NCBI GenBank assembly: GCA_943846675.1 | Contig: OX044357.1 | Location: 1,408,500-1,472,499, forward strand | Direction of reading: 5' to 3' | Source: an uncultured Bacteroidia bacterium | GTDB taxonomy: Bacteria; Bacteroidota; Bacteroidia; NS11-12g; UBA9320 | Length of the DNA stretch: 64,000 nucleotides | In this document: in pieces, positions 1 to 64,000 of the stretch | Numbering within the stretch: the first letter of the stretch is position 1 | Layout: the number at the start of each line of letters is the position of its first letter | Position numbers and translations under genes: made by a program | The notes under the pieces: generated by a model | The model's input: only the letters and a program-made list of their open reading frames with translations | Told to the model about the DNA's origin: nothing | Databases searched by the model: none

Positions 1-276
1 TTGATGAATAAAATTTGTCGTGCCGTCTAGAGGGTCGATTATCCATTGGTATGCGCTGTCAGATTTCTGCCCAGTGTCTTCTTCGGCTATGATCGAGCTT
101 CCGGGAATAAGTTTTAAAAAGGAAGCAACAAGGTATTTTTCTGTAGCGACATCTATATCCGTCACCAATTGATTTAGGCCTTTGGTATCCAAGGTCTCAA
201 ACTGGTTGTGGTTGTTCTGAAAGAATTGACTCTTAGCCTGTTTTATAATGGATTTTATGTCTTCTGTAAATTGCAT
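1..276 (-). CDS. Inositol monophosphatase family protein, N-terminal part; the gene continues past the window start
   Basis: The minus-strand ATG is at 276-274. My manual translation MQFTEDIKSII...QWIIDPLDGTTNFIH contains the IMPase metal-binding motif W(I/V)DPLDGT. Confidence 0.7.
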   Translation of the reverse strand, partial: MQFTEDIKSIIKQAKSQFFQNNHNQFETLDTKGLNQLVTDIDVATEKYLVASFLKLIPGSSIIAEEDTGQKSDSAYQWIIDPLDGTTNFIHQ

Positions 277-280
277 TTCT

Positions 281-1015
281 CTAACGTAATAATCTGTCGC
301 AAACAATAGCTGTTGCCACAGCAGCATTTAAACTTTCTGCTTCGCCAGTTTTAGGGATGGTGATATCGATATGCCCTATTGAGCTCAAACCACTTGAAAT
401 GCCATTGGCTTCATTGCCTATTACAATGAGACCGGCATTATGCTTCGGCAAATCGTAAATCGACTCTCCGGCCATTTGGGTGAAAAAGATGGGCTTATCG
501 GTTTGCTTAAATACTTCCAATAGGTCGGTGTATGTCACCATGACCCTGGTGAATGACCCCATCGTGCTGGTAATCGTTTTAGGGTTGTAAACATCGACTG
601 TTTCATGCGAAGCAAAAATTTGTTTAATGCCATACCAGTCTGCAATTCTGATTATCGTTCCAAGATTTCCTGGATCTTTTATATCGTCCAAGCATATGGC
701 CCAAGCACTTTCCAAAACAGTGTTTGAGGCATATTGATTTGCCACCGCAATGACTGGCGAAGCCGACTTAAAATATGACATCCTTTCCAAATCTGTTTTA
801 CCTGCCTCCACAATGTTCAAAGCATCGGTATTCGCATTGTGTTCATTAATCCAGTCAGGTAGTGCATATATAGTGTCAATCTTATATGAGCTGTGGATGA
901 GTTCATCAACCGACTTTACGCCCTCAACGATAAATTGGCCGTATTTTTGACGATATTTCTTTCGGTGAAGAGACTGAACAAATTTTATTTGATTTTTGGT
1001 AACCAAGTTGGTCAT
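281..1015 (-). CDS. TrmH/SpoU-family RNA 2'-O-methyltransferase
   Basis: 244-aa ORF carrying the SPOUT motifs GNEANGIS and ESLNAAVATAI near the C-terminus. Confidence 0.8.
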   Translation of the reverse strand: MTNLVTKNQIKFVQSLHRKKYRQKYGQFIVEGVKSVDELIHSSYKIDTIYALPDWINEHNANTDALNIVEAGKTDLERMSYFKSASPVIAVANQYASNTVLESAWAICLDDIKDPGNLGTIIRIADWYGIKQIFASHETVDVYNPKTITSTMGSFTRVMVTYTDLLEVFKQTDKPIFFTQMAGESIYDLPKHNAGLIVIGNEANGISSGLSSIGHIDITIPKTGEAESLNAAVATAIVCDRLLR

Positions 1016-1021
1016 AATGTT

Positions 1022-3268
1022 ATGGCGACAAAGGTAACGTTAGTTTTGTTTAGTGTTTTGGCATTGTCTTCTTGTAAGTCGAGTAAGCTAGTCCCAGAGA
1101 ATACCTATTTGCTGCAAAAGAATCGAGTGATAGGTGCAAATGAGTCGGTAGCAGAAACAGATCTACTGGACCAAGTACGTCATAAACCCAATAGGAAGTT
1201 AATCATCTTTAAAGCCCATATGTGGGCCAACTACTTTGGCAAACAGGTAGGCTTAAATAAAATCGGTGAACCGCCAGTACTGGTAGATACTTCAGCAGTG
1301 AGGTTAAGTGCAGAAAACATTCAACGCTATCTGGTAAAAAGAGGGTACTTCGACAATGACGTGCGTTATGAGGTTGAGCAAACCAAATTCTCCAAAGCTT
1401 TTAAGTTACGCAAGCAACGGGTGACCTATTATGTGCAAGAAGGACAGCCTTATATTGTTCAAAACATACAGTATCAAACTTCCAATACCGACATTCAGCT
1501 CTTAATACAAGTATCAACAGACGAATCGAAAATTGAGCTAAATAAACCCGTAGACTTTGAAGCATTAGGTGATGAGCGGTCGAGGATTAGTGATTTGTTA
1601 AGAAACAATGGTTACTATAGTTTTAATCCTTCGTTCGTTTCTTTTGAATTGGACACGGCCATATTACCCCGACAAGTATATGTAGACATTCATATTAGCG
1701 ATCCTGACAGTTTTGCCCATGCAAAAAAACGCATCGAACGTGTAAGGGTGGTATATCAGACAGGCATGCAAACATTTGACACAGTTCGGAATGTGAAGCA
1801 CAACATAACTTTTGTTATGAATGGAATGGATATTTCTCCCGCAGTTATTGCGAATAATATTCTACTGAAAGAAGGAGACTACTTTAGTCAGTTGGACTTA
1901 GCCAAAACTTACGAAAGGTTAGTGAGTCTTAATTTATTCAGCAACGTCGGTGTAAGCATTGAAGAAATTGACGAAAAAAAGGGAGTGTTGGATGTTACCG
2001 TTGTGCTTAAAACGTCACCTAAATTTGACTTTGTTTGGCAACCTCAGATTATATCCACGGAACAGCGATTTAGTAACAGCCAGTCAAGTAGAAACTATGG
2101 GTTGGCAAATGAGTTTTCGCTTAAAAATAAAAATGTATTTCACAATGGAGAAGAGTTTAATGTGAATATACGAACCGCATTAGAAACCCAATTTACGTCG
2201 GACAGTAACTCCGCATTTAGCACTTTTATTCAGGAGTTAAATACCGAGCTAAAAATACCACAGCTTTTGTTCTTTAGAAAACGAGGTAATGCGTTAAAAA
2301 TTAACTCAGTAAGTACAAATTTTAACGCCAGTTATTTATTCGAAACAAATCCGTTTTATCGCAGAAACTTCTTTCCCTTGTCTTACACATATGAACTTGC
2401 AGACAAGCGTTTTAGATTTACATACTCACCCTTATTGGTCAGTTTGAACGAGGCCACTTACAAACAGAAGTTGTTCGATCAAGCCAGTGCGAGTTATCTG
2501 CAAACCTTAGAACGAATATTTACAAACAACTTAATTACCAGTCAACAAATCGGGGGCTTTTATACCACCAAAACTGCTGATGCCAAACAGTATTGGTCTA
2601 TACGTTCCAACCTTTTAGAAGTGTCTGGTATTTGGTTGCCACAAATCACGGATTACGGGAAGGCATTTGGTGTCAATCATTCAACGTTCATCAGAACGGA
2701 TGCAGATCTGCGCTATCACGTAATATTTAATGAAAACAACGAGCTGGTTTTGCGCGGTTATGGAGGTATTGGAGTGCCACTAGGAGAAAGATCCGTATTG
2801 CCTTACGAAAGACGGTTTATCAGTGGTGGATCGAATTATTTGCGTGGATGGCGTCTAAGGACGGTAGGCCCAGGGGCATTTTCAGCAGCCGATAACTTAC
2901 AATTGACGAGAACTGGAGAACTGGGAATATTAGGGAATTTTGAATATCGATTCAATATTATAAGAAATGCGATAGACCTGAATGGTGCTTTATTTGTTGA
3001 CGTGGGTAACGTTTGGAACTTAAAAAAAGATACACTGTTTCCTGAAGGAGAATTTAGCCCTGATCGGTTTTTGCAAGAATTTGCCATAAATTCTGGCCTT
3101 GGGTTTAGATTGGATATGAGTTTCTTGCTGCTCCGATTTGATTGGGGTGTACCTTTGTGGGATCCAAATTTTCCGCTTGAAGACAGAGCCGTTATTCAAG
3201 GGGCTTTTAAAGACGGATGGATTTTTAAACGCCCAGTTTGGAATATTGCAGTTGGTTATCCATTTTAA
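1022..3268 (+). CDS. Omp85-family (BamA/TamA-like) outer-membrane protein with a lipoprotein-type signal
   Basis: Internal ATG at 1022 gives MATKVTLVLFSVLALSSCKSS (signal peptide plus Cys). The C-terminus has the Omp85-like GGSNYLRGWRLRTVGPG motif and ends with an aromatic residue (...GYPF). The ORF-track start at 893 is probably an upstream over-extension. Confidence 0.65.
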   Translation: MATKVTLVLFSVLALSSCKSSKLVPENTYLLQKNRVIGANESVAETDLLDQVRHKPNRKLIIFKAHMWANYFGKQVGLNKIGEPPVLVDTSAVRLSAENIQRYLVKRGYFDNDVRYEVEQTKFSKAFKLRKQRVTYYVQEGQPYIVQNIQYQTSNTDIQLLIQVSTDESKIELNKPVDFEALGDERSRISDLLRNNGYYSFNPSFVSFELDTAILPRQVYVDIHISDPDSFAHAKKRIERVRVVYQTGMQTFDTVRNVKHNITFVMNGMDISPAVIANNILLKEGDYFSQLDLAKTYERLVSLNLFSNVGVSIEEIDEKKGVLDVTVVLKTSPKFDFVWQPQIISTEQRFSNSQSSRNYGLANEFSLKNKNVFHNGEEFNVNIRTALETQFTSDSNSAFSTFIQELNTELKIPQLLFFRKRGNALKINSVSTNFNASYLFETNPFYRRNFFPLSYTYELADKRFRFTYSPLLVSLNEATYKQKLFDQASASYLQTLERIFTNNLITSQQIGGFYTTKTADAKQYWSIRSNLLEVSGIWLPQITDYGKAFGVNHSTFIRTDADLRYHVIFNENNELVLRGYGGIGVPLGERSVLPYERRFISGGSNYLRGWRLRTVGPGAFSAADNLQLTRTGELGILGNFEYRFNIIRNAIDLNGALFVDVGNVWNLKKDTLFPEGEFSPDRFLQEFAINSGLGFRLDMSFLLLRFDWGVPLWDPNFPLEDRAVIQGAFKDGWIFKRPVWNIAVGYPF

Positions 3269-3302
3269 AAATGTTGGCTTACTTTTGCGCAGCGTAATAA
3301 AC

Positions 3303-4112
3303 ATGAAGAATAAGTTTACATTAATCCTTTTAGCAGCCGTAACCCTTGCGACTGGTTTTTCAGGATGTAAGGATGAAGATGGAAATTCCAAAGGAATTAA
3401 CCTCTTTAGCTTGCAAGATGATATTACTTTCGGTGCGCAGGTTGCGACAGAAATAGAATCTGATCCAGTTAACTTTCCAATCTTAGATAGTGCTTCATAT
3501 CCTGAAGCCTACGGTCATTTAAGACGTATTACGAAAACGATTTTGAATAGTGGTAAGGTCACATACAAGGATGACTTCGTATGGCAAACCAAAATCATTG
3601 AAGACGATTCTACATTAAACGCGTTTTGCACGCCAGGCGGCTACATTTACGTATATACCGGATTAATTAAGTACTTGGCGAGCGAGGATGAACTTGCTGG
3701 CGTCATGGGTCACGAAATTGCTCATGCTGATGAGCGACATTCAACTGAAGCATTAACAAAACAATATGGCACGGATGTACTGTTTGCGATACTATTTGGT
3801 AATGACCAAGGGACGTTAACCCAGGTTGCCAAAGGAATGATTGGTTTACAGTATAGTCGCAACAACGAATCTGAGGCTGATATGCGCTCGGTTGACTATC
3901 TGTATCCAACAGAATACGACGCACGTGGTGCAGCAAGATTTTTTGAAAAAATAATTGCCCAAGGGGGGGGGAGTGGACCTGAATTTTTGAGTACACACCC
4001 AAATCCTGAGAATAGAGTTGCTGATATCATTTCTTACTGGGAAGATAAGGGTGGCAATGAAGGCGAACGATTTGAAGACCGTTATAAAGACTTTAAAAAT
4101 AGTTTACCCTAG
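3303..4112 (+). CDS. M48-family zinc metallopeptidase, lipoprotein
   Basis: Internal start MKNKFTLILLAAVTLATGFSGC (lipobox). HEIAHADERH is an HEXXH motif, with a downstream Glu in ESEADMRS. Confidence 0.75.
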   Translation: MKNKFTLILLAAVTLATGFSGCKDEDGNSKGINLFSLQDDITFGAQVATEIESDPVNFPILDSASYPEAYGHLRRITKTILNSGKVTYKDDFVWQTKIIEDDSTLNAFCTPGGYIYVYTGLIKYLASEDELAGVMGHEIAHADERHSTEALTKQYGTDVLFAILFGNDQGTLTQVAKGMIGLQYSRNNESEADMRSVDYLYPTEYDARGAARFFEKIIAQGGGSGPEFLSTHPNPENRVADIISYWEDKGGNEGERFEDRYKDFKNSLP

Positions 4113-4183
4113 CTGGCACTAGAAAAGCATTACAAGCCTTTTTGCCAGAGCAGAAAGGCTTTTTTTATATAATAGTTACAACA

Positions 4184-5416
4184 ATGGAATTACAAGAAAC
4201 AAGTTATCAGATCCAAGGGGTTGATTTACTTAACGTAGCAAATGAGTTTGGTTCACCAGTTTATGTCTATGATGCAGATAAAATTGTGAAGCAATATAAA
4301 AAGCTTTGCAACGCGTTTGAAGGAGTTGACTTAAAGATAAAATATGCTTGTAAGGCACTAACCAATATTAACATTCTAAAACTGTTGCGTCAGCAAGGAT
4401 GCGGTTTAGATACGGTTTCGATTCAGGAAGTACTGCTAGGATTAGAAGCTGGCTTCGAACCAAGCGAAATTCTGTATACGCCAAACTGTGTTTCTTTCGA
4501 AGAAATTCAAAAAGCGGTTGACGTTGGTGTTCAGATAAACATCGACAACATTTCGATATTGGAACAATTTGGAAACGAATATGGATCAACAGTTCCGGTA
4601 TGTATTAGGTTAAATCCACATATCATGGCCGGTGGTCATTCACATATTTCTGTTGGTCATATCGATTCTAAGTTTGGCGTTTCGATTCATCAAGTGCCTC
4701 ATTTATTGCGCGTAGTTAAAACCTACGACATCAAAGTAAATGGGCTACACATGCACACGGGGTCAGATATTCTAGATGCAGAGGTGTTTTTAATTGGCGC
4801 AGAGTTACTATTTAACGTAGCTAAGGAATTTAAAGATCTTGAGTTTATGGATTTTGGCTCAGGATTTAAAGTTGGTTATAGACCTGGTGACGTCACTACC
4901 GATATTGAGTCTTTGGGGAAGAAAATCACAACAAGATTTAATGCTTTTTGTAAAGAGTATGGAAAAGAATTGGAACTATGGTTTGAGCCTGGGAAATTTT
5001 TAGTGAGTGAATCTGGTTTCTTTTTAGTTCGATCTAACGTGATTAAGCAAACGACATCAACTGTGTTTGTTGGTGTGGATAGCGGTCAAAACCATTTACT
5101 GCGCCCTAAGTTGTACGACGCCTATCATGAAATTACCAACTTGAGCAATCCTTTTGGTACCAAGCGGGTTTACTCTGTTGTTGGCTATATATGCGAAGCA
5201 GATACCCTGGCCTACGACAGGCAATTGAATGAGGTTCGTGAGGGAGATATTTTAGCGATTCACAACGCCGGAGCATACGCCATCAGTATGAGTTCCAACT
5301 ACAATTCGCGATTCCGCCCAGCAGAAGTGCTCATTTACAAGGGTAAAGCCCATTTGATTAGACAACGGGAAACATTCGAAGACTTGATGAAAACTCAAGT
5401 GAGTGTAGAAATTTAG
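4184..5416 (+). CDS. lysA: Diaminopimelate decarboxylase (fold-type III PLP decarboxylase, Orn/DAP/Arg family)
   Basis: ATG at 4184 (MELQET...). Family motifs include KYACKALTN (PLP-Lys region) and GYICEADTLAYD near the C-terminus. Assigning it specifically to LysA rather than another family member is an inference. Confidence 0.65.
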   Translation: MELQETSYQIQGVDLLNVANEFGSPVYVYDADKIVKQYKKLCNAFEGVDLKIKYACKALTNINILKLLRQQGCGLDTVSIQEVLLGLEAGFEPSEILYTPNCVSFEEIQKAVDVGVQINIDNISILEQFGNEYGSTVPVCIRLNPHIMAGGHSHISVGHIDSKFGVSIHQVPHLLRVVKTYDIKVNGLHMHTGSDILDAEVFLIGAELLFNVAKEFKDLEFMDFGSGFKVGYRPGDVTTDIESLGKKITTRFNAFCKEYGKELELWFEPGKFLVSESGFFLVRSNVIKQTTSTVFVGVDSGQNHLLRPKLYDAYHEITNLSNPFGTKRVYSVVGYICEADTLAYDRQLNEVREGDILAIHNAGAYAISMSSNYNSRFRPAEVLIYKGKAHLIRQRETFEDLMKTQVSVEI

Positions 5417-6312
5417 ATTTCTTTTTCAACTGTAGTGATGGATTCGCCTTCTTTACGGGTGCGTTTCCAACGCTTATGCGTCCAAAGCCAATTTGACGGC
5501 TCATCCAGAATTTGCTTTTCTAACCGGCGTGTATGTTCAATGCTGATGAAACCATGAGCGGTCTCGTTTGGTTTGTCGGTTATCAGAGACAGTTCAAAGC
5601 TATAGTGCCCGCGTTTGGTGCGCTGAATTGCTCCGTATAACACGGGATAGTCGTATTTTTTAGCATAACGTTCAGTGCCAAAAGCCAATGCAGTTTCTTG
5701 ATTTAAAAAGTGTGTCCAAACCACATTTTTATTATAGGTAGGACTTTGGTCTGCTCCAAAAATAATTGCAGTATTGTCGCGGCTTTCTTGTTCAAAGTAC
5801 CTTGCTGAATCCTTAGTGGTAACCATTTTGATACCAAACTTGGTTCTAGATTCAAGCATCACTTTGTTGAAAAACACGTCATTCAGTTTTGTGAACAAAG
5901 CAACCGATTGGTGTTTAATGTTTAAGTCAAGTGCAATCGCTATGATCTCCCAGTTGCAATAATGTCCACCAACTATAATGACACTTTGACCTTTATCTGC
6001 GTAATCATCAATCAATTCTGGATTGATCACATGAAGACGCTGTAAAGCTTGTCGTTTTGATATGCTGAAAAACTTGACGCTTTCTACAATTAAATCAGAT
6101 AGGTGTTTATAAAACCGACTGACGATTTGGTTTATTTCGGCATCCGACTTGTCTGGGAAGGAGGCTGTCAAATTGCGTATAACGACCTTTTTGCGATATC
6201 CGACTAGCTTGTATAATACCACATATAAAAAGCTCGATAGCAGATATAATAGGCTAAATGGTAACCACGATAGTGGTTTAATAACGAGGTAGTATAGGGC
6301 TTTACTCATCAT
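5413..6312 (-). CDS. LpxL/HtrB-family lipid A biosynthesis (late) acyltransferase
   Basis: 299 aa with an N-terminal TM anchor, then the lysophospholipid-acyltransferase-like region (...VVIRNLTASFPDKS...IVGGHYCNWEI...). It overlaps the lysA stop by 4 nt. Confidence 0.6.
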   Translation of the reverse strand: MMSKALYYLVIKPLSWLPFSLLYLLSSFLYVVLYKLVGYRKKVVIRNLTASFPDKSDAEINQIVSRFYKHLSDLIVESVKFFSISKRQALQRLHVINPELIDDYADKGQSVIIVGGHYCNWEIIAIALDLNIKHQSVALFTKLNDVFFNKVMLESRTKFGIKMVTTKDSARYFEQESRDNTAIIFGADQSPTYNKNVVWTHFLNQETALAFGTERYAKKYDYPVLYGAIQRTKRGHYSFELSLITDKPNETAHGFISIEHTRRLEKQILDEPSNWLWTHKRWKRTRKEGESITTVEKEI

Positions 6313-6315
6313 CGG

Positions 6316-6822
6316 CTACGAATCTAGTTGAATTAAGCCGTCAGGCACAGTTACGATTATTACACGTGCATCGTCATTTACGTCTTCAACTATCGCATCA
6401 ACAAACGGTATGAGTATTTCTTTTTGTCCGTAGGTAATAAGTAGGAGGTCTTGTGCACTGTTTTCTATAACTTCTTTTACCGGTCCAAGATTACCTAGGT
6501 TGTTGTCAACAACCTGATATCCAATCAATGTGTCTTCGTCTTCGTCAAAGTCTAATTGATCGACTGGAAGATAAAGTGCTTTACTAAGAAAAGATTGGGC
6601 GTGTTCTAAATTGCTGACATCTTGAATAGCAACTATGTATGGGTTTTTAGTCGAAATTTCGTTTATAAAAAAAGGAACCGGCTTATGATCAAACATCATA
6701 AAGATCGGTTCCTTTTGATTAATTTCTATTCCGTTGAATAATTCGAATCTCAATTTGCCCTCATACCCATGGGTTTTGATGACACGACCTACTTCTAATA
6801 AATGGCCGGCTGAGAATATCAT
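6316..6822 (-). CDS. rimM: Ribosome maturation factor RimM
   Basis: N-terminal GRVIKTHGYEGKLRF is the typical RimM / PRC-barrel motif. The gene sits immediately downstream of rpsP, the conserved rpsP-rimM arrangement. Confidence 0.8.
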   Translation of the reverse strand: MIFSAGHLLEVGRVIKTHGYEGKLRFELFNGIEINQKEPIFMMFDHKPVPFFINEISTKNPYIVAIQDVSNLEHAQSFLSKALYLPVDQLDFDEDEDTLIGYQVVDNNLGNLGPVKEVIENSAQDLLLITYGQKEILIPFVDAIVEDVNDDARVIIVTVPDGLIQLDS

Positions 6823-6827
6823 GTGAA

Positions 6828-7541
6828 TTACTCTGCTGGTTTTTCTTCTTCAGCTGGAGCTTCAGCTTCCGCTTTTGGCTCTTCAGCTTCCGCTTTTGGC
6901 TCTTCAGCTTCCGCTTTTGGCTCTTCTGCAGGAGCTTCTTCCGCTGCTGGTGCTTCTTCTGCTACCGGAGCTTCTTCTGCTGCAGGAGCTTCAGTCTCAG
7001 CAACTGTTTCTTCAACAGCTGGTGCCTCTTCGGCAACTGCTTCAGTTGTTTCTGCTGCTGCTTCTTCAACTTCCTCAGCTAAAGGAGAGTTCTTAGCCAA
7101 AATGGCTTTTTCTCTTTCTTCTCTAACCTTAGATTCACGTGCAAAAATTTCTGCTTCAGCTGCTGCTTTCGCGTCGGCTAATTGTGTCTTTTTCGCATCA
7201 ATCTGAGTGGCTTTTCCTTCTATCCAAGCGTTGAACTTAGTTTCAACTTCTTCAACAGGAAATGCACCCTTTGCTGCACCTTTCAAAAGGTGGTTTTTGT
7301 ACATCGCACCTTTGTAACTTAAAATAGCTCTAACCGTGTCTGTAGGTTGAGCGCCGTTTTGTAGCCACTGCACAGATTTCTCAAGGTCGAGGTCAATTGT
7401 CGCTGGGTTTGTGTTCGGGTTATACGAACCAACGCGTTCAATAAATCTACCATCCCTTGGAGCACGTGCATCCGCCGCCACAATGTAGTAAAAAGGCTTT
7501 CTTTTTCGCCCTTTTCTTAATAATCTTAATTTAACTGACAT
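6828..7541 (-). CDS. rpsP: 30S ribosomal protein S16 with a long Ala/Glu/Pro/Lys-rich C-terminal extension
   Basis: Internal Met gives [42 protein letters not shown], the canonical S16 N-terminus. The tail is low-complexity, including EEPKAEA x3. The 30 codons upstream in the ORF track are probably not translated. Confidence 0.85.
6859..6921. repeat. 3 x 21-bp perfect tandem repeat (cttcagcttccgcttttggct) inside the rpsP tail-coding region
   Basis: Read directly from the sequence. It encodes the heptad EEPKAEA x3 on the minus strand. Confidence 0.9.
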
Positions 7542-7910
7542 ATAATATAATTTGTTAAAACGCTGGGTCTCCATTCCAGCGGCTGCAAAGGTCGTATTAG
7601 TACTTGAGTTATCCAAGTAAATTGAGTACAAATAACACAGTTCAAAGAGAATAAAAAAAGGGTATCTAGATATTCGTGTAAGTAGCTCATTTAAAGCGCA
7701 TTGTGCGTCAAAAGATTAGTGGGGAATCTTACTCGCGTATCAACTTGATGCAATTCACGTTTGAGTCTGCACATTTTCCCAGTACTTTGACTTTATACAA
7801 GTCGCATTGTAAGGAGAGCCAATGGTCAGGTTTAATCAACATTTTATCTGCATTAATCGAATTGCTATAATCGCTGGGCGGTATGACTTAAATTTGGAAA
7901 AATTTTAAGG

Positions 7911-8576
7911 TTGATTGAATTAAACGGCATTGAAAAGTCTTACCAGACTGGTTCCAATACACTCAAAGTGTTGAAAGGGATCGATATTGATATTCAAGAT
8001 GGTGAGTTGGTTAGTATCATGGGGTCTTCCGGATCAGGCAAATCGACCTTACTAAACATTTTGGGTATTCTGGATTCCTATGACACAGGATCTTATGAAA
8101 TAGACGGTCAATTAATAAGAGACTTGTCTGAAACGGAAGCCGCAAAATTCAGAGGTAATTTTATTGGTTTTGTATTTCAATCTTTCAATTTAATCCCATT
8201 CAAAACTGCTGTAGAAAACGTAGCGCTGCCATTGTATTACAAGGGCATAAAAAAGCATAAACGAAACGAAATGGCACTCGATTATCTAGATAAAGTAGGT
8301 CTAAAACCGTGGGCGCATCACAAACCAAGCGAACTAAGTGGTGGACAAAAACAGCGTGTCGCTATTGCAAGAGCGCTGATTACAGAGCCAAAGTTGTTGC
8401 TAGCAGATGAACCTACTGGAGCGTTGGATTCGGTAACTTCTCAAGAAGTAATGGATTTACTGAAGGAGATTAATAAAACGGGCAAAACAGTAATAATCGT
8501 TACCCATGAGCAAGAAATCGCTGACCAAACGGATAGAATCATCATGCTTAAAGACGGTCTAGTCCAAAAAGAGTAA
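7911..8576 (+). CDS. ABC transporter ATP-binding protein (LolD/MacB-type)
   Basis: Walker A GSSGSGKST, signature LSGGQKQRVAIARAL, Walker B LLLADEPTGALD. Confidence 0.85.
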   Translation: MIELNGIEKSYQTGSNTLKVLKGIDIDIQDGELVSIMGSSGSGKSTLLNILGILDSYDTGSYEIDGQLIRDLSETEAAKFRGNFIGFVFQSFNLIPFKTAVENVALPLYYKGIKKHKRNEMALDYLDKVGLKPWAHHKPSELSGGQKQRVAIARALITEPKLLLADEPTGALDSVTSQEVMDLLKEINKTGKTVIIVTHEQEIADQTDRIIMLKDGLVQKE

Positions 8577-9802
8577 TGGAAAGACTTTTTGAAATATTAG
8601 AAAGTATTAAAACGAATCGGCTAAGAACTTTTCTTACCGGATTTAGTGTAGCCTGGGGAATCTTCATGCTTGTGATTTTGTTGGGGCTAGGCAATGGCTT
8701 ACAAAATGGCACAAAAGAAAAGTTTAAGGGCAGCGCTATTAACAGTATTTTTATTCGTCCAGGTCAAACAAGCTTGAGCTACGACGGATTGTTGCCAGGC
8801 AGAAAGATTCGGTTTCGTAACGATGACTACGATCTGTTAAAAAAAGAAATTGCTGGGATAGATAAAATTTCCGCGCGAGTAGCGCAATGGCGGTCTTTTG
8901 TTGTTTCGTATAAGGACAAGGCAGCGGCGTATCGGGTGCGTGGGGTGCATCCCGACCATCAATTCGTTGAGAAAACCGAGATTGTGAAAGGGCGTTATGT
9001 CAATGAATCGGATTTAAAAGAAAACAGAAAAGTCTGTGTAATAAGTAAAATAATCAAAACAGAATTGTTCGGTGACCAAGCAGCCATAGGAGAATGGTTG
9101 AGCTTAAGCGGAACACCTTGCAAGGTTGTTGGAATCTTTGAAGACGCTGGAAGCGAGGGAGAAAATGGGGTGCTATATATGCCCCTTACTACGGCTCAGC
9201 TCGCTTTTGGACGTGCGGATAGAATTGACCGCATTGTTTTTACAACAGGTGATGCCAATCTTGAGGAAACTCAAGCTATGGCGGCACAAGCTCTCGATAT
9301 GATGTCGGCCAAACACCACTTCTCAAAAGACGATCCAAGGGCGGTACGCATTCGGAATAATTATGAGTCTTATAAGCGGATTGCAGGCACCATAGATATA
9401 ATGAAGTCGTTCTTTTGGTTGATTGGTATCTTTACCATTATTGCCGGTATAATTGGGGTGAGCAACATCATGTTGATTACCGTCCAAGAAAGAACAAAAG
9501 AAATAGGTATTCGGAAATCTATAGGAGCAACGCCACTGTCTGTTGTTTCCATCATTGTTCAGGAGTCCTTGCTTATTACCGGAATATTTGGCTATGTCGG
9601 TTTGTTTATGGGTGTTTTCTTATTAGAACTTGTAGCCAAATTTTTACCAAGTACCGGTGCCGTTATCAGTAATCCGACGGTTGATTTTCAAACCGCGATT
9701 ATCGCCTTACTAGTACTCATTCTTGCAGGAGGTTTAGCGGCTTTACGTCCGTCAATGAAGGCAGCGCAGATTAAGCCAGTGGTTGCCCTCGCTGCCGATT
9801 AG
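8576..9802 (+). CDS. ABC transporter permease, FtsX/MacB/LolCE-like
   Basis: 408 aa with an N-terminal TM, a large periplasmic domain and three C-terminal TM segments. The start overlaps the stop of the ATPase gene. Confidence 0.8.
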   Translation: MERLFEILESIKTNRLRTFLTGFSVAWGIFMLVILLGLGNGLQNGTKEKFKGSAINSIFIRPGQTSLSYDGLLPGRKIRFRNDDYDLLKKEIAGIDKISARVAQWRSFVVSYKDKAAAYRVRGVHPDHQFVEKTEIVKGRYVNESDLKENRKVCVISKIIKTELFGDQAAIGEWLSLSGTPCKVVGIFEDAGSEGENGVLYMPLTTAQLAFGRADRIDRIVFTTGDANLEETQAMAAQALDMMSAKHHFSKDDPRAVRIRNNYESYKRIAGTIDIMKSFFWLIGIFTIIAGIIGVSNIMLITVQERTKEIGIRKSIGATPLSVVSIIVQESLLITGIFGYVGLFMGVFLLELVAKFLPSTGAVISNPTVDFQTAIIALLVLILAGGLAALRPSMKAAQIKPVVALAAD

Positions 9803-9846
9803 ACTTTCTGAATTGTATATTTGGACGATAGCGACAAACTTAAACA

Positions 9847-10128
9847 ATGATACTATCTGTTTTTGCCATTATTCTCGGGATACTTACTGTTTTGATGTGT
9901 CGTCAAGAAAGTGCAAAACGTAAGATTTCTTTTTCAGTAGCACTGCTTTACTGCATGGTGTTAACACCAATCCTAGGTTATATCATTATTTTACACAGAC
10001 CGCTGCGACATCCGTTAAGCTGTGAAACTTGTGGTAGTGAATTAAATGAAGCGGGTTATTGTCAAACATGTAAAAGCCATAAGTCCGGTTTGTCCGCCTC
10101 AGATATAGAGAAACATCTTGTAGATTAA
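9847..10128 (+). CDS. Hypothetical small membrane protein with a C-terminal Cys4 zinc-ribbon-like motif
   Basis: Two hydrophobic segments, then CETCGSELNEAGYCQTCK. Confidence 0.4.
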   Translation: MILSVFAIILGILTVLMCRQESAKRKISFSVALLYCMVLTPILGYIIILHRPLRHPLSCETCGSELNEAGYCQTCKSHKSGLSASDIEKHLVD

Positions 10129-10137
10129 TGGAGCAAT

Positions 10138-10485
10138 ATGAACGGCATTGACTCTTTTTACTTCAATAAGTCAGAACCAACTAAAAGTTGTTTGCTCACC
10201 TTACGCGATATGATTTTGCAAAGTGACGCAGAGCTGTCTGAAACAGTTAAATACGGAATGCCTTGCTTTTGTTTAGCGCAACGCGCTGTCTGTTATTTGT
10301 GGACCGATGAGCAATCGGGTTATCCTTATATTCTTTTTGTTGATGGCAACAAGCTAGAGCATCCAAGTCTTTTAGCAGGCAGTCGTAAAAGAATGAAAGT
10401 GCTCAAGGTCAATCCGCATGAAGATATTCCAGTGAAACTCATTACTGACGTGCTTAACAGTATGTTGAGTGTATACAGAAGTTAA
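10138..10485 (+). CDS. DUF1801 (YdhG-like) domain protein
   Basis: 115 aa. The pattern ...SETVKYGMPCFCL...YLWTDEQSG... is typical of the DUF1801 family. I recognised this by memory of the family, not by a search. Confidence 0.45.
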   Translation: MNGIDSFYFNKSEPTKSCLLTLRDMILQSDAELSETVKYGMPCFCLAQRAVCYLWTDEQSGYPYILFVDGNKLEHPSLLAGSRKRMKVLKVNPHEDIPVKLITDVLNSMLSVYRS

Positions 10486-10501
10486 ATTAGAGCAAAAAAA
10501 A

Positions 10502-10526
10502 GGCCCTTGACTAATCAAGGACCCTG
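10502..10526. terminator. Imperfect hairpin between convergent genes, a possible bidirectional terminator
   Basis: ggcccttga-ctaa-tcaaggaccc, flanked by an A8 run on one side and a T-rich tract on the other. Confidence 0.4.
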
Positions 10527-10543
10527 AGTATTTATCTAAGTTC

Positions 10544-11062
10544 TTATTTTTCCTCAAAACCGTAATGGCTAGAATACGATTTCAATTGTTTACGTAATCT
10601 TCTTTTGGCTACAAAAATGCGTGTTTTAACTGTTCCAATCGGAATATCTAGTTCTTCTGCAATCTCATGATATTTAAAGCCTTCCATGTTTAATTCAAAA
10701 GTTACTTTCAAGTCTTCAGGTAGAGTAGCTATAGCTTCCTGTATATCTTCAGCAAGAAATTTGCCTTCACCACCATTTTCAGTGCTGTGGTTGGCAGAAT
10801 CTAAGAAGTATGTATTGTCGGTCGTATCGATAAATGTATTACGACGCATAATTCGTCTGTAATTATTTATGAAGCTGTTGCGCATTATGGTGTATAACCA
10901 ACCTTTAAGGTTTGTACCTTCTTTAAACTTGGTCTGGTAGGTTAATGCTTTCAACATGGTTTCCTGAACCAAATCATTGGCATCTTCAGAATTCTTAGTG
11001 AGTTGTAAAGCGTAACTATTTAGTGCGTTATGTTCGTTGTGAATTTTTGTCGAGATGTCCAT
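10544..11062 (-). CDS. RNA polymerase sigma-70 factor, ECF subfamily
   Basis: Region 2 (LVQETMLKALTYQTKF...WLYTIMRNSFINNYRR) and a region 4 HTH (IPIGTVKTRIFVAKRRLRKQL). No anti-sigma gene lies downstream on the same strand. Confidence 0.85.
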   Translation of the reverse strand: MDISTKIHNEHNALNSYALQLTKNSEDANDLVQETMLKALTYQTKFKEGTNLKGWLYTIMRNSFINNYRRIMRRNTFIDTTDNTYFLDSANHSTENGGEGKFLAEDIQEAIATLPEDLKVTFELNMEGFKYHEIAEELDIPIGTVKTRIFVAKRRLRKQLKSYSSHYGFEEK

Positions 11063-11288
11063 GTTTCTGTTTTTTTGTTAGTCCAAATATAGAAGCGATA
11101 TGTGTATGTACAAGTAATTTTCTGTCATCCCCATGTAAAGGCCCAATATAGGGGTTTAAATAACTGTTTATCAGTATTTTGAAATCATATAAATAAACCT
11201 TATCTGGGTATGTGATTTTCCTATTTGTTTAACTTTTGACTAATAACGTGCAACAAAAGGGCCAAACGCAATCTGCGCCAGAATAGCA

Positions 11289-11323
11289 TTTTTTGTCCAT
11301 TTTTGTCATGAATTTTTGTCATC
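11289..11323. promoter_or_regulatory. Three direct repeats of TTTTTGTCA(T) in the divergent sigE-like / queD intergenic region
   Basis: ttttgtccat ttttgtcatg aatttttgtcat, spaced 10 and 13 bp, about 75 bp upstream of the queD-like start. Confidence 0.35.
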
Positions 11324-11399
11324 TTCTGTCAGAATTTATTGAACTACGATTTGAGTTTGACGATATTTGCATGAAAGGATTCAACCCTCATTTTTTTCT

Positions 11400-11807
11400 A
11401 TGAAAGTTTCAGTATACAGAAAAGCACATTTCAACGCTGCGCATCGATTACATGTAGCAGATTGGCCTGATGATAAAAATAAAGCGGTTTTTGGCAAGTG
11501 CAATATGCCTAACTATCATGGTCACAATTATGTGATGGAAGTTAAACTTACTGGAGAAATTGACCCCAAAACAGGCTATGTCATGGATTTGGGCATTCTA
11601 AAATCTATAATGGAAGCAGAAGTGATTGAGCGCTATGATCACCGAAACTTAAACTTGGATGTCCCAGACTTTAAAGACTTAAACCCAACCGTTGAAAATA
11701 TCGCCGTTACTATCTATAATCGACTAAGAAAAAAGATTGATGAACAACTTACCCTTGGTTTACGTTTGTATGAAACTGAAAGAAACTTTGTTGACATAGA
11801 AGAATAG
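11400..11807 (+). CDS. 6-carboxytetrahydropterin / 6-pyruvoyltetrahydropterin synthase family (QueD/PTPS)
   Basis: The Cx5HGH zinc motif (CNMPNYHGHNY) and HRLHVADWPDD are typical of the QueD/PTPS fold. ATG at 11400. Confidence 0.8.
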   Translation: MKVSVYRKAHFNAAHRLHVADWPDDKNKAVFGKCNMPNYHGHNYVMEVKLTGEIDPKTGYVMDLGILKSIMEAEVIERYDHRNLNLDVPDFKDLNPTVENIAVTIYNRLRKKIDEQLTLGLRLYETERNFVDIEE

Positions 11808-11811
11808 AATT

Positions 11812-12426
11812 ATGGATGATAACACGAAAACTCCCTTAAAGGCAAACGCCTTTGATTTAACGGACGACCAGAAAGTTGAAAAGATTGAGAAACATGTAGA
11901 GTCTATACTGGATATTTTAGGCATGGATTTAACGGATGATAGTATATCCAAAACACCTCATAGAGTCGCAAAAATGTATGTTAAGGAAATTTTTAGCGGA
12001 CTCAATCCAGCCAACAAACCGTCTGTAACCTTATTTGAGAATAAGTATAAGTACAGCCAGATGCTGGTTGAAAAAGAAATTGCCGTTTTTTCTACATGCG
12101 AGCATCACCTCGTACCTATTTATGGTAAGGCACACGTAGCATACATCTCAAATGGTGAGGTAATCGGGTTGTCTAAAATAAATAGGATTGTCAAGTACTA
12201 TTGTAAAAGACCCCAGGTTCAGGAGCGTCTTACACGACAAATCGCTGCAGAATTGCGTTCAACGTTAAAAACGGAGGATGTTGCTGTTGTTATAGATGCT
12301 TCCCACATGTGTGTAGCTGCACGTGGAGTTGAGGATGTTAATTCATCAACGGTTACAGCCGATCTTAGTGGACAGTTTTTAAAAGAAGCCACGCGTATGG
12401 AATTCTTACGCTACATCGGTTACTAA
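11812..12426 (+). CDS. folE: GTP cyclohydrolase I
   Basis: The signature STCEHHLVPIYGKAHVAYI and QVQERLT are canonical FolE motifs. Confidence 0.9.
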   Translation: MDDNTKTPLKANAFDLTDDQKVEKIEKHVESILDILGMDLTDDSISKTPHRVAKMYVKEIFSGLNPANKPSVTLFENKYKYSQMLVEKEIAVFSTCEHHLVPIYGKAHVAYISNGEVIGLSKINRIVKYYCKRPQVQERLTRQIAAELRSTLKTEDVAVVIDASHMCVAARGVEDVNSSTVTADLSGQFLKEATRMEFLRYIGY

Positions 12427-12479
12427 TTTCGTCCTAAAACAATTTTTTGACTTTCTTTGTCCGAACGAATTTTTCGGAT

Positions 12480-15400
12480 ATGAGAAACAACATTACCTGC
12501 GCCATTTTGGTGTTACTTTCTTTTGCTGGTTTTGCTCAGCAACCAACAGCTGAATTGCAGCAATATCAGTCAAAAACAAATAAGTTCTATTGGAAGAACA
12601 GAACCCCAATTCCGGGGTATTGGCAACAAGATGTTCATTATAAAATGAACGTTGTTGTCGACGACAAAGAAGAATCCATAGGAGGGACGGAGCAATTAAC
12701 ATATTGGAATAATTCAGATGATGAATTGACGCGTTTGTATTTCCATTTGTACCAGAATGCTTTTACGCCAAACTCATATCTGAAAAACATGCGTGATGCG
12801 GACAAAATAAAAAGTGTTTTTGGTGAGCATGAGCGCAAAGGTGTCAATACGGTTATCAATTCCTTATCTATAAACGGTAAGGCGATGACCTATACCATCG
12901 ACAATTCTATTCTGTACGTTGATCTCGATGAACCCTTGTTGCCGAATTCTGGACTAACAATCGACATTAATTTTAAAACCTTTTGGGATAAAGACGACGG
13001 TGGCAATATCCGTAGAAGGATGAAAACTTTTCGTCACGGAGGGGCAAACGACAACACCTTTTTACATTTCGATGGGGTGCATTGGTATCCAAGAATCTCG
13101 GTATATGATAGAAAATTTGGTTGGACAACTGACCAACATTTAGGTAAAGAGTTTTACGGCGACTACGGCATATTTGAAGTAGACATAACATTCCCGAATC
13201 AATACGTTGTTGAAGCTACTGGTGTTCTTCAAAACGAAAAAGAAATGTACCCTGGCGATTTGCGTCAGCGATTGGACATCAAAAACTTCGAAAAAAGAAA
13301 GGCAGCATACTCCAACCCGATTACCCCAGACGGTTCAACTAAAACATGGAAGTTTAAAGCCATTAATGTGCACGATTTTGCCTTTACGGCTGACCCTACT
13401 TACCGTATCGGTGAAGTGGTTTGGAATAAGGTTCGTTGCATTGCTTTGGCGCAAGAAGAACACGCCCATGCTTGGCAGCCATCTGCTCAATATGTAGCCG
13501 ACGTAGTTAAAGCCTATTCAACCAAGGTTGGCATGTTTGCTTACCCAAAAATGATTGCAGCTGATGCTAGAGACGGTATGGAATATCCTATGTTAACCCT
13601 TGATGGGGGATCGTTTCCTGGTCACAAAGGATTAATTGCACATGAGGTAGGTCACAACTGGTTTTTTGGTATGGTGGGAAATAACGAAACCTATCGCGCA
13701 TCATTGGATGAAGGATTTACGCAATTCCTAACGGCCATGTCCATGAAGACGATTGATGGGATTAACTATATGCCTAATTACAGAGATGATCAAACGGTTT
13801 TTTACGGCTACATGGCGCACGCTACCGGCGATAATACTGCCCGGTTAAATATGCACTCAGATCATTTCAATTCTGCCGCACGACATGGCGGTGGCTACGG
13901 ACAAGTGTATTACAAAACAGCAACTATGTTGTATAACTTGCAGTATATTTTAGGAGATGAGTTGTTTGCCGAAGCATTTTCTAACTACTTTAACCAGTGG
14001 AAAATATGTCATCCGTATTGGGAAGATTTTAGAAACTCCATTATCCAATATACCGAGGTTGACTTAAACTGGTTTTTTGATGAATGGTTGGAAAACAATT
14101 CATTTATCGATTATAGCGTCAAAAGCGTAAAACGTGTCGAAGGAGACCAATATGCGATTACGTTTGAGCGTAAAGGCGATCCAATGCCGATTGATTTTAC
14201 GGTAATCGACAAAGCTGGACAGCAGCATCATTACTATATACCCAATAGTTATTTCGAGAAAAAAACCAAAGCGACGGTATTGCCTAAATGGACAGGTTGG
14301 GACTTAGTTAACCAAAACTATACGGCTACAGTGACCATTACTGGTGGTATAAAGGATGTTATCATTGATGTTAGCGGTCGAATGGCAGATATCAATAGGT
14401 TAGACAACAGCAAAAAGATGCCCGTCTATTGGTCGTATGATCGCTTGCAATATGGTCCAACTACGTTCCGCAAGTACGTTGCGAAGTATAGACTTGATGG
14501 TTGGTATAACGCTATTGACGGTGTTAAAATTGGTGCGAAATTCTCAGGAAACTATTTCAACCATAAACACCTTGTTAAAGCTCGGGTCTTGTATAATACT
14601 GGTCTTGAGTTTCTTGGTACGGATGAGGCGTTGGTTGAAGACAGAGATCCTATTTCTTATGAAGTTGACTACAAGTCGAAAGTTGCAGACCATACAAACC
14701 TTAAGTTGTCTTCTAGGTGGATGGCTGGGTGGTTGTACCATTCTGTTGGCCTAAATAAACAAACCCACAAAGGATTGATAGAACTGGATTTCGCAAGTGC
14801 TAAACGCAACAATACAAGCTATCTGTTGTACCCTGAATTTGCAAATAATGGTTTGGACAATTGGGTTAACCTTTCCTTTACCAGAGCCTATAAACAGTTT
14901 AACGGAGGTGGAAGTTTAAAACTTAAAACCCAAGCTCCTGTAATCTTTTCTGATTATGCCTATGCAAGTGTTTCGGCTGAATTAAAAAATAACCAAAATG
15001 TAAAGCGAATGGTGCTTCGTACAAGAGCGTTTGCACAATACATCTCTGGTACCAATGTTGCCCCTGAAGCCATGTTGCAATTAAGTGTTGCCAATACCTA
15101 CCAATTAATGGATAACCGCTATTCGCGAGCCATCGGTTGGTTGTCGCCAGACCAATTGATTCACAATCGAGATGGTAACAACGTTCACCAAGGTGGTGGT
15201 TTGAATTTACGTGGATATTCAGGCGTTGCGGCTACCAACATTCAAGGTAGCGATACGTTTTTTAGTTATGCTGGAAGAAGTGGGGCAGCGGTAAATGCCG
15301 AGCTTGATTTTGGAAGATATATCAATCCAAAGCTTGGTAAGGTTGGAAGAATCGTTCAAATCAACCCATACATATTTACAGATGTAGGTGTGTTGGGTGT

Positions 15401-15599
15401 AAAGGATGATCTGACCAGTGGATTGCGCATGGACGCAGGTGTTGGTGCCAATTTTGCCCTACAGTTCAATAGAAGGTTTTCAAGCATGAAACCATTAAAT
15501 ATTCGTTTTGACATGCCATTCTTCTTAAATAGGATTCCTGAAGAGCAGTCTGAATACGTTCAGATGAGATATGTGTTTGGCGTTAACCGCGCTTTTTAA
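12480..15599 (+). CDS. M1-family (gluzincin) metallopeptidase with a ~500-aa C-terminal domain of unknown function ending in Phe
   Basis: Signal peptide [25 protein letters not shown]-like DGMEYPM, HEXXH ([10 protein letters not shown]) and the third-ligand motif LDEGFTQF all fit M1. The C-terminal half is rich in predicted beta structure and ends ...GVNRAF. Confidence 0.7.
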
Positions 15600-16252
15600 T
15601 GATTAAATTAGAAAACATACACAAACAGTTTGGCGCTGTAAAAGTGATAAATGGTGTTGACTTAACCGTTAATGCCTCTGAAGTGGTAAGTATTGTCGGT
15701 GCCTCGGGTGCGGGCAAAACAACGCTGTTACAAATTCTTGGCACGCTAGATAAACCCGACAAAGGAGAAGTCTTTTACGAAGGCCAAGCTATATCAAGTT
15801 TAACGCATAAAAATTTAGCCAAGTTTAGGAATGAGAACATCGGATTTATATTCCAGTTTCATCACTTGTTACCTGAGTTTACCGCGGTCGAGAATGTATG
15901 TATTCCAGCCTATATTGGTAAAAAGTCACGACAAGAAAGTGAAACACGTGCCAAAGAATTATTAGACTTTTTAGGTCTTTCTCATCGTCTGGAGCATAAA
16001 CCAAATCAATTAAGTGGTGGGGAGCAGCAGCGTGTTGCTGTAGCTCGTGCATTGATGAATAAACCTTTAGTCATACTGGCGGATGAACCTTCAGGTAATC
16101 TAGATACTGAGAATGCCAATGAGTTGCATCAATTGTTTTTTGATTTAAGAGATGAGTTTAAGCAGACCTTTGTGATTGTAACACATAATAACCAACTCGC
16201 TGATAGTGCTGATCGAAAAATCGTGATGAAAGACGGCCAATTGTTGGTCTAG
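15599..16252 (+). CDS. ABC transporter ATP-binding protein (LolD-like)
   Basis: Walker [36 protein letters not shown]. The start overlaps the peptidase stop (ATGA). Confidence 0.85.
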
Positions 16253-17385
16253 AAAGCCTCTCCAATGTGGAAGTAAAATCCCATCCCTTCGGACGTAAAC
16301 GCAACATCAAGACGATTGTAAACGTCCTTTTTAGGAAAAATTAAAAACCTGGGTCCAGCGCCAGCTGCCCATCGCAATGGACTGTTGGTGTAGCTATTAA
16401 CATCTGGGAAAACACTGCCTGCAGCAGCAAACATGGCAAAGCCCCACCGTTTAGCAAAAGAAAAAGGTAACATCCGATATTCTATTTGCCCAGCCAATAA
16501 GTTCTTATCTCTATATCGACCAAGGTAATAACCGCGCATTAAGCGTTCGCCTCCCATCATCGCCAAAGAATTAAAAGGGACATCTCCGTTGGTGAATTGA
16601 CCATATACATGAGTGGCCAAAATATTGTTTTTCTTAATTGGGTGATAGAATCTAAAATCTGTAAACCACTGGTCAAACGAAAAAGTACTTCCCCAAGCTG
16701 TATTGCTTTTCAAATAGGCCACTTCCATGTACTTCCCGTGACGCGGATTTAGAACATTGTGTATGTTGTCGTACAATAGACCCCAACCTAAAGACAAGTT
16801 GGTTGAACCATTGCTTCCGGTAGGAATGCCTATGGCTTGTTGATTTCCATCCCACTCAAAATGCACCCGGCTTAAACGCTGGAAATCGACCTCAAATCCC
16901 GTAAAAACTGATGGCGCGATTTGACGTAGAACGCGCTCTCGAAAACGAAATTCAAACGTGTTAACGACTACTTGCTGGTCAAACGGTCTTTGAGGTCCAA
17001 TGCCAAAATAGTTGATAGGGAAGTTTTGAAACCGGATTTCGCCTAAAAAGAAATACTTGTTTTTATCTGTATACAGCGCATGCTCAATTACTGAACCATA
17101 TTGTTGGGCAAGGGTGAGAAACGAGAAAGACTTCATTTCAGACAGTCGATTCGCGGTATCTTGTTTGGCTCTGTACACGAGCAATCCACTTACACCAACT
17201 TCCCAGCTAGTTTCTGGTGTAAATGCCAGCGTAGGGTAGGCAATAAACTTTGGTTTAGCCGGAGGACTAGTATCCATCAAGGTGTATCTCAAGTATTTTG
17301 CCAATATGTTTTGACTACTTGCGCTTAACGGGAATAAGACGAGAAGTGCAAAGACTATAAAACAGTGTCTTTTGATTATTTCCAT
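16249..17385 (-). CDS. Hypothetical outer-membrane beta-barrel protein
   Basis: Signal peptide; alternating amphipathic beta pattern; C-terminal ...HIGEAF (aromatic terminus). Confidence 0.45.
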
Positions 17386-17918
17386 TTACGGTTGATGATT
17401 TTACCTGCGCGGTTTTTAAAACCGGCGCTCTCTTCGTTAAGGTTTTCAGAAATACTGGCGACCAACTCATCATACAATGCTGGGTATATTTTACTTACAT
17501 TGTAAATGGTGGTCATGGCGAAAACACGAATGGCTATGGCGTTCGATCTGTTTTGCAGATGGCGAAAAGCAATATCTACCACTCGACCTGATTGGTTTTC
17601 ATTGAAGGTTGCATATTGGAACATTCTAAAAATGCAGCGTTTAACGGCGTCATGACGATTTGAATCCAACGCGTCTACTAAGTCGTCGATAAATGGTAGA
17701 ACAAGGTCTCGATTTAAATCCGACATGTGGCGGATTATTTCGGCACATGTTTGGCTCAACCGATCAGTTTCTTCAAGCAAAAAATCAAATAACCAACGCA
17801 CAACCTTTTCATCATTGACATAAGTTGTTGCAAATTCTTGCCAGAAATTTTTATGATAACTAACAGATAGCTGTTCCCTTAATGCGGTTTTAGCCTCTGG
17901 TTCTCTAATGTCAATCAT
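17376..17918 (-). CDS. Hypothetical protein, possibly a HEAT/ARM-like helical repeat
   Basis: 180 aa, helical. I recognise no confident family. Confidence 0.35.
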   Translation of the reverse strand: MIDIREPEAKTALREQLSVSYHKNFWQEFATTYVNDEKVVRWLFDFLLEETDRLSQTCAEIIRHMSDLNRDLVLPFIDDLVDALDSNRHDAVKRCIFRMFQYATFNENQSGRVVDIAFRHLQNRSNAIAIRVFAMTTIYNVSKIYPALYDELVASISENLNEESAGFKNRAGKIINRKWK

Positions 17919-17987
17919 TCAAACGCAGTTTTAGTTCTTTTAAGTAAACCGTGCCATATTTTAAAATACGTTTGTGTTGGTGAGCCA

Positions 17988-18260
17988 CTAATCGTGCACA
18001 ATTTTACATGTTGGACATTCATACCCCGAACTTCCTTTTTGTAAGGTGATGCCTTTTACCCGCTCGACTACAAATTTTTGAATAAAGGAATGGTTGGCCT
18101 CATGGTTGTTGACATCAACTTGTTTGTCTTTATACATTTCACGAATCACGTTGTCGTACTGTTGGTTCCCCCAGCAATTAGGGCATAGGCCTTCTGGGGC
18201 CTCTTTGTCCGTTGACTCACTTTTACTAAAGTATTGTATAAGGTTGGTGATTAGCTGCAT
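17988..18260 (-). CDS. Hypothetical small protein with CPNC...CPTC zinc-ribbon-like cysteines
   Basis: 90-aa ORF with two CxxC pairs. Confidence 0.35.
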   Translation of the reverse strand: MQLITNLIQYFSKSESTDKEAPEGLCPNCWGNQQYDNVIREMYKDKQVDVNNHEANHSFIQKFVVERVKGITLQKGSSGYECPTCKIVHD

Positions 18261-18331
18261 AAGATATTGATGAAATTAAAGGTCAAATATAAACTTTACT
18301 ACATGCAATTCTGAGCAGTAAATTAAGTGGG

Positions 18332-19582
18332 TTACTCCTGAAAATTGACAAAGTTTTTGTTCGGAAATTCAAACAACTCCAAGTCAAAATAAGACACCGC
18401 AGCAACGATATGATCAAATATGTCAGACATAATGTGCTCATAATTCTCCCATCGTTTGTCTGCACTAAACGTATACAATTCAATGGGCCAGCCTTGTCCG
18501 GTGGGTTCCAGCTGACGGACCATCAGGGTCATATTTTTATTTATCGCTGGGTGATTCATCAGGTAGGACTCAATATACTTTCTGAATAATCCAATATTGG
18601 TCAAATTACGTCCGTTAATGGGCACAGATTTGTCTACGTTGTTCGAAGCATTAAACCGTTCGATATCGTTTTTTCGTGTTTCGATGTAAGCCGATATCAA
18701 TTGAATCTTTTTTAGGCCTTCCAAATCAGCGTCATTCATAAATCGAACGCTATCTTGTTTAATTTTAATGGAACGTTTTATTCTTCGTCCATCACTTTCC
18801 ATCATACCGCGCCAGTTTCTAAACGAGTCAGATATCAATGCATACGTCGGAATGGTGGTAATCGTTTTATCAAAGTTTTGGACCTTAACCGTGGCAAGGT
18901 TTATCTCAATGACATCGCCATCCGCTCCAAACTTGTCAAAGGTTACCCAATCGCCTATGCGCACCATGTCATTAATTGAGACTTGAATGCTGGCTACAAA
19001 ACCTAAAATGGTGTCTTTAAAAATCAGTAGAATTATAGCTGAAGCAGCTCCTAAACCTGTAACAAATCGCAGAAATTCAATACCCGTAACAATGGCAAAT
19101 ACCGACATTAAGCCAATAATCCAGGCAAAAATCATGAACACCTGAATGTAGCTGTCTATTGGTTTATCTTTAAGGTTCGGTATGGTTTTAAAGAAGTCTT
19201 CTAGCGTTTTTAGCACACTGCGTGTGATGACCAGTATCAGAATGACACCACAAACTTTGAGGCCTTTATCCCAATAAATGGCATAAGGCTCAAAATCGGT
19301 AAAGACATACGGTGTGACTTTAAATGCCAGCACCAACGGAATGATGTGTGCCAGATTGCGGGGCACTTTATTTGTCACCAGTAAATCGTCAAAATGTGTT
19401 TTGGAAGATCTTGCGATTTTAGAAATTACTGCAACCAAGAGTTTGCGCAGCCCAAAATCTATTAGCAAAACGAAAAGTAAAATAACTAGAAGCAATACAA
19501 CTAGATTCGTGTATTTGGCTGTGGCTTCAGTAAATCCATTATCGATAAAGAACTGATACAGGGTGTGATTAACTTTATTCAA
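18332..19582 (-). CDS. Mechanosensitive ion channel, MscS family
   Basis: N-terminal TM helices, then the conserved MscS beta-domain ...IRIGDWVTFDKFGADGDVIEINLATVKVQNFDKTITTIPT. Confidence 0.8.
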   Translation of the reverse strand: MNKVNHTLYQFFIDNGFTEATAKYTNLVVLLLVILLFVLLIDFGLRKLLVAVISKIARSSKTHFDDLLVTNKVPRNLAHIIPLVLAFKVTPYVFTDFEPYAIYWDKGLKVCGVILILVITRSVLKTLEDFFKTIPNLKDKPIDSYIQVFMIFAWIIGLMSVFAIVTGIEFLRFVTGLGAASAIILLIFKDTILGFVASIQVSINDMVRIGDWVTFDKFGADGDVIEINLATVKVQNFDKTITTIPTYALISDSFRNWRGMMESDGRRIKRSIKIKQDSVRFMNDADLEGLKKIQLISAYIETRKNDIERFNASNNVDKSVPINGRNLTNIGLFRKYIESYLMNHPAINKNMTLMVRQLEPTGQGWPIELYTFSADKRWENYEHIMSDIFDHIVAAVSYFDLELFEFPNKNFVNFQE

Positions 19583-19659
19583 GATATGTGCAATTTCTTA
19601 GGACAAAGTTACCAAAGAATAGGCAACTACTGCGTTTGGTATCTATTGTTCAATGCGAA

Positions 19660-22014
19660 TTAGGAAATGTAGCTGAACACGTCTTCGACCTCGCGGCGTA
19701 AAGCCATTATTTCAGGCGAGTTCACTTTCGATAACCGAAAGAAGAAAATATCCTTTTGGTCAGCCTTCAGGTTAGCGAGTTGTTTAAAGCGCTCATATTC
19801 TTGTTTGATACCGGGTCTTAGTTCTTCAATTTGACTAAAATCGTCATCATCTATTCTGGCAAAAAGGAATGATGAAATCGACATGGGTTGTAATGCAATA
19901 TCAAGCTGAGAAGCTGCCAACCAAAGTCGTTGGACGGCTATTCCTGCGTCTAAATAATCCGTATGACTTCTACTGGGCATGGTTAACACACCTAGGCACG
20001 ATGCGGCATCAATGGCCTTTTGCGAAAGCTTGCCAAATTCATTTCCGAGACCCCATTTTTTAATGTGTTTGGTTACGTTCCAGTTTTTCGACAAAATAAG
20101 CCCAGCGCGTTCTGTAGCGGTCAAATCAATTGTGTCGATGTCGATACCGTCTCTGGTAGATTGCACTTCATTTTCATTCCACCGAATTTCTTTAGTGAAA
20201 TGCCCATGACCAATTTTGTTGGTCATAAACAGTTTGTCTATTTCGCCAATAATCGATTTGACCTGCTCCATGTCATCCGGGTCGCTAAACAGTTTCATGT
20301 TTGCTCCTTGGATGGATTGCACTGCTTGCGTTAATAGGTCTTTTTGGTGCTGTGGGATGTTTTTTCGCGGTCCTAGGTTCCTGTTTGTACAACGCTTAAA
20401 CACTTGGTCTATCAAATCTGGGAAAGGATGATGCGGTGTTGTTAGAGGCGAAAAAGAGATGCGTGCGATAAGTTGATTGTCTTCGCCAAGCGGGAAATAT
20501 GCTGATTCGGTTTTGAGTTTTCTTTTCTCTGCGGCAAGGGCAATGTTCTCTAATGCAGCGCCAAAGCTTAATAACGATCCAGTATTGTTATAATTAAGTA
20601 TAGAATTGGATCGCTCAACATCATTAAGCAGTAACAAACTCTCGTTTTTATATACCCAATTCCATGGCTGGACATTTCCGCCAGATGGCGCTTGCACCGC
20701 ATATTTAACGATATCCGCAACCACAGACTCTTCTAGTACTATATTGTTTTGGGTGTCGTGATGAAACAGTTTGTCCTGTGCTAGTTGTAATTCTTCTTTA
20801 TAATCAGATAGGTTAATTTTTGGATTATCTATAGCATAATCATCAAGTTGTTTTTTAAGAATATCATTTTCAACCTCATCATTGATTATTGTTTCAACGT
20901 CGACGATGTATCTACCTGACTTGGTGTATTGATTGAGCAAAATGCGTCTACAAACGTCTGTACAAATACCGCCACCAAAAATGACACCGGAGGCCAGTTG
21001 AGGCCACGTGGTAATGCTGCCTTCAATTTCTAGGATGGAAGCCCGCAGTCTTTCCGATGCGGTATCAATTCCAATCATGGGTAACAAGTACGGTACCTTT
21101 TCTTCGTTGGTTTTTGCTTCTTTGACTTTCGACAGATCTAAGTGATCGATTAGGCCATGAAATATTGGCCAATTAGGATCTAAATCAAAACGTTCTACGT
21201 CTGTCGTTCCTCTATCACTCGAGTTCATCACAACAGGAATACCAAGCTTTTTAGCGACCTGTCTGGTTTGGATTTTGGTAACCAATCCATCACAGACTTC
21301 TATGCATACATCAATGCCTCCATTTACAGCGAAGAAGTCGTGCAAATTTGATTCATCAATGCCCTCATGAAAACATTTAACGTCGAGAAAGGGATCTATT
21401 TCTGCAATTTCTCGCGCAACCACAATCGTCTTTTTGGTATTTAGATTTTGTACCCCAGTTTGAATACGGTTAAGGTTTGATAACTCTATGACGTCAAAAT
21501 CTGCCAGTACCAACGAACCACAAATCCGCTCTGTAGCAATGGTTAAGGCAATAGCCTTGCCCACAGACAAACCAATAATCCCAATGGTTTTCTCATGTAA
21601 AATGGCTTCCTCTTGGGGCGTAATTTTATAATGATTGCGGTTGGTTCTGACTTCAATAAAATCAGGTTCGCTAAGAATGTGAACCAATTTTTCCAGCCAA
21701 GGATAATAGGCCCAAATGCCATATTCCTTTTTGTCTTTGTCCGACAGGTAGTTTACAACTTCTTGGTGCAAAGACGCTTCAGTAAATTTAACCTTAGGAC
21801 TTCTAAGTTTTAATAACTCTAATAATTGACCCTCAATTTCATCAATAATCCGTATATAAGGTTTGGCTTTTAATAGCTCTGTAAGTTCATCAGCATCAGC
21901 AGGTTTGGATAAATTGAAAAGTATAGGCTTGCAAACTAATTGATCATCGTTGGTTACGTTCGTTTCTAGATGTGGCATTTTAAGGGGTTGGTTTGTTGTC
22001 AAAAGGTAAAACAT
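19660..22014 (-). CDS. Rv1355c/MoeY-like fusion: ThiF/MoeB (E1-like) nucleotide-binding domain plus a C-terminal nitroreductase-family domain
   Basis: The E1-like region is IGIIGLSVGKAIALTIATERICGSLVLADFDVIELSNLNRIQ (Rossmann fold plus the D-x-D...SNLNRQ motif). The C-terminal half has nitroreductase-like features (RCTNRNLGP..., ...GGNVQPWNW...). Confidence 0.65.
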   Translation of the reverse strand: MFYLLTTNQPLKMPHLETNVTNDDQLVCKPILFNLSKPADADELTELLKAKPYIRIIDEIEGQLLELLKLRSPKVKFTEASLHQEVVNYLSDKDKKEYGIWAYYPWLEKLVHILSEPDFIEVRTNRNHYKITPQEEAILHEKTIGIIGLSVGKAIALTIATERICGSLVLADFDVIELSNLNRIQTGVQNLNTKKTIVVAREIAEIDPFLDVKCFHEGIDESNLHDFFAVNGGIDVCIEVCDGLVTKIQTRQVAKKLGIPVVMNSSDRGTTDVERFDLDPNWPIFHGLIDHLDLSKVKEAKTNEEKVPYLLPMIGIDTASERLRASILEIEGSITTWPQLASGVIFGGGICTDVCRRILLNQYTKSGRYIVDVETIINDEVENDILKKQLDDYAIDNPKINLSDYKEELQLAQDKLFHHDTQNNIVLEESVVADIVKYAVQAPSGGNVQPWNWVYKNESLLLLNDVERSNSILNYNNTGSLLSFGAALENIALAAEKRKLKTESAYFPLGEDNQLIARISFSPLTTPHHPFPDLIDQVFKRCTNRNLGPRKNIPQHQKDLLTQAVQSIQGANMKLFSDPDDMEQVKSIIGEIDKLFMTNKIGHGHFTKEIRWNENEVQSTRDGIDIDTIDLTATERAGLILSKNWNVTKHIKKWGLGNEFGKLSQKAIDAASCLGVLTMPSRSHTDYLDAGIAVQRLWLAASQLDIALQPMSISSFLFARIDDDDFSQIEELRPGIKQEYERFKQLANLKADQKDIFFFRLSKVNSPEIMALRREVEDVFSYIS

Positions 22015-22372
22015 CTTTTATCGTTATAATGCCAACGACTTGATTGTCTTGAACGATAGGCAGGCAGCCATATTCATTCTTTTTCATAATAGCAATGGCT
22101 TCTGTGATTTCTGTATTTGGAGAAACAGAAACAACATTTGATGCCATGATGTCTTCAACAAGCAAGGTTTTGCCTTTGCCGTCCGCTTGATGTTTTTTCA
22201 TGTGGGTCCAGGTGAGCAAGCCCGATAGCTTTCCGGATCCGTCTTCTACTGGTACGTGATGAATGTTTTTCCAGGCCATAATAGACGTTGCCAAATCGGC
22301 ATGGTCATTATAGTTGACTCTAAACACGTTTGTAGACATAATATGACCAACAAGAAAGGCATCTTCTACCAC
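21980..22372 (-). CDS. CBS domain pair protein
   Basis: Two CBS motifs (IMSTNVFRVNYND..., DIMASNVVSVSPNTEITEAIAIMKKNEYGCLPIV...GIITIKDV). The 3' end overlaps the E1/nitroreductase gene start by about 35 nt. Confidence 0.75.
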   Translation of the reverse strand: MVEDAFLVGHIMSTNVFRVNYNDHADLATSIMAWKNIHHVPVEDGSGKLSGLLTWTHMKKHQADGKGKTLLVEDIMASNVVSVSPNTEITEAIAIMKKNEYGCLPIVQDNQVVGIITIKDVLPFDNKPTP

Positions 22373-22420
22373 ATGTAGGTTTTCTTCTATTGGCCACTTA
22401 TCAACAGGAGTTCCACTGTC

Positions 22421-23851
22421 CTAATTTTTATGCATTGCCTTTGTCAATCGAACAAGGGCGTTGTCACTCTTCATTTTCTTATGGAGCGTACGGTATTGGG
22501 ACGTAATCCATTGGGCACCTGTTTGAGTAAGGGTGCGTCTTTCAATAACACCCAATAGTCGATCAATGTCTTTCTGGTTAATGCCAACCTGCTTTAATCC
22601 TTTTCGAGCTATCGGTAAAAAGGTATTGAGTGTTAAATCGTATGTGCTTCTGATTTCTCCATCCCATCTTAGCATAGATTCTTTCCCATAGCGCGCAGCT
22701 TTTATGAAATTGGCTTTTGCATCGCGAAAGTCCATTTGAGACTCCATATCGTCGTATCTCGAGGGGCGACCAACCATTAAGCCAACCCAGTAGGCAAAAT
22801 TTGCCATCTCATCTAATACGGATGGGCCACTGGGTATATACCTGTTCTCAATGCGTAAATGTGGTTTGCCACCACCTACGCCGTAGCACGGCCGATTCCA
22901 TCGATACAAGGTTCCGTTATTCAAACACAATGCGTCGAGTTTTGGAATGGTCCCTTGGTCTAATTCATCCAATGCATTTTGTTCAATTTCTCGCGCCAAT
23001 AGTATTTTGTGGTTGGCTAAGTCATTTTTAAAAATGTCAGCTGCTGATCCTTTTGACCACTGGTTACCAAAACTAACCCGAGCCTCTTGATTTTTTAAAG
23101 CATAACTGGCGTTTCTGGTATCTATGCTTTGTTGAAACAAAGCAATTCTTGTTTCGCTCCAAAGCTCTCGACCCAACAGAAGTGGAGAATTCGCACTTAT
23201 AGATAACACAGGACCGGTAATGGCTTGGGCCCAATTGTAACTGCTTGTAAAGTCTTTCGGGTCTATTTGTAAATGTAATTGGAAACTGGTGTTACAAGCT
23301 TCAAATAATACAGAATCGTGTGTCACCAACAACTCGTCAACTCCTCTAATTTTGAGTGTAATATCTGATCCACGAGCCTTTTTAATGACCTCATTCATTG
23401 CCCAGTATCGAGGCGATTGGGTCATGTAATCGAACATTAATTCTGACTTACTTATGGTTGGCAAAATGCCGGTAAGCAGAATTTTGGTTTGATTTGCGTC
23501 ACAAACCTTTGTGGCTTTGTCAAGCAAAGACTCTAATTGGTTTTGCATGAGCTCAAAGCAATCTTCTTTGAGGGTAAAGGGGTCGAGGTTTATTTCTAGA
23601 TTATACCGGGCGAGTTCAGTAGTGAAGTGGTCATCATCTATTAGAGGCAATATGTCTTGAGCATTTTTGGCAGGTCGCCAGTGCTTGTCAACTAAACAGA
23701 ACTCTTGCTCCGCGCCAATTCTGGTAATGCCAGTTTCTATAAGATTGTTGTCAATCATGCGTTCTAACGCCTCAATATCATTGAGCAATTGACGAATAAA
23801 CTTTAGACGTGTTTCTCTCGAAACTTGAGTATTTGTTAATTCTTGTCCCAT
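22421..23851 (-). CDS. Glutamate-cysteine ligase family (GCS2 / carboxylate-amine ligase-like) protein
   Basis: 476 aa. The N-terminal RIGAEQEFCLVD resembles the conserved Glu-rich active-site strand of the GCS2/GshA family. This assignment is by motif memory only. Confidence 0.5.
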   Translation of the reverse strand: MGQELTNTQVSRETRLKFIRQLLNDIEALERMIDNNLIETGITRIGAEQEFCLVDKHWRPAKNAQDILPLIDDDHFTTELARYNLEINLDPFTLKEDCFELMQNQLESLLDKATKVCDANQTKILLTGILPTISKSELMFDYMTQSPRYWAMNEVIKKARGSDITLKIRGVDELLVTHDSVLFEACNTSFQLHLQIDPKDFTSSYNWAQAITGPVLSISANSPLLLGRELWSETRIALFQQSIDTRNASYALKNQEARVSFGNQWSKGSAADIFKNDLANHKILLAREIEQNALDELDQGTIPKLDALCLNNGTLYRWNRPCYGVGGGKPHLRIENRYIPSGPSVLDEMANFAYWVGLMVGRPSRYDDMESQMDFRDAKANFIKAARYGKESMLRWDGEIRSTYDLTLNTFLPIARKGLKQVGINQKDIDRLLGVIERRTLTQTGAQWITSQYRTLHKKMKSDNALVRLTKAMHKN

Positions 23852-23967
23852 CTCTGGCTGTTCATGTAAAACACAACATGTCTTACGTTACTTCCAAAAG
23901 TATAAGATGACGACAAGGCATTTTATGATGAATGACAGTTTGCTAACTGTGATTCATCGGTGTATTA

Positions 23968-25704
23968 TCAAATTCTACTTTGATACGTATACAGTTGGTA
24001 GTATCGCCCTTTTTGATCCAGAAGGGACTGGTGTACCCCACGTTCAACAATGTCGCCGTTTTCAATTACAAGAATTTGGTCTGCCTGCTGAATAGTACTT
24101 AGCCTGTGTGCAATGACAAACGTTGTTCTGTTTTTCATCAGGATGTTCAAACTTTGCTGAATGTATGACTCACTTTCTGTGTCAAGATTAGAAGTGGCTT
24201 CATCCAAGATGATGACTTTTGGGTCAGCTAGCAACGCACGAGCAATGGAGATACGCTGTCTTTGGCCTCCAGACAATTTAACACCTCTTTCGCCAATTAC
24301 GGTGTCAAGTCCTTCATCAAACCTGTCTGTGAATTCGTTTACATAAGCGCCTTCTACAGCCGATTGCAGTTCAGCTTCAGTTGCATCTGGTCTTGGGAAC
24401 AAGATATTCTCGCGGATGGTACCTTCATATAAGAAATCGTCTTGCAGCACAACGCCCAAATGTTGCCTAAAACTGCTCAGATGAACTGTTGAAAGGTCCG
24501 TTCCGTCTAAAGTGACCTTGCCTGCCGTGGGATTAAGAAAAGTTGCAGCTAAACTGGCAATGGTTGATTTACCAGAACCCGAAGACCCTACTAATGCGGT
24601 AACGCTGCCAGCTTGTGCCTCGAAAGATATACCGTGTAGCACTTCTTTACTCTCTTCATAACTGAATGACACGTTGTCAAATGATATGTTTCCTTGTATC
24701 TCTTTTATGGTTTTGGTTCGGTCCTCACTTTCATCTTCTTCGGTCATTTGCATTAATTCTTGCGTACGGTCTAAACCAGCCAACGCTTCTGTTAATTGTG
24801 ACCCAATATTGCTCATTTGAACGATGGGTGCAATCATAAATCCAAGAAACAAGGTGAACGATACAAATTCTCCCGTTGTCATCGATTCATTCATGATGAA
24901 ATAACCCCCAATGCCCATAATTCCTGCTGAAGCTAAGCCCAATAAGAATGTGGATGAACTGGTCATAACGGCAGTAGCCGTCAAGCTTTTTTTGACGTTT
25001 TGAAATAATCTATCTACGCCATCTTCGAATGTTTTATTTTCTTGTTCTTCGGCATTAAAGCCTTTAATTACCCGAACACCGTTTAAGGTTTCAGTTAGCC
25101 GCCCTGTAACTTCTGCTTTTATTTTACCTCGATCACGGAAGATTGGCCTGATGTATTTGAATGCTTTTAAGGCAACTACGGCAAAAACGGCAACCGGTAC
25201 CAAAACAAAGGCAGTCATAGTTGCATTAATTTTTATCAGAATAATCAATGAAATGACAGCTGTAATGCTGCCGCCTATAAGCTGGACGAAGCCTGTTCCT
25301 ACCAAGTTTCGAACACCTTCTACATCGCTCATAACCCGAGATACAAGCGCACCTGATTTGTTGTTATCAAAGAAGCTAATAGGCAAGGTGAGCAATTTTC
25401 GTTGCACCTTAGCCCGTAACACAGATATCAAATGTTGCGCTTCCACGCTGAGAATCCTAGTTAAGGCAAATGAAATGATGGCTTGAAGTAAAATGGCAAA
25501 GCCTACATACAATAGGAGAGAGGTTAAAGCTTCCATATTTTGAGAAGGAATAACATCATCGAGCAAGGTCTTACTGGCATATGGCAATACCAAACCGGCA
25601 AGACTGCGAACTATAATTAAACCGAGACCTAAAAGGATGATGCCTTTTCTCGGCCAAATAAATTCTTTGGCTGCCCAAATAAAAGATACTTTCTTATCAC
25701 TCAT
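23968..25704 (-). CDS. ABC transporter, fused permease/ATP-binding (MsbA-like exporter)
   Basis: Six N-terminal TM helices. Walker A GSSGSGKST, LSGGQRQRISIARAL, ILDEATSNLD. Confidence 0.85.
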   Translation of the reverse strand: MSDKKVSFIWAAKEFIWPRKGIILLGLGLIIVRSLAGLVLPYASKTLLDDVIPSQNMEALTSLLLYVGFAILLQAIISFALTRILSVEAQHLISVLRAKVQRKLLTLPISFFDNNKSGALVSRVMSDVEGVRNLVGTGFVQLIGGSITAVISLIILIKINATMTAFVLVPVAVFAVVALKAFKYIRPIFRDRGKIKAEVTGRLTETLNGVRVIKGFNAEEQENKTFEDGVDRLFQNVKKSLTATAVMTSSSTFLLGLASAGIMGIGGYFIMNESMTTGEFVSFTLFLGFMIAPIVQMSNIGSQLTEALAGLDRTQELMQMTEEDESEDRTKTIKEIQGNISFDNVSFSYEESKEVLHGISFEAQAGSVTALVGSSGSGKSTIASLAATFLNPTAGKVTLDGTDLSTVHLSSFRQHLGVVLQDDFLYEGTIRENILFPRPDATEAELQSAVEGAYVNEFTDRFDEGLDTVIGERGVKLSGGQRQRISIARALLADPKVIILDEATSNLDTESESYIQQSLNILMKNRTTFVIAHRLSTIQQADQILVIENGDIVERGVHQSLLDQKGRYYQLYTYQSRI

Positions 25705-25761
25705 GTATTGTTTATGGCTATTATCAAGCCAAAGTACTTTTCATGACGAATCGGCAGAAAC

Positions 25762-25798
25762 AAAAAAATCGCATCCTTTTATGGATACGATTTTTTTT
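25762..25798. terminator. Hairpin with flanking A and T runs (bidirectional rho-independent terminator shape)
   Basis: caaaaaaatcgcatcc-ttttat-ggatacgattttttttg, directly downstream of the minus-strand lipoprotein gene. Confidence 0.55.
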
Positions 25799-25827
25799 GA
25801 TGGTTGGTTCTAGTTTTGGTCAATTCA

Positions 25828-27648
25828 TCAGTCTTCCATAGTAAATTCAATATTTCCTTCTTGCACAATTTTGCGGACGTATTCCTTTTTATCCGTGTCA
25901 TATTCTTCGAACTCTCCGGAAAAAATTATCTTACTATATCCTCCAGGAGATATATCCCATTTATGAAAGTCGACTCTTACACTATTTGGTAAAATAGGTT
26001 CTACGATACCTTTATTGGACGTTGAAAAATCTATGATCCATTTGTCAAGGACGCCTCTGTGAAACGTATAATAGTGTGGTTGTCCGTCTGGTTTAAAGTC
26101 TGACAACATGGTAATGGAAAGGAATGGACCTTGGGTAGAGAATCGATCTGCCGGTAAAACAATGCCCATCTGGTTTTTGCTTTTGTTCTCTCCAACCTTA
26201 GCATCACTGAAGCTATACACTTCCCCATCTATTGAATAAGATGCAGTTAGTGACTTAATCTTATCAGTATAAACTACATCAAGTTGTTCCTTAGGTGGGT
26301 CTGGACAAAACATGAGTTCTCCCATGTCTTTATTGGATTTCTCAACCTTAAGTGGAGTCATTTTTTGTATGACATAATCTTCCCTGTTTCGAAGCAAAAC
26401 GCTTTGTGTTGTATTTGGCTGAATTTTAAAAGAGAACTCCCCGTTTGACGTGCGCACGCCATAACGTCCACCAATCAATACCAAGACATCATCTGTTTTT
26501 TTGGATTCACAGTCAATGACGCGCCCTGTTACGACCACCGGCTCTGGGAAATATTCGTCAGGGATGATTATATCACCAATAATTCCAGATGATGGGATAT
26601 TGATAATAGTATTATAGGGTTTAATGTTTAATCGGCCACCTCTAATGGTTATATTGATATCTATATTAATAGGCATCAAACCACGGAAATGTCCGAATTG
26701 ATCGGTATTGCCATGGGCAGCTCTGGCTCCATTAGCTTTTAATTGCATGGTTGCATATTTTACAGGAGTACCATCCTCATAATATATAGTACCGTTTGCT
26801 TCTCGGGCATCAATAGGTATGTCGCAATTCCAGAATGAGAAATGTTTAACACTGCCTATGTAGGCGTTACCTACTTTAGTAGCTTCGCCTTCTTCTACCC
26901 AATATCCCTTATCTTCATTGAAATACCACAATGGAATACTATTCGGTGCATTGGCACCAAGGCTCGAGGGTATTGGAGATGTTATCTCAGCTGTATTACC
27001 TTCTGCAAGTTGTAATGCAGAACCATTTGTACCTGTTAATTCAACAGCCATCATGCCAAAGGACGACAATAGTGATTCCCCATCGGGGCTTACCGAGCGC
27101 AGACTTCCTGGCATTGTGGTGCCGGCTTCTTCAGAGGTCGGATCTATATATGCACCGCTCACATTTACTTGACCCGTATACGCATTACCAGATTCATCCA
27201 CGAATCCTGAACCCATTTCGATGTTGACAGATTCAAATTCTACTTTTCCTCCACTGGCCGCATCAAAACTTCCCGCAATCGTTTTCTTTAAAAGTTTAAT
27301 GTCAACCAAATTGTTACCATCTGTTGGGTAAAAACTTCTACTTCCTAAGAAGTATCCATTTTTATTCACCTTTACATAGGCGTGTTTATCATAAACTTTC
27401 GCATTGTTAATGTAAAAGAAGCCATTCTCATCTGTCTTGGTAATTGCACCCATCACATCAACATGAGCATCAGCAACAGGTTGATCCGTTTCGTCTACAA
27501 CTACACCAGAAATTGTATGTTCTTCTGCTTGGCCAACATTGATTTCGAAGTCCGGATGGATGTCATCGTTCTCGAGGGCACATCGGTTAAAGGACAGCAG
27601 GTAAAAAATGGATAAAAGAAGGAGGAGTTTTGTGTTTGGTTTTTTCAT
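25828..27648 (-). CDS. Hypothetical secreted protein / lipoprotein with a carboxypeptidase-regulatory-like N-terminal domain
   Basis: Signal peptide plus Cys (SFNRC). ISGVVVDETDQPVADAHVDV...TDENGFF is typical of a CarbopepD_reg-like beta-sandwich. Confidence 0.45.
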   Translation of the reverse strand: MKKPNTKLLLLLSIFYLLSFNRCALENDDIHPDFEINVGQAEEHTISGVVVDETDQPVADAHVDVMGAITKTDENGFFYINNAKVYDKHAYVKVNKNGYFLGSRSFYPTDGNNLVDIKLLKKTIAGSFDAASGGKVEFESVNIEMGSGFVDESGNAYTGQVNVSGAYIDPTSEEAGTTMPGSLRSVSPDGESLLSSFGMMAVELTGTNGSALQLAEGNTAEITSPIPSSLGANAPNSIPLWYFNEDKGYWVEEGEATKVGNAYIGSVKHFSFWNCDIPIDAREANGTIYYEDGTPVKYATMQLKANGARAAHGNTDQFGHFRGLMPINIDINITIRGGRLNIKPYNTIINIPSSGIIGDIIIPDEYFPEPVVVTGRVIDCESKKTDDVLVLIGGRYGVRTSNGEFSFKIQPNTTQSVLLRNREDYVIQKMTPLKVEKSNKDMGELMFCPDPPKEQLDVVYTDKIKSLTASYSIDGEVYSFSDAKVGENKSKNQMGIVLPADRFSTQGPFLSITMLSDFKPDGQPHYYTFHRGVLDKWIIDFSTSNKGIVEPILPNSVRVDFHKWDISPGGYSKIIFSGEFEEYDTDKKEYVRKIVQEGNIEFTMED

Positions 27649-27988
27649 AATCTTAGGATTTGTTTTTCATGGGTGATACTTAATTACAGACACAATGTAG
27701 AGAAAAAAGGTTGCCTATAGAAGGTATATGAAACGTGTGAAAGCCGGTTGAAATGAAACAAACCCCGACCATTGCTAGAATCAAGGAGACAAATTAAATC
27801 TTAATATGTCAGCGACCTGACAAAGGTTTTAAGTTCAAATGACAATCGAAAAATATCATAGAATTTCAGAAGTATCGATAGAAACAACTTCATAATTTGT
27901 AACAAATAAGGTGTAATCACTTTTCAGCATTTAATGCTGATTTTACAGTAAATGCAAAAACGGTTTTGGGTTTTGAAAAGCGCTTGTT

Positions 27989-28414
27989 TTACTCATAGAA
28001 TGGAATTCCGCTTTCTAAGCTTATCCAGTCTATGGCCTCTTCTTTAGTTTTGGTGCACACTTGGTGACCTTCAAGGCGTGCAAATAAATTGAATATCGGG
28101 ATTAGCATACGTAGCAAGAAATTCGGATTTACAAATGCATGTAATTGAATTCTGTTGGCATATGTTTTGTCTAAGTTGAAAATGCCTTTACCTAAATAAA
28201 TGATTGTTTTGATGCTGGCCCATTTCATTGCTTTCATGTCCGAAATTATAAATAGAGGCCCAGAAGAATTCTGTAAAACACTCTCTATAAGGTCTAAGTG
28301 TTCTCGCGTCTGAGGGATTGTTGGGTTAAGGTTTTTAACAGTCTGAACAATTAACGGCAAACGGCTTATATCAACAGTCGCACAGGCACTTTCCATTGTG
28401 GTAGGCTGTGACAT
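27989..28414 (-). CDS. Hypothetical protein
   Basis: 141-aa ORF with no confident family. Confidence 0.35.
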   Translation of the reverse strand: MSQPTTMESACATVDISRLPLIVQTVKNLNPTIPQTREHLDLIESVLQNSSGPLFIISDMKAMKWASIKTIIYLGKGIFNLDKTYANRIQLHAFVNPNFLLRMLIPIFNLFARLEGHQVCTKTKEEAIDWISLESGIPFYE

Positions 28415-28599
28415 TTTCGTATCGTGTGATTAAATCGAACAGTGCAAAGTTAGTAAAACAGTTATATGTAGTTAGTTATAGTTCGGTTTGAGGTTTTCAT
28501 TTTTGTGTAAATGATAGTAATACTATTGAATATGGTAGTTTTAATAACAAAAGTGAAAATAAGTAAAACATTTACAATGTTTTACTGTTTAACCCTCTG

Positions 28600-29283
28600 A
28601 TGAATGACTTATTAAGTACGGTTCACATCAAAGTGAACGAAGGCATATATCTAAAAGATCCTGATTCTTCTGAATTGGGGAAAGGGATTGTCTCTGAAGG
28701 GCTTTTATTGATTGATGAAATTGGGTTGGAGAAAACAACGTTTAAAAAACTTGCCCAAAGACTTGGTACGACAGAAGCCTCTATCTATCGCTATTTTGAA
28801 AGTAAATTCAAGTTGTTGGTTTATTTAACTTCCTGGTATTGGGGATGGCTTGAGTACCAACTTGTATTCAGTATCACAAACATTTTAGATCCAGAGAAAA
28901 AACTGCGCATCGCGATTGATGTTTTAAGTCAACTCAACGAAAAAAAAGAAAGTGGAAGCCACATAAACTTTACGGTACTCACGCGTGTTGTGGTGTCTGA
29001 GTCATCCAAAGCGTACCTAACCAAAGACGTGGATGAAGCTAATAAGGAAGGGTTTTATGCCGGCTATAAACGTGTGGTTCAACGTGTTAGCGACGTAATG
29101 TTAGAAATTCAGCCTGAATTTGAATTTTCACATACATTGTCGTCAACGGTAATGGAAGGCATACACCATCAAAAATACTTTGCCCAACATTTACCGTCGC
29201 TCACGGATACAACTGAAAAACCAAGTCAGATGTCTCAATTCTATGGAGATATGGTTTTAGCCACTTTAAAATCAAATAAGTAA
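28600..29283 (+). CDS. TetR/AcrR-family transcriptional regulator
   Basis: N-terminal HTH TFKKLAQRLGTTEASIYRYFESK. It sits directly upstream of the ABC-HlyD-TolC genes. Confidence 0.7.
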   Translation: MNDLLSTVHIKVNEGIYLKDPDSSELGKGIVSEGLLLIDEIGLEKTTFKKLAQRLGTTEASIYRYFESKFKLLVYLTSWYWGWLEYQLVFSITNILDPEKKLRIAIDVLSQLNEKKESGSHINFTVLTRVVVSESSKAYLTKDVDEANKEGFYAGYKRVVQRVSDVMLEIQPEFEFSHTLSSTVMEGIHHQKYFAQHLPSLTDTTEKPSQMSQFYGDMVLATLKSNK

Positions 29284-29284
29284 A

Positions 29285-31000
29285 ATGACTAACCCATTAA
29301 CGCCAATTAATAGATTCTTTAACCTGTTAAAAGTTGACAGGCAAGATATTGTTAGTATATACGTTTACGCCATATTTCAAGGACTGGTAACACTTTCGTT
29401 ACCGCTTGGTATTCAGTCAATTATTAACCTAATAACCGGTGGGCAGGTTTCGACTTCATGGATTGTTATGGTGATTTTTGTTGTCTTAGGAGTTGCGTTT
29501 ACAGGAGTATTGCAAATCATGCAGCTTACCATATCTGAGAATTTGCAGCAAAAGATATTTACACGATCTGCGTTTGAGTTCGCCTATCGGATTCCGCGGA
29601 TGAAGGTGGAAGCTGTAGACAAAACATATATACCCGAATTGGTAAACCGGTTCTTCGACACCTTGTCTATTCAAAAAGGATTGTCAAAGATCTTGTTAGA
29701 TTTTTCATCTGCGTCACTGCAAGTGTTGTTTGGGTTGATGCTATTATCACTATATCACCCGTTCTTTATTCTTTTCAGTTTTTTGTTGTTATTAGGCGCA
29801 TATATCATTTTCCGACTTACAGGGCCAAGAGGTTTGAAAACCAGCATTGTTGAGTCCAAATACAAATATGAAGTGGCGCATTGGCTAGAGGAAATTGCAC
29901 GGGCAATGGAAACCTTCAAATTAGCTGGAGACTCTCCGCTACCACTGCAGAAAACAGATGAAAAAGTTGAGGGGTATTTGAAGTCAAGAAAGTCGCATTA
30001 CAAAACCTTGGTTATGCAATACATAAACCTGGTTGGTTTAAAGGTGTTTATTGTGGCTGGGTTGCTCATTATTGGTGGGATGTTGGTTATAAATCAACAA
30101 ATGAATATTGGCCAGTTTGTAGCATCGGAGATTATTATACTGCTGATTCTTGCCTCCATTGAAAAACTCATACTGAGTATGGAGACGATATACGACGTGT
30201 TAACGGCGATCGAGAAAATTGGTAATGTGACGGACCTACCACTTGACCGTGACAACGGAACCCGATTTGATCCAGTTCAAATGTCAAATATCGGCATCGA
30301 GATGGACCATGTGTCTTATAAGTTCCTTGGTGAAAAGGAAGATTTTCTTAAGAATATTGACTTAAAGTTATCAGGAGGAGACAAACTCTGCCTGTCGGGT
30401 TATAATGGTTCAGGTAAATCGCTATTACTCCAATTTATGGCTGGTCTTTACGATGAATTTAGAGGAAACATTACATACAACGGGATTCCTATAGGGAATT
30501 GGTATAAAGAAGACTTGCATAGAATTATAGGTGACAACTTAATAAAAGAAGAAATATTCAAGGGGACGTTATTAGAAAATATAACCTTAGGTAAGCCATA
30601 CATTAGCCATGAAGAAGTTCAGTCCATATGTGATGTAGTTGGTTTAGGCGGATTTGTCGCAAGCCAGCAAGAAGGCTTTAATGCCGAGATGATACCTGGA
30701 GGCCGAAACTTACCAAAAAGCACACGGTTGAAAGTGATACTTGCGAGGTGTTTAGTCGGTAAACCAAAAGTAATTCTCATTGAGAATAGCTTCAATTTAC
30801 TCGGTGAAACAAGTAAAAAAGCTTTTGTCGATTACCTGTTAAAATCTGATGTTACCGTGGTTGTGATATCAAACGACCCGAAAGTCGCCGCTCGTTTCGA
30901 AAGAAACATAGTGATGAAGGATGGAAGCATCCTGGCTGACACAAATTTCAATACGCTCCAAAAAGAGCCATGGTTCAATGAAGTATTTGATATTAACTAA
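29285..31000 (+). CDS. ABC exporter, fused TM and ATP-binding, with degenerate Walker B and signature motifs
   Basis: Walker A SGYNGSGKS. The signature-like PGGRNLP and Walker-B-like VILIENSF (D/E replaced) suggest a catalytically atypical NBD. Confidence 0.7.
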   Translation: MTNPLTPINRFFNLLKVDRQDIVSIYVYAIFQGLVTLSLPLGIQSIINLITGGQVSTSWIVMVIFVVLGVAFTGVLQIMQLTISENLQQKIFTRSAFEFAYRIPRMKVEAVDKTYIPELVNRFFDTLSIQKGLSKILLDFSSASLQVLFGLMLLSLYHPFFILFSFLLLLGAYIIFRLTGPRGLKTSIVESKYKYEVAHWLEEIARAMETFKLAGDSPLPLQKTDEKVEGYLKSRKSHYKTLVMQYINLVGLKVFIVAGLLIIGGMLVINQQMNIGQFVASEIIILLILASIEKLILSMETIYDVLTAIEKIGNVTDLPLDRDNGTRFDPVQMSNIGIEMDHVSYKFLGEKEDFLKNIDLKLSGGDKLCLSGYNGSGKSLLLQFMAGLYDEFRGNITYNGIPIGNWYKEDLHRIIGDNLIKEEIFKGTLLENITLGKPYISHEEVQSICDVVGLGGFVASQQEGFNAEMIPGGRNLPKSTRLKVILARCLVGKPKVILIENSFNLLGETSKKAFVDYLLKSDVTVVVISNDPKVAARFERNIVMKDGSILADTNFNTLQKEPWFNEVFDIN

Positions 31001-31002
31001 AC

Positions 31003-32364
31003 ATGCTAAACTTAAGTCCAAATAGAATAGACGGTAAGATCGAAACCAATAAGTATCGATCGTTTTCTATCGTTAAAGATTATAAATCAGGGAAGATTTT
31101 AGCTCGATTACTTATTATTTCTTTACTCACGTTTATTGTGGTCTTGTTTTTTCCTTGGACACAAAATATTCAAGTGAGAGGATATGTAACAACGCTTCAG
31201 CCAGACCAACGACCACAAACAGTGAATTCAATTATTGCTGGTCGGATTGAAAAATGGTTCGTACGTGAAGGGAATTTCGTGTCGAAAGGTGATACCATCA
31301 TGTTTATCTCAGAAATCAAAGACGCCTATTTTGATCCTGGATTACTTGCCAATACGGAATCCCAAATTAAGTCGAAGGAGTTAACAGTGGATGCCTACAT
31401 GGACAAAATTAAATCCTTGGATAGCCAGATAGACGCACTACTGCGCACTAAAGAGTTAAAAAGAGAACAGGCAAATAATTACATCGAGCAAGCCAGGTTA
31501 AAAATACAGTCGGACAGTATGGATTTAAGAGCAGCCGAAACGAATTTGACCATAGCCAAACGACAGTTCGAACGAATGGAAGAATTGTATAAGCAAGGCT
31601 TAAACTCTTTAACGGATTTGGAGTCTCGTAAGTTGAAGCTGCAAGAAACCCAGGCGAAGCGCATAAGTGCTGAAAACAAATTATTAAAAAGTAGGAATGA
31701 GCTTATCAATGCGGAAGTGGAACTAAGCTCAATTGATAACCAGTACCGTGATAAACTGTCTAAGGCAGAAAGCGAGAAATACGCATCACTGTCTAACATG
31801 TATGATGCAGAAGCCATTGTGACTAAAATGCAAAATCAGTATATGAATTATTCCATACGGACGGGTATGTATTATATAACGGCTCCGCAAGATGGTTACA
31901 TTACCAAAGCCATTCGGTCTGGTATTGGCGAAACTGTGAAAGAGGGAGAGGAGCTCTTGAGTATAATGCCAAGTAACTACGATTTGGCGGTTTCGATGTA
32001 TGTTAAACCCATGGACTTACCGTTGATGCAAAATGGTCAGAAGGTACGTTTTATGTTTGACGGTTGGCCCACGGTTGTGTTTTCAGGTTGGCCAAATTTA
32101 TCGTACGGTACATTTGGCGGAGAGGTGGTTGCCATTGATAATTTTATTAGTGAAAATGGCAAATACAGAATCTTAGTTGCTCCAGATCCAACTGATGAAG
32201 AATGGCCAACAGCATTGCGTGTAGGGTCGGGTGCAGATGGCATGTCTCTATTGCAAGACGTACCTATTTGGTACGAGATTTGGCGAAAGCTAAATGGATT
32301 CCCGCCAGATTACTACATCGATTTGAATTCCCAGAACCAAACACAAACAAAAAAAGGTACATGA
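31003..32364 (+). CDS. HlyD-family periplasmic adaptor (membrane fusion protein)
   Basis: N-terminal TM, a long coiled-coil region, and a C-terminal beta domain. It is positioned between the ABC and TolC genes. Confidence 0.8.
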   Translation: MLNLSPNRIDGKIETNKYRSFSIVKDYKSGKILARLLIISLLTFIVVLFFPWTQNIQVRGYVTTLQPDQRPQTVNSIIAGRIEKWFVREGNFVSKGDTIMFISEIKDAYFDPGLLANTESQIKSKELTVDAYMDKIKSLDSQIDALLRTKELKREQANNYIEQARLKIQSDSMDLRAAETNLTIAKRQFERMEELYKQGLNSLTDLESRKLKLQETQAKRISAENKLLKSRNELINAEVELSSIDNQYRDKLSKAESEKYASLSNMYDAEAIVTKMQNQYMNYSIRTGMYYITAPQDGYITKAIRSGIGETVKEGEELLSIMPSNYDLAVSMYVKPMDLPLMQNGQKVRFMFDGWPTVVFSGWPNLSYGTFGGEVVAIDNFISENGKYRILVAPDPTDEEWPTALRVGSGADGMSLLQDVPIWYEIWRKLNGFPPDYYIDLNSQNQTQTKKGT

Positions 32365-33776
32365 GTAAGCGAATTATAGGAATCATTTTTTGGTTGTTAT
32401 TGCCTTTTTATGGTTGGACGCAAGCAACGATAAAAACGTTTAGTCAAGATCAACTGCTCTGGTTTGTGCAGAATTATCACCCTTTAGCCAAACAAGCCAA
32501 CTTGGTTATCCAAAAAGGAGAAAGCACCGTACGCATGGCAAGAGGTGGTTTTGATCCGAAATTAGAAGGTCAGTTTGATCAAAAAACGTTTGACGATAAA
32601 AACTATTATAGTCTTTTGCAAGGTGGATTAAAGATTCCTACTTGGTATGGCATAGCGTTGAAAACAGGTTACGACCAAAACAGTGGCATTCGACTTAATC
32701 CTGAGGATGATGTGCCAAACGGAGGGTTGTGGTATGGGGGTATTTCTGTAACGCTGGGTAACGGTTTATTTATTGATCAGAGACGAGCAACCTTAAGACA
32801 AGCCCAAATATTTTCAGAATCGACGTATGCTGAGCAGCGTAAGTTGATGAACGATTTGTACTTTGATGCCATCAAGTCTTATTGGAAATGGGTCGCCGCA
32901 TGGAATCAGTTTTCTGTCTACGATGAGTCTTTGACACTTGCCCTCGACAGGTTTGAGGCTGTAAAGGGTAGTTTCTCCTTGGGCGACAAACCAGCTATTG
33001 ACACCTTAGAGGCATTTATTCTGGTTCAAAAACGTCAATTGAATCGGACGGATTATGCGCTCGAATATCAGAATGCAACCCTTGAATTATCCAATTTTTT
33101 GTGGTTTGAAAACAACACGCCGTTGTTGATTACAGACAGTTTAATACCAGTAAATTTGGACCAGTTGTCACTGCAAAAGACAATGCCTTACGACACCTTG
33201 GAGCAATTGATGATTGGACTTGACGGCAACCACCCAGATATGGTCTTGTATGATTTCAAACTTGCGACAATGAATATTGACAGAAGGTTGAAAAAAGAGG
33301 CTTTAAAACCGACGGTAAATGTACAATACAATGTATTAAACGAACCTATTGGGAATAGTGTGATTACAGGTTTAACACCCAACAATAGCAAACTTGGCGT
33401 ATCTACAGGATTCCCCATTTTCTTGCGTAAACAACGTGGTGCCCTGCAATTAGCAAACATCAAAATTCAAGAAACACAATTAGGGCGACAACAAAAGTTG
33501 CTTGAACTTCAAAATAAGTTACGGGTATACTACAACGAGCAACTGACATTAAATAATCAAGTAATTCTGTATACAGATGCAGTTGCGAACAGCAACAGGC
33601 TTTTGGCCGGAGAAAGGCAAAAGTTTAGCGCTGGAGAAAGCTCCGTATTTATGGTGAACACCCGGGAGAATTATGTGATTAACGCAAGATTGAAACTGGT
33701 TGAGTTAACCACTAAATACCAGATTTCTTCATCAGGTGTTCAGTGGGCAGCAGGAACACTGTTCACCATCAATTAA
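32361..33776 (+). CDS. TolC-family outer-membrane efflux protein
   Basis: ATG at 32361 overlaps the HlyD stop (ATGA). Signal peptide MSKRIIGIIFWLLLPFYGWTQA; two-repeat OEP architecture. Confidence 0.75.
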   Translation: MSKRIIGIIFWLLLPFYGWTQATIKTFSQDQLLWFVQNYHPLAKQANLVIQKGESTVRMARGGFDPKLEGQFDQKTFDDKNYYSLLQGGLKIPTWYGIALKTGYDQNSGIRLNPEDDVPNGGLWYGGISVTLGNGLFIDQRRATLRQAQIFSESTYAEQRKLMNDLYFDAIKSYWKWVAAWNQFSVYDESLTLALDRFEAVKGSFSLGDKPAIDTLEAFILVQKRQLNRTDYALEYQNATLELSNFLWFENNTPLLITDSLIPVNLDQLSLQKTMPYDTLEQLMIGLDGNHPDMVLYDFKLATMNIDRRLKKEALKPTVNVQYNVLNEPIGNSVITGLTPNNSKLGVSTGFPIFLRKQRGALQLANIKIQETQLGRQQKLLELQNKLRVYYNEQLTLNNQVILYTDAVANSNRLLAGERQKFSAGESSVFMVNTRENYVINARLKLVELTTKYQISSSGVQWAAGTLFTIN

Positions 33777-34000
33777 ACACTCTTTTGTGCGCTAAGGCCT
33801 GAACCACATGGGCCAAATGGTGATTGCAGTGCCAAGCGTATAAGCCTATAAAGTGATTTATGGTTAAAGTTGCCTCATGTTCTGGATGAACCAATAGCTT
33901 TTGTAGTTCGTCTGCTGACAAGTGATTTAAAAGGTATGACCACTTTTCATGTAAGCCATCTCTAGTGGTGAGTATGTTTTTTTTATATACATAATGTTTA
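33777..34000 (-). pseudogene. DinB/YfiT-superfamily-like C-terminal fragment lacking an in-frame ATG; a frameshift at an A8 tract restores a Met start
   Basis: The minus-strand frame ...NILTTRDGLHEKWSYLLNHLSADELQKLLVHPEHEATLTINHFIGLYAWHCNHHLAHVVQAL... has a His-rich HxxxHH tail. A +1 A in the aaaaaaaa run at about 33977-33984 would join it to ATG TAT ATA. Confidence 0.25.
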
Positions 34001-34104
34001 ATTCATGGGAATTTACAAAGGCCTACATGTACTTATGTTTATTCCCGCTATAAATGTAGGAAATCCACTTGGGTATCAGTGAAAAAATCAAAAAATCTAA
34101 ACAG

Positions 34105-34343
34105 GATTATTCCTCAAACCTTCGCAAGCTTCGGTTTTCTGTGTTTGTAAGATTTTCTGATTAGAACAATGTCGTTCTAGTAAGTGCTGAGATTTGTTTT
34201 TAATTTGAATAAATGAGAATTTCCGCCAACCGCCAACCGCCAACCGCCAACCTCAATGGTTAACGACATTTTATCCTAAATCAAAAATCATCAGTCAGAA
34301 ATCACCACAAGATTATTCCTCAAACCTTCGCAAGCTCCGGTTT
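34105..34343. repeat. Two ~33-bp direct repeats (gattattcctcaaaccttcgcaagctYcggttt) about 206 bp apart, each preceded by aatcaaaaa(a)tc, flanking a CCGCCAA x4 microsatellite
   Basis: Copies at 34105-34137 and 34311-34343, read directly from the sequence. Confidence 0.8.
34223..34250. repeat. Heptanucleotide tandem repeat (CCGCCAA)4
   Basis: ccgccaaccgccaaccgccaaccgccaa followed by the degenerate cctcaat. Confidence 0.9.
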
Positions 34344-34456
34344 ACGTCAAGATCCTGATAGGCTCCAAATTCCGAAAGCAAAGTTCATCCGCCTTTGGCG
34401 GCTTACTTTTTTGTTCCCTTTCGAAAACTCAAGCGAGCTTGGTTTTCTCTGGAAAC

Positions 34457-34497
34457 AAAAAAGTCCACCAACCGATCGGTTGGTGGACTTTGCTTTC
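34457..34497. terminator. Strong GC-rich perfect palindrome flanked by A and T runs (bidirectional terminator-like)
   Basis: aaaaaa-gtccaccaaccgatcggttggtggac-tttgcttt, a 26-bp palindrome at 34463-34488. Confidence 0.6.
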
Positions 34498-34563
34498 TTA
34501 GTGACCTTGGCAGGACAGAGTTCAAACTTTTTTGAGGATTTTAAGTTATTTAATAATTATGTA

Positions 34564-34941
34564 GGTTCTGTCGCACCTATTAGACAAGAATTTAAAAGTA
34601 CAATTATTTTTTAATTCTAAGCGGCCAATGACATGAACGATTTAAACATAGTTTTATCTTGACCAATCAACTGATTTTTCTTAATCATTCTGACAATTTC
34701 AATTCCTGATAAGGTTCTTCTAGCAGATTCAAATTCTTTAAATCCCAAACCTTGCTGAATTCGCCATTTGATAAAACGGTGATCTTGTTCGGTTCTGTCG
34801 CATCTGACTATTTTATTCCTTTTCTTTATCAAAAATGGAATCAGATAAATAATTAAAGTGCTGATTTTCAATTGAATTTATTTTATGACATTTGAATTTT
34901 ATCAGTTTAAATCGGTTAAATTTGGTAGATGCGACAGAACC
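34564..34941. mobile_element. Internally deleted IS6-family insertion-sequence remnant (MITE-like, ~378 bp) with terminal inverted repeats
   Basis: Left end GGTTCTGTCGCAC (34564-34576) and right end GTGCGACAGAACC-like (34930-34941) are inverted copies and resemble the IS6-family IR consensus GGTTCTGTTGCAAAGT. They enclose only a truncated transposase C-terminus. Confidence 0.5.
34617..34871 (-). pseudogene. Truncated IS6-family transposase (C-terminal ~50 aa only)
   Basis: ...DRTEQDHRFIKWRIQQGLGFKEFESARRTLSGIEIVRMIKKNQL matches the conserved IS6/IS26-type transposase C-terminal block (NxIEQDHRxIKxRxxxMxGFKSFxSAxxTLxGIExxxMIRKGQ). Confidence 0.5.
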
Positions 34942-35006
34942 CAAGCGTTGGCTTGTGTGAATTGCAAATGTGCTTGCGGCTACCTTTTTTAAGTTAATCA
35001 ATTATT

Positions 35007-36236
35007 TCACTTTTTTACTATTCTTGATAAGTATACCAATGGTTTTACAATAAGTAAATAGCTAAACTTCTTTAAAACGAAACTTTTATCAATAACCTTT
35101 GCTGCCTTTTCGCCATAATGGTAATACCATTTAACGAAACTTTCTCCCCAGTTTTTTGTTAAAATCCATTCATCTCGGAAATAACGTAATTCCATCACTT
35201 GTGGGTCGTCATAGCTGCCCATTGCTGCGGTTGCTATAAAACAAAAAGACTTATTACCGCATTCATGGCACACTCCTCTTTTCGCCTTTTTTGCTTTAAC
35301 GGTCATTGGGAGGCCGCATTTATCACATTTAACTGGCCGGTGGATACGGAGAAAAAATCGTTTAAAATATGAATTAGTACTAATGTTATCCCAATTTAAA
35401 GCTTTTAGGTTTATGAGGGTGTTTACTTTCAAAGAGATTATTATAAAATTTTTTTCTAGTAATGCAGGGTTTAATTTGAAAAAATCAAAAACTTTAGAAG
35501 AAATATTACTAACAGATTCCGAATCCGTTGTCAAGGTTAAACCACCATATGTAAATGATATTATTTGTTTATACACCTGTTCATTTGTAATTTTAATTTC
35601 AGCATCATTAAGAATAATGGATTTTTCAACAGAAGTTTGAGGAACTTCAAAAAAACTTTCTATTTTATTTAAAGGGTTACCTGATAAATCAATCTTTATT
35701 AGATAGTTAAAAGTATCATTTACATTTATCACAGAGACTTCGTTATTTGAAAGATTAATCTCCATAACATTAGGGAATAAAGCTAAATCTGATAAATCAT
35801 TAATTTTATTATTGCTAACATCTAAGAACCTTACCATTTCTAGTTCTGTATCACTAAACCAATCCGCTAGTTCAGAAATACTGATAAGTCCTTTATTTGT
35901 AACTTTTAATAAACCTGCACCTCCTGAGTAATCCGATTCAATATCATCTCTAAAAAATTTAGATGGTCTATTTTTAAAATGAACTATCCATCCATCATCA
36001 ACTCTAACTTTGTTATGTAGCTCAGAAAAATTAGGAACAGTTGATATTTTCTTTTCTTTTGGAGGTACTATGTGAGGTTTTGACTTTATTCTGCTTACAT
36101 GTTCTGTTTGAATTGACTTTCTTTTTATTGATGGAGTGCTTATCAAGTTAGAACAAAATTCACATTTCACATTAGATTGACCATCTTCATAAACGTTAGC
36201 AGCGCCACAACTGGTGCATGAAATTGACTTACTCAT
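35007..36236 (-). CDS. Zinc-ribbon plus leucine-rich-repeat protein with a second CxxC...CxxC pair and a conserved C-terminal module (paralog B)
   Basis: N-terminal CTSCGAANVY...CEFCSNL zinc ribbon. LRR units (LDVSNNKINDLSDLALFPNVMEINLSNNEVSVINVN...IDLSGNPLNKIE). CDKCG...CHECG, then FCFIATAAMGSYDDPQVMELRYFRDEWIL...LVYLSRIVKK. Confidence 0.6.
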   Translation of the reverse strand: MSKSISCTSCGAANVYEDGQSNVKCEFCSNLISTPSIKRKSIQTEHVSRIKSKPHIVPPKEKKISTVPNFSELHNKVRVDDGWIVHFKNRPSKFFRDDIESDYSGGAGLLKVTNKGLISISELADWFSDTELEMVRFLDVSNNKINDLSDLALFPNVMEINLSNNEVSVINVNDTFNYLIKIDLSGNPLNKIESFFEVPQTSVEKSIILNDAEIKITNEQVYKQIISFTYGGLTLTTDSESVSNISSKVFDFFKLNPALLEKNFIIISLKVNTLINLKALNWDNISTNSYFKRFFLRIHRPVKCDKCGLPMTVKAKKAKRGVCHECGNKSFCFIATAAMGSYDDPQVMELRYFRDEWILTKNWGESFVKWYYHYGEKAAKVIDKSFVLKKFSYLLIVKPLVYLSRIVKK

Positions 36237-36449
36237 TTCAATTTTTAAATTTGGTTATTTTTTTTAAATCTGTTATTTCCTTCAATAAGGTATCGCCTTC
36301 TTCTAAGTGTTTAAATAGCAATACTTTCAAGTTCCTTTAACATACTTCAAAGTGCTGTAAAAAACCCTTCTATCTCATAGTTTTTATTAGCTCTTTTTTT
36401 AATGACTTCAAGTGATTCTTCAATAAATTTTCTTATTTCTTCCATAATT

Positions 36450-37697
36450 TTACTTTTTTACTATTCTTGATAAGTATACTAATGGTTTCACAATAAGTAA
36501 ATAGCTAAACTTCTTTAAGATGTAACTTTTTTCAATGAACTTAGCAGCAATTGCTCCATAATGGTAATACCATTTAACAAAACTTTCACCCCAACTTTTT
36601 TGTAAAATCCATTCATCACGAAAATGACGTAACTCCATGACCTGAGGATGGTCATAACTGCCCATGGTGGCAGTTGCAATAAAGCAAAAAGAAGTTTCTT
36701 TATCTTTAAATGAGGTGCTATATTTTTTCAAATATGCTTCCTTAAGTTGGGAGAAATTGCCCGTCCTTATCTTTATTTCGTGATTACTCCCTTTTGAGTC
36801 AATAATATTCATTTTAAAAAGGATCTTATTTTCAAAATCCTTGGCCTTTAGGTAATTCCCGCTTTTCATTCGAATAAGAGGACCGTAATTAATTTTAGAC
36901 AACAAATCTGGTGAACCATCTGGGTATTTGTTTTTAAGTTTACGTATTGTGTCAGATAAATCAACAGGGTTGTCTGTAAAGTCTAAATTAACGCTGATAC
37001 CATCAATAATTAACACCTCTAATGCAACAAAATCAATCGTTTGTATTTTATTCTTTGACAGATCTATTTGCAGTATATTCTGTATTTTCCAATAATTAGT
37101 ATCAATTATTGTGTTTATATTGAAGGTAGTAATTAAGTTCTCTGATAAGTCTAATTTTTTTAATTCATTCGATTTTATGTTAAAATTAGTAGAGGTAATT
37201 TCATTATTTTTGAGAATTAATCTCTCAAGATTAATTAAATGAGAAATATCATAAGAGTCACTAAGTTTATTGTTCGAAAGATCTAGAAATCTGATACTTT
37301 GAAGTTCAGTATCGGTATACCAATCGAATAAGTCTTCAAATGCTTGTAAGTTCTTCCTCGTTAAAAGAAGTTCACCTCCCCCATTAGAATAATCAAATAC
37401 AATTTTATCTTGAACAAACTTAGAAGGTTTGTTTTTGAAATGAGCAATCCAACCATTGTCAACCCTAACAAGATTATGAGGTTCACCAAAATTGGGAGGG
37501 TTTGATGATTTTTTCTGCCTAGGCTTTGTAATTTCGGGTTTTGTTTTTAGGCGACTTTCTCCTCCATTTTTTATAGCTTTAGTTTCATTGATGGGAATAT
37601 TTATTACACTACCACAAAAATCACATTTAACTGATGATTCCCCCGATTCATAGATATTTGCCCCACCACAACTTTGACAGTTAATTGCTCTACTCAT
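36450..37697 (-). CDS. Zinc-ribbon plus leucine-rich-repeat protein sharing the N-terminal ribbon and the C-terminal module with 35007..36236 (paralog A)
   Basis: CQSCGGANIY...CDFCGSV, LRRs (LDLSNNKLSDSYDISHLINLERLILKNNEITS...LDLSENLIT...IDLSKNKIQTID). The C-terminal FCFIATATMGSYDHPQVMELRHFRDEWIL...LVYLSRIVKK is near-identical to the paralog. Confidence 0.6.
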   Translation of the reverse strand: MSRAINCQSCGGANIYESGESSVKCDFCGSVINIPINETKAIKNGGESRLKTKPEITKPRQKKSSNPPNFGEPHNLVRVDNGWIAHFKNKPSKFVQDKIVFDYSNGGGELLLTRKNLQAFEDLFDWYTDTELQSIRFLDLSNNKLSDSYDISHLINLERLILKNNEITSTNFNIKSNELKKLDLSENLITTFNINTIIDTNYWKIQNILQIDLSKNKIQTIDFVALEVLIIDGISVNLDFTDNPVDLSDTIRKLKNKYPDGSPDLLSKINYGPLIRMKSGNYLKAKDFENKILFKMNIIDSKGSNHEIKIRTGNFSQLKEAYLKKYSTSFKDKETSFCFIATATMGSYDHPQVMELRHFRDEWILQKSWGESFVKWYYHYGAIAAKFIEKSYILKKFSYLLIVKPLVYLSRIVKK

Positions 37698-38148
37698 TTT
37701 TATCGTTTTTAAATTGGATAAACATTTTTTTTGCTAATTTTTCAAAACTTACCTTTTCACCTTCGATCAGGATATATGTGTTTTGGTTAAAGGGTTTTAA
37801 TTTTTCTAACTCATTATTTACTTCTTCTACCTTGCCTAGCAATAGAAAACATTGAAAAATACCGTAATGACATTTTGCTGCGGTTTTTCCAAATTCATTT
37901 CCGCTGTCTAATGCAGAAATTGTTGCATCAGGATAATTAGTAATTACTTGATTGAATGTTTCAATTGCTTGCTCGAACTGTTTTATTTTAAAGTAGCAAA
38001 GACCAACATTATATAATGCATCATCAGCTAAATCACTTTGAGGGTATTCATCAATTAACATTTTGAATTTGTTGATTGAATCAAGATAAAATTCATCTTT
38101 AGCAAGATTAAGTCCTTCTGTAAAATACTGTATTTCGTTATCGTGCAT
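37690..38148 (-). CDS. Tetratricopeptide-repeat (TPR) protein
   Basis: 152 aa with about three TPR-like units (ADDALYNVGLCYFKIKQFEQAIETFNQVITNYPD...). The stop overlaps the start of the LRR gene. Confidence 0.55.
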   Translation of the reverse strand: MHDNEIQYFTEGLNLAKDEFYLDSINKFKMLIDEYPQSDLADDALYNVGLCYFKIKQFEQAIETFNQVITNYPDATISALDSGNEFGKTAAKCHYGIFQCFLLLGKVEEVNNELEKLKPFNQNTYILIEGEKVSFEKLAKKMFIQFKNDKNE

Positions 38149-38500
38149 TTCGTTTGTTTTTTTGTTCTTGTTTATAATCGGATGCCGAAAAAGTTTCGGC
38201 TTTAGAAACTTTCAAAATATATGTTGCTCCACCTAAAAGTAAAGCAAGTGCGACACCAAATCCTGTATCGTACCAAACTTGTTTGTAACAGATATAGCCA
38301 CCTACAATTAAAATAGAACTGAATAGAAATACAGCTACTTTACCGTTAATAGATGAAATAAAAGCGATAGGCAGAAATAAAATAATAAAAGCTATAATGA
38401 TTTGAGCAAACGAACGGTCAGTTTCAAAAGCATAAATTAATATCCCACAACTTAAACCTGCTAATAGTATTCCGATAATTGTACTTGCTATTTTACTCAT
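38138..38500 (-). CDS. Small integral membrane protein (3-4 TM helices)
   Basis: 120 aa, almost entirely hydrophobic helices, with a basic C-terminal tail. Coupled to its neighbours by overlapping start and stop codons. Confidence 0.5.
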   Translation of the reverse strand: MSKIASTIIGILLAGLSCGILIYAFETDRSFAQIIIAFIILFLPIAFISSINGKVAVFLFSSILIVGGYICYKQVWYDTGFGVALALLLGGATYILKVSKAETFSASDYKQEQKNKRNAR

Positions 38501-39483
38501 TATAAGTTGTTTAAAATTCGTTTTTTAGTTTCGTTAAACTCTTCTTGGTCAATGGCTCCCATATCCAATAACTCTTTAAGTTTTTTCAATTTTGAAAAAG
38601 AGTCTTCTTCTGTATCTGCTGATTGATTATTCTGTTGCATAGCTTGATTCATCATTTGTGGAATCATAAACCCCATACCCATACCTGCTCCGAGCCCCAT
38701 TCCTTCACCAGCATTTCCTGTAGGATTTTCTGCCGCCTTTTCCATTGATTGTCCCATTTGAAACTTCATAAAATCGTCCATATTTCCGACAGCAGACATT
38801 CCTGAGCGAGTGTCAATCATTTTTTGAACTTCTGGTGGAACTGAAACAGAATTAATTAAGAAATCATGTAATTCTAAACCCAGCCCTTCAAAATCAAGAT
38901 TTAAGCTGTTTTTTATTAAAATTGATAGGTTATCAAAATGTTGCGGTAAGTCGAATACTGTTTTCACATGTTGTCCGAGAGTAACGTTCAGTTTTTGAAG
39001 AATGATTGATTTTAAGTAATCCGAAATGTCGGAATCTCGAAAAACACCTTGTGTACCAACAACTTTATTTAGAAATAACGAAGGTTCTTTTATTGTAATG
39101 GAAAATGCTCCATAACTCCTCAACCTTATCATTTTCAATTCAGAATCTCTAAATAAGATTGGCTCTTTTGTTCCCCACTTTAAGTTTCGAAACAACTTCA
39201 TGTTAAGGAAATAAACCTCAGATTTGAATGGAGAGTCTTTTCCGTAACCTAATGAAGTTATTAATTTGGTTAAAATTGGAATGTTTTGAGTTTTTAAAAC
39301 ATGTCTACCAGCACTAAAAACATCTAATGATTTTCCATCTCTGAAAAAGACAGCCTTTTGACTTTCTCGAACAATGAGTTGAGCACCCATTTTAAATTCA
39401 CCACTACTATCTTCTGGTACTCTTTGCACCATAGAGTCTCCTGTGTTATCAAGGTATTCTATTATTTCCATTAGTTTTCCCAT
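38500..39483 (-). CDS. SPFH/band-7-like protein of the YdjI (COG4260, 'virion core protein'-annotated) type with a C-terminal SHOCT domain
   Basis: Architecture and blocks (GTKEPILF..., ...HDFLINSVSVPPEVQKMIDTRSGMSAVG) parallel Bacillus YdjI. A Gly/Met-rich linker leads to FSKLKKLKELLDMGAIDQEEFNETKKRIL, the SHOCT motif. Confidence 0.65.
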   Translation of the reverse strand: MGKLMEIIEYLDNTGDSMVQRVPEDSSGEFKMGAQLIVRESQKAVFFRDGKSLDVFSAGRHVLKTQNIPILTKLITSLGYGKDSPFKSEVYFLNMKLFRNLKWGTKEPILFRDSELKMIRLRSYGAFSITIKEPSLFLNKVVGTQGVFRDSDISDYLKSIILQKLNVTLGQHVKTVFDLPQHFDNLSILIKNSLNLDFEGLGLELHDFLINSVSVPPEVQKMIDTRSGMSAVGNMDDFMKFQMGQSMEKAAENPTGNAGEGMGLGAGMGMGFMIPQMMNQAMQQNNQSADTEEDSFSKLKKLKELLDMGAIDQEEFNETKKRILNNL

Positions 39484-39484
39484 C

Positions 39485-39934
39485 TTACAAATCTTTTAAG
39501 TACTGGTTTCTTTTATTAATTGAGTTTTCAAGTGATTGAATATGTTGTTTCGTATTCTCTAAATTCGTAGCTGCTAGTCCTTCTTGCAAATTTTCTGTAG
39601 CATCAAAAATGTCTAAATCCATTTGATAGATATTTTCAAGTTCCTCATTTTTAATTACTGAGTCTGAAAAAAAAGCAGAAGCCCCATAAGGTGAATACTT
39701 TATTAAATCTTTCAGATTATTGATTTTCTTCCTCACTTTTTCAATTTCAGCTAACTCAGATAATTCAGAAACTTCAATTAATGAATTGATAATTTTTTCT
39801 GTTTCAGAAAGCTTATCTGCAATTTGTTCTCTTAATTGTCGGTCGCATTCTCTTCTGCTGTCTCTTTCTTGATAACCTTTATAACCAGGTATCAATGTTC
39901 CGATTTTGTCAAATATGTTTGTTTTTCTATTCAT
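39485..39934 (-). CDS. Hypothetical coiled-coil protein, first gene of the operon
   Basis: 149 aa, highly charged with helical heptad character. The weak N-terminal IFDKIGTLI resembles PspA/Vipp1 starts, but I cannot establish that. Confidence 0.4.
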   Translation of the reverse strand: MNRKTNIFDKIGTLIPGYKGYQERDSRRECDRQLREQIADKLSETEKIINSLIEVSELSELAEIEKVRKKINNLKDLIKYSPYGASAFFSDSVIKNEELENIYQMDLDIFDATENLQEGLAATNLENTKQHIQSLENSINKRNQYLKDL

Positions 39935-40092
39935 ATTTATCAGTTATGTAAGCGTTGTCAAAAAAGCAATGTGTGCGCAGCACTCTTTGCTTTGTGCGGT
40001 GTTACCACATAAGTGCCTGCACCTCTTTGATAATAAATAATAAAATGTTTTGCAGCCATAGAGTTATTTTGTAAGTCTTCAAACACAAGCTC

Positions 40093-40115
40093 AAAATGCA
40101 GCCAATCTGCATTTT
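40093..40115. promoter_or_regulatory. Perfect 9-bp inverted repeat with a 5-bp spacer (aaaatgcag-ccaat-ctgcatttt) in the promoter region of the island operon; candidate operator
   Basis: Read directly. It lies between the XRE regulator gene end (40171) and the operon start (39934). Confidence 0.45.
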
Positions 40116-40170
40116 CGATTTAACAGGTATGTTTGTGCAGAATCAATAATTATTTTCATTAAAATTTAAT

Positions 40171-40362
40171 CTATCTACTTGAAACAATTAAATCTTTTAT
40201 ATCTACATCTATAATCTCAGCGATTTCATTCAAAATCTCCAATCGGGGTTGTTGTCTGTTTTGTACATAGCCGTTCACCATATTATAACTTTTATCTAAC
40301 TCTTCAGCTAGCCAAGTTTGCTTGATACCCTTTTCTTCTAGTACTTCTTTTATTCTGTTCAT
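40171..40362 (-). CDS. XRE-family (Cro/CI-type) helix-turn-helix transcriptional regulator
   Basis: 63 aa with the HTH_3 pattern IKQTWLAEELDKSYNMVNGYVQNRQQPRLEILNEIAEII. Confidence 0.8.
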   Translation of the reverse strand: MNRIKEVLEEKGIKQTWLAEELDKSYNMVNGYVQNRQQPRLEILNEIAEIIDVDIKDLIVSSR

Positions 40363-40453
40363 GATAATTTGAAATTCAATATCTAAAATAGATATTATAT
40401 ATTGAAAAACAAGATGTAAAAGACACTTATTTCAATACCTGTTAAATCGAAAA

Positions 40454-40510
40454 ACGTCGTTTGAACACAAATTACGACGTACAACGACGTTTAACGGCAT
40501 TCGACGTCGT
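40454..40510. promoter_or_regulatory. Cluster of at least four palindromic heptamers ACG(A/T)CGT upstream of the XRE gene; candidate operator or iteron array
   Basis: acgtcgt (40454), acgacgt (40474), acgacgt (40484), cgacgtcgt (40502). Confidence 0.45.
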
Positions 40511-40557
40511 ATTAAGGTTGTTTTTTTTTGAAAATGGAAAAGAGAGGTTACATGAAA

Positions 40558-40592
40558 AATAAAAAAAGGTCATGCAGTTTTCCTTGACCTTT
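40558..40592 (-). terminator. Rho-independent terminator (minus-strand sense)
   Basis: The minus strand reads aaaggtca-aggaaaactgca-tgaccttt followed by ttttttt; an 8-bp stem plus T-run downstream of the 40640-40962 small genes. Confidence 0.6.
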
Positions 40593-40758
40593 AGACCTGA
40601 ATAATGAAACTAAAAGAGTACAGATTATTTACATTCCCATATCCTTAAAATCTCCTATCAGTATTTTACTTAATCTTAACAAGGCAGTAACCCCTGCAAC
40701 AATAATTACTGCTCCAATCATTGTCTTAACTATTTTCTGAATCTCTTCATTAGAAGAT

Positions 40759-40962
40759 TTAGTCTTTTCCGTTTTCATTTTCTTTAGGTTTAATTTTAAT
40801 ACTATTCTGTTGTGCTCTTCTCGTAACGGCTGCGGAAACTGCTACTCCTATGAGTAGAACTCCGCCGACGATTATGAATTTTAACCAAGGATTTGATCCT
40901 GGTTGTGAATTTGTCCCCGAATTAAATCCGGGTAAGTTTTCTATTGGTGTTGGTACATTCAT
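40759..40962 (-). CDS. Small hypothetical membrane protein
   Basis: 67 aa with one TM (KFIIVGGVLLIGVAVSAAV). A 49-aa TM ORF in another frame (about 40640-40787) overlaps it. Which is real is unclear. Confidence 0.35.
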   Translation of the reverse strand: MNVPTPIENLPGFNSGTNSQPGSNPWLKFIIVGGVLLIGVAVSAAVTRRAQQNSIKIKPKENENGKD

Positions 40963-41402
40963 CGTTTTTTAATTTTTATTTTAAGAACTTCATTTCTCGC
41001 GTATATGCGATACATATATCTATAAGTAATATGATACTCTTTTTCATTATGGTTAATTCTTCCGATGTGATAACCAGATTTGAAACCATCAGCTTTAAGG
41101 ACATCATAAAACCTTTCAATTTCATCCTGTCTCTTCTCGCTATTAAAATGTCTTTCTAGAACGTTGTCATTCTTCAGTAGTATTTTTTCATCTCTTATTC
41201 TGTGTCTATTCTTGGACTTTCTCTTTCCGTGGTTGTAAGCAAAGTCAGCATGCTGCTTGTTTAAATAAATATTATCACTTCTACTAGGATAGAATGAATA
41301 GCCGCAACCACATTCACATTCTCTAGCGGAAATCGGTCTTGGTAGAGGTGTGCTTCCCTTAGGATCTAGTATTTCTTCTATTTCTATATTGTTTGGCTCC
41401 AT
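40959..41402 (-). CDS. Hypothetical protein
   Basis: 147-aa ORF with a CECGCG motif and no confident family. Confidence 0.35.
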   Translation of the reverse strand: MEPNNIEIEEILDPKGSTPLPRPISARECECGCGYSFYPSRSDNIYLNKQHADFAYNHGKRKSKNRHRIRDEKILLKNDNVLERHFNSEKRQDEIERFYDVLKADGFKSGYHIGRINHNEKEYHITYRYMYRIYARNEVLKIKIKKR

Positions 41403-41451
41403 TGTAATGAAAATATTACTATATTTGACAAATATAATAATTATTACGCAT

Positions 41452-42402
41452 ATGTCAGAACGAATAAATATTTTAAATCAGGAAGAGTTGGAGTACCTCA
41501 ACAGTTCTGAATATAAATTCGAATATCCAGGTCTTAGAAATGCTATGGACGTTCCCAGATTTACAATAAGTGATTTAGGGGTTACGGCAAGAGATGCAAC
41601 GTATTGGTCAAAGAAAGAAATTCTGCCTGAAGTCAAAGGCGGAAATACAACAAGGAGAAAATATACTTTAAAGCAAGCTCTATGGATAAAGCTAATTCAG
41701 CAACTAAGGTCTTTTGATATTTCACTTAACCAAATCAAAAAAATAAAGGATCATTTATTAACCTCAGATGTTAATATAAAGGAGCTGATGGAAAATGAGC
41801 AAGTGAATATTATACTCGAAAGATTGGTTGATAAAGATGGTCAGCTTGAAGAATATAAAAAATTAATGAAAGACCCTTCTTTTCTTAAAGAATTAGAAGG
41901 CCAAAATCTTGATGTTTTTGAGATGATGGTATTATATACAATTATATTCAGAAGGGATGTAAGCTACATAGTGACAGTCGATGGTTATGGCCTCCCATAT
42001 GTCTTTGATAAACATGAGATCATGAAAAAGAACTTTCCGGAGTTCGAGTTATTAATGAAAAGCCCTCATATCGTCCTTTCATTATCTCAAGCATATAGTC
42101 AGTTAATCCAGGATTGGAGTGAGAAAAAATGGTTTAATGAAGTGTCTATTGTTTCAAAGGATGAGAAAAAAATACTTGGTCTGATGCGGGATAAAACGAC
42201 CAAAGAATTGAGAATAATGAAGAATAAGGATGAGATAGACAGAGTAATCCTTATTAAGGACAAATCCATTAACGCCATAGAAGAGTTTGCTAATCACATC
42301 GTAAGAAACGGTTATCAGACAATTACGATTAGCACACGTCAAGGCAAGCCGGTCCATTTCAAAAATGAAGTATCTATTAAACTAAAGAACATACCGGAAT
42401 AA
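41452..42402 (+). CDS. Hypothetical protein with an N-terminal MerR/excisionase-type HTH
   Basis: Internal ATG at 41452 (MSERIN...). RFTISDLGVTARDATYWSKKEIL resembles the HTH_17/excisionase-like DNA-binding helix. It sits adjacent to the recombinase. Confidence 0.4.
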   Translation: MSERINILNQEELEYLNSSEYKFEYPGLRNAMDVPRFTISDLGVTARDATYWSKKEILPEVKGGNTTRRKYTLKQALWIKLIQQLRSFDISLNQIKKIKDHLLTSDVNIKELMENEQVNIILERLVDKDGQLEEYKKLMKDPSFLKELEGQNLDVFEMMVLYTIIFRRDVSYIVTVDGYGLPYVFDKHEIMKKNFPEFELLMKSPHIVLSLSQAYSQLIQDWSEKKWFNEVSIVSKDEKKILGLMRDKTTKELRIMKNKDEIDRVILIKDKSINAIEEFANHIVRNGYQTITISTRQGKPVHFKNEVSIKLKNIPE

Positions 42403-42639
42403 CCGGACAATTGATCTCCGCTTTCAGCACCGAAGAACGGACGTAAAGCACATGGGGAATAAATGTGAAAACAACTAACCAAATTAAAAGTGAACTTACA
42501 AATGATAAAAGAACACTAGAAAAAAGAAGAGAGGTAAAAGAGAAATTAAAAGTGCTTGGTGAAACAGAAGAGAACACCGAACGAATACTCACGTCAATTG
42601 AGTGTTATTGTCAACTGGTGTTGCAATCAATAAAAAAGA

Positions 42640-44238
42640 GTGAATATGGATAAACTAAACGAATTCAAAAAATTTAGCCCTGAGCGGAAAACTCTTGGAG
42701 AAAATAATAATGCAATTATCTATACTCGCGTGTCAACAAAAGAACAAGCGGACACAAACACTAGTCTTGGAACTCAAAAAAGGTATTGCGAAAATTATGC
42801 TAAAGCCAATGGGTTATATGTAGTAGCCTACTTTGGAGGAACCCACGAGTCAGCAAAAAGTGATGATAGAAAGGAGTTTAAAAGAATGCTTAAGTATGTC
42901 AAGCAAAGTGGCTCTATAGGTTACATTATTGTTTATTCATACGATCGGTTTTCAAGAACAGGATCTAGTGCATCTCAAATTACTCATGAATTACTCGATC
43001 AAGGAATTCAAGTTAAAGCTGTCACTCAAGAGGTTGATGCAACTTCGGCTTCAGGTAAATTCCAACAAAATCTATTCTATATGTTCAGTCAATTTGACAA
43101 CGAACTGAGAAGAGATAAGACAATCACTGCAATGAGTGACTTATTACGAAAAGGCTATTGGCTTTGGAATCCTCCGGTAGGCTATATTAACCAGAAAAAA
43201 TATCATAAAGCCGTGGAATGGGATATTGTGATTGATGAGAACGGAAAACAATTGAAGAAAGCTTTTAAGTGGAGATTGAAAAATACCTACTCGAATGTAG
43301 AAATAGTGCGAAGGCTGAATGCAGCAGGAATGATGATAAATGAAAAGCGCTTGCATGAGATTTTTAAGAATCCTTTTTATTGCGGAATCCTTGTCTGTAA
43401 AATGTTACCCGGAGAGATAATTGAAGGAAAGCACAAGCCTATTGTATCTAAAGAGGATTTTTTAATAATCAACTCTGAAAGAACACCCCAACTGAAAGAA
43501 TATAAAACGGATAACGATCAACTTCCTTTAAAGCAATTCGTTTATTGTGAGGCTTGCAAAACACCTTTGACGGGTTTTCTTGTCAAGCAAAAAGGGTTGT
43601 ATTATTATAAATGCAGAACCAAAGGATGCAGCTGCAACAAGTCTGCGAAACATCTACACGAGCAGTTTGAAAAGAAATTAAGTAGTTATCAAGTCGATTC
43701 TAAATATGTGGATATAATCAAAGAGGTAATGATTTACACGTATGATTCTGTAACTAAAGAAATAAGAGAGAATGAAGCAAATGTAAAGAAGCAATTGAGC
43801 CTGCTAAAGTCTAAAATTGATACCATAGAAGAACGCTTTGCAATTGGAGAAATTGACAATGAAATCTACAAGAAATTTAAAACTAAATATGAAGCGGAAG
43901 AAAAGAAGTTAGAGTCAAATTTATTCAGTTCTACAGTTTCGAGTTCGAACCTTCAAATAGCAATAGATAAAGCATTAAAAATGTCTTCCAACCTCAGTGA
44001 ATTATGGACTTCTGGAGATTTATCTCAAAAGAAGAAAATACAAAGTTTAGTGTTTCCATCCGGAATAGGTTACGACAAGTTAAAAGGCAAAGTTCAAACC
44101 AAAAGAGTTAACTCTATTTTCTCATCTATTCCACTATTGACAAAGGATTTGGATAAAATAAAAAGCGGAGAACCAGTTGATTTCAACCAATTCTCCGCAA
44201 GAGTGACCCTGCCAGGATTCAAACCTGGAACCTTCTGA
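42640..44238 (+). CDS. Large serine recombinase (resolvase/invertase-type N-terminal domain plus recombinase domain plus zinc ribbon)
   Basis: The catalytic region AIIYTRVSTKEQ...SYDRFSRT carries the resolvase Ser/Arg motifs. A C-terminal Cys cluster (CEACKTPLTG...CRTKGCSC) and coiled coil follow. The 3' end overlaps tRNA-Arg. Confidence 0.85.
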   Translation: MNMDKLNEFKKFSPERKTLGENNNAIIYTRVSTKEQADTNTSLGTQKRYCENYAKANGLYVVAYFGGTHESAKSDDRKEFKRMLKYVKQSGSIGYIIVYSYDRFSRTGSSASQITHELLDQGIQVKAVTQEVDATSASGKFQQNLFYMFSQFDNELRRDKTITAMSDLLRKGYWLWNPPVGYINQKKYHKAVEWDIVIDENGKQLKKAFKWRLKNTYSNVEIVRRLNAAGMMINEKRLHEIFKNPFYCGILVCKMLPGEIIEGKHKPIVSKEDFLIINSERTPQLKEYKTDNDQLPLKQFVYCEACKTPLTGFLVKQKGLYYYKCRTKGCSCNKSAKHLHEQFEKKLSSYQVDSKYVDIIKEVMIYTYDSVTKEIRENEANVKKQLSLLKSKIDTIEERFAIGEIDNEIYKKFKTKYEAEEKKLESNLFSSTVSSSNLQIAIDKALKMSSNLSELWTSGDLSQKKKIQSLVFPSGIGYDKLKGKVQTKRVNSIFSSIPLLTKDLDKIKSGEPVDFNQFSARVTLPGFKPGTF

Positions 44239-44277
44239 TCCGTAGTCAGATACTCTATTCAGTTGAGCTACAGGGCC
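44204..44277 (-). tRNA. tRNA-Arg (anticodon ACG)
   Basis: Hand-folded. Acceptor GGCCCTG/CAGGGTC with one G-U pair, D-arm GCTC/GAGT, anticodon stem TCTGA/TCAGA with loop CTACGGA (U33, ACG), T-arm CCAGG-TTTGAAT-CCTGG, discriminator A. No CCA is encoded. Confidence 0.7.
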
Positions 44278-44433
44278 GATTAAGGGGTGCAAAGATAAAA
44301 CGGTTTATATAATTATCTAACGTTTTTGTCCATTTGATTTAATTTTATGCCTTATCGTAAAATTCATATAACAATTCGATTTAGATTGATTATAATGTGA
44401 TGCCTTCTATATCTTTGTTAGCAATCCGAAAAA

Positions 44434-46821
44434 ATGAGAAAACACATTTTGTTTTGGTTATTAATAACCAGCTATAACATAATTCAGGCACAAACGGAAC
44501 ATCACTTTTCAGGGTTTGTGACTTCCGAAACAACAGATAATTCCTTGTCCAATTTACGCGTTTGGATCCCTGCAGATTCCATCGAGTCGGCAACAAATGC
44601 TTTTGGCTTTTTTAATCTGATAACATCCAAAGATTCGTTTACGGCGTATATGGAAAAACCGGGCTACGAAAGAAGAGAAATGCAGGTCGTGTTTCAAGAA
44701 AATGGTGCAACATTGGTTGTGCCGATCTTTAGAAACCCTGGTTTGTCAACCAAACTACTCCGTTTTGATGCAGATGAAAATGGGAATTTTAATCTAAACC
44801 TAGTCCCAATTTTTAATACCGAATTCACACATTATACACCGAGTTCTTCCACAAATCATGAAATAACAGATGTAGAGTCAGACAAGATTGTAATGACAAA
44901 AGCAGAGTTAGATGCTCTTCCATTCATATTTTCTGAACCAGATGTTTCTAAAGCCTTACAGGTTAACGCAGGTGTAGAGTTTGCTTCTGATGGCTATAGT
45001 GATATGACCGTTCGTGGCGGTGGACTTGGACAAAATCAGATTCTTTTAAATGGAGCACCAGTATATAGCCTCGGTCACTTCGAAGGATATATATCGAATT
45101 TTAGCAGCGCAACTGCCGAAGAGGTTGTGTTGTACAAAGCGGCTTTCCCAGCGCGTTTTGGTGGACGTTTATCCAGTGTGATGGACGTTAAATCAACAGC
45201 CGGCAATGCACAAGAGGCTGAAGCGGATATTGCCATAAGTCCTGTTTTGGGTAATTTTAAAGTGGGGTTACCGCTGGGTAATGGCAATTCTTTGGGTATT
45301 ACGTTCAGACGGTCGTACATCGATCTTTTATTAGATGTGGCTGATCAAGAATTGTTTTATAGAGATTTTAGCGGAAAGCTAGATCTTAACTTAAATCCTA
45401 AGAATAAATTAACCCTTAGTTATTACAGCTTAAAAGATAAAATTAAGGTTTCTGGGTCAGAATTTAACGACACCAACACAAGTGTTAAAGAGCTGGATTT
45501 TACGTTTGATATAACGGTGAAAAATCAAACAACATCGGCTGATTGGCTGCATATATTTGATAAAAAAACAACGGCTACTTTCACGGCCTATTATACCAAC
45601 TATTCTAACGGCATAACCTTAAGCGAAACGGACTATACCGCACCAATTGGCTCAAACGCAATTAGTGATTATACCGTGCGTTTTTCCGCTGGAGAAGTTG
45701 GCGCTCAAGCAGATTTTGAGCATAGAAAGAACAAAAAAGTGGTGCTTCGTTACGGGCTTCAAAATAGACTTCATTTAAACAACTCGGGTTCGCTTGTAGA
45801 CAAACGGTATACCATTGACGGAGATTTAATCACAGACGATCAATATGGAGATACGGTTATCCAAACAGGTATAGAAACATCATTATACATAGAAGACGAG
45901 TACACGTATAACGACAAACTGGCTTTTAACGCAGGAATGCGCGCCACGGTGTATTCATACCATAATTTTACACGGGTTTATCCAGAACCGAGGTTCTCAG
46001 GTCGATACTTGGTTTCACCAACATCGTCAGTAAAATTCTCTTACTCAAGAATGCATCAGTTTATGCATTTGTACAATACCGACGGAACTGCTACCGATAA
46101 TTTTGTCGTCTACCTTCCTGCTAGTGAGAAATTGAAGCCGCAAACCAGTGACATTATATCATTGGGCTACCATACAAAACCCGGTAAACGAACCAGATTC
46201 TCGAGTGAAGCCTATTATAAAATTTTGTCTAATCAACCCATTTTTTATGCGGCAGACCTATTTGATAGAGACGATATGGAAGCCAATTCACTTGTTGGTG
46301 ATGGAGCAGTTATTGGAATTGAAAATAGCTTCAAGTATGTTGGAGACAATACAATTTTTTGGGCAAGTGCGACATTCTCAAATGCCACCAGAAAATACGC
46401 TGAGCTCAATAGGGGAGAGTCATTTTCTTTTGACTACGACAGACGTGTTATAGGTAAAATCGGGTACATCGTTAACCTTGAAAATTTTGTATTCTCAGTA
46501 ATAGGCGTCGGAGCGACTGGAAATCCATTTACGCTGCCAACGTCAAAGTATCGTGATTTAGACGGTGATGTGGTATTGGCCTACGACGAGATTAACAATT
46601 ATAGGTCTACGTATCATGCCCGACTCGATGCGAAGTTTGAATGGCACTTTTCCGACGAAGTCCAAAGCTTAGAATTAAGCGTATATAACTTGTTGGGTAC
46701 CCGTAATGTGCAATCCATCTTTAGTGAGCGAGACGACACCACAACCAATTATAAGTACACCGCATATACAAGGTCGAGTTATTCTTTTCTTCCATTTCTA
46801 ACCTACCGTGTCAATATCTAA
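44434..46821 (+). CDS. TonB-dependent receptor (CarbopepD_reg domain plus plug plus barrel)
   Basis: Signal peptide, N-terminal carboxypeptidase-regulatory-like fold, plug motif DALPFIFSEPDVSKALQVNAGVEF...DMTVRGG, and a long beta-barrel. Confidence 0.75.
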   Translation: MRKHILFWLLITSYNIIQAQTEHHFSGFVTSETTDNSLSNLRVWIPADSIESATNAFGFFNLITSKDSFTAYMEKPGYERREMQVVFQENGATLVVPIFRNPGLSTKLLRFDADENGNFNLNLVPIFNTEFTHYTPSSSTNHEITDVESDKIVMTKAELDALPFIFSEPDVSKALQVNAGVEFASDGYSDMTVRGGGLGQNQILLNGAPVYSLGHFEGYISNFSSATAEEVVLYKAAFPARFGGRLSSVMDVKSTAGNAQEAEADIAISPVLGNFKVGLPLGNGNSLGITFRRSYIDLLLDVADQELFYRDFSGKLDLNLNPKNKLTLSYYSLKDKIKVSGSEFNDTNTSVKELDFTFDITVKNQTTSADWLHIFDKKTTATFTAYYTNYSNGITLSETDYTAPIGSNAISDYTVRFSAGEVGAQADFEHRKNKKVVLRYGLQNRLHLNNSGSLVDKRYTIDGDLITDDQYGDTVIQTGIETSLYIEDEYTYNDKLAFNAGMRATVYSYHNFTRVYPEPRFSGRYLVSPTSSVKFSYSRMHQFMHLYNTDGTATDNFVVYLPASEKLKPQTSDIISLGYHTKPGKRTRFSSEAYYKILSNQPIFYAADLFDRDDMEANSLVGDGAVIGIENSFKYVGDNTIFWASATFSNATRKYAELNRGESFSFDYDRRVIGKIGYIVNLENFVFSVIGVGATGNPFTLPTSKYRDLDGDVVLAYDEINNYRSTYHARLDAKFEWHFSDEVQSLELSVYNLLGTRNVQSIFSERDDTTTNYKYTAYTRSSYSFLPFLTYRVNI

Positions 46822-46823
46822 TC

Positions 46824-47717
46824 ATGAAACAAACAATCAAAATACTTACGTTTATCGTTCTGATTGGCATATTGCAATCATGTAGCAACGATCAACCCAT
46901 ACCACAAGGTCAATTACCAAGTTTCCAACCTAAACTGGTTGTAAACAGTTCGTTGAATAACCTGGAACCCATTCATATTAAAATAAGCGACAATGCCGGT
47001 GCTTACACCAACGATTTGCCTTTAGACTATAGCGACGTGACCATATTACTCAAAGCCGACGGAAGCACTGTTTCTACCACATATGATGCGGCTAGCAAAA
47101 GTTTCTTGTCAAACCAATCAGCGATTTCTGGAAAATCCTATACTATTGAGGTTCAGGATAATGCAGGAGAAAGGCCAACGGTTTTCGCTCGGAGCTTTAT
47201 TCCACTTGAAGTAGGAAATAAATCAATTGGTTATATCGAGAATGGCGGTACTGACATGGATGGGCGACCTTCCGATCTAATTTCTATTGAGTGGACGGAC
47301 CAAGCAGGAAGTAACTATTACATGCTTCATTTTTATTACTATAGCGAAACAGCAGACCTGTTTATTCCTTTTGAATTTCAGATCAATGATGCCTCTCTAA
47401 AAGCACCAGAAACGATGAAGTTAAATGATGGAGGATTCCTGTTTAATGATGTTTTATTTAACGGACAAACCAAGAAGATCGAGGCTGTGCCACCAGGAGG
47501 ATTGGTAGCTGCAAACTCCGATGTGCTGTACTTGATCGAATTGCGTTCAGTGACGCGAGACTTCTACAATTATTACAAGACGTTACAGCAATACCGCGAT
47601 AGGGATGATTTGCAACAAGCTGGCCCGTTTGGTAGTGCGGTTATTGTGCATAGCAATATCATCAACGGATTAGGAGCCTTTATCGCGTCCAATGTTGAAA
47701 GTGATACCATACGGTAA
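46824..47717 (+). CDS. DUF4249-like lipoprotein (typical partner of Bacteroidota TonB-dependent receptors)
   Basis: Lipobox LQSCSND. Its position immediately after a TonB-dependent receptor gives family-level recognition only. Confidence 0.5.
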   Translation: MKQTIKILTFIVLIGILQSCSNDQPIPQGQLPSFQPKLVVNSSLNNLEPIHIKISDNAGAYTNDLPLDYSDVTILLKADGSTVSTTYDAASKSFLSNQSAISGKSYTIEVQDNAGERPTVFARSFIPLEVGNKSIGYIENGGTDMDGRPSDLISIEWTDQAGSNYYMLHFYYYSETADLFIPFEFQINDASLKAPETMKLNDGGFLFNDVLFNGQTKKIEAVPPGGLVAANSDVLYLIELRSVTRDFYNYYKTLQQYRDRDDLQQAGPFGSAVIVHSNIINGLGAFIASNVESDTIR

Positions 47718-47791
47718 ATGGATTACTTCTAGCACGGTAATGGATATGGTATTGTGCATTAACCTTGTTTCATTTACTGAAAATACGTGCT

Positions 47792-48883
47792 TTACTTATT
47801 CGGGTCCGACCATTTCGGATTATTGAGTAACGAGTCGTCGTTTAAGGTTATTAGAAAAGCAATCAAGTCTCGTTTATCTTGTTCAGTCCATGCTCGCGCA
47901 ACGGGTTTCCTATCCTTTGTGTGTTTTAACAAGTCTAAACTCAATGTTGGAGAAACATGAAATCCCGTATCATAGAAGTCGACAACTTCACGAAGCGTTT
48001 GAAACCGACCATCATGCATATATGGAGCCGTATGTCGTAAATTAAGTAATGACGGCGTTTTGAACTTGCCCGCGTCATTAGGGTCACCAGTTTGACCTCC
48101 TAAACCAGTGTTTTGGCTTGGGTTTTCAATGAGACCATTGTTAAAGAAATCAAAGTTGGTCGTAAAAGTGGTTAATGTGTGGCAGTGAAAACAATCACCT
48201 TTGGTTTCGTCTTGAAAAACCTGTAAGCCACGCTGTTGGACAGGGTTTCTTAAGTCCTTACCTAAGTTTGGCAATGACCTATAATTATAAGAAACGATGC
48301 TGCGCATAAACTGCGCCATGGCCTTAGCCATATTCTCAACCGTTATCGCCGAATCACAAAACGCTTGATAGAACATACTTGGATATTGATCCGAATCTTG
48401 CAGTTTCTTAACTGCTCTGAACACACTTTCGTGCATTTCTACTTCGGATTGAATCGGAAACAAAACAACTTCTTCCAAAGAATTGGCTTTGCCGTCCCAA
48501 AAGTATTTGTCTGCCCATGCAGCATTAGCAATGGGCATGGCTCCACGAGAACCCGCAAATCCATCAATTCCAATACTAAACTTGTTTACATCGGCAAAAG
48601 CTTCTGATTGTAAATGGCACCCAGCACAAGCCAATGTATTGTCACCCGACAACATTTTTTCGTAGAAAAGATGCTTGCCAAGTTCTATCCCTTCAACCGT
48701 CATTGGGTTGTCTTCTGGAATTGGCATTGGTGGGGTTTGAGCAGGAAGAACAACTTCAAATGGCGTTCCACATGATATGAATGGGCTGTTTACGGCTGGA
48801 TCTTTAACACATGATGTTACTAGGAATAACGTTGAAATGAATAGAAATCCGAATAATTTTTGCCGTTTGTCAAGCATCTTCAT
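47792..48883 (-). CDS. Di-haem cytochrome c peroxidase (CCP/MauG family)
   Basis: Two CxxCH haem motifs (CAGCH, CFHCH). Signal and lipobox start MKMLDKRQKLFGFLFISTLFLVTSC, chosen at 48883. Confidence 0.85.
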   Translation of the reverse strand: MKMLDKRQKLFGFLFISTLFLVTSCVKDPAVNSPFISCGTPFEVVLPAQTPPMPIPEDNPMTVEGIELGKHLFYEKMLSGDNTLACAGCHLQSEAFADVNKFSIGIDGFAGSRGAMPIANAAWADKYFWDGKANSLEEVVLFPIQSEVEMHESVFRAVKKLQDSDQYPSMFYQAFCDSAITVENMAKAMAQFMRSIVSYNYRSLPNLGKDLRNPVQQRGLQVFQDETKGDCFHCHTLTTFTTNFDFFNNGLIENPSQNTGLGGQTGDPNDAGKFKTPSLLNLRHTAPYMHDGRFQTLREVVDFYDTGFHVSPTLSLDLLKHTKDRKPVARAWTEQDKRDLIAFLITLNDDSLLNNPKWSDPNK

Positions 48884-48991
48884 GCAGTTGTAAAATGAGT
48901 TCAATTTAATTACGGTAAAGATACAATATTGACCCTGATTCGTTGCAGCTACTTTGCAATAATTACTTAACATTGCGCCTCTCAAAAGGGA

Positions 48992-51313
48992 TTGTATTTG
49001 AAATATATTCTAACGTTTTGTTCACTAATCATCTTTGCTTTTTCGGCAATGGGTCAGAAAGGTGAAATCAAAGGATTTGTATACAATCAGAAAACGGGAG
49101 AGGCTATACCGTATAGCACCATCGTTGTCGAAAACCAACCCTTAGGCGCATTAACAGATGAATATGGATATTTTACCGTTGGCGATGTAGATCCAGGTAA
49201 ATACAGAATCGTTGCCATATCCGTGGGCTACGACAGCGTTGTAAAGGATATCACCATCAGACCAGGCCAGAGAGATTTAATTAATCTGTTCCTCGCTCCT
49301 AATAAAAATACCCTTGGGCGTGTGGATATTGATCTGGAGCGCAAGAAGAACGAAGCTACGGTGCGTATAAGTGAGGTCAGCATTTCACCGAAGCAACTTA
49401 CCCAAATTCCTACGGTTGGTGGCGAACCAGATTTGGTTCAGTACTTGCAAGTATTGCCTGGTGTGGTGTTCAGTGGAGATCAAGGTGGCCAACTTTATAT
49501 TCGTGGAGGATCACCAATCATGAACAAGGTGTTGTTGGATGGAATGACCATCTACAACCCGTTTCACTCCATTGGGTTATTTTCTGTTTTCGATACAGAT
49601 ATTCTTAAAACAACCGATGTGTATTCCGCCGGCTTTTCTGCCGAATATGGAGGAAGAATCTCTGCAATTGTTGATGTGCAAACCCGTGATGGAAATAGAA
49701 ACGAAATGTCGGGTAAGCTCAATGTCAACCCATTTACAGCGAAAGCTTTAATTGAAGGACCTTTAAAGAGTAAGAATAAAGAGGGAAAGGCGAATGCTTC
49801 GTACATTGTTAGTTATAAGAATAGTTATTTAGACAATACGTCTAACCTGTTTTACAACTACGTAGGAGAAGACCAATTACCATATAGTTTCAGCGATCTG
49901 TATACCAAGTTATCGTTGAACAGCCAGAGTGGTAGTTTTCTGAAACTGTTTTATTTCGATTACAATGACTTGGTGGATTTCCCGAACACAACCACATACG
50001 ATTGGAAATCATCTGGATTTGGCGGGAAGTTTTTGATGGTTCCTCAAGCTTCAAAAAACATCATTGACGGATCATTTGCCTACTCTAAGTACAATATAGA
50101 TCAAATTGAGCAAGATGCTCAGCCAAGAAGTTCGGGTATAGATGGGTTTAATTTAGGATTGAACTTTTCGTATTTCATGAAAGACGCCAAATTGAAGTAT
50201 GGTATGGAACTGAATGGTTTCAAGACCGCATTTCAAATTTATAACGCAGTCAACAGAAGGATTACCCAAGAGAATAATACCACTGAACTTGCAGCTTTTG
50301 TAAATTATAATGCAAAGGTCCAAAACAGATTCATATTTGAACCAGGACTTCGGGTTCAGTTATATGCTTCTTTAGGTAATTCGAGCTGGGAACCAAGGTT
50401 CAGGTTTAAATACCTGATTGGAAAAAGATTACGGTTTAAAATGGCCACCGGTTTATATTCTCAGAACCTAATGAGTGCATCGAGTGATCGAGACGTGGTG
50501 AATTTGTTTTATGGATTTTTAAGCGGTCCAGATGAGTTACCTGATATGGTTGGCACAAAACCAGTAACACACAGAATGCAAACGGCACGTCATTTGGTTG
50601 GCGGCTTTGAAATTGACGCAGATAGTTTGTCGTCGTTTAATATTGAAGGGTATGCTAAAGACTTTACGCAGATCACCAATATCAATAGAGACAAAATTTA
50701 CGACGATAACCTTGAATATGCCGATAAACCAGAGTACCAGCGCAAGGATTACGTTGTTGAAACCGGACTGGCTTATGGTTTTGATATAACCTACAAACGC
50801 CAAACGGATCGTTGGTATTTATGGCTGGTGTATTCGTATAACAACGTTTCTCGTAACGATGGAAGAAGAAAATATCAACCTCATTTTGATAGACGACATA
50901 ACATCAACGTAGTAACTTCGTATGCGTTTGGTGAAGATAAACTTTGGGAAGCGAATGTTAGGTTGAACTTTGGAAGTGGATTCCCATTTACCCTGACGCA
51001 GGGCTTTTACGAGAACTTAACGTTTAATGATGGGACCTCTGATGATTACAGAACAGCGAATGGTGATTTTACGGTGGTGTATGACGAAATCAATCGTGGC
51101 AGATTGCCTTACTATCACCGTCTTGACGCAAGTGTGAAAAGAACAATTGAATTCCGCAAAGACGGCAAACTAACTGACAAACTGATGGAAGTGATTTTGA
51201 GTTGTACCAACATGTACAATCGCGATAATATCTTCTATTTTGATCGTGTTAGCTACAAACGAATAAATCAGCTGCCGATTCTTCCGAGTTTATCTGTTAG
51301 CTATAAATTCTAA
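48992..51313 (+). CDS. TonB-dependent receptor (second copy)
   Basis: CarbopepD_reg-like N-terminus (IKGFVYNQKTGEAIPYSTIVV...ENGYFT), then a plug (PDLVQYLQVLPGVVFSGDQGGQLYIRGG). The apparent start is TTG at 48992. Confidence 0.7.
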   Translation: MYLKYILTFCSLIIFAFSAMGQKGEIKGFVYNQKTGEAIPYSTIVVENQPLGALTDEYGYFTVGDVDPGKYRIVAISVGYDSVVKDITIRPGQRDLINLFLAPNKNTLGRVDIDLERKKNEATVRISEVSISPKQLTQIPTVGGEPDLVQYLQVLPGVVFSGDQGGQLYIRGGSPIMNKVLLDGMTIYNPFHSIGLFSVFDTDILKTTDVYSAGFSAEYGGRISAIVDVQTRDGNRNEMSGKLNVNPFTAKALIEGPLKSKNKEGKANASYIVSYKNSYLDNTSNLFYNYVGEDQLPYSFSDLYTKLSLNSQSGSFLKLFYFDYNDLVDFPNTTTYDWKSSGFGGKFLMVPQASKNIIDGSFAYSKYNIDQIEQDAQPRSSGIDGFNLGLNFSYFMKDAKLKYGMELNGFKTAFQIYNAVNRRITQENNTTELAAFVNYNAKVQNRFIFEPGLRVQLYASLGNSSWEPRFRFKYLIGKRLRFKMATGLYSQNLMSASSDRDVVNLFYGFLSGPDELPDMVGTKPVTHRMQTARHLVGGFEIDADSLSSFNIEGYAKDFTQITNINRDKIYDDNLEYADKPEYQRKDYVVETGLAYGFDITYKRQTDRWYLWLVYSYNNVSRNDGRRKYQPHFDRRHNINVVTSYAFGEDKLWEANVRLNFGSGFPFTLTQGFYENLTFNDGTSDDYRTANGDFTVVYDEINRGRLPYYHRLDASVKRTIEFRKDGKLTDKLMEVILSCTNMYNRDNIFYFDRVSYKRINQLPILPSLSVSYKF

Positions 51314-51337
51314 TTCTATTCGCCCTATTTTTGTTTC

Positions 51338-51805
51338 ATGCGGATAAGCCTATTTTTCATTGTTCTTGTTATGTGCACGGTTAAAGTGAACGCACAGGAC
51401 TGGACATTAAATAGCGCTATAGGAACGTCTTATTCTGGAATCAATCACAACATAACCGCTCAGCGAAATTTTAATCATTGGCATGTTAGTGTTGGCCCAA
51501 GTTTTAATTATGGCAAGAACAAACTACCGTGGTCGGCAACACCAGGAATAAACGTTCAAACGGGATATAACCTTATCGATTCTGGCGCTATTCAAACAAA
51601 GGCATTTGTAAGCTATCTTTTACTACCAATTCAGGAAGCTACAATTCAGGAAGTGAATCTTGGATACACCATGATGTTTAGGCTCACACCAAAATTACAA
51701 GCTACCAATAGTGTTGGTTTTGGTGGCTATGGAGAGACCGCAGAACACTACTCAATTAATGGATTTTCGTATTGCATAAATTTTGGACTTTCATATCGAT
51801 TGTAG
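51338..51805 (+). CDS. Small outer-membrane beta-barrel-like hypothetical protein
   Basis: Signal peptide and alternating beta pattern (OmpW/OmpA-barrel-like), 155 aa. Confidence 0.4.
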   Translation: MRISLFFIVLVMCTVKVNAQDWTLNSAIGTSYSGINHNITAQRNFNHWHVSVGPSFNYGKNKLPWSATPGINVQTGYNLIDSGAIQTKAFVSYLLLPIQEATIQEVNLGYTMMFRLTPKLQATNSVGFGGYGETAEHYSINGFSYCINFGLSYRL

Positions 51806-52611
51806 TTGCCTTAACTGGATGCAATGACGCAACAATATCAAAAGACGGTATTGTCGTATTAGGTCATGCCGGGTCTGGCTTTCCAAGTGTCAATAATCAC
51901 TATCCAACCAACTCTAAACTAAGTATTACGCAAGCCTTGTTGTCTCAAGGTGCTGATGGGGTAGAAGTCGATATTCAAATTACTGCAGACTCGCAAATCG
52001 TATTGTATCATGATCGAAAGCTGGAGTCTGGAACAAACGATACAGGTTATATCTCTCAAAAAACTTGGGCCGAACTTCAAACCGTAAGCAGGCGAGATGG
52101 CCAAACGACTATCTATAATGATGTTGGGCTTTGGCGATTATGTGATTTATTCAAATACATTGATAGCCTCCAGTTGGATGTCTTTCTATTTTTAAACATC
52201 CAAAATCAATATGAGGTTAGTGATCAAAAGTCATACAATAGGCTACTTGAAAATGCCTTAAGCAAAGCTCTAGGTAAATACTCCAATTTATCTAAAACCA
52301 TTGTAGAAACTAGAGATCACGATTGCATTGTAAAGCTAAAATTTCTAGAGAAAGTAATGGGGTTCAAACTTTTTTTTACTGCGCCAATCACAGATGAAAA
52401 TATCGATAAAACGGGTCTATATGTTTCGGGTTTTGTTGTGAATTATTTGGACGAAACCAGTGCAACTATTCAAAAAGCAAAAGACGCAGGCTTCGAGATT
52501 GCTTTGTATGGAGTTAAAATCCGTCAGGATATTTCACCTGCAATTAAATTCGAACCAGACTACATTCAGACCGACAATATTCCATTGACGTTGTCGTATT
52601 TGGGAAGATAA
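51772..52611 (+). CDS. Glycerophosphodiester phosphodiesterase (GDPD)-family lipoprotein
   Basis: Lipobox LTGC. VLGHAGSG...GADGVEVDIQITADSQIVLYHD fits the GDPD catalytic His/Glu/Asp region. The apparent TTG start overlaps the previous ORF by 34 nt. Confidence 0.6.
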   Translation: MHKFWTFISIVVALTGCNDATISKDGIVVLGHAGSGFPSVNNHYPTNSKLSITQALLSQGADGVEVDIQITADSQIVLYHDRKLESGTNDTGYISQKTWAELQTVSRRDGQTTIYNDVGLWRLCDLFKYIDSLQLDVFLFLNIQNQYEVSDQKSYNRLLENALSKALGKYSNLSKTIVETRDHDCIVKLKFLEKVMGFKLFFTAPITDENIDKTGLYVSGFVVNYLDETSATIQKAKDAGFEIALYGVKIRQDISPAIKFEPDYIQTDNIPLTLSYLGR

Positions 52612-52811
52612 ATCATTCAAATTTAAATTTTTTTTCATGTCGAAAGTCCTAGGCATAACGCGCCATTTCGACATTTTAGCATTGCTGCATTGTATAAACA
52701 CATGCAACCATTTTGACATCTGTCAGACAAATTAATGAAACGTTTCGAGGAATGCTGAAAACTCGCTGTTGGTTCAGTACAGAGTAAGCAGAACTACTAA
52801 TATTTAATAAA

Positions 52812-55466
52812 ATGCTAAAACTATTCAAAACCCTAATAGCGGTGTGCCTTGTCGTAACGTTTTCTGACGCATCAGCTCAAAGCAATTACAAATACCGACT
52901 CAAAAAAATGCAGGCTGAAAACGCCAAAATAGAAAAATACATTCGGGCTAATGTGGCTAATACACCAAGAGCCGATATCAATGCTTTTATCAAAACGCTT
53001 ATACCGACTGCCGACCATCCAAAAAAATTCACACAGAGTGAAATAGATGCTAGTGTCAAAACCTTTAAAAAACGCTATTGGAGGATTCATTATTTTTCAA
53101 AGTACCCTGCTGTTTATTCACTTTTTACGGATCAACCCGTTTTAAATTGTGAGAATGGTGACTTTGAAGACGGAAATTTAAATGGATTTATCTTAGAGTC
53201 TAGCGATGCCTCAACAGGAGACGGTTATAATGGGGGGCATTGTGACTGGGATCCAACATCAATTATGTATACACCCGAATTTGAAGGTTTTAATGAAGAT
53301 AATTTTTTAATCGTAGATGATACTGAGCAAGACTCAATAACAGGGTTTGATATGGTTCATGGGGGTAACTTTGCTGTAAAGTTGAACAGTTCTAAGCCAC
53401 TAGAAACGGCACTTCTGGGGAATAATCTATGCTATCCTTACAAAGGCGTTCAGAAGCTTAGCAAGAAAATAGTTCTTGAGTCGACTGGTGAGGAGCTATC
53501 GTTATATTTTGCACTAGTTTTGGAAGAGGCGGGTCACATTGCGGTTGAAGATCAGCCCATGTTCATCGCTCTCGCACGTGCTGAAAATGGGACTGTATTG
53601 GACAAAATATGTAATGTCGCTATCCCAGGCCCATTCTTTGATGAATATGAAACTGAAAATGATGCCGACTGCCCTCATAACACCGTATTGGGCAAAGATT
53701 GGGATTGTGAAAGTTTAGAGGTCTCAGGAGATATTGGTGATACGATCACCCTTGAAATTTACGTAACAGACTGTGGTGCTGGCGGTCATTTTGGCTATGC
53801 CTATGTGGATGACATCTGTGAGCCCTGTATCAAAGATTCGTGTAACAACACTGGTGGTATCGATTTAAACCCAAGCGATCCCTGTTTCGATACGGAAGGT
53901 TTTTTTCAAGTATGCGGAACATACACTCTTCCCGCTTTAAATTGTGAAGACGGTACTTTGGAAAACATTCAATTATACGTTGTTCAAGGCACGGACGAAA
54001 CCTTGTTAACCCTAGATGCGAGTCAAATTAATATTAATGAAGACGACCAAATTTTTTGCTTTACCCTGGCTGCGGATGATTTTCCTAGTGTAACTGATGA
54101 TAACTATGACTTCTTAGTTGTAGCAACCTTTGAAATTGACAACGAGACTTTCACTCAAAATGACTACAACACAAATCCGGGTGAAACCAATGATGTGGAA
54201 TTTGATTGTACACCGGTGTGTTGCCGTGTTAGGCCTAATGAAAACTCAATCCAAAACCCTCAGTTTAGTGGTGGTTTAGGTGGATTTGGCTCTGAATACG
54301 ACATGGTTTCTACCATCGACTATGCATCAATTTATCCTGGAGCAGTAACTGTTGGAGACTCTTCTGACGGTTTGGTAATCTCATCAACATGGGATGTTGG
54401 ATGCAACGACGGTAATAATCACTTATTCGTAAATGGTTTAACTGGCCAAACAGGGTCGTCGGTAATCTATAGCAACACGGTTCAAGTTAGTGAAGGTCGA
54501 TACACCTTCTGTGGTAATTTTAAGAACTTGGCACAATGTGGATTCGACGTACTGCCTACAATAACCATCCGTTTTGATGGTGTTACGGGATATGACCTCG
54601 AAGACGTGGTAATTGATGTAGCCGATGCGGGTTGTGATTGGCAGTTACTTAATCAAATAATTGACGTGCCTGGTGGGTTATCTTATATAGATATTGAGAT
54701 CATTTTGGATGAAACGCCTTTGGGTGACGGCAATGACTTAGCCATCGACAACCTTGTGTTTGCTGAGATTGATGCTGTTCCTGCCAATCAAATGTTATTT
54801 GACATTACGCCAATTCCACTCACCACTACTACCTATACGTTTGAAGCAGAACCGATATCTACGATTCCCAATAGCTGCAGCTACTCTTGGACTGTGGCAG
54901 AAATAGACGGTGCTTTTGATGATATTCCTGGAACGGTAGTTGAAAACCCCATTGAATGGCAAACGTACCCAGACGTAAATGAATTTATCGGTTACAACGG
55001 AACAAATACCCTCAGCGGAACTAACCCAGGTGTATTTCAACTGTCGGAGACCTATAGAATCACCTTTACTAAGTGGTGTGAATGCTTGTTACCAAGTTCG
55101 AGAACATATCATTCGTTTCCGGGCAAGTCTTCGGCACGTGTGCCTACCTTAAAACTCGTTGAAGAAAAGAATACAACGTCTAAGCGGTCAGAAGCACATC
55201 TGGGTGATGACAATATGCTTAACAGCGCGTCTTTAGGTGTTTATCCGAGTCCAACAAAAGAATACATTAATGTAGATCTGAGATTAATTGGACGGTCTAA
55301 CGTTGACATACTCGATAATCAAGGGAAGGTTGTCCGTTCAGATAAATTGGATGGGGCTGAGGTCAAATCTTTTAAAATTGATGACTTAGGCCAGGGCGTG
55401 TACTTCGTCAAGGTTACTGAACTTTCTTCAGGCAAAACCTTTGTCCAGAAGTTTGTAAAACAATAG
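52812..55466 (+). CDS. Large Cys-rich secreted protein with a T9SS (Por) C-terminal sorting domain
   Basis: Signal peptide. The C-terminal about 80 aa (...LGVYPSPTKEYINVDL...GQGVYFVKVTELSSGKTFVQKFVKQ) match the T9SS CTD pattern. Confidence 0.65.
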   Translation: MLKLFKTLIAVCLVVTFSDASAQSNYKYRLKKMQAENAKIEKYIRANVANTPRADINAFIKTLIPTADHPKKFTQSEIDASVKTFKKRYWRIHYFSKYPAVYSLFTDQPVLNCENGDFEDGNLNGFILESSDASTGDGYNGGHCDWDPTSIMYTPEFEGFNEDNFLIVDDTEQDSITGFDMVHGGNFAVKLNSSKPLETALLGNNLCYPYKGVQKLSKKIVLESTGEELSLYFALVLEEAGHIAVEDQPMFIALARAENGTVLDKICNVAIPGPFFDEYETENDADCPHNTVLGKDWDCESLEVSGDIGDTITLEIYVTDCGAGGHFGYAYVDDICEPCIKDSCNNTGGIDLNPSDPCFDTEGFFQVCGTYTLPALNCEDGTLENIQLYVVQGTDETLLTLDASQININEDDQIFCFTLAADDFPSVTDDNYDFLVVATFEIDNETFTQNDYNTNPGETNDVEFDCTPVCCRVRPNENSIQNPQFSGGLGGFGSEYDMVSTIDYASIYPGAVTVGDSSDGLVISSTWDVGCNDGNNHLFVNGLTGQTGSSVIYSNTVQVSEGRYTFCGNFKNLAQCGFDVLPTITIRFDGVTGYDLEDVVIDVADAGCDWQLLNQIIDVPGGLSYIDIEIILDETPLGDGNDLAIDNLVFAEIDAVPANQMLFDITPIPLTTTTYTFEAEPISTIPNSCSYSWTVAEIDGAFDDIPGTVVENPIEWQTYPDVNEFIGYNGTNTLSGTNPGVFQLSETYRITFTKWCECLLPSSRTYHSFPGKSSARVPTLKLVEEKNTTSKRSEAHLGDDNMLNSASLGVYPSPTKEYINVDLRLIGRSNVDILDNQGKVVRSDKLDGAEVKSFKIDDLGQGVYFVKVTELSSGKTFVQKFVKQ

Positions 55467-55493
55467 CATAACCATAGTAAATAGTACAAATAA

Positions 55494-55525
55494 AAGGGGG
55501 TGGCTACGGTCACCCTTTTTGTATT
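55494..55525 (+). terminator. Rho-independent terminator after the T9SS cargo gene
   Basis: aaaagggggtggc-tac-ggtcaccc followed by tttttg (imperfect stem plus T-run). Confidence 0.5.
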
Positions 55526-55605
55526 TTGAGAATTGAGGAATGTCATGCGCCTTATGACGAATATCAATGTCAGCACGGTGTACCTTGATTTGAATAAGGG
55601 CACCT

Positions 55606-56859
55606 TTGCACCTAATTTCCAATGTAGCTATGACCTGGACCAAAAAGTCTCATCAAGAGATAAAAGAAATCGTTTTTTCGGCATTAGATAAGAATGTTAA
55701 TTACAGTACCAAAGGCGTATTGGGTATACCTGCTTCTTACCTCGACGACAAGGTCTTTAATCAAGACGATGCATTTTTGGACAATGCGCCCTATATATCG
55801 TCTTTAATCAAAAACCCAAATCACATTGGTTGCCATACCAGAGGAAGTTCGGAGTCATTTTTCTCGGGCACACAACAAATTGAGCGCGACTTAATCGAAA
55901 TGTGTGCCGTTGATATATTGAAAGGTAAACCCATGGAGTTTGATGGTTACGTAGCTTCAGGCGGAACTGAAGCCAATATCCAAGCTATATGGATATATCG
56001 AAACTACTTTGTTAGAGAGCACAATGCCCAACTCAATGAGATAACCATTTTGTGTAGTGCTGACAGCCATTATTCTATGGACAAAGCAGGTAACTTATTG
56101 GTTCTTGACGTGCACAAGGTTCCAGTTGATCTTGATACACGCGAGGTAGCAGAAGTTGATGTACTGGAAACGATTAAAACAGCTAAACAGCAAGGCAAAA
56201 AATACTTCATCGTTATTAGTAACATGATGACGACCATGTTTGGGTCAGTCGATTCAGTTCAGTCATATACCAATGCCTTAGCAAAAGAGGAAGTCGAGTA
56301 TAAGCTTCATATTGATGGTGCCTATGGCGGATTTTATTATCCTTTTACCGAAGGCGATACGTCATTAAACTTTAGAAATGAGCACATTACCTCAGTAACC
56401 TTGGACGCCCATAAAATGGCTCAAGCGCCTTACGGAACGGGTATATTCTTGATTCGAAAGGGATTTATTCAATATGCCAATACCCAAGAAGCGAGTTATG
56501 TGGAAGGGGAGGACTGTACCTTGATTGGCAGTAGGTCAGGAGCTAACGCAGTGGCCATATGGATGATTTTAACGAAAAATGGGCCTTTCGGTTGGTAAGA
56601 GAAAGTTTTCATTCTTCAAAAAAGAACAGAATGGATGTGTAAACAGGTCGATGCATTAAAGGTTGCATATTACCGACATCCGCGTTCCAACATCATCACC
56701 ATTCGGGCAGAATCTATTGCACATAGCATTGCAGAAAAGCATGGTTTGGTTCCAGACAATCACAACGACCCTTCCTGGTTCAAAATTGTTATCATGGAAC
56801 ACGTCACAATTGAAAAATTAATGCCGTTGGTTAACGACTTAAAGGCTTTAAACGTTTAA
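55606..56859 (+). pseudogene. Group II PLP-dependent decarboxylase (tyrosine/glutamate decarboxylase-like) interrupted by one in-frame TAA at 56596-56598
   Basis: ORFs 55606..56598 and 56635..56859 are in the same frame. The read-through is ...NGPFGW*EKVFILQKRTEWMCKQVDALK.... The PLP-lysine region DAHKMAQAPYGTGIFL is in the first part and a C-terminal small-domain-like segment is in the second. Confidence 0.55.
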
Positions 56860-56887
56860 GCCAAAAAAAGTCTGCTTTGTAGATGGG

Positions 56888-57283
56888 TCAGAAGATGGTG
56901 GGTAAGTCAATAATATCCCGGACTAAGAAAACATCTCCGAATTCATTTTCGAGTTTCATCATGAGTTTCTGGGCATCAATCTTACGATAGAAGTTCCCTA
57001 CGCGAACTTTCCAATTTGGCTGATAATAATCTGTATAGATTTCGGTCGATAACTCTGGATATCTGGATTTTAACAGTTGTTCTGTCTTTTTAGCTTCCTT
57101 TCGATCGTTGCCAAAATAGACCTGAATACGATACCCCCAAAGGTCAGTTGTATCTACGCTGGCAATCTTTTTATCGAGTAACAATTCAACTTCCGCATCA
57201 CCTATTACTTCTACATTCCCGTCTTGGCTGAAAGCAACAAAACTTGAGGTAAGTAATATGAGTAATGCGTAAATCCCTTTCAT
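56888..57283 (-). CDS. SPOR-domain protein
   Basis: Signal peptide. The C-terminal YRIQVYFGNDRKEAKKTEQLLKSRYP...WKVRVGNFYRKIDAQKLMMKL fits the SPOR fold pattern. Confidence 0.55.
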   Translation of the reverse strand: MKGIYALLILLTSSFVAFSQDGNVEVIGDAEVELLLDKKIASVDTTDLWGYRIQVYFGNDRKEAKKTEQLLKSRYPELSTEIYTDYYQPNWKVRVGNFYRKIDAQKLMMKLENEFGDVFLVRDIIDLPTIF

Positions 57284-57293
57284 TTATCCGAAT

Positions 57294-60200
57294 TTAAGCA
57301 TTGATACCGTGACATTTCTTATATTTTTTTCCACTTCCACAAGGACATGGTTCATTTCTCCCAACCTTCTTTTCTACACGAACAGGTTGCGTATTTTCCT
57401 TAGTTACTTGTTGTGGAGCAGAGGCTGTCGGCCCAACTTCTTGTGGTCTACTTGTTTGTAAACCGTCGTCTGCTGGACGTCTTTGGCGTTGTGCTTCATT
57501 AACTTGACCAGGGTCTTGGTTTTCTATAAATCCTCTGAACAACAAGGAAAGCATTTCTGAATTCAGTGTGCTAACCATTTGTTTGAAGAGGTTGAAAGAC
57601 TCTAGTTTGTATATCAATAATGGATCTTTTTGTTCTAAAGAGGCATTATTAGCCGCTTGTTTCAAATCATCCAGTTCACGTAAATGCTCTTTCCAGTGTT
57701 CGTCAATACTTGACAAAACCGTCATTCGCTCAAATGAGTCGATTAAATGATCACCCGTACTTGCAATGGTTTTATCCAAATCAACAATAACACGTAAACC
57801 TTTAGTACCATCCGTAAAGGGTACATATACGTTTTTAACCGTGTCTCCTTTGTTGTTTTTTATTCCTGTTAATACCGGAAGGGCTTGTTCTTTGATATAG
57901 GTGTTTTTCTTTTGGTAGTGATTTAACATACCATCAAAAACTTCTTGTACGATATCCGACTTGCCGCTAATAAAGGCTTCTTCTGAAACGCTAGGTTCGT
58001 TAGCCAATACGCGTAAACATTCTAGTTTAAAACCTTCATAGTCCTGACTGTCTTGATATACAGCAACTGCCTCATCACACCAGTCGTACAGGGCATTGTT
58101 TATATCAACCGATAACCGTTCTCCGTATAGTGCGTGACGTCTTTTCGCATACACAGCTTCACGCTGTTTGTTCATCACGTCATCGTATTCAAGCAATCGC
58201 TTACGCATACCAAAGTGGTTTTGCTCCACTTTTTTCTGGTTTCGTTCAATAGACTTGGTGAGCATCGAATGTTGAATTACCTCACCTTCTTCATAACCAA
58301 AACGGTCCATCATTTTGACCACCTTGTCCGAATTGAATAGACGCATCAAATCGTCTTCAAGCGAAACAAAGAATTGAGATGAACCCGGATCTCCTTGACG
58401 ACCAGCACGACCACGTAGCTGACGGTCAACCCGTCTAGACTCATGTCGTTCTGTACCAATAATAGCCAAACCACCAGAATCGAGTACTTCTTGACTAAGC
58501 TTAATGTCGGTACCACGACCTGCCATGTTTGTTGCAATGGTTACACCACCAACATAACCGGCTTCAGCAACGATTTCTGCTTCTCGTTGATGCTGTTTTG
58601 CGTTTAACACATTGTGTTTGATTTTACGCATATTCAACATCTTCCCAAGGATTTCAGATACTTCTACAGATGTTGTACCTACAAGAACCGGTCGACCTTC
58701 CTGCTGCAATTTCAGGATTTCATCAATTACCGCGTTATACTTCTCACGCTTGGTTTTGTATATTAAATCTTCTCTATCGTCACGAATGATTGGCTTGTTT
58801 GTTGGAACTACAGTGACATCCAGTTTGTAGATTTCCCATAATTCACCCGCTTCCGTTTCAGCCGTACCCGTCATACCACTGAGCTTGTGATACATTCTGA
58901 AATAGTTTTGTAACGTAATGGTGGCAAAGGTTTGTGTAGCATCTTCTACTTTCACGTTCTCCTTAGCCTCAATAGCTTGGTGTAACCCATCGCTATATCG
59001 ACGTCCTTCCATTACACGACCTGTTTGTTCGTCAACAATTTTTACCTTGTTTTCTTGAACAATATATTCAATGTCTTTTTCAAATAAAGTGTATGCTTTA
59101 AGCAGTTGGTTTACCGAGTGGATTCTTTCTGATTTTACAGAGAAATCGCGCATCAGTTCGTCTTTGCGACGTACTTTCTCATCATTCGATAAACTTGACT
59201 TTTCTAGTTCAGCAACTTCACCACCAACATCAGGTATAATGAAGAAACTTGAATCTTCACCCGCTGATGTTATTAAGTCAATACCTTTATCGGTAAGTTC
59301 TACTTGATTGTTTTTTTCATCAATCGTGAAAAACAGGTGTTCGTCCACCTTAGGCATTTCCTTTTGATTGTCTTGCAGGTAGAAATTTTCCGTTTTAAGC
59401 ATGAGGGCCTTTGTGCCTGTTTCGCCTAAAAACTTAATTAAAGGTTTACTTTTAGGAAGTCCGCGTTGTGCTTGAAAAAGTTTAAATCCACCTTCTTTAT
59501 CGTTGCCTTCACCAATTAGTCTTTTTGCTTCAAGCAAAGCACCACTTAAGTACTTTTTTTGTGCCTCTACCAATCGTTGAATACGTGGTTTAAGTTCAGC
59601 AAACTCGTGCTGATCACCTTTTGGAATTGCTCCAGATATGATTAATGGCGTACGTGCGTCATCTACAAGTACAGAATCCACTTCATCAATCATGGCGTAA
59701 TGATGTTTTCGTTGCACAAGATCCGAAGTGTCGTGTGCCATGTTATCACGCAAGTAATCGAAGCCAAATTCGTTATTGGTACCGTAGGTAATATCCGCTA
59801 AATACGCTTGTTTTCGTTCTTCTGAATTTGGTCTGTAGTAATCTAAACAGTCCACTGTGATGCCATGAAACTGAAATATTGGCGCATTCCATTCACAGTC
59901 ACGTCGTGATAAATAATCATTCACCGTTACGATGTGTACACCTCTACCAGATAGAGCGTTTAAGTAGGCTGGCAAGGTAGACACTAACGTTTTACCTTCC
60001 CCCGTAGCCATCTCGGCAATTTTACCTTTATGTAATACAACTCCACCAATTAACTGAACATCGTAGTGAACCATGTTCCAGTTGACTTCAGCACCTGCTG
60101 CAAGCCATTTGGTGTGGTAAACGACATCTGAACCCTTGATTTCAATATGCGGTCTAGACGCCGCTAAATCACGATCATAATCCGTTGCCGTTGCAAATAC

Positions 60201-60593
60201 CGTATCTTCTTCAGTGAATCGTCGAGCTGTCTCTTTAACTAAGGCAAAGGCCTCAGGTAGAATTTCTTCTAGAACAACTTCTAAAGACTCATTTCTTTTG
60301 TCTTCTAGTTTGTCGATTTCGTTATACCAAGCTTCTTTTTCATTAACCATATCGAATGAAGCCGCGTCAATCTGATCGCGAAGCACTTTGATTTCTGAAT
60401 CGATATCCGACAGATGGTCAGCAATTCGTGCTCGAAACTCTGTCGTTTTGGCTCTTAGCGCATCATGGCTTAAGCCGGTATATTGTGTATAATAACCATT
60501 TACTTGATCTACAAATGGTTGTAATTCTTTAAAGTCTCGCCCTGCTTTACTCCCGAAAATGCCTGAAAAGCCCTTTACAATGTTGCCTAGCAT
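57294..60593 (-). CDS. secA: Preprotein translocase ATPase SecA
   Basis: 1099 aa. DEAD-like motor motifs ([41 protein letters not shown]) and the C-terminal zinc finger [14 protein letters not shown]. Confidence 0.95.
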
Positions 60594-60654
60594 ATAAATA
60601 TATTATCCGCGTTATAATCCCAGATGGTCTAAGATATAGTTGGTGTATGTATAA

Positions 60655-60693
60655 AATCATGCCAAAGCCCAATATGGCAATAATGGCATGATT
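60655..60693. terminator. 10-bp perfect-stem hairpin (aatcatgcca...tggcatgatt) downstream of the lipoprotein gene and upstream of secA
   Basis: Read directly from the sequence; loop of about 19 nt. Confidence 0.4.
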
Positions 60694-60708
60694 TGTTGAT
60701 GTGTTAAG

Positions 60709-61095
60709 TTATTCTGTGTCTTTGTACGTGAAAATAGCCTGGTAGCCGTCAGTACTTGCTTTAAAAGACATTGTGCTCGCACCTATGGTTTGGAAAACAT
60801 ATTTGAATCGCTGTCCATTATGTGATGAGCAACTCATAGTGTCTCCATTGTTTTGCCATGTCCAACGGCCATCTAAACCACGAGATAGGCGCAATGTTCC
60901 ATCGTTTAAGAATTCATGCTCGATGCCTCCAGCCGACGAAGTTGAAAACCAAACTTTGTCGTATAACAAGGCTTTTTCCGAGTTACTTAGTTTACCAGTG
61001 GTACCACCCGAGGTTGAAGGTGTTTCATCACCGCCACAAGCCCCAATAAAACATACGCCGAACAACAGACTTAGATATAAAGTTACTTTCTTCAT
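60709..61095 (-). CDS. Hypothetical lipoprotein
   Basis: Signal plus lipobox (FIGACGG), 128 aa. Confidence 0.4.
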   Translation of the reverse strand: MKKVTLYLSLLFGVCFIGACGGDETPSTSGGTTGKLSNSEKALLYDKVWFSTSSAGGIEHEFLNDGTLRLSRGLDGRWTWQNNGDTMSCSSHNGQRFKYVFQTIGASTMSFKASTDGYQAIFTYKDTE

Positions 61096-61161
61096 TTTTA
61101 TAAATTTTTACTGAGCCAAAATTAGCCCATGCTAGGGTGATTTCCAACCGTTTTTGAACTG

Positions 61162-62268
61162 TTAATCCACAACACTCAAAAGTTGTCCCTTATCCCAATT
61201 TTCTACCCTTGTCTTTTTGTTCTTGTGGTTGTAAACGGTCCATTTACCGTCTTTTAAACCATTGTGAAAACTGCCTTCACTTTTACCAAAAAGACGAGAG
61301 TGTCCAATAATCCAAGGGCCATGCTTTTTACCCGCTTTGTAAGATCCTGAAGACTTAGATCCATCGTTACTCGCATGCTCAATCCACTCACCCGTTTTTA
61401 GCCCATTCGAATAGTTTCCGCGCATATCGATTTTTTGATCTACCCATTTGATGTATTCACCGTCTAGTTTGCCCGCTTTATAGTGCGCTTGTTCAATTTT
61501 GTAACCGACAGGCGATGCATTGACGGGTGGTCTATACTTGATTGAAACACCATCAAGTTTACCCATTACATAAGTTTGCTCAGACAATTTGTTGTGCTTC
61601 GGATCGTAAACGATTTTTTTTCCGTGGATGAAGCCCATGTTGTATTCGGTCTCCTCACCAATAACGCCGCTTGAATGATAGATATACGAAAAACCGTGAC
61701 GAAGACCATTTACATAGTTTACTTCTTTCCGTTTGGTTTCTATTTGTGTGTAACTAACTACGGTTCCGTGTGGCTTTCCATCTTTAAAATTTCCTTCTTG
61801 TTCTTTTTTTCCGTTTGGGAACCAAATGGTTAATGGTCCGTTCTTAACACCGTCGTCATAGTTTACTTTTCGTTTGTTAATGCCACTCTTGTAGTATTCC
61901 GTAAACACGCCATCACGTTTACCATTAACATAGTTGCATACGATTTTGTCGTTACCGTTGTCGTGAAACGAATGATATGACCCATGTCTTATTCCATTTT
62001 GATACTGCACTTTTTGATCTGTGCGGCCATTAATATACCAGCTTTTGAACCAGCCATGTATTTTTCCTTCCTTCCATTCAACACGTTGCCAATTCTTTTT
62101 GTTATCGAATAGCAAAACAGACGTACCCGTATATGGCTTGCCTTGATACAGGTAGATGTCTCCCTTTTTTTCAAGTTTTTCGAAAAAGACCTTACTCTGT
62201 GCAAATACTTGAGTGCCACCCAGAGAACTAAAAACCAAAAGAGAAATCCAAAAAGACTTTAATCGCAT
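61162..62268 (-). CDS. MORN-repeat (YwqK-like) protein
   Basis: Signal peptide, then many repeats of the G-x-W/Y-x-x-Y/W-x-N-G pattern (WYINGRTDQKVQYQNGIRHG..., WFPNGKKEQEGNFKDGKPHG...). Confidence 0.6.
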   Translation of the reverse strand: MRLKSFWISLLVFSSLGGTQVFAQSKVFFEKLEKKGDIYLYQGKPYTGTSVLLFDNKKNWQRVEWKEGKIHGWFKSWYINGRTDQKVQYQNGIRHGSYHSFHDNGNDKIVCNYVNGKRDGVFTEYYKSGINKRKVNYDDGVKNGPLTIWFPNGKKEQEGNFKDGKPHGTVVSYTQIETKRKEVNYVNGLRHGFSYIYHSSGVIGEETEYNMGFIHGKKIVYDPKHNKLSEQTYVMGKLDGVSIKYRPPVNASPVGYKIEQAHYKAGKLDGEYIKWVDQKIDMRGNYSNGLKTGEWIEHASNDGSKSSGSYKAGKKHGPWIIGHSRLFGKSEGSFHNGLKDGKWTVYNHKNKKTRVENWDKGQLLSVVD

Positions 62269-62397
62269 AAGTATATATAATACGGGTTCAAAACTAAAAC
62301 TATTGTATTACTTCAAAAACTGTGCGCAATTGTTACTGTCCTATTTTGTGAATGATTCGAGGTAGAAGGGGTGAAGGATTGAGGGATAGGAGGATTG

Positions 62398-62465
62398 AAG
62401 GATAGAATGTCTGAAGGATAGAATGTCTGAAGGATAGAATGTCTGAAGGATTGAATGTCTGAATG
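62398..62465. repeat. Tandem 16-bp repeat (aggatagaatgtctga) x3 plus a degenerate fourth unit
   Basis: Read directly from the sequence. Confidence 0.85.
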
Positions 62466-62472
62466 GGTCAAT

Positions 62473-62738
62473 ATCAACGTCAGGTTATCCAGTCCTTAGT
62501 CCTGAGTCTTCCGTCTTGAGTCTATTTTCTATATTCCTAATAAACCAACTCCTGAGGCCTAGTGGCTAATTCCTGCTATTAGAATGTCTGAATGTCGGAA
62601 TGTTTGAATGAGTCATTAATCAACGTCAGGTTATCCAGTCCTTAGTCTTGAGTCTTCCGTCTTGAGTCTCTTTTCTATATTCCTAATAAACCAACTCCTG
62701 ATGCCTAGTGGCTAATTCCTGCTGTTAGAATGTCTGAA
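62473..62738. repeat. Two ~120-bp direct repeat copies (62473-62592 and 62619-62738; about 95% identical, period 146 bp)
   Basis: atcaacgtcaggttatccagtccttagtcYtgagtcttccgtcttgagtct...cctaataaaccaactcctgaKgcctagtggctaattcctgctRttagaatgtctgaa occurs twice. Confidence 0.85.
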
Positions 62739-62794
62739 GGATTGAATGATTGAATGAGTGAAGGTGGAATGAGTGAATGAGTACAATGCATTTT

Positions 62795-62875
62795 CAACTT
62801 TCAACTTTCAATTATCAATTATCAGCTATTAGCTCTCAACTATCAGCTATCAATTATCAACTATCAATTCTCTTT
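62795..62875. repeat. Degenerate short-period repeats (caattatca / ctatcag / tcaacttt units) immediately upstream of the TerC gene
   Basis: tcaactttcaactttcaattatcaattatcagctattagctctcaactatcagctatcaattatcaactatcaattc. Confidence 0.7.
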
Positions 62876-62883
62876 CAATTTAA

Positions 62884-63996
62884 ATGCGTGTATTTTTGCG
62901 CGTCTTAAAAAACCCTATGCAAATACCTTTTTTAGCGATACAGTCGAACGAGTTAATTTTCTTTTCGATCTTTATCGTTTTCATCTTGTTTGTCTTAATG
63001 CTCGATCTGGGTATTTTTTCAAAAGAGAATAAGGTAGTAACCTTCAAAGAGTCTCTAATCTGGTCTGCTATTTGGGTTGCCTGCGCCTTTGGGTTCTTCT
63101 TTTTTCTTAAGAATTATGGTCACTTCATTCATGGGTTTACCGACCTACAGCAGCTGAAATATATCATTGAGAAATTCGAACATCCGATTGAAATTGAAGG
63201 GCATACATTCGAAACACTTACTGAAGCGTACCGTAACAATCTATCCCTTGAGTTTATTACGGGATATTTTATAGAGTATGCGTTGAGCGTCGATAATATT
63301 TTTGTGATGCTGTTAATCTTTCAAACCTTTGGCGTTAAAGAGCGGTATTACAAGCGTGTATTATTCTGGGGGATTTTGGGTGCACTCGTTATGCGTTTTA
63401 CCTTTATTTTCTTAGGTGCAGCGATCATACAACAGTTTCATTGGGTGCTTTACATCTTTGGTGCATTCTTGATTTATAGTGGTGTTAAAATTTTGATTCA
63501 AGGGGATAAGGAAGAAACCATTGATGAGAAGAACCACCCGGTTGTCAAGCTGGTAAGCAAGATTTTTCCAGTTTTTCCGAGATACGTGGGGCATAATTTC
63601 TTTATCAGAAAAGACAAAAGGACTTGGGCTACGCCTTTGTTTATTGTGTTGATGGTGATTGAAGCGTCAGACTTAATCTTTGCCGTCGACTCGGTTCCAG
63701 CCATTTTTGTAGTAACTAAAGATCCATACGTCGTTTTCTTTTCAAACATCTTTGCGATTATGGGACTGAGGTCGATGTTCTTTTTACTCGCCAATGTGGT
63801 ACACTTATTTAGATTCCTAAAGTACGGGCTTGGGGTATTGTTGACGTTTATTGGCGTCAAAATGCTGTTTCATCATTATATCGTTGAGATTTTAGGCATA
63901 GACAACAAGATGTCTTTGTTAATCATAGGCATAATTTTGGGTGGAAGTATTTTGTTATCTATCGCATTTAAAGACACCTCTTCTGACGTCAGTTGA
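62884..63996 (+). CDS. TerC-family integral membrane protein (TerC/Alx-like)
   Basis: Multiple TM helices with the conserved TerC blocks EYALSVDNIFVM and EASDLIFAVDSVPAIF. Which of the N-terminal Met codons is the true start is uncertain. Confidence 0.8.
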   Translation: MRVFLRVLKNPMQIPFLAIQSNELIFFSIFIVFILFVLMLDLGIFSKENKVVTFKESLIWSAIWVACAFGFFFFLKNYGHFIHGFTDLQQLKYIIEKFEHPIEIEGHTFETLTEAYRNNLSLEFITGYFIEYALSVDNIFVMLLIFQTFGVKERYYKRVLFWGILGALVMRFTFIFLGAAIIQQFHWVLYIFGAFLIYSGVKILIQGDKEETIDEKNHPVVKLVSKIFPVFPRYVGHNFFIRKDKRTWATPLFIVLMVIEASDLIFAVDSVPAIFVVTKDPYVVFFSNIFAIMGLRSMFFLLANVVHLFRFLKYGLGVLLTFIGVKMLFHHYIVEILGIDNKMSLLIIGIILGGSILLSIAFKDTSSDVS

Positions 63997-64000
63997 TAAT

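Follow-up and report, generated by a model that had tools for sequence, protein, structure and literature searches.

Do the neighbouring minus-strand ORFs that encode a ThiF-nitroreductase fusion, a pair of CBS domains and a GCS2-type ligase in an uncultured Bacteroidia bacterium belong to one biosynthetic pathway? The locus lies in a 64-kb stretch of DNA (64,000 nucleotides, hereafter the window), in which a sequence-only reading had seen three clustered genes of a small-molecule or peptide modification route, with a fusion protein resembling Rv1355c, whose function was considered unknown. The locus holds instead a further member of a recently characterised family of oxazolone synthases, in a derived orphan context. 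The likely explanation of the whole arrangement is that of two functionally independent units, an intact synthase of the TrzS/OxzB type and a GCS2-CBS gene cut by a TAG codon, which are neighbours only in one narrow Flavobacteriales lineage.

Identity of the fusion protein

The fusion gene (19660-22014, minus strand; hereafter ThiF-FDO) encodes 784 aa when read from its first ATG. The true start, however, is probably the ATG at 21978, giving 772 aa, which is the one used by the homologues and by one gene call (P0001, 772 aa, 100% identical). Pfam scans of the 784-aa form detected a ThiF-like adenylating/cyclase domain (PF00899) at aa 139-321 (21052-21600, minus strand; 56.2 bits) and a Nitroreductase domain (38.6 bits), whereas the NCBIfam model NF005901, named 'Rv1355c family protein', scored 735.7 bits against a cut-off of 476 and aligned near end to end, with protein residues 21-779 matching model positions 4-717 of 722. 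The C-terminal flavin-dependent oxidase domain, of the Acg-like nitroreductase superfamily (aa ~435-779; 19678-20712, minus strand), matches the Acg-family FMN oxidoreductase model NF047509 with 126.9 bits. By sequence, the nearest solved relative of the ThiF domain is TcdA (4D7A, E 8e-7), with ThiF itself (1ZFN) also matched, and the best PDB match of the C-terminal domain is Acg (2YMV, E 1.7e-9). Because of the full-length NF005901 match above cut-off and these nearest solved relatives for each half, the 784-aa protein is, over its full length, a ThiF-nitroreductase fusion of the Rv1355c family, as the sequence-only reading had recognised.

The catalytic motifs agree with this assignment. 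In the N-terminal half, D160/D162, N-L-N-R171, K183 and C-D230-G are invariant among 16 homologues, the window protein included, and align with the ATP-site motifs of TcdA and ThiF, so that the conserved Asp may be the counterpart of TrzS D217 and ThiF D127. In the C-terminal half, the FMN-binding R-x-T-N-R motif aligns to A-R-R-T-D-R of Acg, and its R529, N532 and R533 are likewise invariant in 16 ThiF-FDO homologues. The legacy annotation 'MoeY' would make of this protein an adenylyltransferase of the MoeB/ThiF type, activating a sulfur-carrier protein in the synthesis of molybdopterin or thiamine, and it does resemble ThiF/MoeB models weakly (38-65 bits). Nevertheless, every ThiF/MoeB equivalog score falls far under the cut-offs of 152-376 bits, neither a small-ORF scan between 16 and 29 kb nor Pfam scans found any ThiS/MoaD-like ORF, and the nearest solved relative is a cyclodehydratase in a family characterised as cyclases, all of which makes such a role hardly credible.

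Expected chemistry

The function of Rv1355c is in fact described: it is TrzS, an N-acyl tryptazolone synthase (PMC12856293, Dec 2025), whose nearest solved relatives are likewise TcdA/ThiF and Acg (PMC12856293). TrzS, OxzB and TyzBC define a class of ATP-dependent cyclase/FMN oxidase enzymes with N-acyl amino acids as substrates and oxazolones as products (PMC12856293; PMC10404671; bioRxiv 10.1101/2020.06.11.147165), through an ATP-dependent cyclodehydration and an FMN/O2 desaturation of the N-acyl amino acid (PMC12856293; bioRxiv 10.1101/2020.06.11.147165). OxzAB of Pseudoalteromonas rubra is such an oxazolone synthetase, in which OxzB turns N-acyl-Tyr/Phe into tyrazolones or phenazolones, and the N-acyltransferase gene oxzA accompanies most oxzB homologues (bioRxiv 10.1101/2020.06.11.147165; reviewed in PMC12596934). 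TcdA, for its part, closes a ring on an N-acylated amino acid moiety, and its product was first described as an oxazolone (PMC12596934).

Adenylation, ring closure and desaturation have been shown for TrzS and OxzB and, by homology, the window protein may follow the same pathway. Its ThiF domain would use ATP/Mg to adenylate the alpha-carboxylate of an N-acyl amino acid, after which the amide oxygen would close the 5(4H)-oxazolone ring, and finally the Acg-like FMN domain would desaturate the C-alpha/C-beta bond with O2. The window ThiF-FDO is probably a working oxazolone synthase.

Among the known systems, TrzS of M. tuberculosis and M. smegmatis resembles the window protein in joining a ThiF-like ATP-dependent cyclase at the N-terminus to an Acg-like FMN oxidase at the C-terminus, with conserved FMN-site Arg motifs and a presumably corresponding ATP-site Asp, whereas the window gene lacks an adjacent TrzA-type N-acyltransferase and resides in a member of the Bacteroidota rather than in a mycolic-acid actinomycete. 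OxzB shows the same ThiF-nitroreductase di-domain and, as in canonical Bacteroidota loci, an acyltransferase neighbour, which the window gene does not have; it belongs, however, to FDO subcluster A8, as opposed to A4 for Rv1355c (PMC10404671), and the Bacteroidota clusters add to the OxzAB arrangement a 7TMR-DISM kinase and response regulators. TcdA (CsdL), the tRNA t6A cyclodehydratase, is also ATP-dependent and ThiF-like and offers the closest solved structure by sequence, but its substrate is tRNA, it lacks an oxidase domain and it is similar only distantly.

An orphan gene under purifying selection

In related loci, a GNAT of the FeeM/BjaI-like N-acyl amino acid synthase type lies directly downstream of ThiF-FDO (75/79), and one locus (P0097) carries a ThiF-FDO-GNAT triple fusion. 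The structure model of this partner has FeeM and BjaI as its best structural matches, the same as those reported for TyzA. Canonical loci also contain a downstream 7TMR-DISM histidine kinase (69/72), while CheY-type receiver genes occur in 72 of 80 ThiF-FDO loci, upstream and divergent in those inspected; no published description of Bacteroidota ThiF-FDO clusters with a 7TMR-DISM kinase and response regulators was found in the literature. None of these partners is present within the 64-kb window: the GNAT profile found no match in its six-frame translation (best E 0.39), and Pfam detected no GNAT/NAS domain in any window ORF of at least 120 aa. Moreover, of the best 120 matches to the GNAT, none is located on the 3.07-Mb contig of the species. 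Because the partners are missing from the window and the clade of the window branches within GNAT-linked clades of the tree, its ThiF-FDO appears to be a derived orphan. Its ancestor would have sat in the standard Bacteroidota cluster, the gene having been relocated in the window lineage, where the partners are absent. An adjacent N-acyl amino acid synthase is, in these terms, a feature of the gene cluster and not of the enzyme family.

A gene parted from its synthase and sensor partners might be a stranded remnant without current function and heading for loss. The absence of those partners from the window would fit such a fate, as would the nonsense mutation already present in the neighbouring GCS2-CBS gene (see below) and the splitting of ThiF-FDO into 576 + 220 aa in some same-species assemblies. 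This last variant, however, differs by one extra A in a homopolymer (A6 to A7), as assembly errors typically produce, and 36 contigs encode the identical intact protein of 784 aa. Furthermore, comparison with the protein of relative L083 (85% identical) gives a dN/dS of 0.046 across 772 codons, 118 of the 119 columns that are at least 95% conserved are kept, the sole change being a conservative E118D, and four diverged clade members keep every catalytic and conserved position. The low dN/dS and the retained columns indicate a functional gene under strong purifying selection that is not decaying, which leaves the remnant explanation quite improbable. Given this selection, and with none of the best 120 GNAT matches on the 3.07-Mb contig, the substrate must come from another enzyme.

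A GCS2-CBS gene cut by a TAG codon

The 476-aa ORF (22421-23851, minus strand) had been read as a GCS2-type carboxylate-amine ligase. Its Pfam match is marginal (PF04107, 23.2 bits against 21, confined to the N-terminal third), and a sequence-only PDB search returned CBS matches only. The AlphaFold (AF2) model, with a pTM of 0.82, is matched by Foldseek to YbdK (1R8G, E 3.9e-8) and plant GCL (2GWC, 1.8e-7), as well as to 1TT4 and yeast GCL (3IG5), over a range of E 4e-8 to 8e-7 and TM 0.52-0.60. On the other hand, identity to YbdK and plant-type GCL is only 12-14%, and the YbdK model TIGR02050 gives 15.4 bits, below its cut-off of 176.4. The ligase assignment thus holds at the level of the predicted fold, which is that of the GCS2/YbdK superfamily, outside the YbdK subfamily. 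Invariant acidic, Arg and His positions would be typical of a metal/ATP site.

The CBS-pair ORF (21980-22372, minus strand; Pfam CBS 88.2 bits in two stretches, as expected from the first reading) shares one frame with the GCS2 ORF and is separated from it by a single TAG (22421-22423, minus strand). Three relatives (L083, L081 and L004) have CAA (Gln) at this codon and encode a continuous GCS2-CBS protein of 620-627 aa, to whose C-terminus the CBS ORF aligns. Of 80 metagenome loci, 75 have GCS2 and CBS contiguous, nearly all of more than 8000 homologues are of ~620 aa with CBS, and an AstE/AspA-family (PF24827) deacylase gene follows directly downstream in 56 of the 60 loci with room. Because of the in-frame TAG where relatives have CAA, the contiguity of the parts and the deacylase gene that follows them, the two ORFs are pieces of one ancestral gene and not two genes, contrary to the three separate genes first proposed.

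GCS2-CBS is widespread in Bacteroidota and would be an ATP-dependent carboxylate-amine ligase whose C-terminal CBS pair is putatively regulatory; it is normally paired with an AstE/AspA-type deacylase, and this pairing and the ancestral CBS fusion set it apart from YbdK and GCL. In the window species, the TAG nonsense codon splits the gene into a catalytic part of 476 aa and a CBS ORF of its own, for which gene callers use the ATG at 22339 (119 aa; so called in L165, L167 and L168). TAG terminates 8 of the 36 long ORFs in the window. The truncated product of 476 aa occurs in identical form on 41 contigs and is indexed in 77 collection blocks, the 3.07-Mb contig included, and dN/dS of GCS2 is 0.021. 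No AstE/AspA gene was detected in the window (best E 0.31). ThiF-FDO fills the exact slot that this deacylase occupies elsewhere, and N-acyl amino acids are substrates for the two enzyme types alike.

Two units or one pathway

If the fusion, CBS and GCS2 formed one pathway, they would be expected together across Bacteroidota, a test that the earlier reading had itself proposed. However, of 80 Bacteroidota genome loci only 1 has GCS2/CBS next to the ThiF-FDO gene, and in the reverse test ThiF-FDO adjoins GCS2-CBS in only 1 of 80 loci from metagenomes. The two exceptional loci both come from the window's own lineage and are closely related to it, and each unit has different conserved partners elsewhere. 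Within the lineage, the adjacency persists over protein identities of about 70-100%, but this conservation says little because the whole ~20-kb neighbourhood is collinear there.

The first proposal was a dedicated thiol-cofactor or RiPP-like azoline pathway with E1-like activation. The domain content is as it described, a GCL-fold ligase would be compatible with gamma-glutamyl-thiol chemistry, and the idea of an E1-like, flavin-dependent heterocycle formation without YcaO comes close to the chemistry of the family. The pathway itself, however, is contradicted by the lack of synteny, which the first reading had named as grounds for refutation, the ligase falls outside the YbdK model, and the ThiF-FDO family acts experimentally as an oxazolone synthase on small N-acyl amino acids. 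In addition, no YcaO was found by Pfam among 50 window ORFs of at least 120 aa, as had been noted, and no small GG-ending ORF that could serve as precursor or sulfur carrier lies between 16 and 29 kb. A thiol or RiPP-like route is therefore very improbable.

A different link between the two units is conceivable, in which the GCS2 ligase has replaced the acyl-CoA-dependent synthase and supplies an N-acylated or gamma-glutamylated amino acid that ThiF-FDO cyclises and desaturates. Such a two-enzyme route would have been made by a recombination event in which ThiF-FDO displaced the AstE/AspA deacylase acting on the ligase product. The common slot and substrate type of both enzymes would fit this, together with the tight spacing on a common strand in every lineage member, the persisting selection on ThiF-FDO and, indirectly, the 3.07-Mb contig result for the cognate GNAT. 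Nevertheless, the adjacency is limited to one lineage with a collinear neighbourhood, the ligase of the window species has lost its CBS domain by a nonsense codon, and GCS2-CBS is ~62-66% identical to many homologues without a nearby ThiF-FDO, which argues for an unchanged function. The conserved positions of ThiF-FDO do not show clade-specific changes either, as a substrate switch might give, beyond the one conservative replacement. This route, which we consider unlikely, would be the first ligase-fed oxazolone pathway and would reveal the substrate class of the large GCS2-CBS family.

Under the preferred explanation of two independent units, the GCS2-CBS pieces and ThiF-FDO are still probably co-transcribed. 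The order on the minus strand is GCS2, CBS and ThiF-FDO, so that GCS2, correctly placed on the same strand by the first reading, lies upstream and not after the fusion gene. Across the lineage, GCS2-CBS and ThiF-FDO overlap or are separated by 0-20 nt. In the window, the overlap of CBS and ThiF-FDO noted earlier amounts to 35 nt and exists only with the first ATG as start, whereas the probable start at 21978 sits one base past the CBS stop.

A ThiF-oxidase fusion of the Rv1355c family

The region 19660-23851 holds three ORFs, all on the minus strand. One of them (19660-22014) encodes a 784-aa protein with Pfam ThiF (aa 139-321) and Nitroreductase domains, here called ThiF-FDO (FDO, flavin-dependent oxidase), which is covered over its whole length by the NCBIfam model NF005901, "Rv1355c family protein" (735.7 bits, cut-off 476). 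The MoeB/ThiF equivalog models all scored far under their cut-offs, and the legacy MoeB/ThiF-like "MoeY" role is unlikely for this protein. With a profile built from the window protein and 15 homologues, the C-terminal half matched Acg (2YMV, E 1.7e-9), and the N-terminal half the cyclodehydratase TcdA (4D7A, 8e-7) and ThiF (1ZFN). The ATP-site D-x-D, N-L-N-R, Lys and C-D-G are invariant in the ThiF-FDO alignment, as is an R-x-T-N-R motif that aligns to Acg. A sequence-only reading of this DNA had called E1-like and nitroreductase halves, a CBS pair and a GCS2 domain, calls that were borne out by Pfam, NF005901 and Foldseek. It had also described an overlap of the fusion gene with the CBS ORF. 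This overlap, of 35 nt, is probably not real, because in the most similar database protein (P0001, 100% identical) the gene call begins at a second ATG, at 21978, resulting in 772 aa, and the homologues align from that same position. The GCS2 gene, which had been placed after the fusion gene, actually lies upstream of it.

The function of Rv1355c, previously held to be unknown, has been established, and the protein is now called TrzS (PMC12856293, JBC, Dec 2025). TrzS carries out the ATP-dependent cyclisation and then the O2-dependent desaturation of N-acyl tryptophan to N-acyl tryptazolone, from a substrate made by the acyltransferase TrzA (Rv1356c), and its mutations D217A and R540A kill the cyclase and the desaturase activities, respectively (PMC12856293). 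The same logic is followed by TyzACB (PMC10404671) and by OxzAB of Pseudoalteromonas rubra (bioRxiv 10.1101/2020.06.11.147165; reviewed in PMC12596934), and the chemistry of the family to which the "MoeY-type" protein belongs was solved in 2021-2025. The profile matches to Acg, TcdA and ThiF are consistent with the cyclase and oxidase chemistry of TrzS. Full-length homology and conserved residues suggest that the ThiF-FDO of the window would perform the same steps, which have been demonstrated for TrzS and OxzB.

Predicted oxazolone genes and two-component systems in Bacteroidota

The neighbourhood of ThiF-FDO was analyzed in 80 Bacteroidota loci, one genome per species, carrying relatives at 39-70% identity from Flavobacteriales, Pedobacter, Mucilaginibacter, Dyadobacter and Chitinophagales, among others. 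A tBLASTn search with the neighbours of the window gene detected GCS2 near ThiF-FDO in a single locus (L004, 70% identity), which has the entire gene order of the window. Clustering of all ORFs of the 80 loci revealed a ~241-aa GNAT directly downstream of ThiF-FDO in 75 of the 79 loci with room for it, together with a ~718-aa 7TMR-DISM histidine kinase (69 of 72 loci) and CheY-type receiver genes of ~155 aa (72 of 80), which are upstream and divergent where inspected. Receiver-kinase hybrids were identified with Pfam in 59/80 loci. Examples of this canonical arrangement are L001:9311-16550, L025:8873-16633 and L066:9116-16659 (set L001-L080).

In one locus (L015:4025-7045), ThiF, FDO and GNAT are naturally fused into a single protein (P0097, 1006 aa), residues 767-996 of which match the profile of the partner GNAT at 1e-99, a Rosetta-stone support for the link between synthase and cyclase. 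The best structural matches of an AlphaFold2 model of the partner GNAT (pLDDT 87.9) were the N-acyl amino acid synthase FeeM (2G0B) and BjaI (5W8A/C). The Bacteroidota GNAT thus shares its two closest structures with TyzA, for which FeeM and BjaI are the nearest structural neighbours reported (PMC10404671). From the conserved GNAT, kinase and receivers, we therefore conclude that the canonical Bacteroidota context of ThiF-FDO is an OxzAB/TrzAS-like oxazolone gene pair joined to a two-component system. The apparent wiring of such a pair to a two-component sensor suggests that oxazolones act as signals. The papers cited here leave the biological role of oxazolones open, and our literature search found no description of a cluster of synthase, ThiF-FDO and 7TMR-DISM kinase in Bacteroidota, so that this conserved cluster is the first genomic hint we have found that oxazolones may be sensed signals. 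Its presence in culturable genera (Pedobacter, Mucilaginibacter, Dyadobacter) makes the idea testable; cultured carriers include Pedobacter steynii DSM 19110 (L036), Dyadobacter jiangsuensis DSM 29057 (L075) and Mucilaginibacter lappiensis (L069).

A GCS2-CBS gene split by a stop codon

The two ORFs upstream of ThiF-FDO, a CBS pair (21980-22372, minus strand, 88.2 bits) and a 476-aa GCS2 protein (22421-23851, minus strand) with a marginal family match (23.2 bits vs 21), share the same frame, with just one TAG (22421-22423) between them. Three relatives (92%, 73% and about 71% identity) have a single GCS2-CBS protein of 620-627 aa, and all of them carry CAA (Gln) in place of the TAG codon. The fused form is the rule, since almost all of the best 120 of >8000 homologues are ~615-630 aa long with GCS2 and CBS, and in 75 of 80 metagenome loci CBS directly follows GCS2, the remaining five stopping at a contig edge. 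The GCS2 and CBS ORFs, regarded as separate genes in the sequence-only reading, are one gene cut by a stop codon. A sequencing error is ruled out by the identical 476-aa product on 41 contigs, indexed in 77 collection blocks including a 3.07-Mb contig, and recoding or read-through of TAG by its use as terminator of 8 of the 36 long ORFs of the window. The CBS part has kept its ORF intact, with a dN/dS of 0.06 relative to the 85%-identity lineage, a value that averages both lineages and is affected by saturated dS.

Searched against the PDB by sequence alone, the GCS2-CBS profile returned CBS matches only, and the ligase domain therefore needed a predicted structure and a fold search. The AlphaFold2 model built for the 476-aa protein from a 42-sequence alignment (pLDDT 75.8, pTM 0.82) matched in Foldseek YbdK (1R8G/1TT4), plant GCL (2GWC) and yeast GCL (3IG5), with E values of 4e-8 to 8e-7, TM of 0.52-0.60 and 12-14% identity.

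In the reverse synteny test, the 80 metagenome loci retrieved with the GCS2 domain contained ThiF-FDO only once, in L085, a locus of the window's lineage. The synteny of the three genes comes down to 1/80 loci in each direction, both from that lineage. The usual immediate downstream neighbour of GCS2-CBS is an AstE/AspA-family protein (PF24827) of ~400 aa, which was present in 56 of the 60 loci that had room for it and could be seen in part in 12 others (for example L096:10001-13053 and L123:10001-13052, of the set L086-L164). Homologues of the ~620-aa GCS2-CBS protein, at about 60-66% identity, number >8000 across Bacteroidota. GCS2-CBS and AstE/AspA form a conserved pair of predicted ligase and deacylase; our literature search for the pair found nothing, leaving a large and still uncharacterised enzyme pair. 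The AstE/AspA partner is absent from the window, and in the window's lineage ThiF-FDO fills its exact slot.

Two probably independent units at one locus

Run over the 64-kb window, hmmsearch --max detected no canonical partner of ThiF-FDO (best E 0.17-0.8). A Pfam scan of its 50 ORFs of at least 120 aa gave no GNAT, YcaO or ThiS/MoaD domain, and the span of 16-29 kb contains no small GG-terminated ORF that could be the suspected precursor peptide or sulfur carrier. The thiol-cofactor or azoline-RiPP pathway that had been speculated from the presence of the fusion, the CBS pair and the ligase is unlikely. Scanning 18-26 kb for promoters and terminators gave counts not above those of shuffles, Bacteroidota promoters being outside its coverage.

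Neighbour joining of 82 ThiF-FDO proteins places the window clade (window, L083, L081, L085) within the GNAT-linked Flavobacteriales, as sister to L001, L002, L003 and L010, which indicates that its orphan context is derived. ThiF-FDO genes with neither GNAT nor kinase neighbours also occur at L039:513-2828 and L053:2829-5153, one of them from a MAG labelled Blastocatellia, and orphan copies therefore arise repeatedly. The window gene belongs to a known enzyme family and sits in an atypical, derived context. The window clade keeps 118 of the 119 columns conserved at >=95%, the sole change being E118D, so that just one substitution, a conservative one, could be taken as a clade-specific sign of neofunctionalisation, and dN/dS is 0.046 relative to an 85%-identical relative. 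These values argue that ThiF-FDO is not decaying, and a decaying remnant is an unlikely alternative. Pseudogenisation had been suggested by the split genes of some same-species assemblies (576 + 220 aa, e.g., L168:4001-6356). This split goes back solely to one homopolymer insertion (A6 to A7) at gene position 1650, which is probably an assembly error and less probably a case of phase variation.

In our preferred explanation, which we consider probable, the locus comprises two mutually independent units, probably transcribed together. The first would be an intact TrzS/OxzB-type oxazolone synthase acting on an N-acyl amino acid substrate, and the second a putative GCS2-CBS ligase, now cut by the nonsense codon. 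As the main alternative, a neo-operon could have arisen in which the GCS2 ligase supplies the amide substrate to ThiF-FDO. The tight gene spacing, the fact that ThiF-FDO has taken the place of an N-acyl-amino-acid deacylase, and the indirect sign that none of the best 120 matches is a cognate GNAT or a second ThiF-FDO on the species' 3,066,831-bp contig would favour such coupling, but its single-lineage distribution, the unchanged active-site conservation of both enzymes and the loss of the CBS domain from the ligase make it rather improbable. Moreover, the whole ~20-kb region is collinear within the lineage (CarboxypepD_reg protein, ABC exporter, GCS2-CBS, ThiF-FDO, MscS-like channel, two small hypotheticals, Omp85-like protein), and the persistent adjacency of GCS2-CBS and ThiF-FDO is therefore not specific evidence of coupling. 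Rather than one conserved pathway, as first proposed, the trio results from a juxtaposition confined to one lineage and from the splitting of a gene. A ThiF-FDO under strong selection without a cognate N-acyl amino acid synthase raises the question of the source of its substrate.

Other features of the window

Two small conserved hypothetical genes at 17376-18260, of 90 aa (with two CxxC pairs) and 180 aa, show no family match and stay downstream of the MscS-like gene in all lineage relatives. The stretch 34000-44300 has a low GC content (0.30-0.35 vs ~0.40 elsewhere). Its ORFs include those of an SPFH/Band7-SHOCT protein and of TPR, LRR and MerR-like proteins, besides several without family. 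At its end lies a large serine recombinase (42640-44238), overlapping the minus-strand gene for tRNA-Arg(acg) at 44203-44277, and the stretch is probably an integrated mobile element.

Follow-up and report, generated by a model that had tools for sequence, protein, structure and literature searches.

A probable 9.7-kb integrative element placed by a large serine integrase at the end of a tRNA-Arg gene in an uncultured Bacteroidia bacterium

Within the 64,000-nucleotide stretch of DNA analysed here (hereafter the window), an AT-rich segment carries insertion-sequence debris, a cargo block, a regulatory region and a recombinase gene that runs into a tRNA-Arg gene. The debris (34565..34942) is of the IS6 family and comprises the terminal inverted repeat in three copies (GGTTCTGTCGCA at 34565 and at 34790, and in inverted orientation at 34931-34942) and a transposase remnant, a C-terminal open reading frame of 84 aa (34617-34871, minus strand) with a 70% match to an intact IS6 (DDE_Tnp_IS240) in strain L001; it lies 58 bp away from the attachment core described below. 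The six minus-strand cargo genes begin with two CFI-box proteins of 409 aa (35007-36236; NCBIfam NF041770 CFI_box_CTERM, E 6e-20) and 415 aa (36450-37697; same family, E 2e-20), paralogues with a zinc ribbon, leucine-rich repeats (Pfam LRR), a CFI-box-CTERM domain and a 265-nt direct repeat. These are followed by a TPR protein (37690-38148; Pfam TPR), a small membrane protein (38138-38500), an SPFH/Band_7_1 and SHOCT protein (38500-39483; Pfam Band_7_1, E 6e-62, and SHOCT) and a coiled-coil protein of 149 aa (39485-39934). The cargo genes of 37690..39934 are not conserved among related elements, and PADLOC returned no defence-system match for the SPFH, CFI-box, TPR and membrane proteins, and only a generic HTH for the XRE protein of the regulatory region.

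The regulatory region (40112..40515) consists of an XRE/Cro-type repressor gene (40171-40362, minus strand; Pfam HTH_26/HTH_3), a perfect 19-bp inverted repeat flanking it (40112-40130 / 40435-40453) and, after the repeat, an ACGACGT/ACGTCGT array (40454-40515). Two minus-strand genes without family match, encoding a 67-aa membrane protein (40759-40962) and a 147-aa protein (40959-41402), belong to a conserved module and are divergent from the gene of a 316-aa MerR-type wHTH protein (41452..42402, plus strand; Pfam MerR_1, E 5e-9). Searches with tblastn located the 147-aa protein at 18 related loci and the 67-aa protein at 6; in every case it is encoded immediately upstream of the MerR-like gene, and that gene in turn directly precedes the recombinase at 35 loci, distant ones included. 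The MerR-like family is small (113 members only), and the match of its AF2 model (pLDDT 81.5) to the PDB is confined to the HTH, the C-terminal alpha/beta domains remaining unmatched. On the strength of this conserved synteny alone, we infer that the MerR-like protein is the recombinase's clade-specific partner and that it may act as a regulator or as the recombination directionality factor.

The recombinase gene (42640-44238, plus strand) starts with GTG at 42640, with ATG 42646 as an alternative, and encodes a large serine recombinase (LSR) of 532 aa, its last 35-36 nt overlapping the 3' part of the tRNA. The protein has the N-terminal resolvase catalytic domain with serine nucleophile that defines such enzymes (Pfam Resolvase PF00239, E 4e-26, residues 25-172): Y28-T-R-V-S32..Q36 is invariant in an alignment of 25 homologues, and the domain matches PDB structures of TP901-1 integrase and TnpX. 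It also has the C-terminal combination of a recombinase domain (PF07508, E 3e-12), a zinc ribbon and a coiled-coil insertion, the last being a heptad-rich stretch of ~90 aa at residues ~350-440. For the zinc ribbon, Pfam alone is marginal (Zn_ribbon_recom PF13408, 22.9 bits, just below the cut-off of 25.3); in the family alignment C303, C306 and C325 are invariant, and the consensus retains a fourth cysteine, C330. Residues 15-467 match the PHROG integrase family phrog_95 (E 2e-67). The tRNA-Arg(ACG) gene (44204-44277, minus strand; ARAGORN, 44203-44277; Rfam RF00005, 61.6 bits, 44204-44277) is intact, and its 3' end is identical to that of the gene in related genomes with an empty site.

The first-pass annotation, made from the sequence alone, had proposed an AT-rich island integrated at this tRNA gene, with the LSR 3' end overlapping the tRNA, and this reading held. 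Both tRNA searches found the gene at this position; GC content is 0.322 for the island (34507-44201) vs 0.398 and 0.397 for the flanks (32.2% vs 39.8%), and every 9.7-kb window outside the island has a GC of at least 0.390 (sd 0.004). Three related genomes (L003, L005 and L006) have the empty site just as predicted, with 34347-34515 joined straight to 44202 onward and a 16-nt overlap; no empty site was found within the same species as the window. None of the outcomes listed beforehand as refuting the island occurred, and the XRE gene, the excisionase-like HTH gene (MerR-type) and the six-gene cargo block were all confirmed as present. The left edge fared less well. The proposed start at 34000 was wrong, and the att boundary then left unresolved is now placed at AGTGACC, 34500-34506, so that the island starts at 34500/34507 and measures 9702 bp from attL (34500-34506) to attR (44202-44208). 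The interval of 33.8-34.5 kb, interpreted as a recombination scar, is host sequence: 34184-34506 is kept beside the tRNA in empty-site genomes, repeat unit included, and the heptamer array of the left edge has a counterpart in L005. The frameshifted DinB-like fragment assigned to the island edge lies outside the island, and the IS6 remnant assigned to the scar is within the island.

Alignment of attL, attR, attB and attP showed the plus-strand core AGTGACC to be identical at 34500..34506 and 44202..44208, where the attR copy spans two trailer nucleotides, A73 (the discriminator) and tRNA positions 72-69. Checked against the empty attB and the attP-type junctions, attL is B + P' and attR is P + B'. 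The B' half-site is the tRNA acceptor 3' strand plus T arm, with TTCAAAC at 44218-44224. On the B-arm side of attL, a terminator scan identified the host's original tRNA-Arg intrinsic terminator (34460..34491, minus strand; a 14-bp stem then TTTTGTTTCC), whose hairpin is conserved, with compensatory changes, immediately 3' of the tRNA in an alignment of the empty-site genomes L003-L006. Sequence comparison thereby shows that attB comprises the tRNA 3' end, its trailer and its terminator, that the insertion displaced this terminator to attL, 9.7 kb from the tRNA, and that the tRNA remains host-encoded and intact after integration. No recognisable ZD-type motif was found in the B arm (host flank), which remains unexplained.

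The P' arm (TTGGCAGGACAGAGTTCAAACTTTTTTGAGGATTTT; 34507..34545, plus strand) is element-derived, being 91% identical to the sequence that follows the recombinase in the attP-type contig L002. Such junctions, where the P' arm is fused to the 3' end of the LSR gene, occur in L002, L016, L019, L074 and L098, and sequence comparison places attP inside that gene, at its 3' end. None of the attP-type contigs shows an overlap between its ends, and some are plainly tandem arrays. The P' arm resembles a tRNA acceptor/T-arm with a 5-bp insertion: its TTCAAAC (34521-34527) starts at +21 from the core start vs +16 in the tRNA (B'), and GTGAxx is separated from the TTCRAAC-like motif (in L074 the variant GTCTAAC, a 5/7 match) by 14 nt instead of 9 in 7/7 attP-type junctions. 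The T-arm motif (GGA)TTCAAAC is thus 5 bp nearer the crossover in attB' than its copy in attP', at half-site positions ~16-24 in P and P' and ~11-19 in B'. For LSRs, the rule is that the distal half-site motif of attP lies 5 bp farther from the crossover than that of attB (Rutherford et al. 2013, PMC3783163), and P' vs B' shows this outward shift of the ZD motif; the expectation of short attP and attB sites with few common base pairs and hybrid attL and attR is likewise fulfilled; attP dyad symmetry is weak (12/26). The first-pass annotation had found no exact direct repeat of the tRNA 3' end at the left edge, and this absence was confirmed, a 27-mer of that end giving a single match at ≤3 mismatches and Rfam no second tRNA-like match; what is present at 34500-34527 is the tRNA-like gapped arm with the 7-bp core. 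The "tRNA-3'-like fragment" reported at the left edge was considered as a displaced piece of host tRNA and rejected, since it is the element's P' arm, joined to the recombinase gene in attP-type contigs.

Strand exchange falls within the 7-bp core, probably inside GTGA, and elements that share one P arm at different tRNAs diverge immediately past GTGA. By this sequence comparison, exchange takes place within tRNA positions 71-74, narrowed to 4 nt at best; we favour GT (the A73/C74 junction) as the crossover dinucleotide because it alone is invariant across the family, without being able to resolve it. The conserved part of the LSR stops at V522-T523 (GTG ACC, the att core; V522 is invariant in the family alignment), and the last 9 codons (LPGFKPGTF) are tRNA antisense. 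After the conserved ..FSARV-T, integrated copies have tRNA-specific tails and attP-type copies ..SSNF(L/F)xDF.. tails. In the excised form the P' arm would encode a recombinase tail ..VTLAGQSSNFFEDF.., and integration is inferred to extend the open reading frame into the antisense tRNA, replacing ..VT-LAGQSSNFFEDF.. by ..VT-LPGFKPGTF.

The overlap is not particular to this locus. Of 68 assessable homologous loci, 55 have an LSR gene that terminates within a tRNA, with the minus-strand tRNA 3' end at the conserved V codon, and the targets are tRNA-Arg (47, spanning isoacceptors), Met (3), Leu (2), Lys (1), Pro (1) and Ala (1). Two LSRs identical over 515 compared residues occupy tRNA-Arg(TCG) and tRNA-Arg(TCT). 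An alternative reading is that of a classical tRNA island of a lost tyrosine integrase, in which the serine recombinase is a passenger (resolvase/invertase) that overlaps the tRNA by accident. In its favour, insertion at tRNA 3' ends is textbook behaviour for tyrosine integrases, it has been stated that serine integrases are not known to use tRNAs as targets (PMC7192596), and the far island end holds a tRNA-like fragment. However, every island ORF is accounted for and the uncovered gaps are too short for a tyrosine integrase, searches of Pfam, PHROGs and NCBIfam found no tyrosine (Phage_integrase) recombinase among the island proteins, and the recombinase/tRNA overlap recurs across 32-98% identity. 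Moreover, the island ends have 7 bp in common rather than a tRNA-length direct repeat, so that a host-derived direct repeat of the tRNA 3' segment at the distal end (typically 15-60 bp) is lacking, and in attP-type contigs the recombinase gene runs directly into the tRNA-like arm, which carries a constant 5-bp insertion. We consider this alternative all but excluded. The initial description of the overlap as a "classic" tRNA-island signature did not hold either, as that signature is one of tyrosine integrases and long direct repeats; with a serine integrase the missing long repeat is expected, because such an enzyme needs only a short core.

Once the LSR has integrated the element, the tRNA is without its own terminator and needs another. 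Sequence comparison shows that the element provides one, antisense in the last ~25 LSR codons: an intrinsic terminator (44155..44198, minus strand; a 15-bp stem at 44198-44165 and TTTTTATTTT at 44164-44155) that lies over the codons K-I-K-S-G-E-P-V-D-F-N-Q-F-S-A, doubles as the P arm of the att site, is the best match of the region in the terminator scan and folds at -23.9 kcal/mol (z -4.5). A covarying hairpin followed by a T-run (mean 6.6 of 8), the latter on the tRNA-sense strand only, is present inside the LSR coding region in 50/50 distinct loci, with 91.6% of cells paired vs 33-57% when slid, double changes in 12/15 pairs, and 109 G.U pairs on the tRNA strand vs 9 on the other (12 times). 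Alternatively, the hairpin could be a palindrome in the DNA to which the recombinase or its directionality factor binds, or it could act at the 3' end of the integrase mRNA as a stabiliser. It sits within the attP P arm, 4-37 bp from the core, and therefore must contact the recombinase, and its loop carries a TTGAAAT motif at half-site positions ~19-25. Yet both the G.U bias and the T-run favour the tRNA-sense strand, the stem sequence changes freely from one family member to another with pairing restored by compensation, a freedom not expected of a site bound by a protein, and the loss of the tRNA's own terminator calls for a replacement. A non-terminator hairpin is thus very unlikely, while terminator and protein-contact roles may coexist. 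The new terminator would halt tRNA transcription before it enters the integrase gene in antisense.

The island is likely a genuine mobile element of 9.7 kb, put by a large serine integrase at the last bases of the tRNA-Arg gene, and the sequence at 34507-44208 is best described, with similar confidence, as a non-conjugative, non-phage-like integrative element. No transfer or replication genes were found in it, and no island protein had a Pfam, PHROG or NCBIfam match to T4SS, relaxase, mobilisation or virion genes; a relaxase-less mobilisable element or satellite remains possible and is not excluded. A decayed prophage or phage satellite, now fixed and immobile, would be another explanation. 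Viral contigs of 21-50 kb in IMG/VR do carry more distant recombinase relatives (32-44% identity), at tRNA-Met, the island has an XRE repressor, and its IS6 debris and mosaic history suggest decay. Against this, there are no capsid, tail, terminase or replication matches, PHROGs finding solely integrase and regulators; the recombinase ORF, both att sites and the terminator are intact; and close relatives are uniformly ~9.5-9.7 kb, with a shared three- or four-gene module and unrelated cargo. We consider the decayed-prophage reading unlikely. The L001 strain is 99.93% identical to the window over 40585-54238, yet its cargo differs, a mosaic which shows that homologous recombination has also acted on this locus. 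For the integrative element that we favour, we infer that the SPFH/CFI-box membrane module is exchangeable cargo, partly shaped by IS6 activity. Excision, directionality factor and cargo function are each inferred, as is, without biochemistry, unidirectional attP x attB recombination by the LSR. An excised circle has not been demonstrated. Excision would require a directionality factor, for which the MerR-like neighbour is the best candidate; none has been identified, the MerR-like protein resembling only MerR HTH regulators in the PDB.

Compared with known systems, the LSR has the same domain set as the large serine integrases of phages and ICEs (A118/LI, Bxb1, phiC31, TP901-1, SPbeta SprA, CcrAB, XisF), and likewise short att sites, a small common core and the 5-bp attP motif shift. 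Those enzymes, however, target a protein-coding gene or intergenic site rather than tRNA 3' ends; unlike in them, attP here lies inside the LSR ORF with an embedded antisense terminator, one LSR uses several tRNA isoacceptor genes, and the element lacks a known directionality factor. Tyrosine-integrase tRNA islands (P4/Islander; Riemerella 10K, at tRNA-Arg, PMC6764341) likewise insert at a tRNA 3' end that stays functional, with AT-rich cargo and an integrase gene abutting the tRNA, but depend on another enzyme superfamily; the Riemerella island has a common core of 53 bp (PMC6764341) vs 7 bp here, and their far-end tRNA piece is a displaced host fragment whereas here it is element DNA. Integrases whose ORF crosses attP and whose C-terminus is rewritten on integration are exemplified by Mx8 IntP/IntX (PMC4383910, citing Tojo 1996) and the SSV type. 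These are tyrosine recombinases, so the LSR works alike without being a member, and it changes only a short tail past V-T, without shown function. A serine recombinase also serves as integrase in phiRSM-type elements (ref. 22 in PMC7192596), where the small, resolvase-like "S-Core" Int lacks the recombinase and zinc-ribbon domains of the full 532-aa LSR. phiRSM uses the 3' end of tRNA-Ser. Finally, TIGER (Mageeney et al. 2020; PMC7192596) computationally predicted 14 islands of S-Int type at t(m)RNA genes, described by its authors as previously unreported and needing proof, without anatomy, clade or mechanism. A Siansivirga isolate that carries a member of the present clade had no match in the supplementary files of that paper, and overlap with the clade is not established.

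The LSR belongs to a large and apparently undescribed clade of Bacteroidota integrases, characterized by tRNA-end targets, an integrase gene that itself lies across the attachment site, and a replacement tRNA terminator within that gene. The zinc-ribbon domain may read the T-loop motif, and if so, this would explain how several tRNA genes can be used within one clade, and even by one enzyme.

ARAGORN calls a single tRNA gene in the window, a tRNA-Arg(ACG) at 44203-44277 on the minus strand (44204-44277 in Rfam, 61.6 bits), and the plus-strand ORF at 42640-44238 runs into it, its final 35-36 nt being the reverse complement of the tRNA 3' part. The 532-aa product of this ORF carries Resolvase and Recombinase domains and a marginal Zn_ribbon_recom hit, and matches phrog_95 ("integrase") and, at the structural level, the catalytic domains of TP901-1 integrase and TnpX. 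These domains and the att-site architecture mark the enzyme as a genuine large serine recombinase. Windowed GC content is 0.322 across 34507-44201 vs. 0.398 and 0.397 in the flanks, and is at least 0.390 in every other 9.7-kb window. The first-pass annotation had proposed an AT-rich island integrated at this tRNA-Arg, with a serine recombinase ORF overlapping the tRNA, and all three elements of this outline held (real integrated island, ORF/tRNA overlap, and compositional shift). Separately, to the left of the island, where an efflux/TolC gene block begins, there is a second low-GC patch (27500-29000, 0.34-0.36); the block is missing from the synteny with L003, a relative with an empty site, and the patch is possibly another acquired segment.

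The boundaries of the island were established from recombinase protein tails, empty sites, and alignment. Recombinase homologues share a common C-terminus, ..NQFSARV-T, beyond which their tails diverge. In most homologues these tails are translated reverse-complemented tRNA 3' halves, in which the T-loop appears as GFKP or GFEP and the sequences TLRAEI, TSTAVM, and TASLEGRCSIQLS reflect different tRNAs, while a minority terminate in ..SSNF(L/F)EDF.. rather than in a tRNA-antisense tail. The left edge of the island encodes this same minority tail in-frame at 34497-34545 (LVT-LAGQSSNFFEDF). In the homologous locus L002, where the recombinase gene region is 75% identical to that of the window in DNA and 78% in protein, the recombinase gene continues directly into sequence 91% identical to window positions 34500-34542. 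Four relatives were recovered when the flanking TonB-dependent receptor was used to scan species-representative genomes, and all of them lack the island at this locus. Three of these (L003, L005, and L006) provided the empty-site comparison proposed in the first-pass annotation: the counterpart of 34347-34515 abuts the counterpart of 44202 onward, with a 16-nt overlap, forming an island-free junction. The left side of the fourth (L004) is too short, and shows the tRNA and then its own terminator.

Alignment of the four att sites, composed of host-derived B arms and element-derived P arms around a 7-bp core, yielded the following structures: attB, host terminator ..CTTTCTT, AGTGACC, CTGCCAGGATTCAAACC.. 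(tRNA); attR (P + B'), ..TTCTCCGCAAG, AGTGACC, tRNA; attL (B + P'), host ..CTTTCTT, AGTGACC, TTGGCAGGACAGAGTTCAAACTTTTTTGAGG; and attP, taken from L002, ..TTCTCCGCTAA, AGTGACC, TCGACAAGACAGAGTTCAAACTTTTTGGAGG. On the basis of this alignment the island measures 9702 bp and its cores lie at 34500-34506 and 44202-44208, which resolves the left att boundary that had previously been left undetermined. The suggested search for another copy of the tRNA 3' end found none, either exact or with up to three mismatches; the distal side instead holds a gapped arm, located via the recombinase protein tails and alignment. A regular-expression search for attL in other loci recovered L019 alone, with an element size of 9563 bp. 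Both L019 and another homologous locus, L098, are tandem or stacked arrays: in L019 (1842-2026) a leftover recombinase 3' end is joined to the P' arm of the next element, and in L098 (3470-3620) a second P'-like arm lies ~100 nt past the first. These stacked att remnants probably reflect repeated visits to the same tRNA.

The sequence immediately left of the island is of host origin. The region 34184-34506, which had been interpreted as part of a left-edge recombination scar, is conserved host DNA kept beside the tRNA in empty-site genomes, repeat unit included, and the scar interpretation thus failed for this stretch. Downstream of the tRNA-Arg lies a conserved ~110-nt unit (34299-34412) with a plus-strand hairpin (34389-34401) followed by a T-run, along with a partial second copy (34093-34137) and a heptamer array, (CCGCCAA)x4, at 34223-34250. 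Since the empty-site relative L005 has a matching layout of unit and array, with CCGCTAA repeats, the features across 34093-34412 belong to the host. The ~110-nt unit possibly encodes a small RNA, convergently with the tRNA; an RNAalifold analysis of this unit was spoiled by partial copies in the alignment. Two further features previously placed at the left edge are both present. The DinB-family (HxxHHxxQ-type) fragment (33777-33985, minus strand), a 5'-truncated remnant retaining the C-terminal ~70 aa, falls outside the island, within a 27.8-34.3 kb stretch that is non-syntenic with L003, and the IS6 remnant (34565-34942) is inside it.

The association with tRNA genes extends across the recombinase family. 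A metagenome scan with a 25-sequence alignment provided 80 loci, taken from at least 568 stretches encoding a relative, and a viral scan added 8 further loci, with the IMG/VR scan returning distant relatives only (≤44% identity). Among the 68 assessable loci, i.e., those with the C-terminal region present and ≥75 nt downstream, the 3' end of a minus-strand tRNA falls on the conserved V codon in 55. The targets are mostly tRNA-Arg (ACG, 19; TCT, 13; TCG, 11; CCG, 3; CCT, 1), with the others being Met (3), Leu (2), Lys, Pro, and Ala (1 each). About 5 further loci have tRNA-like sequence at the V codon that ARAGORN did not call, and the remaining assessable loci are attP-type junctions, in which the recombinase gene 3' end is fused to the P' arm instead of a tRNA, or tandem junctions. 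Every called target is a tRNA-Arg for relatives with ≥50% identity, and other tRNAs are used too by distant relatives (32-48% identity). Carriers in culture include Siansivirga zeaxanthinifaciens CC-SAMT-1 (locus L095, CP007202.1), in which the recombinase gene lies at about 13.4-15.0 kb beside a tRNA-Arg(TCG), and Flavobacteriaceae bacterium XHP0103 (locus L097), with a tRNA-Arg(ACG) as target. The island stands for a large clade of tRNA-targeting serine integrases. In two homologue proteins (P0025 and P0056) and in locus L090 (7731-8040), the recombinase ORF continues antisense through a whole Arg-Pro-Ser tRNA cluster, with read-through tails of 60-80 residues.

Pairs of closely related elements delimit the crossover point. 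The recombinases of loci L026 and L027 are 100% identical over 515 residues and have identical P arms, and are found at two different genes, tRNA-Arg(TCG) and tRNA-Arg(TCT) (L026, 1800-1874; L027, 11564-11638), so that a single enzyme naturally uses two targets or more. Another pair (L030 and L036), with 94% identical recombinases and identical P arms, similarly occupies different tRNA-Arg genes. In both pairs sequence divergence starts right after GTGA, and differences between attL and attR of the window begin at the first base past AGTGACC; strand exchange therefore occurs within GTGA, corresponding to tRNA U71-C72-A73 and the first trailer base. The exact dinucleotide could not be pinned down, but GT (A73/C74) is inferred to be the favoured one, as the sole dinucleotide invariant in every attR of the family. 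A dyad-symmetry scan for the central dinucleotide gave a weak signal (best 12/26) and was not relied on. Whichever dinucleotide within GTGA is used, the tRNA stays host-encoded, its 3' end being the same in occupied and empty sites.

The two arms of the island differ by a fixed offset of a shared motif: TTCAAAC starts 16 nt from the core start in B' (the tRNA arm) and 21 nt in P' (the element arm). Across the family, the spacing from GTGAxx to a TTCRAAC-like motif is 14 nt in 7/7 attP-type junctions (window, L001, L002, L016, L019, L074, and L098; the L074 motif deviates to GTCTAAC, a 5/7 match) and 9 nt in every tRNA. With crossover at GT or TG, this places the motif at half-site positions ~11-19 in attB' and ~16-24 in attP', and the P arm carries TGGTTGAAA at half-site positions 16-24. 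For the Listeria A118-type integrase, the motif of the zinc-ribbon domain (ZD) was described as "shifted by 5 bp toward the center" in attB (Rutherford et al., PMC3783163), and the att sites of the island follow this serine-integrase 5-bp-shift rule. The integrase ZD is inferred to read the tRNA T-loop/T-stem, and such a reading would account for the movement of the clade among tRNAs. No ZD-type motif was seen in the B arm (host flank).

Integration has separated the tRNA from its own terminator, now at 34460-34491. On the tRNA strand, four nt downstream of the tRNA 3' end, the element carries a 15-bp hairpin (44198-44165) followed by a T-run (TTTTTATTTT), which a terminator scan identified as the strongest terminator-like site in the region (fold energy -23.9 kcal/mol, z = -4.5). 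This hairpin lies wholly inside recombinase codons K-I-K-S-G-E-P-V-D-F-N-Q-F-S-A, and an equivalent hairpin and T-run were found in 50/50 distinct loci. Across these 50 loci, 91.6% of alignment cells are paired vs. 33-57% with partners slid, and both sides changed in 12 of 15 pairs. The covariation score (0.535 vs. 0.05-0.20) was reached by 0/500 shuffles, and the covariation shows in the protein, where G-E occurs with F-S and G-D with I-S. Because the tRNA-sense strand has 109 G.U pairs vs. 9 on the opposite one, and it alone has the T-run, it can be inferred with considerable confidence that selection acts on the hairpin as RNA, within the tRNA transcript. Since the hairpin DNA doubles as the P arm of attP, the final ~25 recombinase codons very probably carry three codes together, namely protein, attP arm, and an antisense tRNA terminator, with termination itself inferred from sequence. 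An antisense terminator within an integrase ORF represents a clear case of overlapping codes, and shows how the element repairs the transcription unit it splits.

Beyond the att sites, the conserved module consists of the recombinase, a MerR-type protein of 316 aa encoded immediately upstream of it, and a divergently oriented gene for a 147-aa product. Specific to this clade, the MerR-type protein occurs in 35 loci and belongs to a family of 113 members only, and its AF2 model (pLDDT 81.5) matched the MerR HTH alone in a PDB fold search, so that no directionality factor was identified. Cargo varies among related elements. In the window it comprises SPFH/Band_7_1-SHOCT, small membrane, TPR, and coiled-coil proteins, along with two proteins combining a zinc ribbon, leucine-rich repeats, and a CFI-box-CTERM domain; PADLOC detected no defence system among the island proteins. 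In L002 the cargo instead includes a caspase-like peptidase together with a large TPR-repeat protein. L001, from a sister strain, is 99.93% identical to the window over 40585-54238, and has IS6, IS110, a TPR protein, and DUF4372 in place of the window cargo. Left of the breakpoint at 40585, the two are unrelated or just 74% identical, and the left flank of L001 (FA_hydroxylase), unlike that of the window, is syntenic with the empty-site L005. Window and L001 thus form a recombination mosaic across the island, which remains unexplained. IS activity probably drives cargo turnover: the IS6-family debris of the window includes three terminal-repeat copies, 58 bp from attL, and the sister-strain island version (L001, 3036-5684) has an intact IS6 transposase and IS110. 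A 63-aa XRE gene is bracketed by a perfect 19-bp inverted repeat (40112-40130 / 40435-40453), followed by an ACGACGT/ACGTCGT half-site array (40454-40515), and L001 has the right arm alone of this repeat; 40112-40515 could represent operators, or else a small cassette capable of inversion or insertion.

The island contains no genes for virions, conjugation, or replication, and is likely a small integrative element whose means of cell-to-cell transfer is unknown and whose excision is inferred. An excised circle has not been shown, since none of the attP-type contigs tested for circularity by terminal overlap (L002, L016, L098-L101, and others) showed such an overlap.

The behaviour of the island at its tRNA resembles that of tyrosine-integrase tRNA islands, and an integrase gene spanning attP is known from Mx8 and SSV. 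The Riemerella 10K island, inserted at a tRNA-Arg with a 53-bp repeat, was rejected as a precedent because it uses a tyrosine integrase. In the literature searched, the sole earlier mention of tRNA-targeting serine integrases is a set of 14 unverified computational cases at tRNA genes, out of 297, described as in need of proof (Mageeney et al., PMC7192596), and the TIGER supplementary files of that study have no Siansivirga entry. Durrant et al. 2022 contains zero occurrences of tRNA, the Elizabethkingia ICE papers make no serine-integrase/tRNA link, and we found no description in this literature of the clade, its att anatomy, or the embedded terminator.

A bolder reading, which we consider possible but, as a whole, less likely than not, is that of a large, undescribed Bacteroidota serine-integrase clade specialized on tRNA 3' ends and equipped with a C-terminal state switch. 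The ZD motif would be the near-universal T-loop/T-stem, with crossover exactly at the discriminator/CCA junction, so that one enzyme could use several tRNA genes, and the integrase 3' end would be triple-coded (protein, attP arm, and antisense tRNA terminator). The C-terminus would read ..SSNFFEDF.. when the element is free and a tRNA-antisense tail when integrated, and this rewriting, with convergent tRNA transcription, could tune integrase activity or stability. Such a switch would have a parallel in Mx8 IntP/IntX, though occurring in a serine integrase; the function of the tail is unknown.

For the integration of large DNA, serine integrases are the principal tools, and they have been believed to avoid tRNA genes. 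The clade described here is abundant, with at least 568 metagenome stretches encoding a relative in addition to isolates such as Siansivirga zeaxanthinifaciens, and its att anatomy is now fully defined, with a structural rationale in which the T-arm plays the part of the ZD motif and obeys the canonical 5-bp shift. The findings are relevant to the unresolved question of why only tyrosine integrases seemed to target tRNA genes, which is now testable, and the natural landing pad of these integrases is among the most conserved sequences in biology.

Follow-up and report, generated by a model that had tools for sequence, protein, structure and literature searches.

What a packed row of minus-strand genes does on a small genomic island of an uncultured Bacteroidia bacterium is the question raised by the locus described here, which lies in a window of 64,000 nucleotides (the whole stretch of DNA analysed; Table 1). 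The initial annotation had read six genes as one transcription unit, an undescribed anti-phage or stress module on a mobile element next to its own XRE regulator; as a whole, this interpretation is partly supported. All six ORFs were confirmed, as were the junctions of genes 1-5 (a 1-nt gap, then overlaps of 1, 11 and 8 nt). The single packed unit holds for these five genes and fails for gene 6, 213 nt further on. No terminator-like site was found in the intervening spacer, a region where gene callers place a 32-aa ORF in related contigs. The leader 5' of gene 1 has no Rfam match and its folding is not unusual.

Table 1. Features of the cassette and its island (window positions).
Feature	Position	Strand	Basis
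Gene 1, 149-aa SPFH-associated helical protein	39485..39934	-	ORF
Gene 2, 327-aa soluble SPFH protein	38500..39483	-	ORF, Pfam
Gene 3, 120-aa polytopic membrane protein (~4 TM)	38138..38500	-	ORF, hydropathy
Gene 4, 152-aa cytoplasmic TPR protein	37690..38148	-	ORF, TPR_6
Gene 5, partner (putative receptor) paralog 1, 415 aa	36450..37697	-	ORF, profile matches
Gene 6, partner (putative receptor) paralog 2, 409 aa	35007..36236	-	ORF, profile matches
Spacer between the two partner paralogs, 213 nt	36237..36449	-	
Direct repeat copy A, CFI-box coding end and ~22 nt of 3' flank	34985..35249		
Direct repeat copy B, CFI-box coding end of paralog 1 and 3' flank	36428..36692		
Leader/promoter region 5' of gene 1, 236 nt	39935..40170	-	
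XRE/Cro-type HTH gene, 63 aa	40171..40362	-	HTH_26/HTH_3, E ~1e-9
Degenerate copy of tRNA-Arg 3' end, probable island boundary (att remnant)	34498..34527		
tRNA-Arg (ACG), site of island integration	44203..44277	-	
Large serine recombinase	42640..44238	+	Resolvase, Recombinase, Zn_ribbon_recom

The genes of the window are one copy of a widespread five-part cassette with a fixed gene order. In a metagenome set of 80 loci, seeded from the 149-aa protein and with ORFs from the simple calls of this analysis, the SPFH-SHOCT gene directly follows the 149-aa gene in 76/76 loci and is succeeded by the genes of the 4-TM protein (52/55), the small TPR protein (49/53) and the zinc-ribbon protein (43/49), with junctions mostly of -1 to +1 nt. 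An SPFH-seeded search found the 149-aa gene directly upstream in 14 of 21 loci from species-representative genomes; the other seven are L020 (53% identity), L023, L026 and L030-L033 (40-48% identity), L023 and L026 having too little upstream sequence for the 149-aa gene to be judged. Hits occur in Bacteroidota, Thermodesulfobacteriota, Ignavibacteriaceae, Calditrichaeota, Brocadiaceae and Actinomycetes, and the gene neighbourhoods show co-occurrence far above chance, in the same order across phyla. As had been supposed, the combination is not a described system: no cassette component matches any defence model in PADLOC, and no paper on it was found.

The first protein had been called a coiled coil and a candidate relative of PspA/ESCRT-III. 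It has no detectable similarity to the latter, and its AF2 model is a four-helix bundle (pLDDT 78.9; helices 18-55, 58-79, 96-121 and 125-148) with sharply conserved motifs and an N-terminus at pLDDT <50. The family alignment shows an invariant N-terminal peptide, NIFDKIG-LIPGY-GY-ER, at residues 6-24. The protein belongs to no Pfam family and to a large, uncharacterised family of its own (1,374 representatives at E<=1e-3). It is weakly related to the Leptospira family LIMLP_15305 (NCBIfam NF047596, E 4.9e-5, far under the cut-off), a naming model without described function; in the literature, the one mention of LIMLP_15305 is as a flanking gene in a transcriptome table. For gene 2, the proposed SPFH-SHOCT architecture was confirmed by Pfam, with Band_7_1 (PF13421, residues 28-230, E 5.9e-62), a low-complexity linker rich in Gly and Met, and a C-terminal SHOCT (PF09851, residues 298-324, E 4.1e-9). 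Hydropathy gives no TM segment, and relatives of 60-95% identity are spread across phyla. Proteins of the SPFH family are expected to form oligomeric membrane microdomains or cages (PMC10936438). Gene 3 has, as first described, about four hydrophobic helices by hydropathy; it matches no family in Pfam or NCBIfam and is predicted to be the membrane anchor of the complex. The TPR assignment of gene 4 was borne out by TPR_6 (E 3e-12).

Genes 5 and 6 had been described as zinc-ribbon proteins with leucine-rich repeats. The zinc ribbon (CxxC...CxxC at 7/25) is present in both, and the LRR match in Pfam is just sub-threshold (LRR_8, 25.1 bits vs a gathering cut-off of 27), with LxxLxLxxN repeats visible in the sequence. 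In gene 5, the ribbon (C7, C10, C25, C28) is accompanied by a conserved linker domain, an LRR region, a divergent middle and a C-terminal CFI-box at 338-399; gene 6 combines a zinc ribbon and LRR region with a second internal CxxC...CxxC (304/323) and a CFI-box at 332-392. The C-terminal domain of both proteins had been overlooked by the initial annotation. Scoring 72.7 and 70.9 bits where 40 are required, both paralogs are bona fide members of NF041770 (CFI-box-CTERM), a naming model without described function, and no mention of the CFI-box was found in the literature. The box models as a folded 4-helix domain (pLDDT 93.6) and has an invariant Cys at its start. It is also carried by signal-peptide proteins and by small proteins unlinked to SPFH genes, so it cannot securely be taken as a cytoplasmic membrane anchor.

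Judged from sequence, gene 6 is a tandem duplicate of the partner gene: the 3' 265 nt occur twice, at 83% identity, and the two proteins share 44% identity, conserved at their ends but divergent in the middle. The direct repeats are the footprint of this duplication and a likely handle for recombination. Across 53 partner proteins, the four Cys of an N-terminal CxxC-18-CxxC zinc ribbon are the only invariant columns. The middles comprise TPR (at least 11), LRR (5) and pentapeptide repeats (4), others being unclassified; the LRR middle seen in the window is a minority form. Among 55 C-termini, 27 are CFI-boxes, 19 consist of TM helices and 9 are neither; the curated CFI-box model is passed by LRR, TPR and pentapeptide forms alike.

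The partner middle is replaced wholesale (by TPR, LRR, pentapeptide or other forms) between cassettes whose core is 90-100% identical. At loci with SPFH proteins in this range, the partner middles are at most 38% identical or similarity is undetectable, and the CFI-box is kept at 82-88%. A swap is seen in locus L006, which matches the window at 99.4% of nucleotides over 40084-37856, including the leader as far as 40084, is then unrelated, and resumes at 96.7% from 35243, the start of the CFI-box and a position within direct repeat copy A. The breakpoint at 37856 falls within gene 4, in which the last ~55 residues vary together with the partner gene. The att remnant stretch of the window is seen again downstream of the L006 cassette.

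The proposed carriage on a mobile element was confirmed. In this window, the cassette with its two putative LRR-type receptors is cargo of a low-GC island of ~9.7 kb, integrated at tRNA-Arg and encoding a large serine recombinase, whose ORF extends into the tRNA-Arg gene. The XRE gene had been regarded as the regulator of the cassette itself; the only loci that have it, L001-L005, are copies of the same island, and it is thus an island gene rather than a conserved component of the cassette. It lies directly upstream of the cassette, flanked by a perfect 19-nt inverted repeat. Elsewhere, in a tally of about a dozen contexts made without a background control, the neighbours include DruA with SIR2 and an integrase; PrimPol with an MmeI-type RM system; Mtase/ResIII with GmrSD; an IS3 transposase; a tyrosine integrase; and a DUF3987 primase with ResIII. 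The idea of a defence or mobile setting thus holds for the loci beside integrases, transposases and restriction or Druantia genes, but core-genome positions also occur: in two Thermodesulfobacteriota-type loci the cassette lies between rpoC and valS, a fixed position that resembles the vertical inheritance of a housekeeping locus. Searches of viral contigs and plasmids found no close relative, and Pfam and NCBIfam detect no effector domain in the cassette, whether nuclease, protease, NADase or another.

The closest known system is PspA-YdjGHI (SamGHI) of Bacillus subtilis (Scholz et al., 2021, PMC8581546; Ravi et al., 2024, PMC11237479; Baur et al., 2026, bioRxiv 10.64898/2026.02.06.704340), compared here by published descriptions of YdjG, YdjH and YdjI and not by their sequences. 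Both pair a soluble Band_7_1 SPFH protein with a zinc-ribbon membrane partner, encoded in the operon with the ribbon at its N-terminus (here ...C-x2-C-G...) and a membrane anchor at its end, and in each the first gene encodes a helical protein and another gene one more membrane protein. The soluble YdjI depends on the membrane proteins YdjG and YdjH for reaching the membrane, and YdjG starts MIISYKCPNC (PMC8581546; bioRxiv 10.64898/2026.02.06.704340). The partners of some distant cassettes (L020, L022, L024, L030 and L031) have a non-repeat middle domain and one or two zinc ribbons, reminiscent of YdjG as described in the literature. In contrast to the Bacillus system, the cassette lacks PspA/ESCRT-III, gene 1 being an unrelated four-helix-bundle family, and has a 4-TM and a small TPR protein instead of the TPM-domain YdjH. 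Its SPFH protein ends in SHOCT and not in a zinc finger; in its partner the solenoid repeats are exchangeable, and about half of the partners have a CFI-box in place of TM helices; the gene order differs, and the cassette is mobile and phylogenetically scattered. An SPFH scaffold with a dedicated small membrane partner is also found in HflK/C-FtsH, stomatin/QmcA-NfeD (YbbJ) and flotillin FloA/FloT-NfeD2, but these SPFH proteins are Band_7 proper with their own TM or hairpin anchor, their NfeD or FtsH partner is absent from the cassette, and none has a zinc-ribbon-solenoid partner or the 149-aa family. A conserved core with fast-exchanged TPR, LRR or other repeats, on islands and beside restriction or other defence genes, recalls the Avs/AVAST STAND NTPases with TPR sensors and the conflict systems of Kaur et al. 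(2020, PMC7159879). This is a likeness of pattern and not homology: the cassette has no NTPase, effector enzyme or PADLOC match.

We infer from these features, with a probability of roughly one half, that the five components of the mobile cassette assemble, at the cytoplasmic side of the inner membrane, into a complex around the soluble Band_7_1 SPFH-SHOCT scaffold, with a conflict function. By analogy with YdjI, the 4-TM protein and the C-terminal anchor of the partner would hold the SPFH oligomer at the membrane. Docking may be the task of the zinc ribbon, of the small TPR protein and of the invariant peptide at the N-terminus of the 149-aa protein, and the solenoid middle may act as an exchangeable ligand-binding receptor. 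With such docking elements and such a receptor, the complex would sense or recruit, at the membrane, a protein target that varies. Given how the partner middle turns over and how often mobile or defence genes lie nearby, a conflict function is the most likely single role; it would be directed against phage or other mobile elements and have its output at the membrane. A putative defence role is plausible, and the cassette may represent a new membrane-based sensing or defence system, often on mobile DNA.

A possible but more tentative reading is that of a module for envelope stress or membrane maintenance, functionally akin to PspA-YdjGHI/SamGHI but PspA-free and with no conflict role, in which the SPFH scaffold and membrane partners would sense membrane perturbation and then stabilise or signal, the solenoids fitting lineage-specific housekeeping clients. 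Such a role is consistent with a YdjI-type, soluble SPFH protein with a low-complexity linker and small C-terminal domain, with its pairing to an N-terminal-zinc-ribbon partner kept in distant two-gene loci (L020, L023, L030, L031), with the rpoC-valS position conserved in two related lineages, and with the lack of effector enzymes and PADLOC matches; moreover, SamGHI is a membrane stress sensor that is PspA-independent for some phenotypes (bioRxiv 10.64898/2026.02.06.704340). However, a PspA/ESCRT-III homologue and a TPM-domain YdjH are absent, and wholesale replacement of the middle beside cores of 90-100% identity is unusual for housekeeping clients. In the window, a mobile island carries no recognisable cargo besides the cassette, most Bacteroidota loci abut integrases, transposases or restriction genes, and SPFH proteins of 60% identity in distant phyla imply horizontal transfer.

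It is unlikely that the cassette serves the element and not the host, excluding competing elements or stabilising the island under the XRE repressor. The cassette does fill most of the cargo space, the XRE gene with its inverted repeat lies directly upstream, and other copies adjoin IS elements or integrases; yet every cassette locus beyond copies of this island is without the XRE gene, some cassettes occupy core-genome positions, and viral contigs and plasmids yielded no close relatives. This reading overlaps with the conflict function and is hard to separate from it. Very improbable is an apparatus that sorts or processes CFI-box 'CTERM' proteins, comparable to exosortase/PEP-CTERM or archaeosortase/PGF-CTERM, in which the SPFH complex would handle CFI-box-tagged proteins. 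The CFI-box would suit it as a curated C-terminal domain whose start holds an invariant Cys and which is joined to very diverse N-terminal parts, including those of signal-peptide proteins, and sometimes present in several proteins per cassette (the window; L014, L064), but the cassette has no protease or transpeptidase, TM helices replace the box in about one third of partners, small CFI-box proteins elsewhere are not adjacent to SPFH genes, and the box models as a folded domain and not as a TM-plus-basic-tail signal. Chance adjacency of unrelated genes, with overlaps arising only from compact genome organisation, is refuted by the same order and near-zero junctions across phyla at all four steps of the cassette (76/76, 52/55, 49/53 and 43/49 loci).

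The six minus-strand reading frames of the window were found at exactly the coordinates claimed in the initial annotation and, judged by sequence comparison, they form a real, conserved and hitherto undescribed system carried on a genomic island. The tight packing that had been proposed for all of them holds for genes 1-5, separated by a 1-nt gap and then overlapping by 1, 11 and 8 nt, but not for gene 6, which follows after a 213-nt spacer. Gene 6 is gene 5 duplicated in tandem: the 3' end of gene 5 with its flank (265 nt) is repeated in it at 83%, and at 44% overall identity the two products resemble each other at both ends but diverge in between. Promoter and terminator scans gave nothing above shuffled expectation; in any case the sigma-70 consensus suits Bacteroidota poorly. 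A riboswitch or structured leader was rejected, as Rfam matched the tRNA alone and the leader folded no better than shuffles (z -0.46).

Coordinates and gene content of the window and of related contigs (L-numbers; L001-L005 are copies of the window island)
Locus	Feature	Location	Strand	Basis or remark
Window	gene 1, 149 aa	39934-39485	minus	ORF listing
Window	gene 2, SPFH, 327 aa	39483-38500	minus	ORF listing, Pfam
Window	gene 3, 120 aa, about four hydrophobic helices	38500-38138	minus	ORF listing, hydropathy
Window	gene 4, TPR, 152 aa	38148-37690	minus	ORF listing; TPR_6, E 3e-12
Window	gene 5, ZnR-LRR-CFI, 415 aa	37697-36450	minus	ORF listing, profiles
Window	gene 6, ZnR-LRR-CFI, 409 aa	36236-35007	minus	ORF listing, profiles
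Window	XRE-type gene	40362-40171	minus	ORF listing
Window	tRNA-Arg, right island end	44203-44277	minus	tRNA search/Rfam
Window	serine-recombinase ORF	42640-44238	plus	as listed mechanically
Window	MerR-like HTH protein	41350-42402		upstream of recombinase
Window	inverted repeat TTTTCGATTTAACAGGTAT / ATACCTGTTAAATCGAAAA	40112-40130 / 40435-40453		perfect, 19 nt
Window	ACGTCG/ACGACG motifs	about 40450-40510		several
Window	IS6/IS240 transposase fragment, 84 aa	34617-34871	minus	island left end
Window	inverted repeat at IS6/IS240 fragment	34788-34815 / 34917-34944
Window	copy of tRNA 3' end	34498-34527		degenerate, 16-28 nt
Window	left island border	33990-34350		non-coding
Window	(CCGCCAA)n microsatellite	about 34224-34252		left border
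Window	two 45-nt direct repeats	34093-34137 / 34299-34343		left border
L004	split ZnR-LRR-CFI genes	4587-7279		= window 37697-35007
L006	IS element
L007	Sel1 gene after partner	10862-11200
L007, related L037	cassette between rpoC and valS
L010	extra gene after partner	11270-11704
L010	DruA, SIR2-TPR, integrase
L013 (Polaribacter)	IS3 transposase			directly upstream
L014, L035	Fib_succ_major proteins			after partner
L021	DUF3987 primase, ResIII
L025	tyrosine integrase			directly upstream
L027	second, TM-type Band_7 protein	4495-6093		before cassette
L027	membrane PilZ-domain protein	9767-10945		after cassette
L034	PrimPol, MmeI-type restriction-modification
L035	methyltransferase/ResIII helicases, GmrSD

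Between roughly 34 and 45 kb of the window the GC content falls from about 0.40 to 0.30-0.35. A large serine recombinase (Resolvase, Recombinase and Zn_ribbon_recom domains) abuts the tRNA-Arg, and beside the IS6/IS240 transposase fragment there is a degenerate repeat of the 3' end of this tRNA. A recombinase at a tRNA, a GC deviation and a (degenerate) far-end tRNA repeat are the marks of a probable tRNA-integrated island, about 9.7 kb long, of which the cassette is thus the main cargo; the proposed carriage on a mobile element was borne out, and the same island occupies the same site in L001-L005.

The gene order recurs outside this island. An SPFH-seeded scan with one genome per species gave 21 loci, among them loci from Polaribacter, Bacteroidales, Thermodesulfobacteriota, Smithella, Ignavibacteriaceae, Syntrophorhabdaceae, Chitinophagales, Calditrichaeota, Desulfuromonadales, Brocadiaceae and Actinomycetes, and the 149-aa gene stands directly upstream of the SPFH gene in 14 of them. 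The seven loci without it are L020 (53% identity), L030-L033 (40-48%), and L023 and L026, whose upstream sequence is too short to judge. In the reverse test, a metagenome scan seeded from the 149-aa family, 80 loci were recovered and, wherever downstream sequence was present, the 149-aa gene was followed by the SPFH gene (76/76), then by the genes for the 4-TM protein (52/55), the TPR protein (49/53) and a zinc-ribbon protein (43/49). Junctions were mostly of -1 to +1 nt (ORFs in fetched loci were called by a simple routine of our own, and the E-values of local jackhmmer searches are relative to small databases). The XRE-type gene, previously taken as the operon's own regulator, is found only in copies of the window island and is therefore not part of the cassette; as a conserved operon regulator it was rejected, being absent from all non-island copies. 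A complete cassette with an SPFH protein 60% identical occurs in a contig labelled as a Methanobacteriota archaeon (L024, PBNL01000014.1); the label is doubtful because the neighbours are of bacterial type (SH3_3 and Peptidase_M15_4, a D-Ala-D-Ala carboxypeptidase), and the contig may be mis-binned. The cassette of a Brocadiaceae MAG (L027) has no ZnR partner; before it lies another Band_7 protein, of TM type, and after it a PilZ-domain membrane protein, a setting that may point to a variant linked to c-di-GMP.

By its profile, by the absence of an anchor of its own and by a linker followed by a small C-terminal domain, the gene 2 product is predicted to be of the Band_7_1 or YdjI type (PF13421, COG4260). 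It matches PF13421 over residues 28-230 with 209.5 bits against a cut-off of 24 (E 5.9e-62), has no hydrophobic 19-mer above threshold, as in a soluble protein, and bears a Gly/Met-rich stretch at about 250-290 before SHOCT (E 4.1e-9, residues 298-324). No sequence relative was found among PDB chains; relatives at 60-95% identity are numerous, and the same neighbours recur in their contigs.

The gene 1 product is no generic coiled coil, as it had been labelled. Its family alignment contains an invariant N-terminal peptide (NIFDKIG-LIPGY-GY-ER) and the further motifs YSPYGASAFFS and IYQ-DL, and its AlphaFold2 model is a four-helix bundle (pLDDT 78.9, pTM 0.73) that leaves the invariant peptide without fixed structure, as one would expect of a partner-docking segment. 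At E<=1e-3, a library clustered at 50% identity contains 1,374 representatives of the family, nearly all of them, among the matches listed, stand-alone proteins of about 150-180 aa. The literature search found LIMLP_15305, a weak relative, solely in one transcriptome table. A weak likeness of residues 14-81 to influenza haemagglutinin in the PDB profile search (best E 1.2e-3) was rejected as a compositional or coiled-coil artefact; the matched part of HA2 is the N-terminal region with the fusion peptide and coiled coil, and the match is probably compositional. The invariant peptide is hydrophobic and Gly-rich, and is a possible membrane-active segment.

In the partner proteins, the only invariant columns among 53 aligned sequences are the four zinc-ribbon cysteines, arranged as an N-terminal CxxC-18-CxxC (residues 7/25 in both genes 5 and 6). 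The middle of the protein contains TPR in at least 11 partners, LRR in 5 and pentapeptide repeats in 4, the remainder being unclassified, and some of these (loci L030 and L031) have a domain that lacks repeats and bears a further zinc ribbon. The LRR form of the window is thus a minority variant, and LRR can no longer stand as the defining feature of the system. Among the earlier domain calls Band_7_1, SHOCT, TPR_6, the approximately four hydrophobic helices and the CxxC pairs held, while the LRR scores (LRR_8 25.1 bits, LRR_4 25.0 bits) lie just below the 27-bit Pfam cut-offs; four or five repeats can be read in the sequence (LDLSNNKL, LILKNNEI, LDLSENLI, IDLSKNKI), and the array is predicted to be short, with no large horseshoe. 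The C-terminus of the 55 distinct complete partners is a CFI-box in 27, at least one TM helix in 19 and neither in 9, some of the latter being split ORFs.

The zinc-ribbon-LRR description of genes 5 and 6 had overlooked a curated C-terminal domain, CFI-box-CTERM (NF041770, cut-off 40 bits; scores 72.7 and 70.9), starting with CFIATA at residues 338 and 332, respectively. The curated model passes LRR, TPR and pentapeptide partners alike. The CFI-box occurs widely among bacteria and archaea, elsewhere joined to zinc ribbons and to signal-peptide-bearing or Big-like parts, sometimes with a TM helix after it; the literature search found no mention of it. Its location where other cassette partners have TM helices suggests a role in membrane association. 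A general linkage of the CFI-box to SPFH genes was rejected, neither of two small CFI-box proteins checked being near such genes. At least two ZnR partners are encoded in the window and in four related loci (L014, L018, L034, L064), and lineage-specific extra genes occur 3' of the partner in several cassettes, namely a 144-aa protein after pentapeptide partners and Fib_succ_major-domain and Sel1-repeat proteins. L004 matches the window at 99.9% along 8.8 kb, yet each of its ZnR-LRR-CFI genes is split into two ORFs; both receptors may recently have become pseudogenes, or the long-read assembly may contain indel errors.

The gene set is conserved, its partner is modular, and a swap of the partner is seen directly in L006, a contig that is 99.4% identical to window 40084-37856 (from the leader through genes 1-3 and about 97 codons into the TPR gene), unrelated beyond 37856 and then 96.7% identical to 35243-34791. 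Identity resumes within the first CFI-box codons of gene 6, and one ZnR-TPR-CFI gene replaces the two ZnR-LRR-CFI genes. Among loci with an SPFH protein 90-100% identical to that of the window, the middle of the partner either escapes detection or is no more than about 38% identical, the CFI-box is 82-88% identical, and genes 1 and 3 are 74-100% identical. Given these patterns, recombination could plausibly use the conserved coding end of the CFI-box, duplicated in the window, as a handle. The C-terminal third of the small TPR protein co-travels with the partner zinc ribbon. Window segment 34791-34941 recurs twice in L006, which suggests that the cassette may have been moved by an IS, independently of the serine recombinase.

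The closest described system is PspA-YdjGHI (SamGHI) of B. subtilis, to our knowledge the sole studied example of Band_7_1 type. A soluble SPFH protein of Band_7_1 type is common to both, and each seems to have a partner that starts with a zinc ribbon and ends in an anchor. YdjI is soluble (PMC8581546) and reaches the membrane only with the membrane proteins YdjG and YdjH, in turn localising PspA (PMC8581546; bioRxiv 10.64898/2026.02.06.704340; PMC11237479). YdjG was compared by its first residues only, MIISYKCPNC in the primer sequence (PMC8581546), which correspond to an N-terminal zinc ribbon like that of the cassette partners. In a position equivalent to SHOCT, YdjI carries a different domain, a zinc finger (PMC8581546). 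PspA, of ESCRT-III type, belongs to the B. subtilis operon, whereas the cassette encodes no protein of this kind, and the system is not PspA-like. Profile searches gave no TPM_phosphatase match in any cassette protein; the TPM domain of YdjH is thus absent, and the 4-TM and TPR proteins hold the remaining positions. Peculiar to the cassette are the 149-aa family, the 4-TM protein, the small TPR protein, the SHOCT tail, the exchangeable solenoid and the CFI-box, and it would be best classed with YdjI-type SPFH scaffold systems, as one with a distinctive exchangeable-receptor architecture.

Defence or restriction genes adjoin the cassette in four loci (L010, L034, L035, L021), and the setting is one of integrase, transposase or tRNA island in the window, L006, L013 and L025, in both cases in a small locus sample with no background control. 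By contrast, the setting is core-genomic in L037 and in L007 (assigned to Thermodesulfobacteriota via its genome copy L015), and the neighbourhoods of L024, L027 and L038 are uninformative. In PADLOC-DB v2, genes 1-4 had no match at E<=0.1 and genes 5-6 gave noise only, the matches being limited to the island XRE gene, with generic HTH models; no paper found in the literature search connects Band_7_1 proteins with defence or with partners of this kind. The combination does appear, as first proposed, to be undescribed. Phage or plasmid carriage was rejected, with no close relative in IMG/VR or plasmids: the plasmid matches listed are distant Band_7_1 proteins of at most 43% identity, and PHROGs matches are confined to the SHOCT tail.

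A physical model can be drawn by extension from YdjI and from what is generally known of SPFH proteins. An SPFH-SHOCT oligomer would sit beneath the inner membrane, held there by the 4-TM protein together with the CFI-box or TM end of the partner; docking would be the task of the zinc ribbon, the small TPR protein and the N-terminal peptide of gene 1, and the partner solenoid would be an exchangeable ligand-binding receptor. To this overall explanation we give a probability of about 0.5. Conflict-related sensing would be the most likely single function, a defence role being unproven. The main rival, a PspA-independent role in envelope stress, has its precedent in PspA-YdjGHI, whose SPFH protein is drawn to membrane foci by its partners and responds to such stress; set beside the exchangeable solenoid and the defence genes adjoining some loci, we consider it rather unlikely. 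That the cassette embodies a genuinely new defence mechanism, a kind of membrane-based surveillance or immunity not recognised before, is a tentative proposal that we likewise hold to be doubtful. Here, an SPFH-SHOCT cage or ring, tethered by the 4-TM protein, would hold TPR, LRR and pentapeptide receptors docked by the zinc ribbon and anchored by the CFI-box or TM helix, and these, swapped by recombination, would track phage or mobile-element proteins. Ligand binding would then trigger a membrane-level response (for instance depolarisation or exclusion) via the 4-TM subunit or the 149-aa protein, dispensing with a classical enzymatic effector.

SPFH proteins organise membranes in all of life, and little is understood of what they do in bacteria. 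The core of SPFH protein and zinc-ribbon partner has a second configuration, far more widespread and mobile than PspA-YdjGHI, in which PspA is absent and three uncharacterised families and an exchangeable recognition domain are added. If this domain is a receptor, the cassette offers a compact, testable model of how SPFH scaffolds gain specificity and, if the conflict-related function is true, a defence system of a new mechanistic type. The orphan CFI-box gains a first functional context, in the same position as a TM anchor, and the swap between the window and L006 is a natural, ready-made experiment.

Some minor features were observed on the flanks of the island. The serine-recombinase ORF extends 36 nt into the opposite-strand tRNA-Arg, and in related contigs the gene callers choose another start and obtain 503-530 aa; upstream of the ORF, the MerR-like protein has a long C-terminal extension and is joined by two small ORFs, one of 147 aa and one of 67 aa with a TM helix. 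The arms of the 19-nt inverted repeat, 304 nt apart, flank the XRE gene and its upstream region, with the ACGTCG/ACGACG motifs just upstream; these elements may serve as operators or mark the two ends of an invertible segment, and the repeat region has the same orientation in L002-L005 and a single arm in L001. On the left, the IS6/IS240-family fragment is the C-terminal part of a transposase (PF13610 in the L001 gene), and the two direct repeats of the border are 89% identical.
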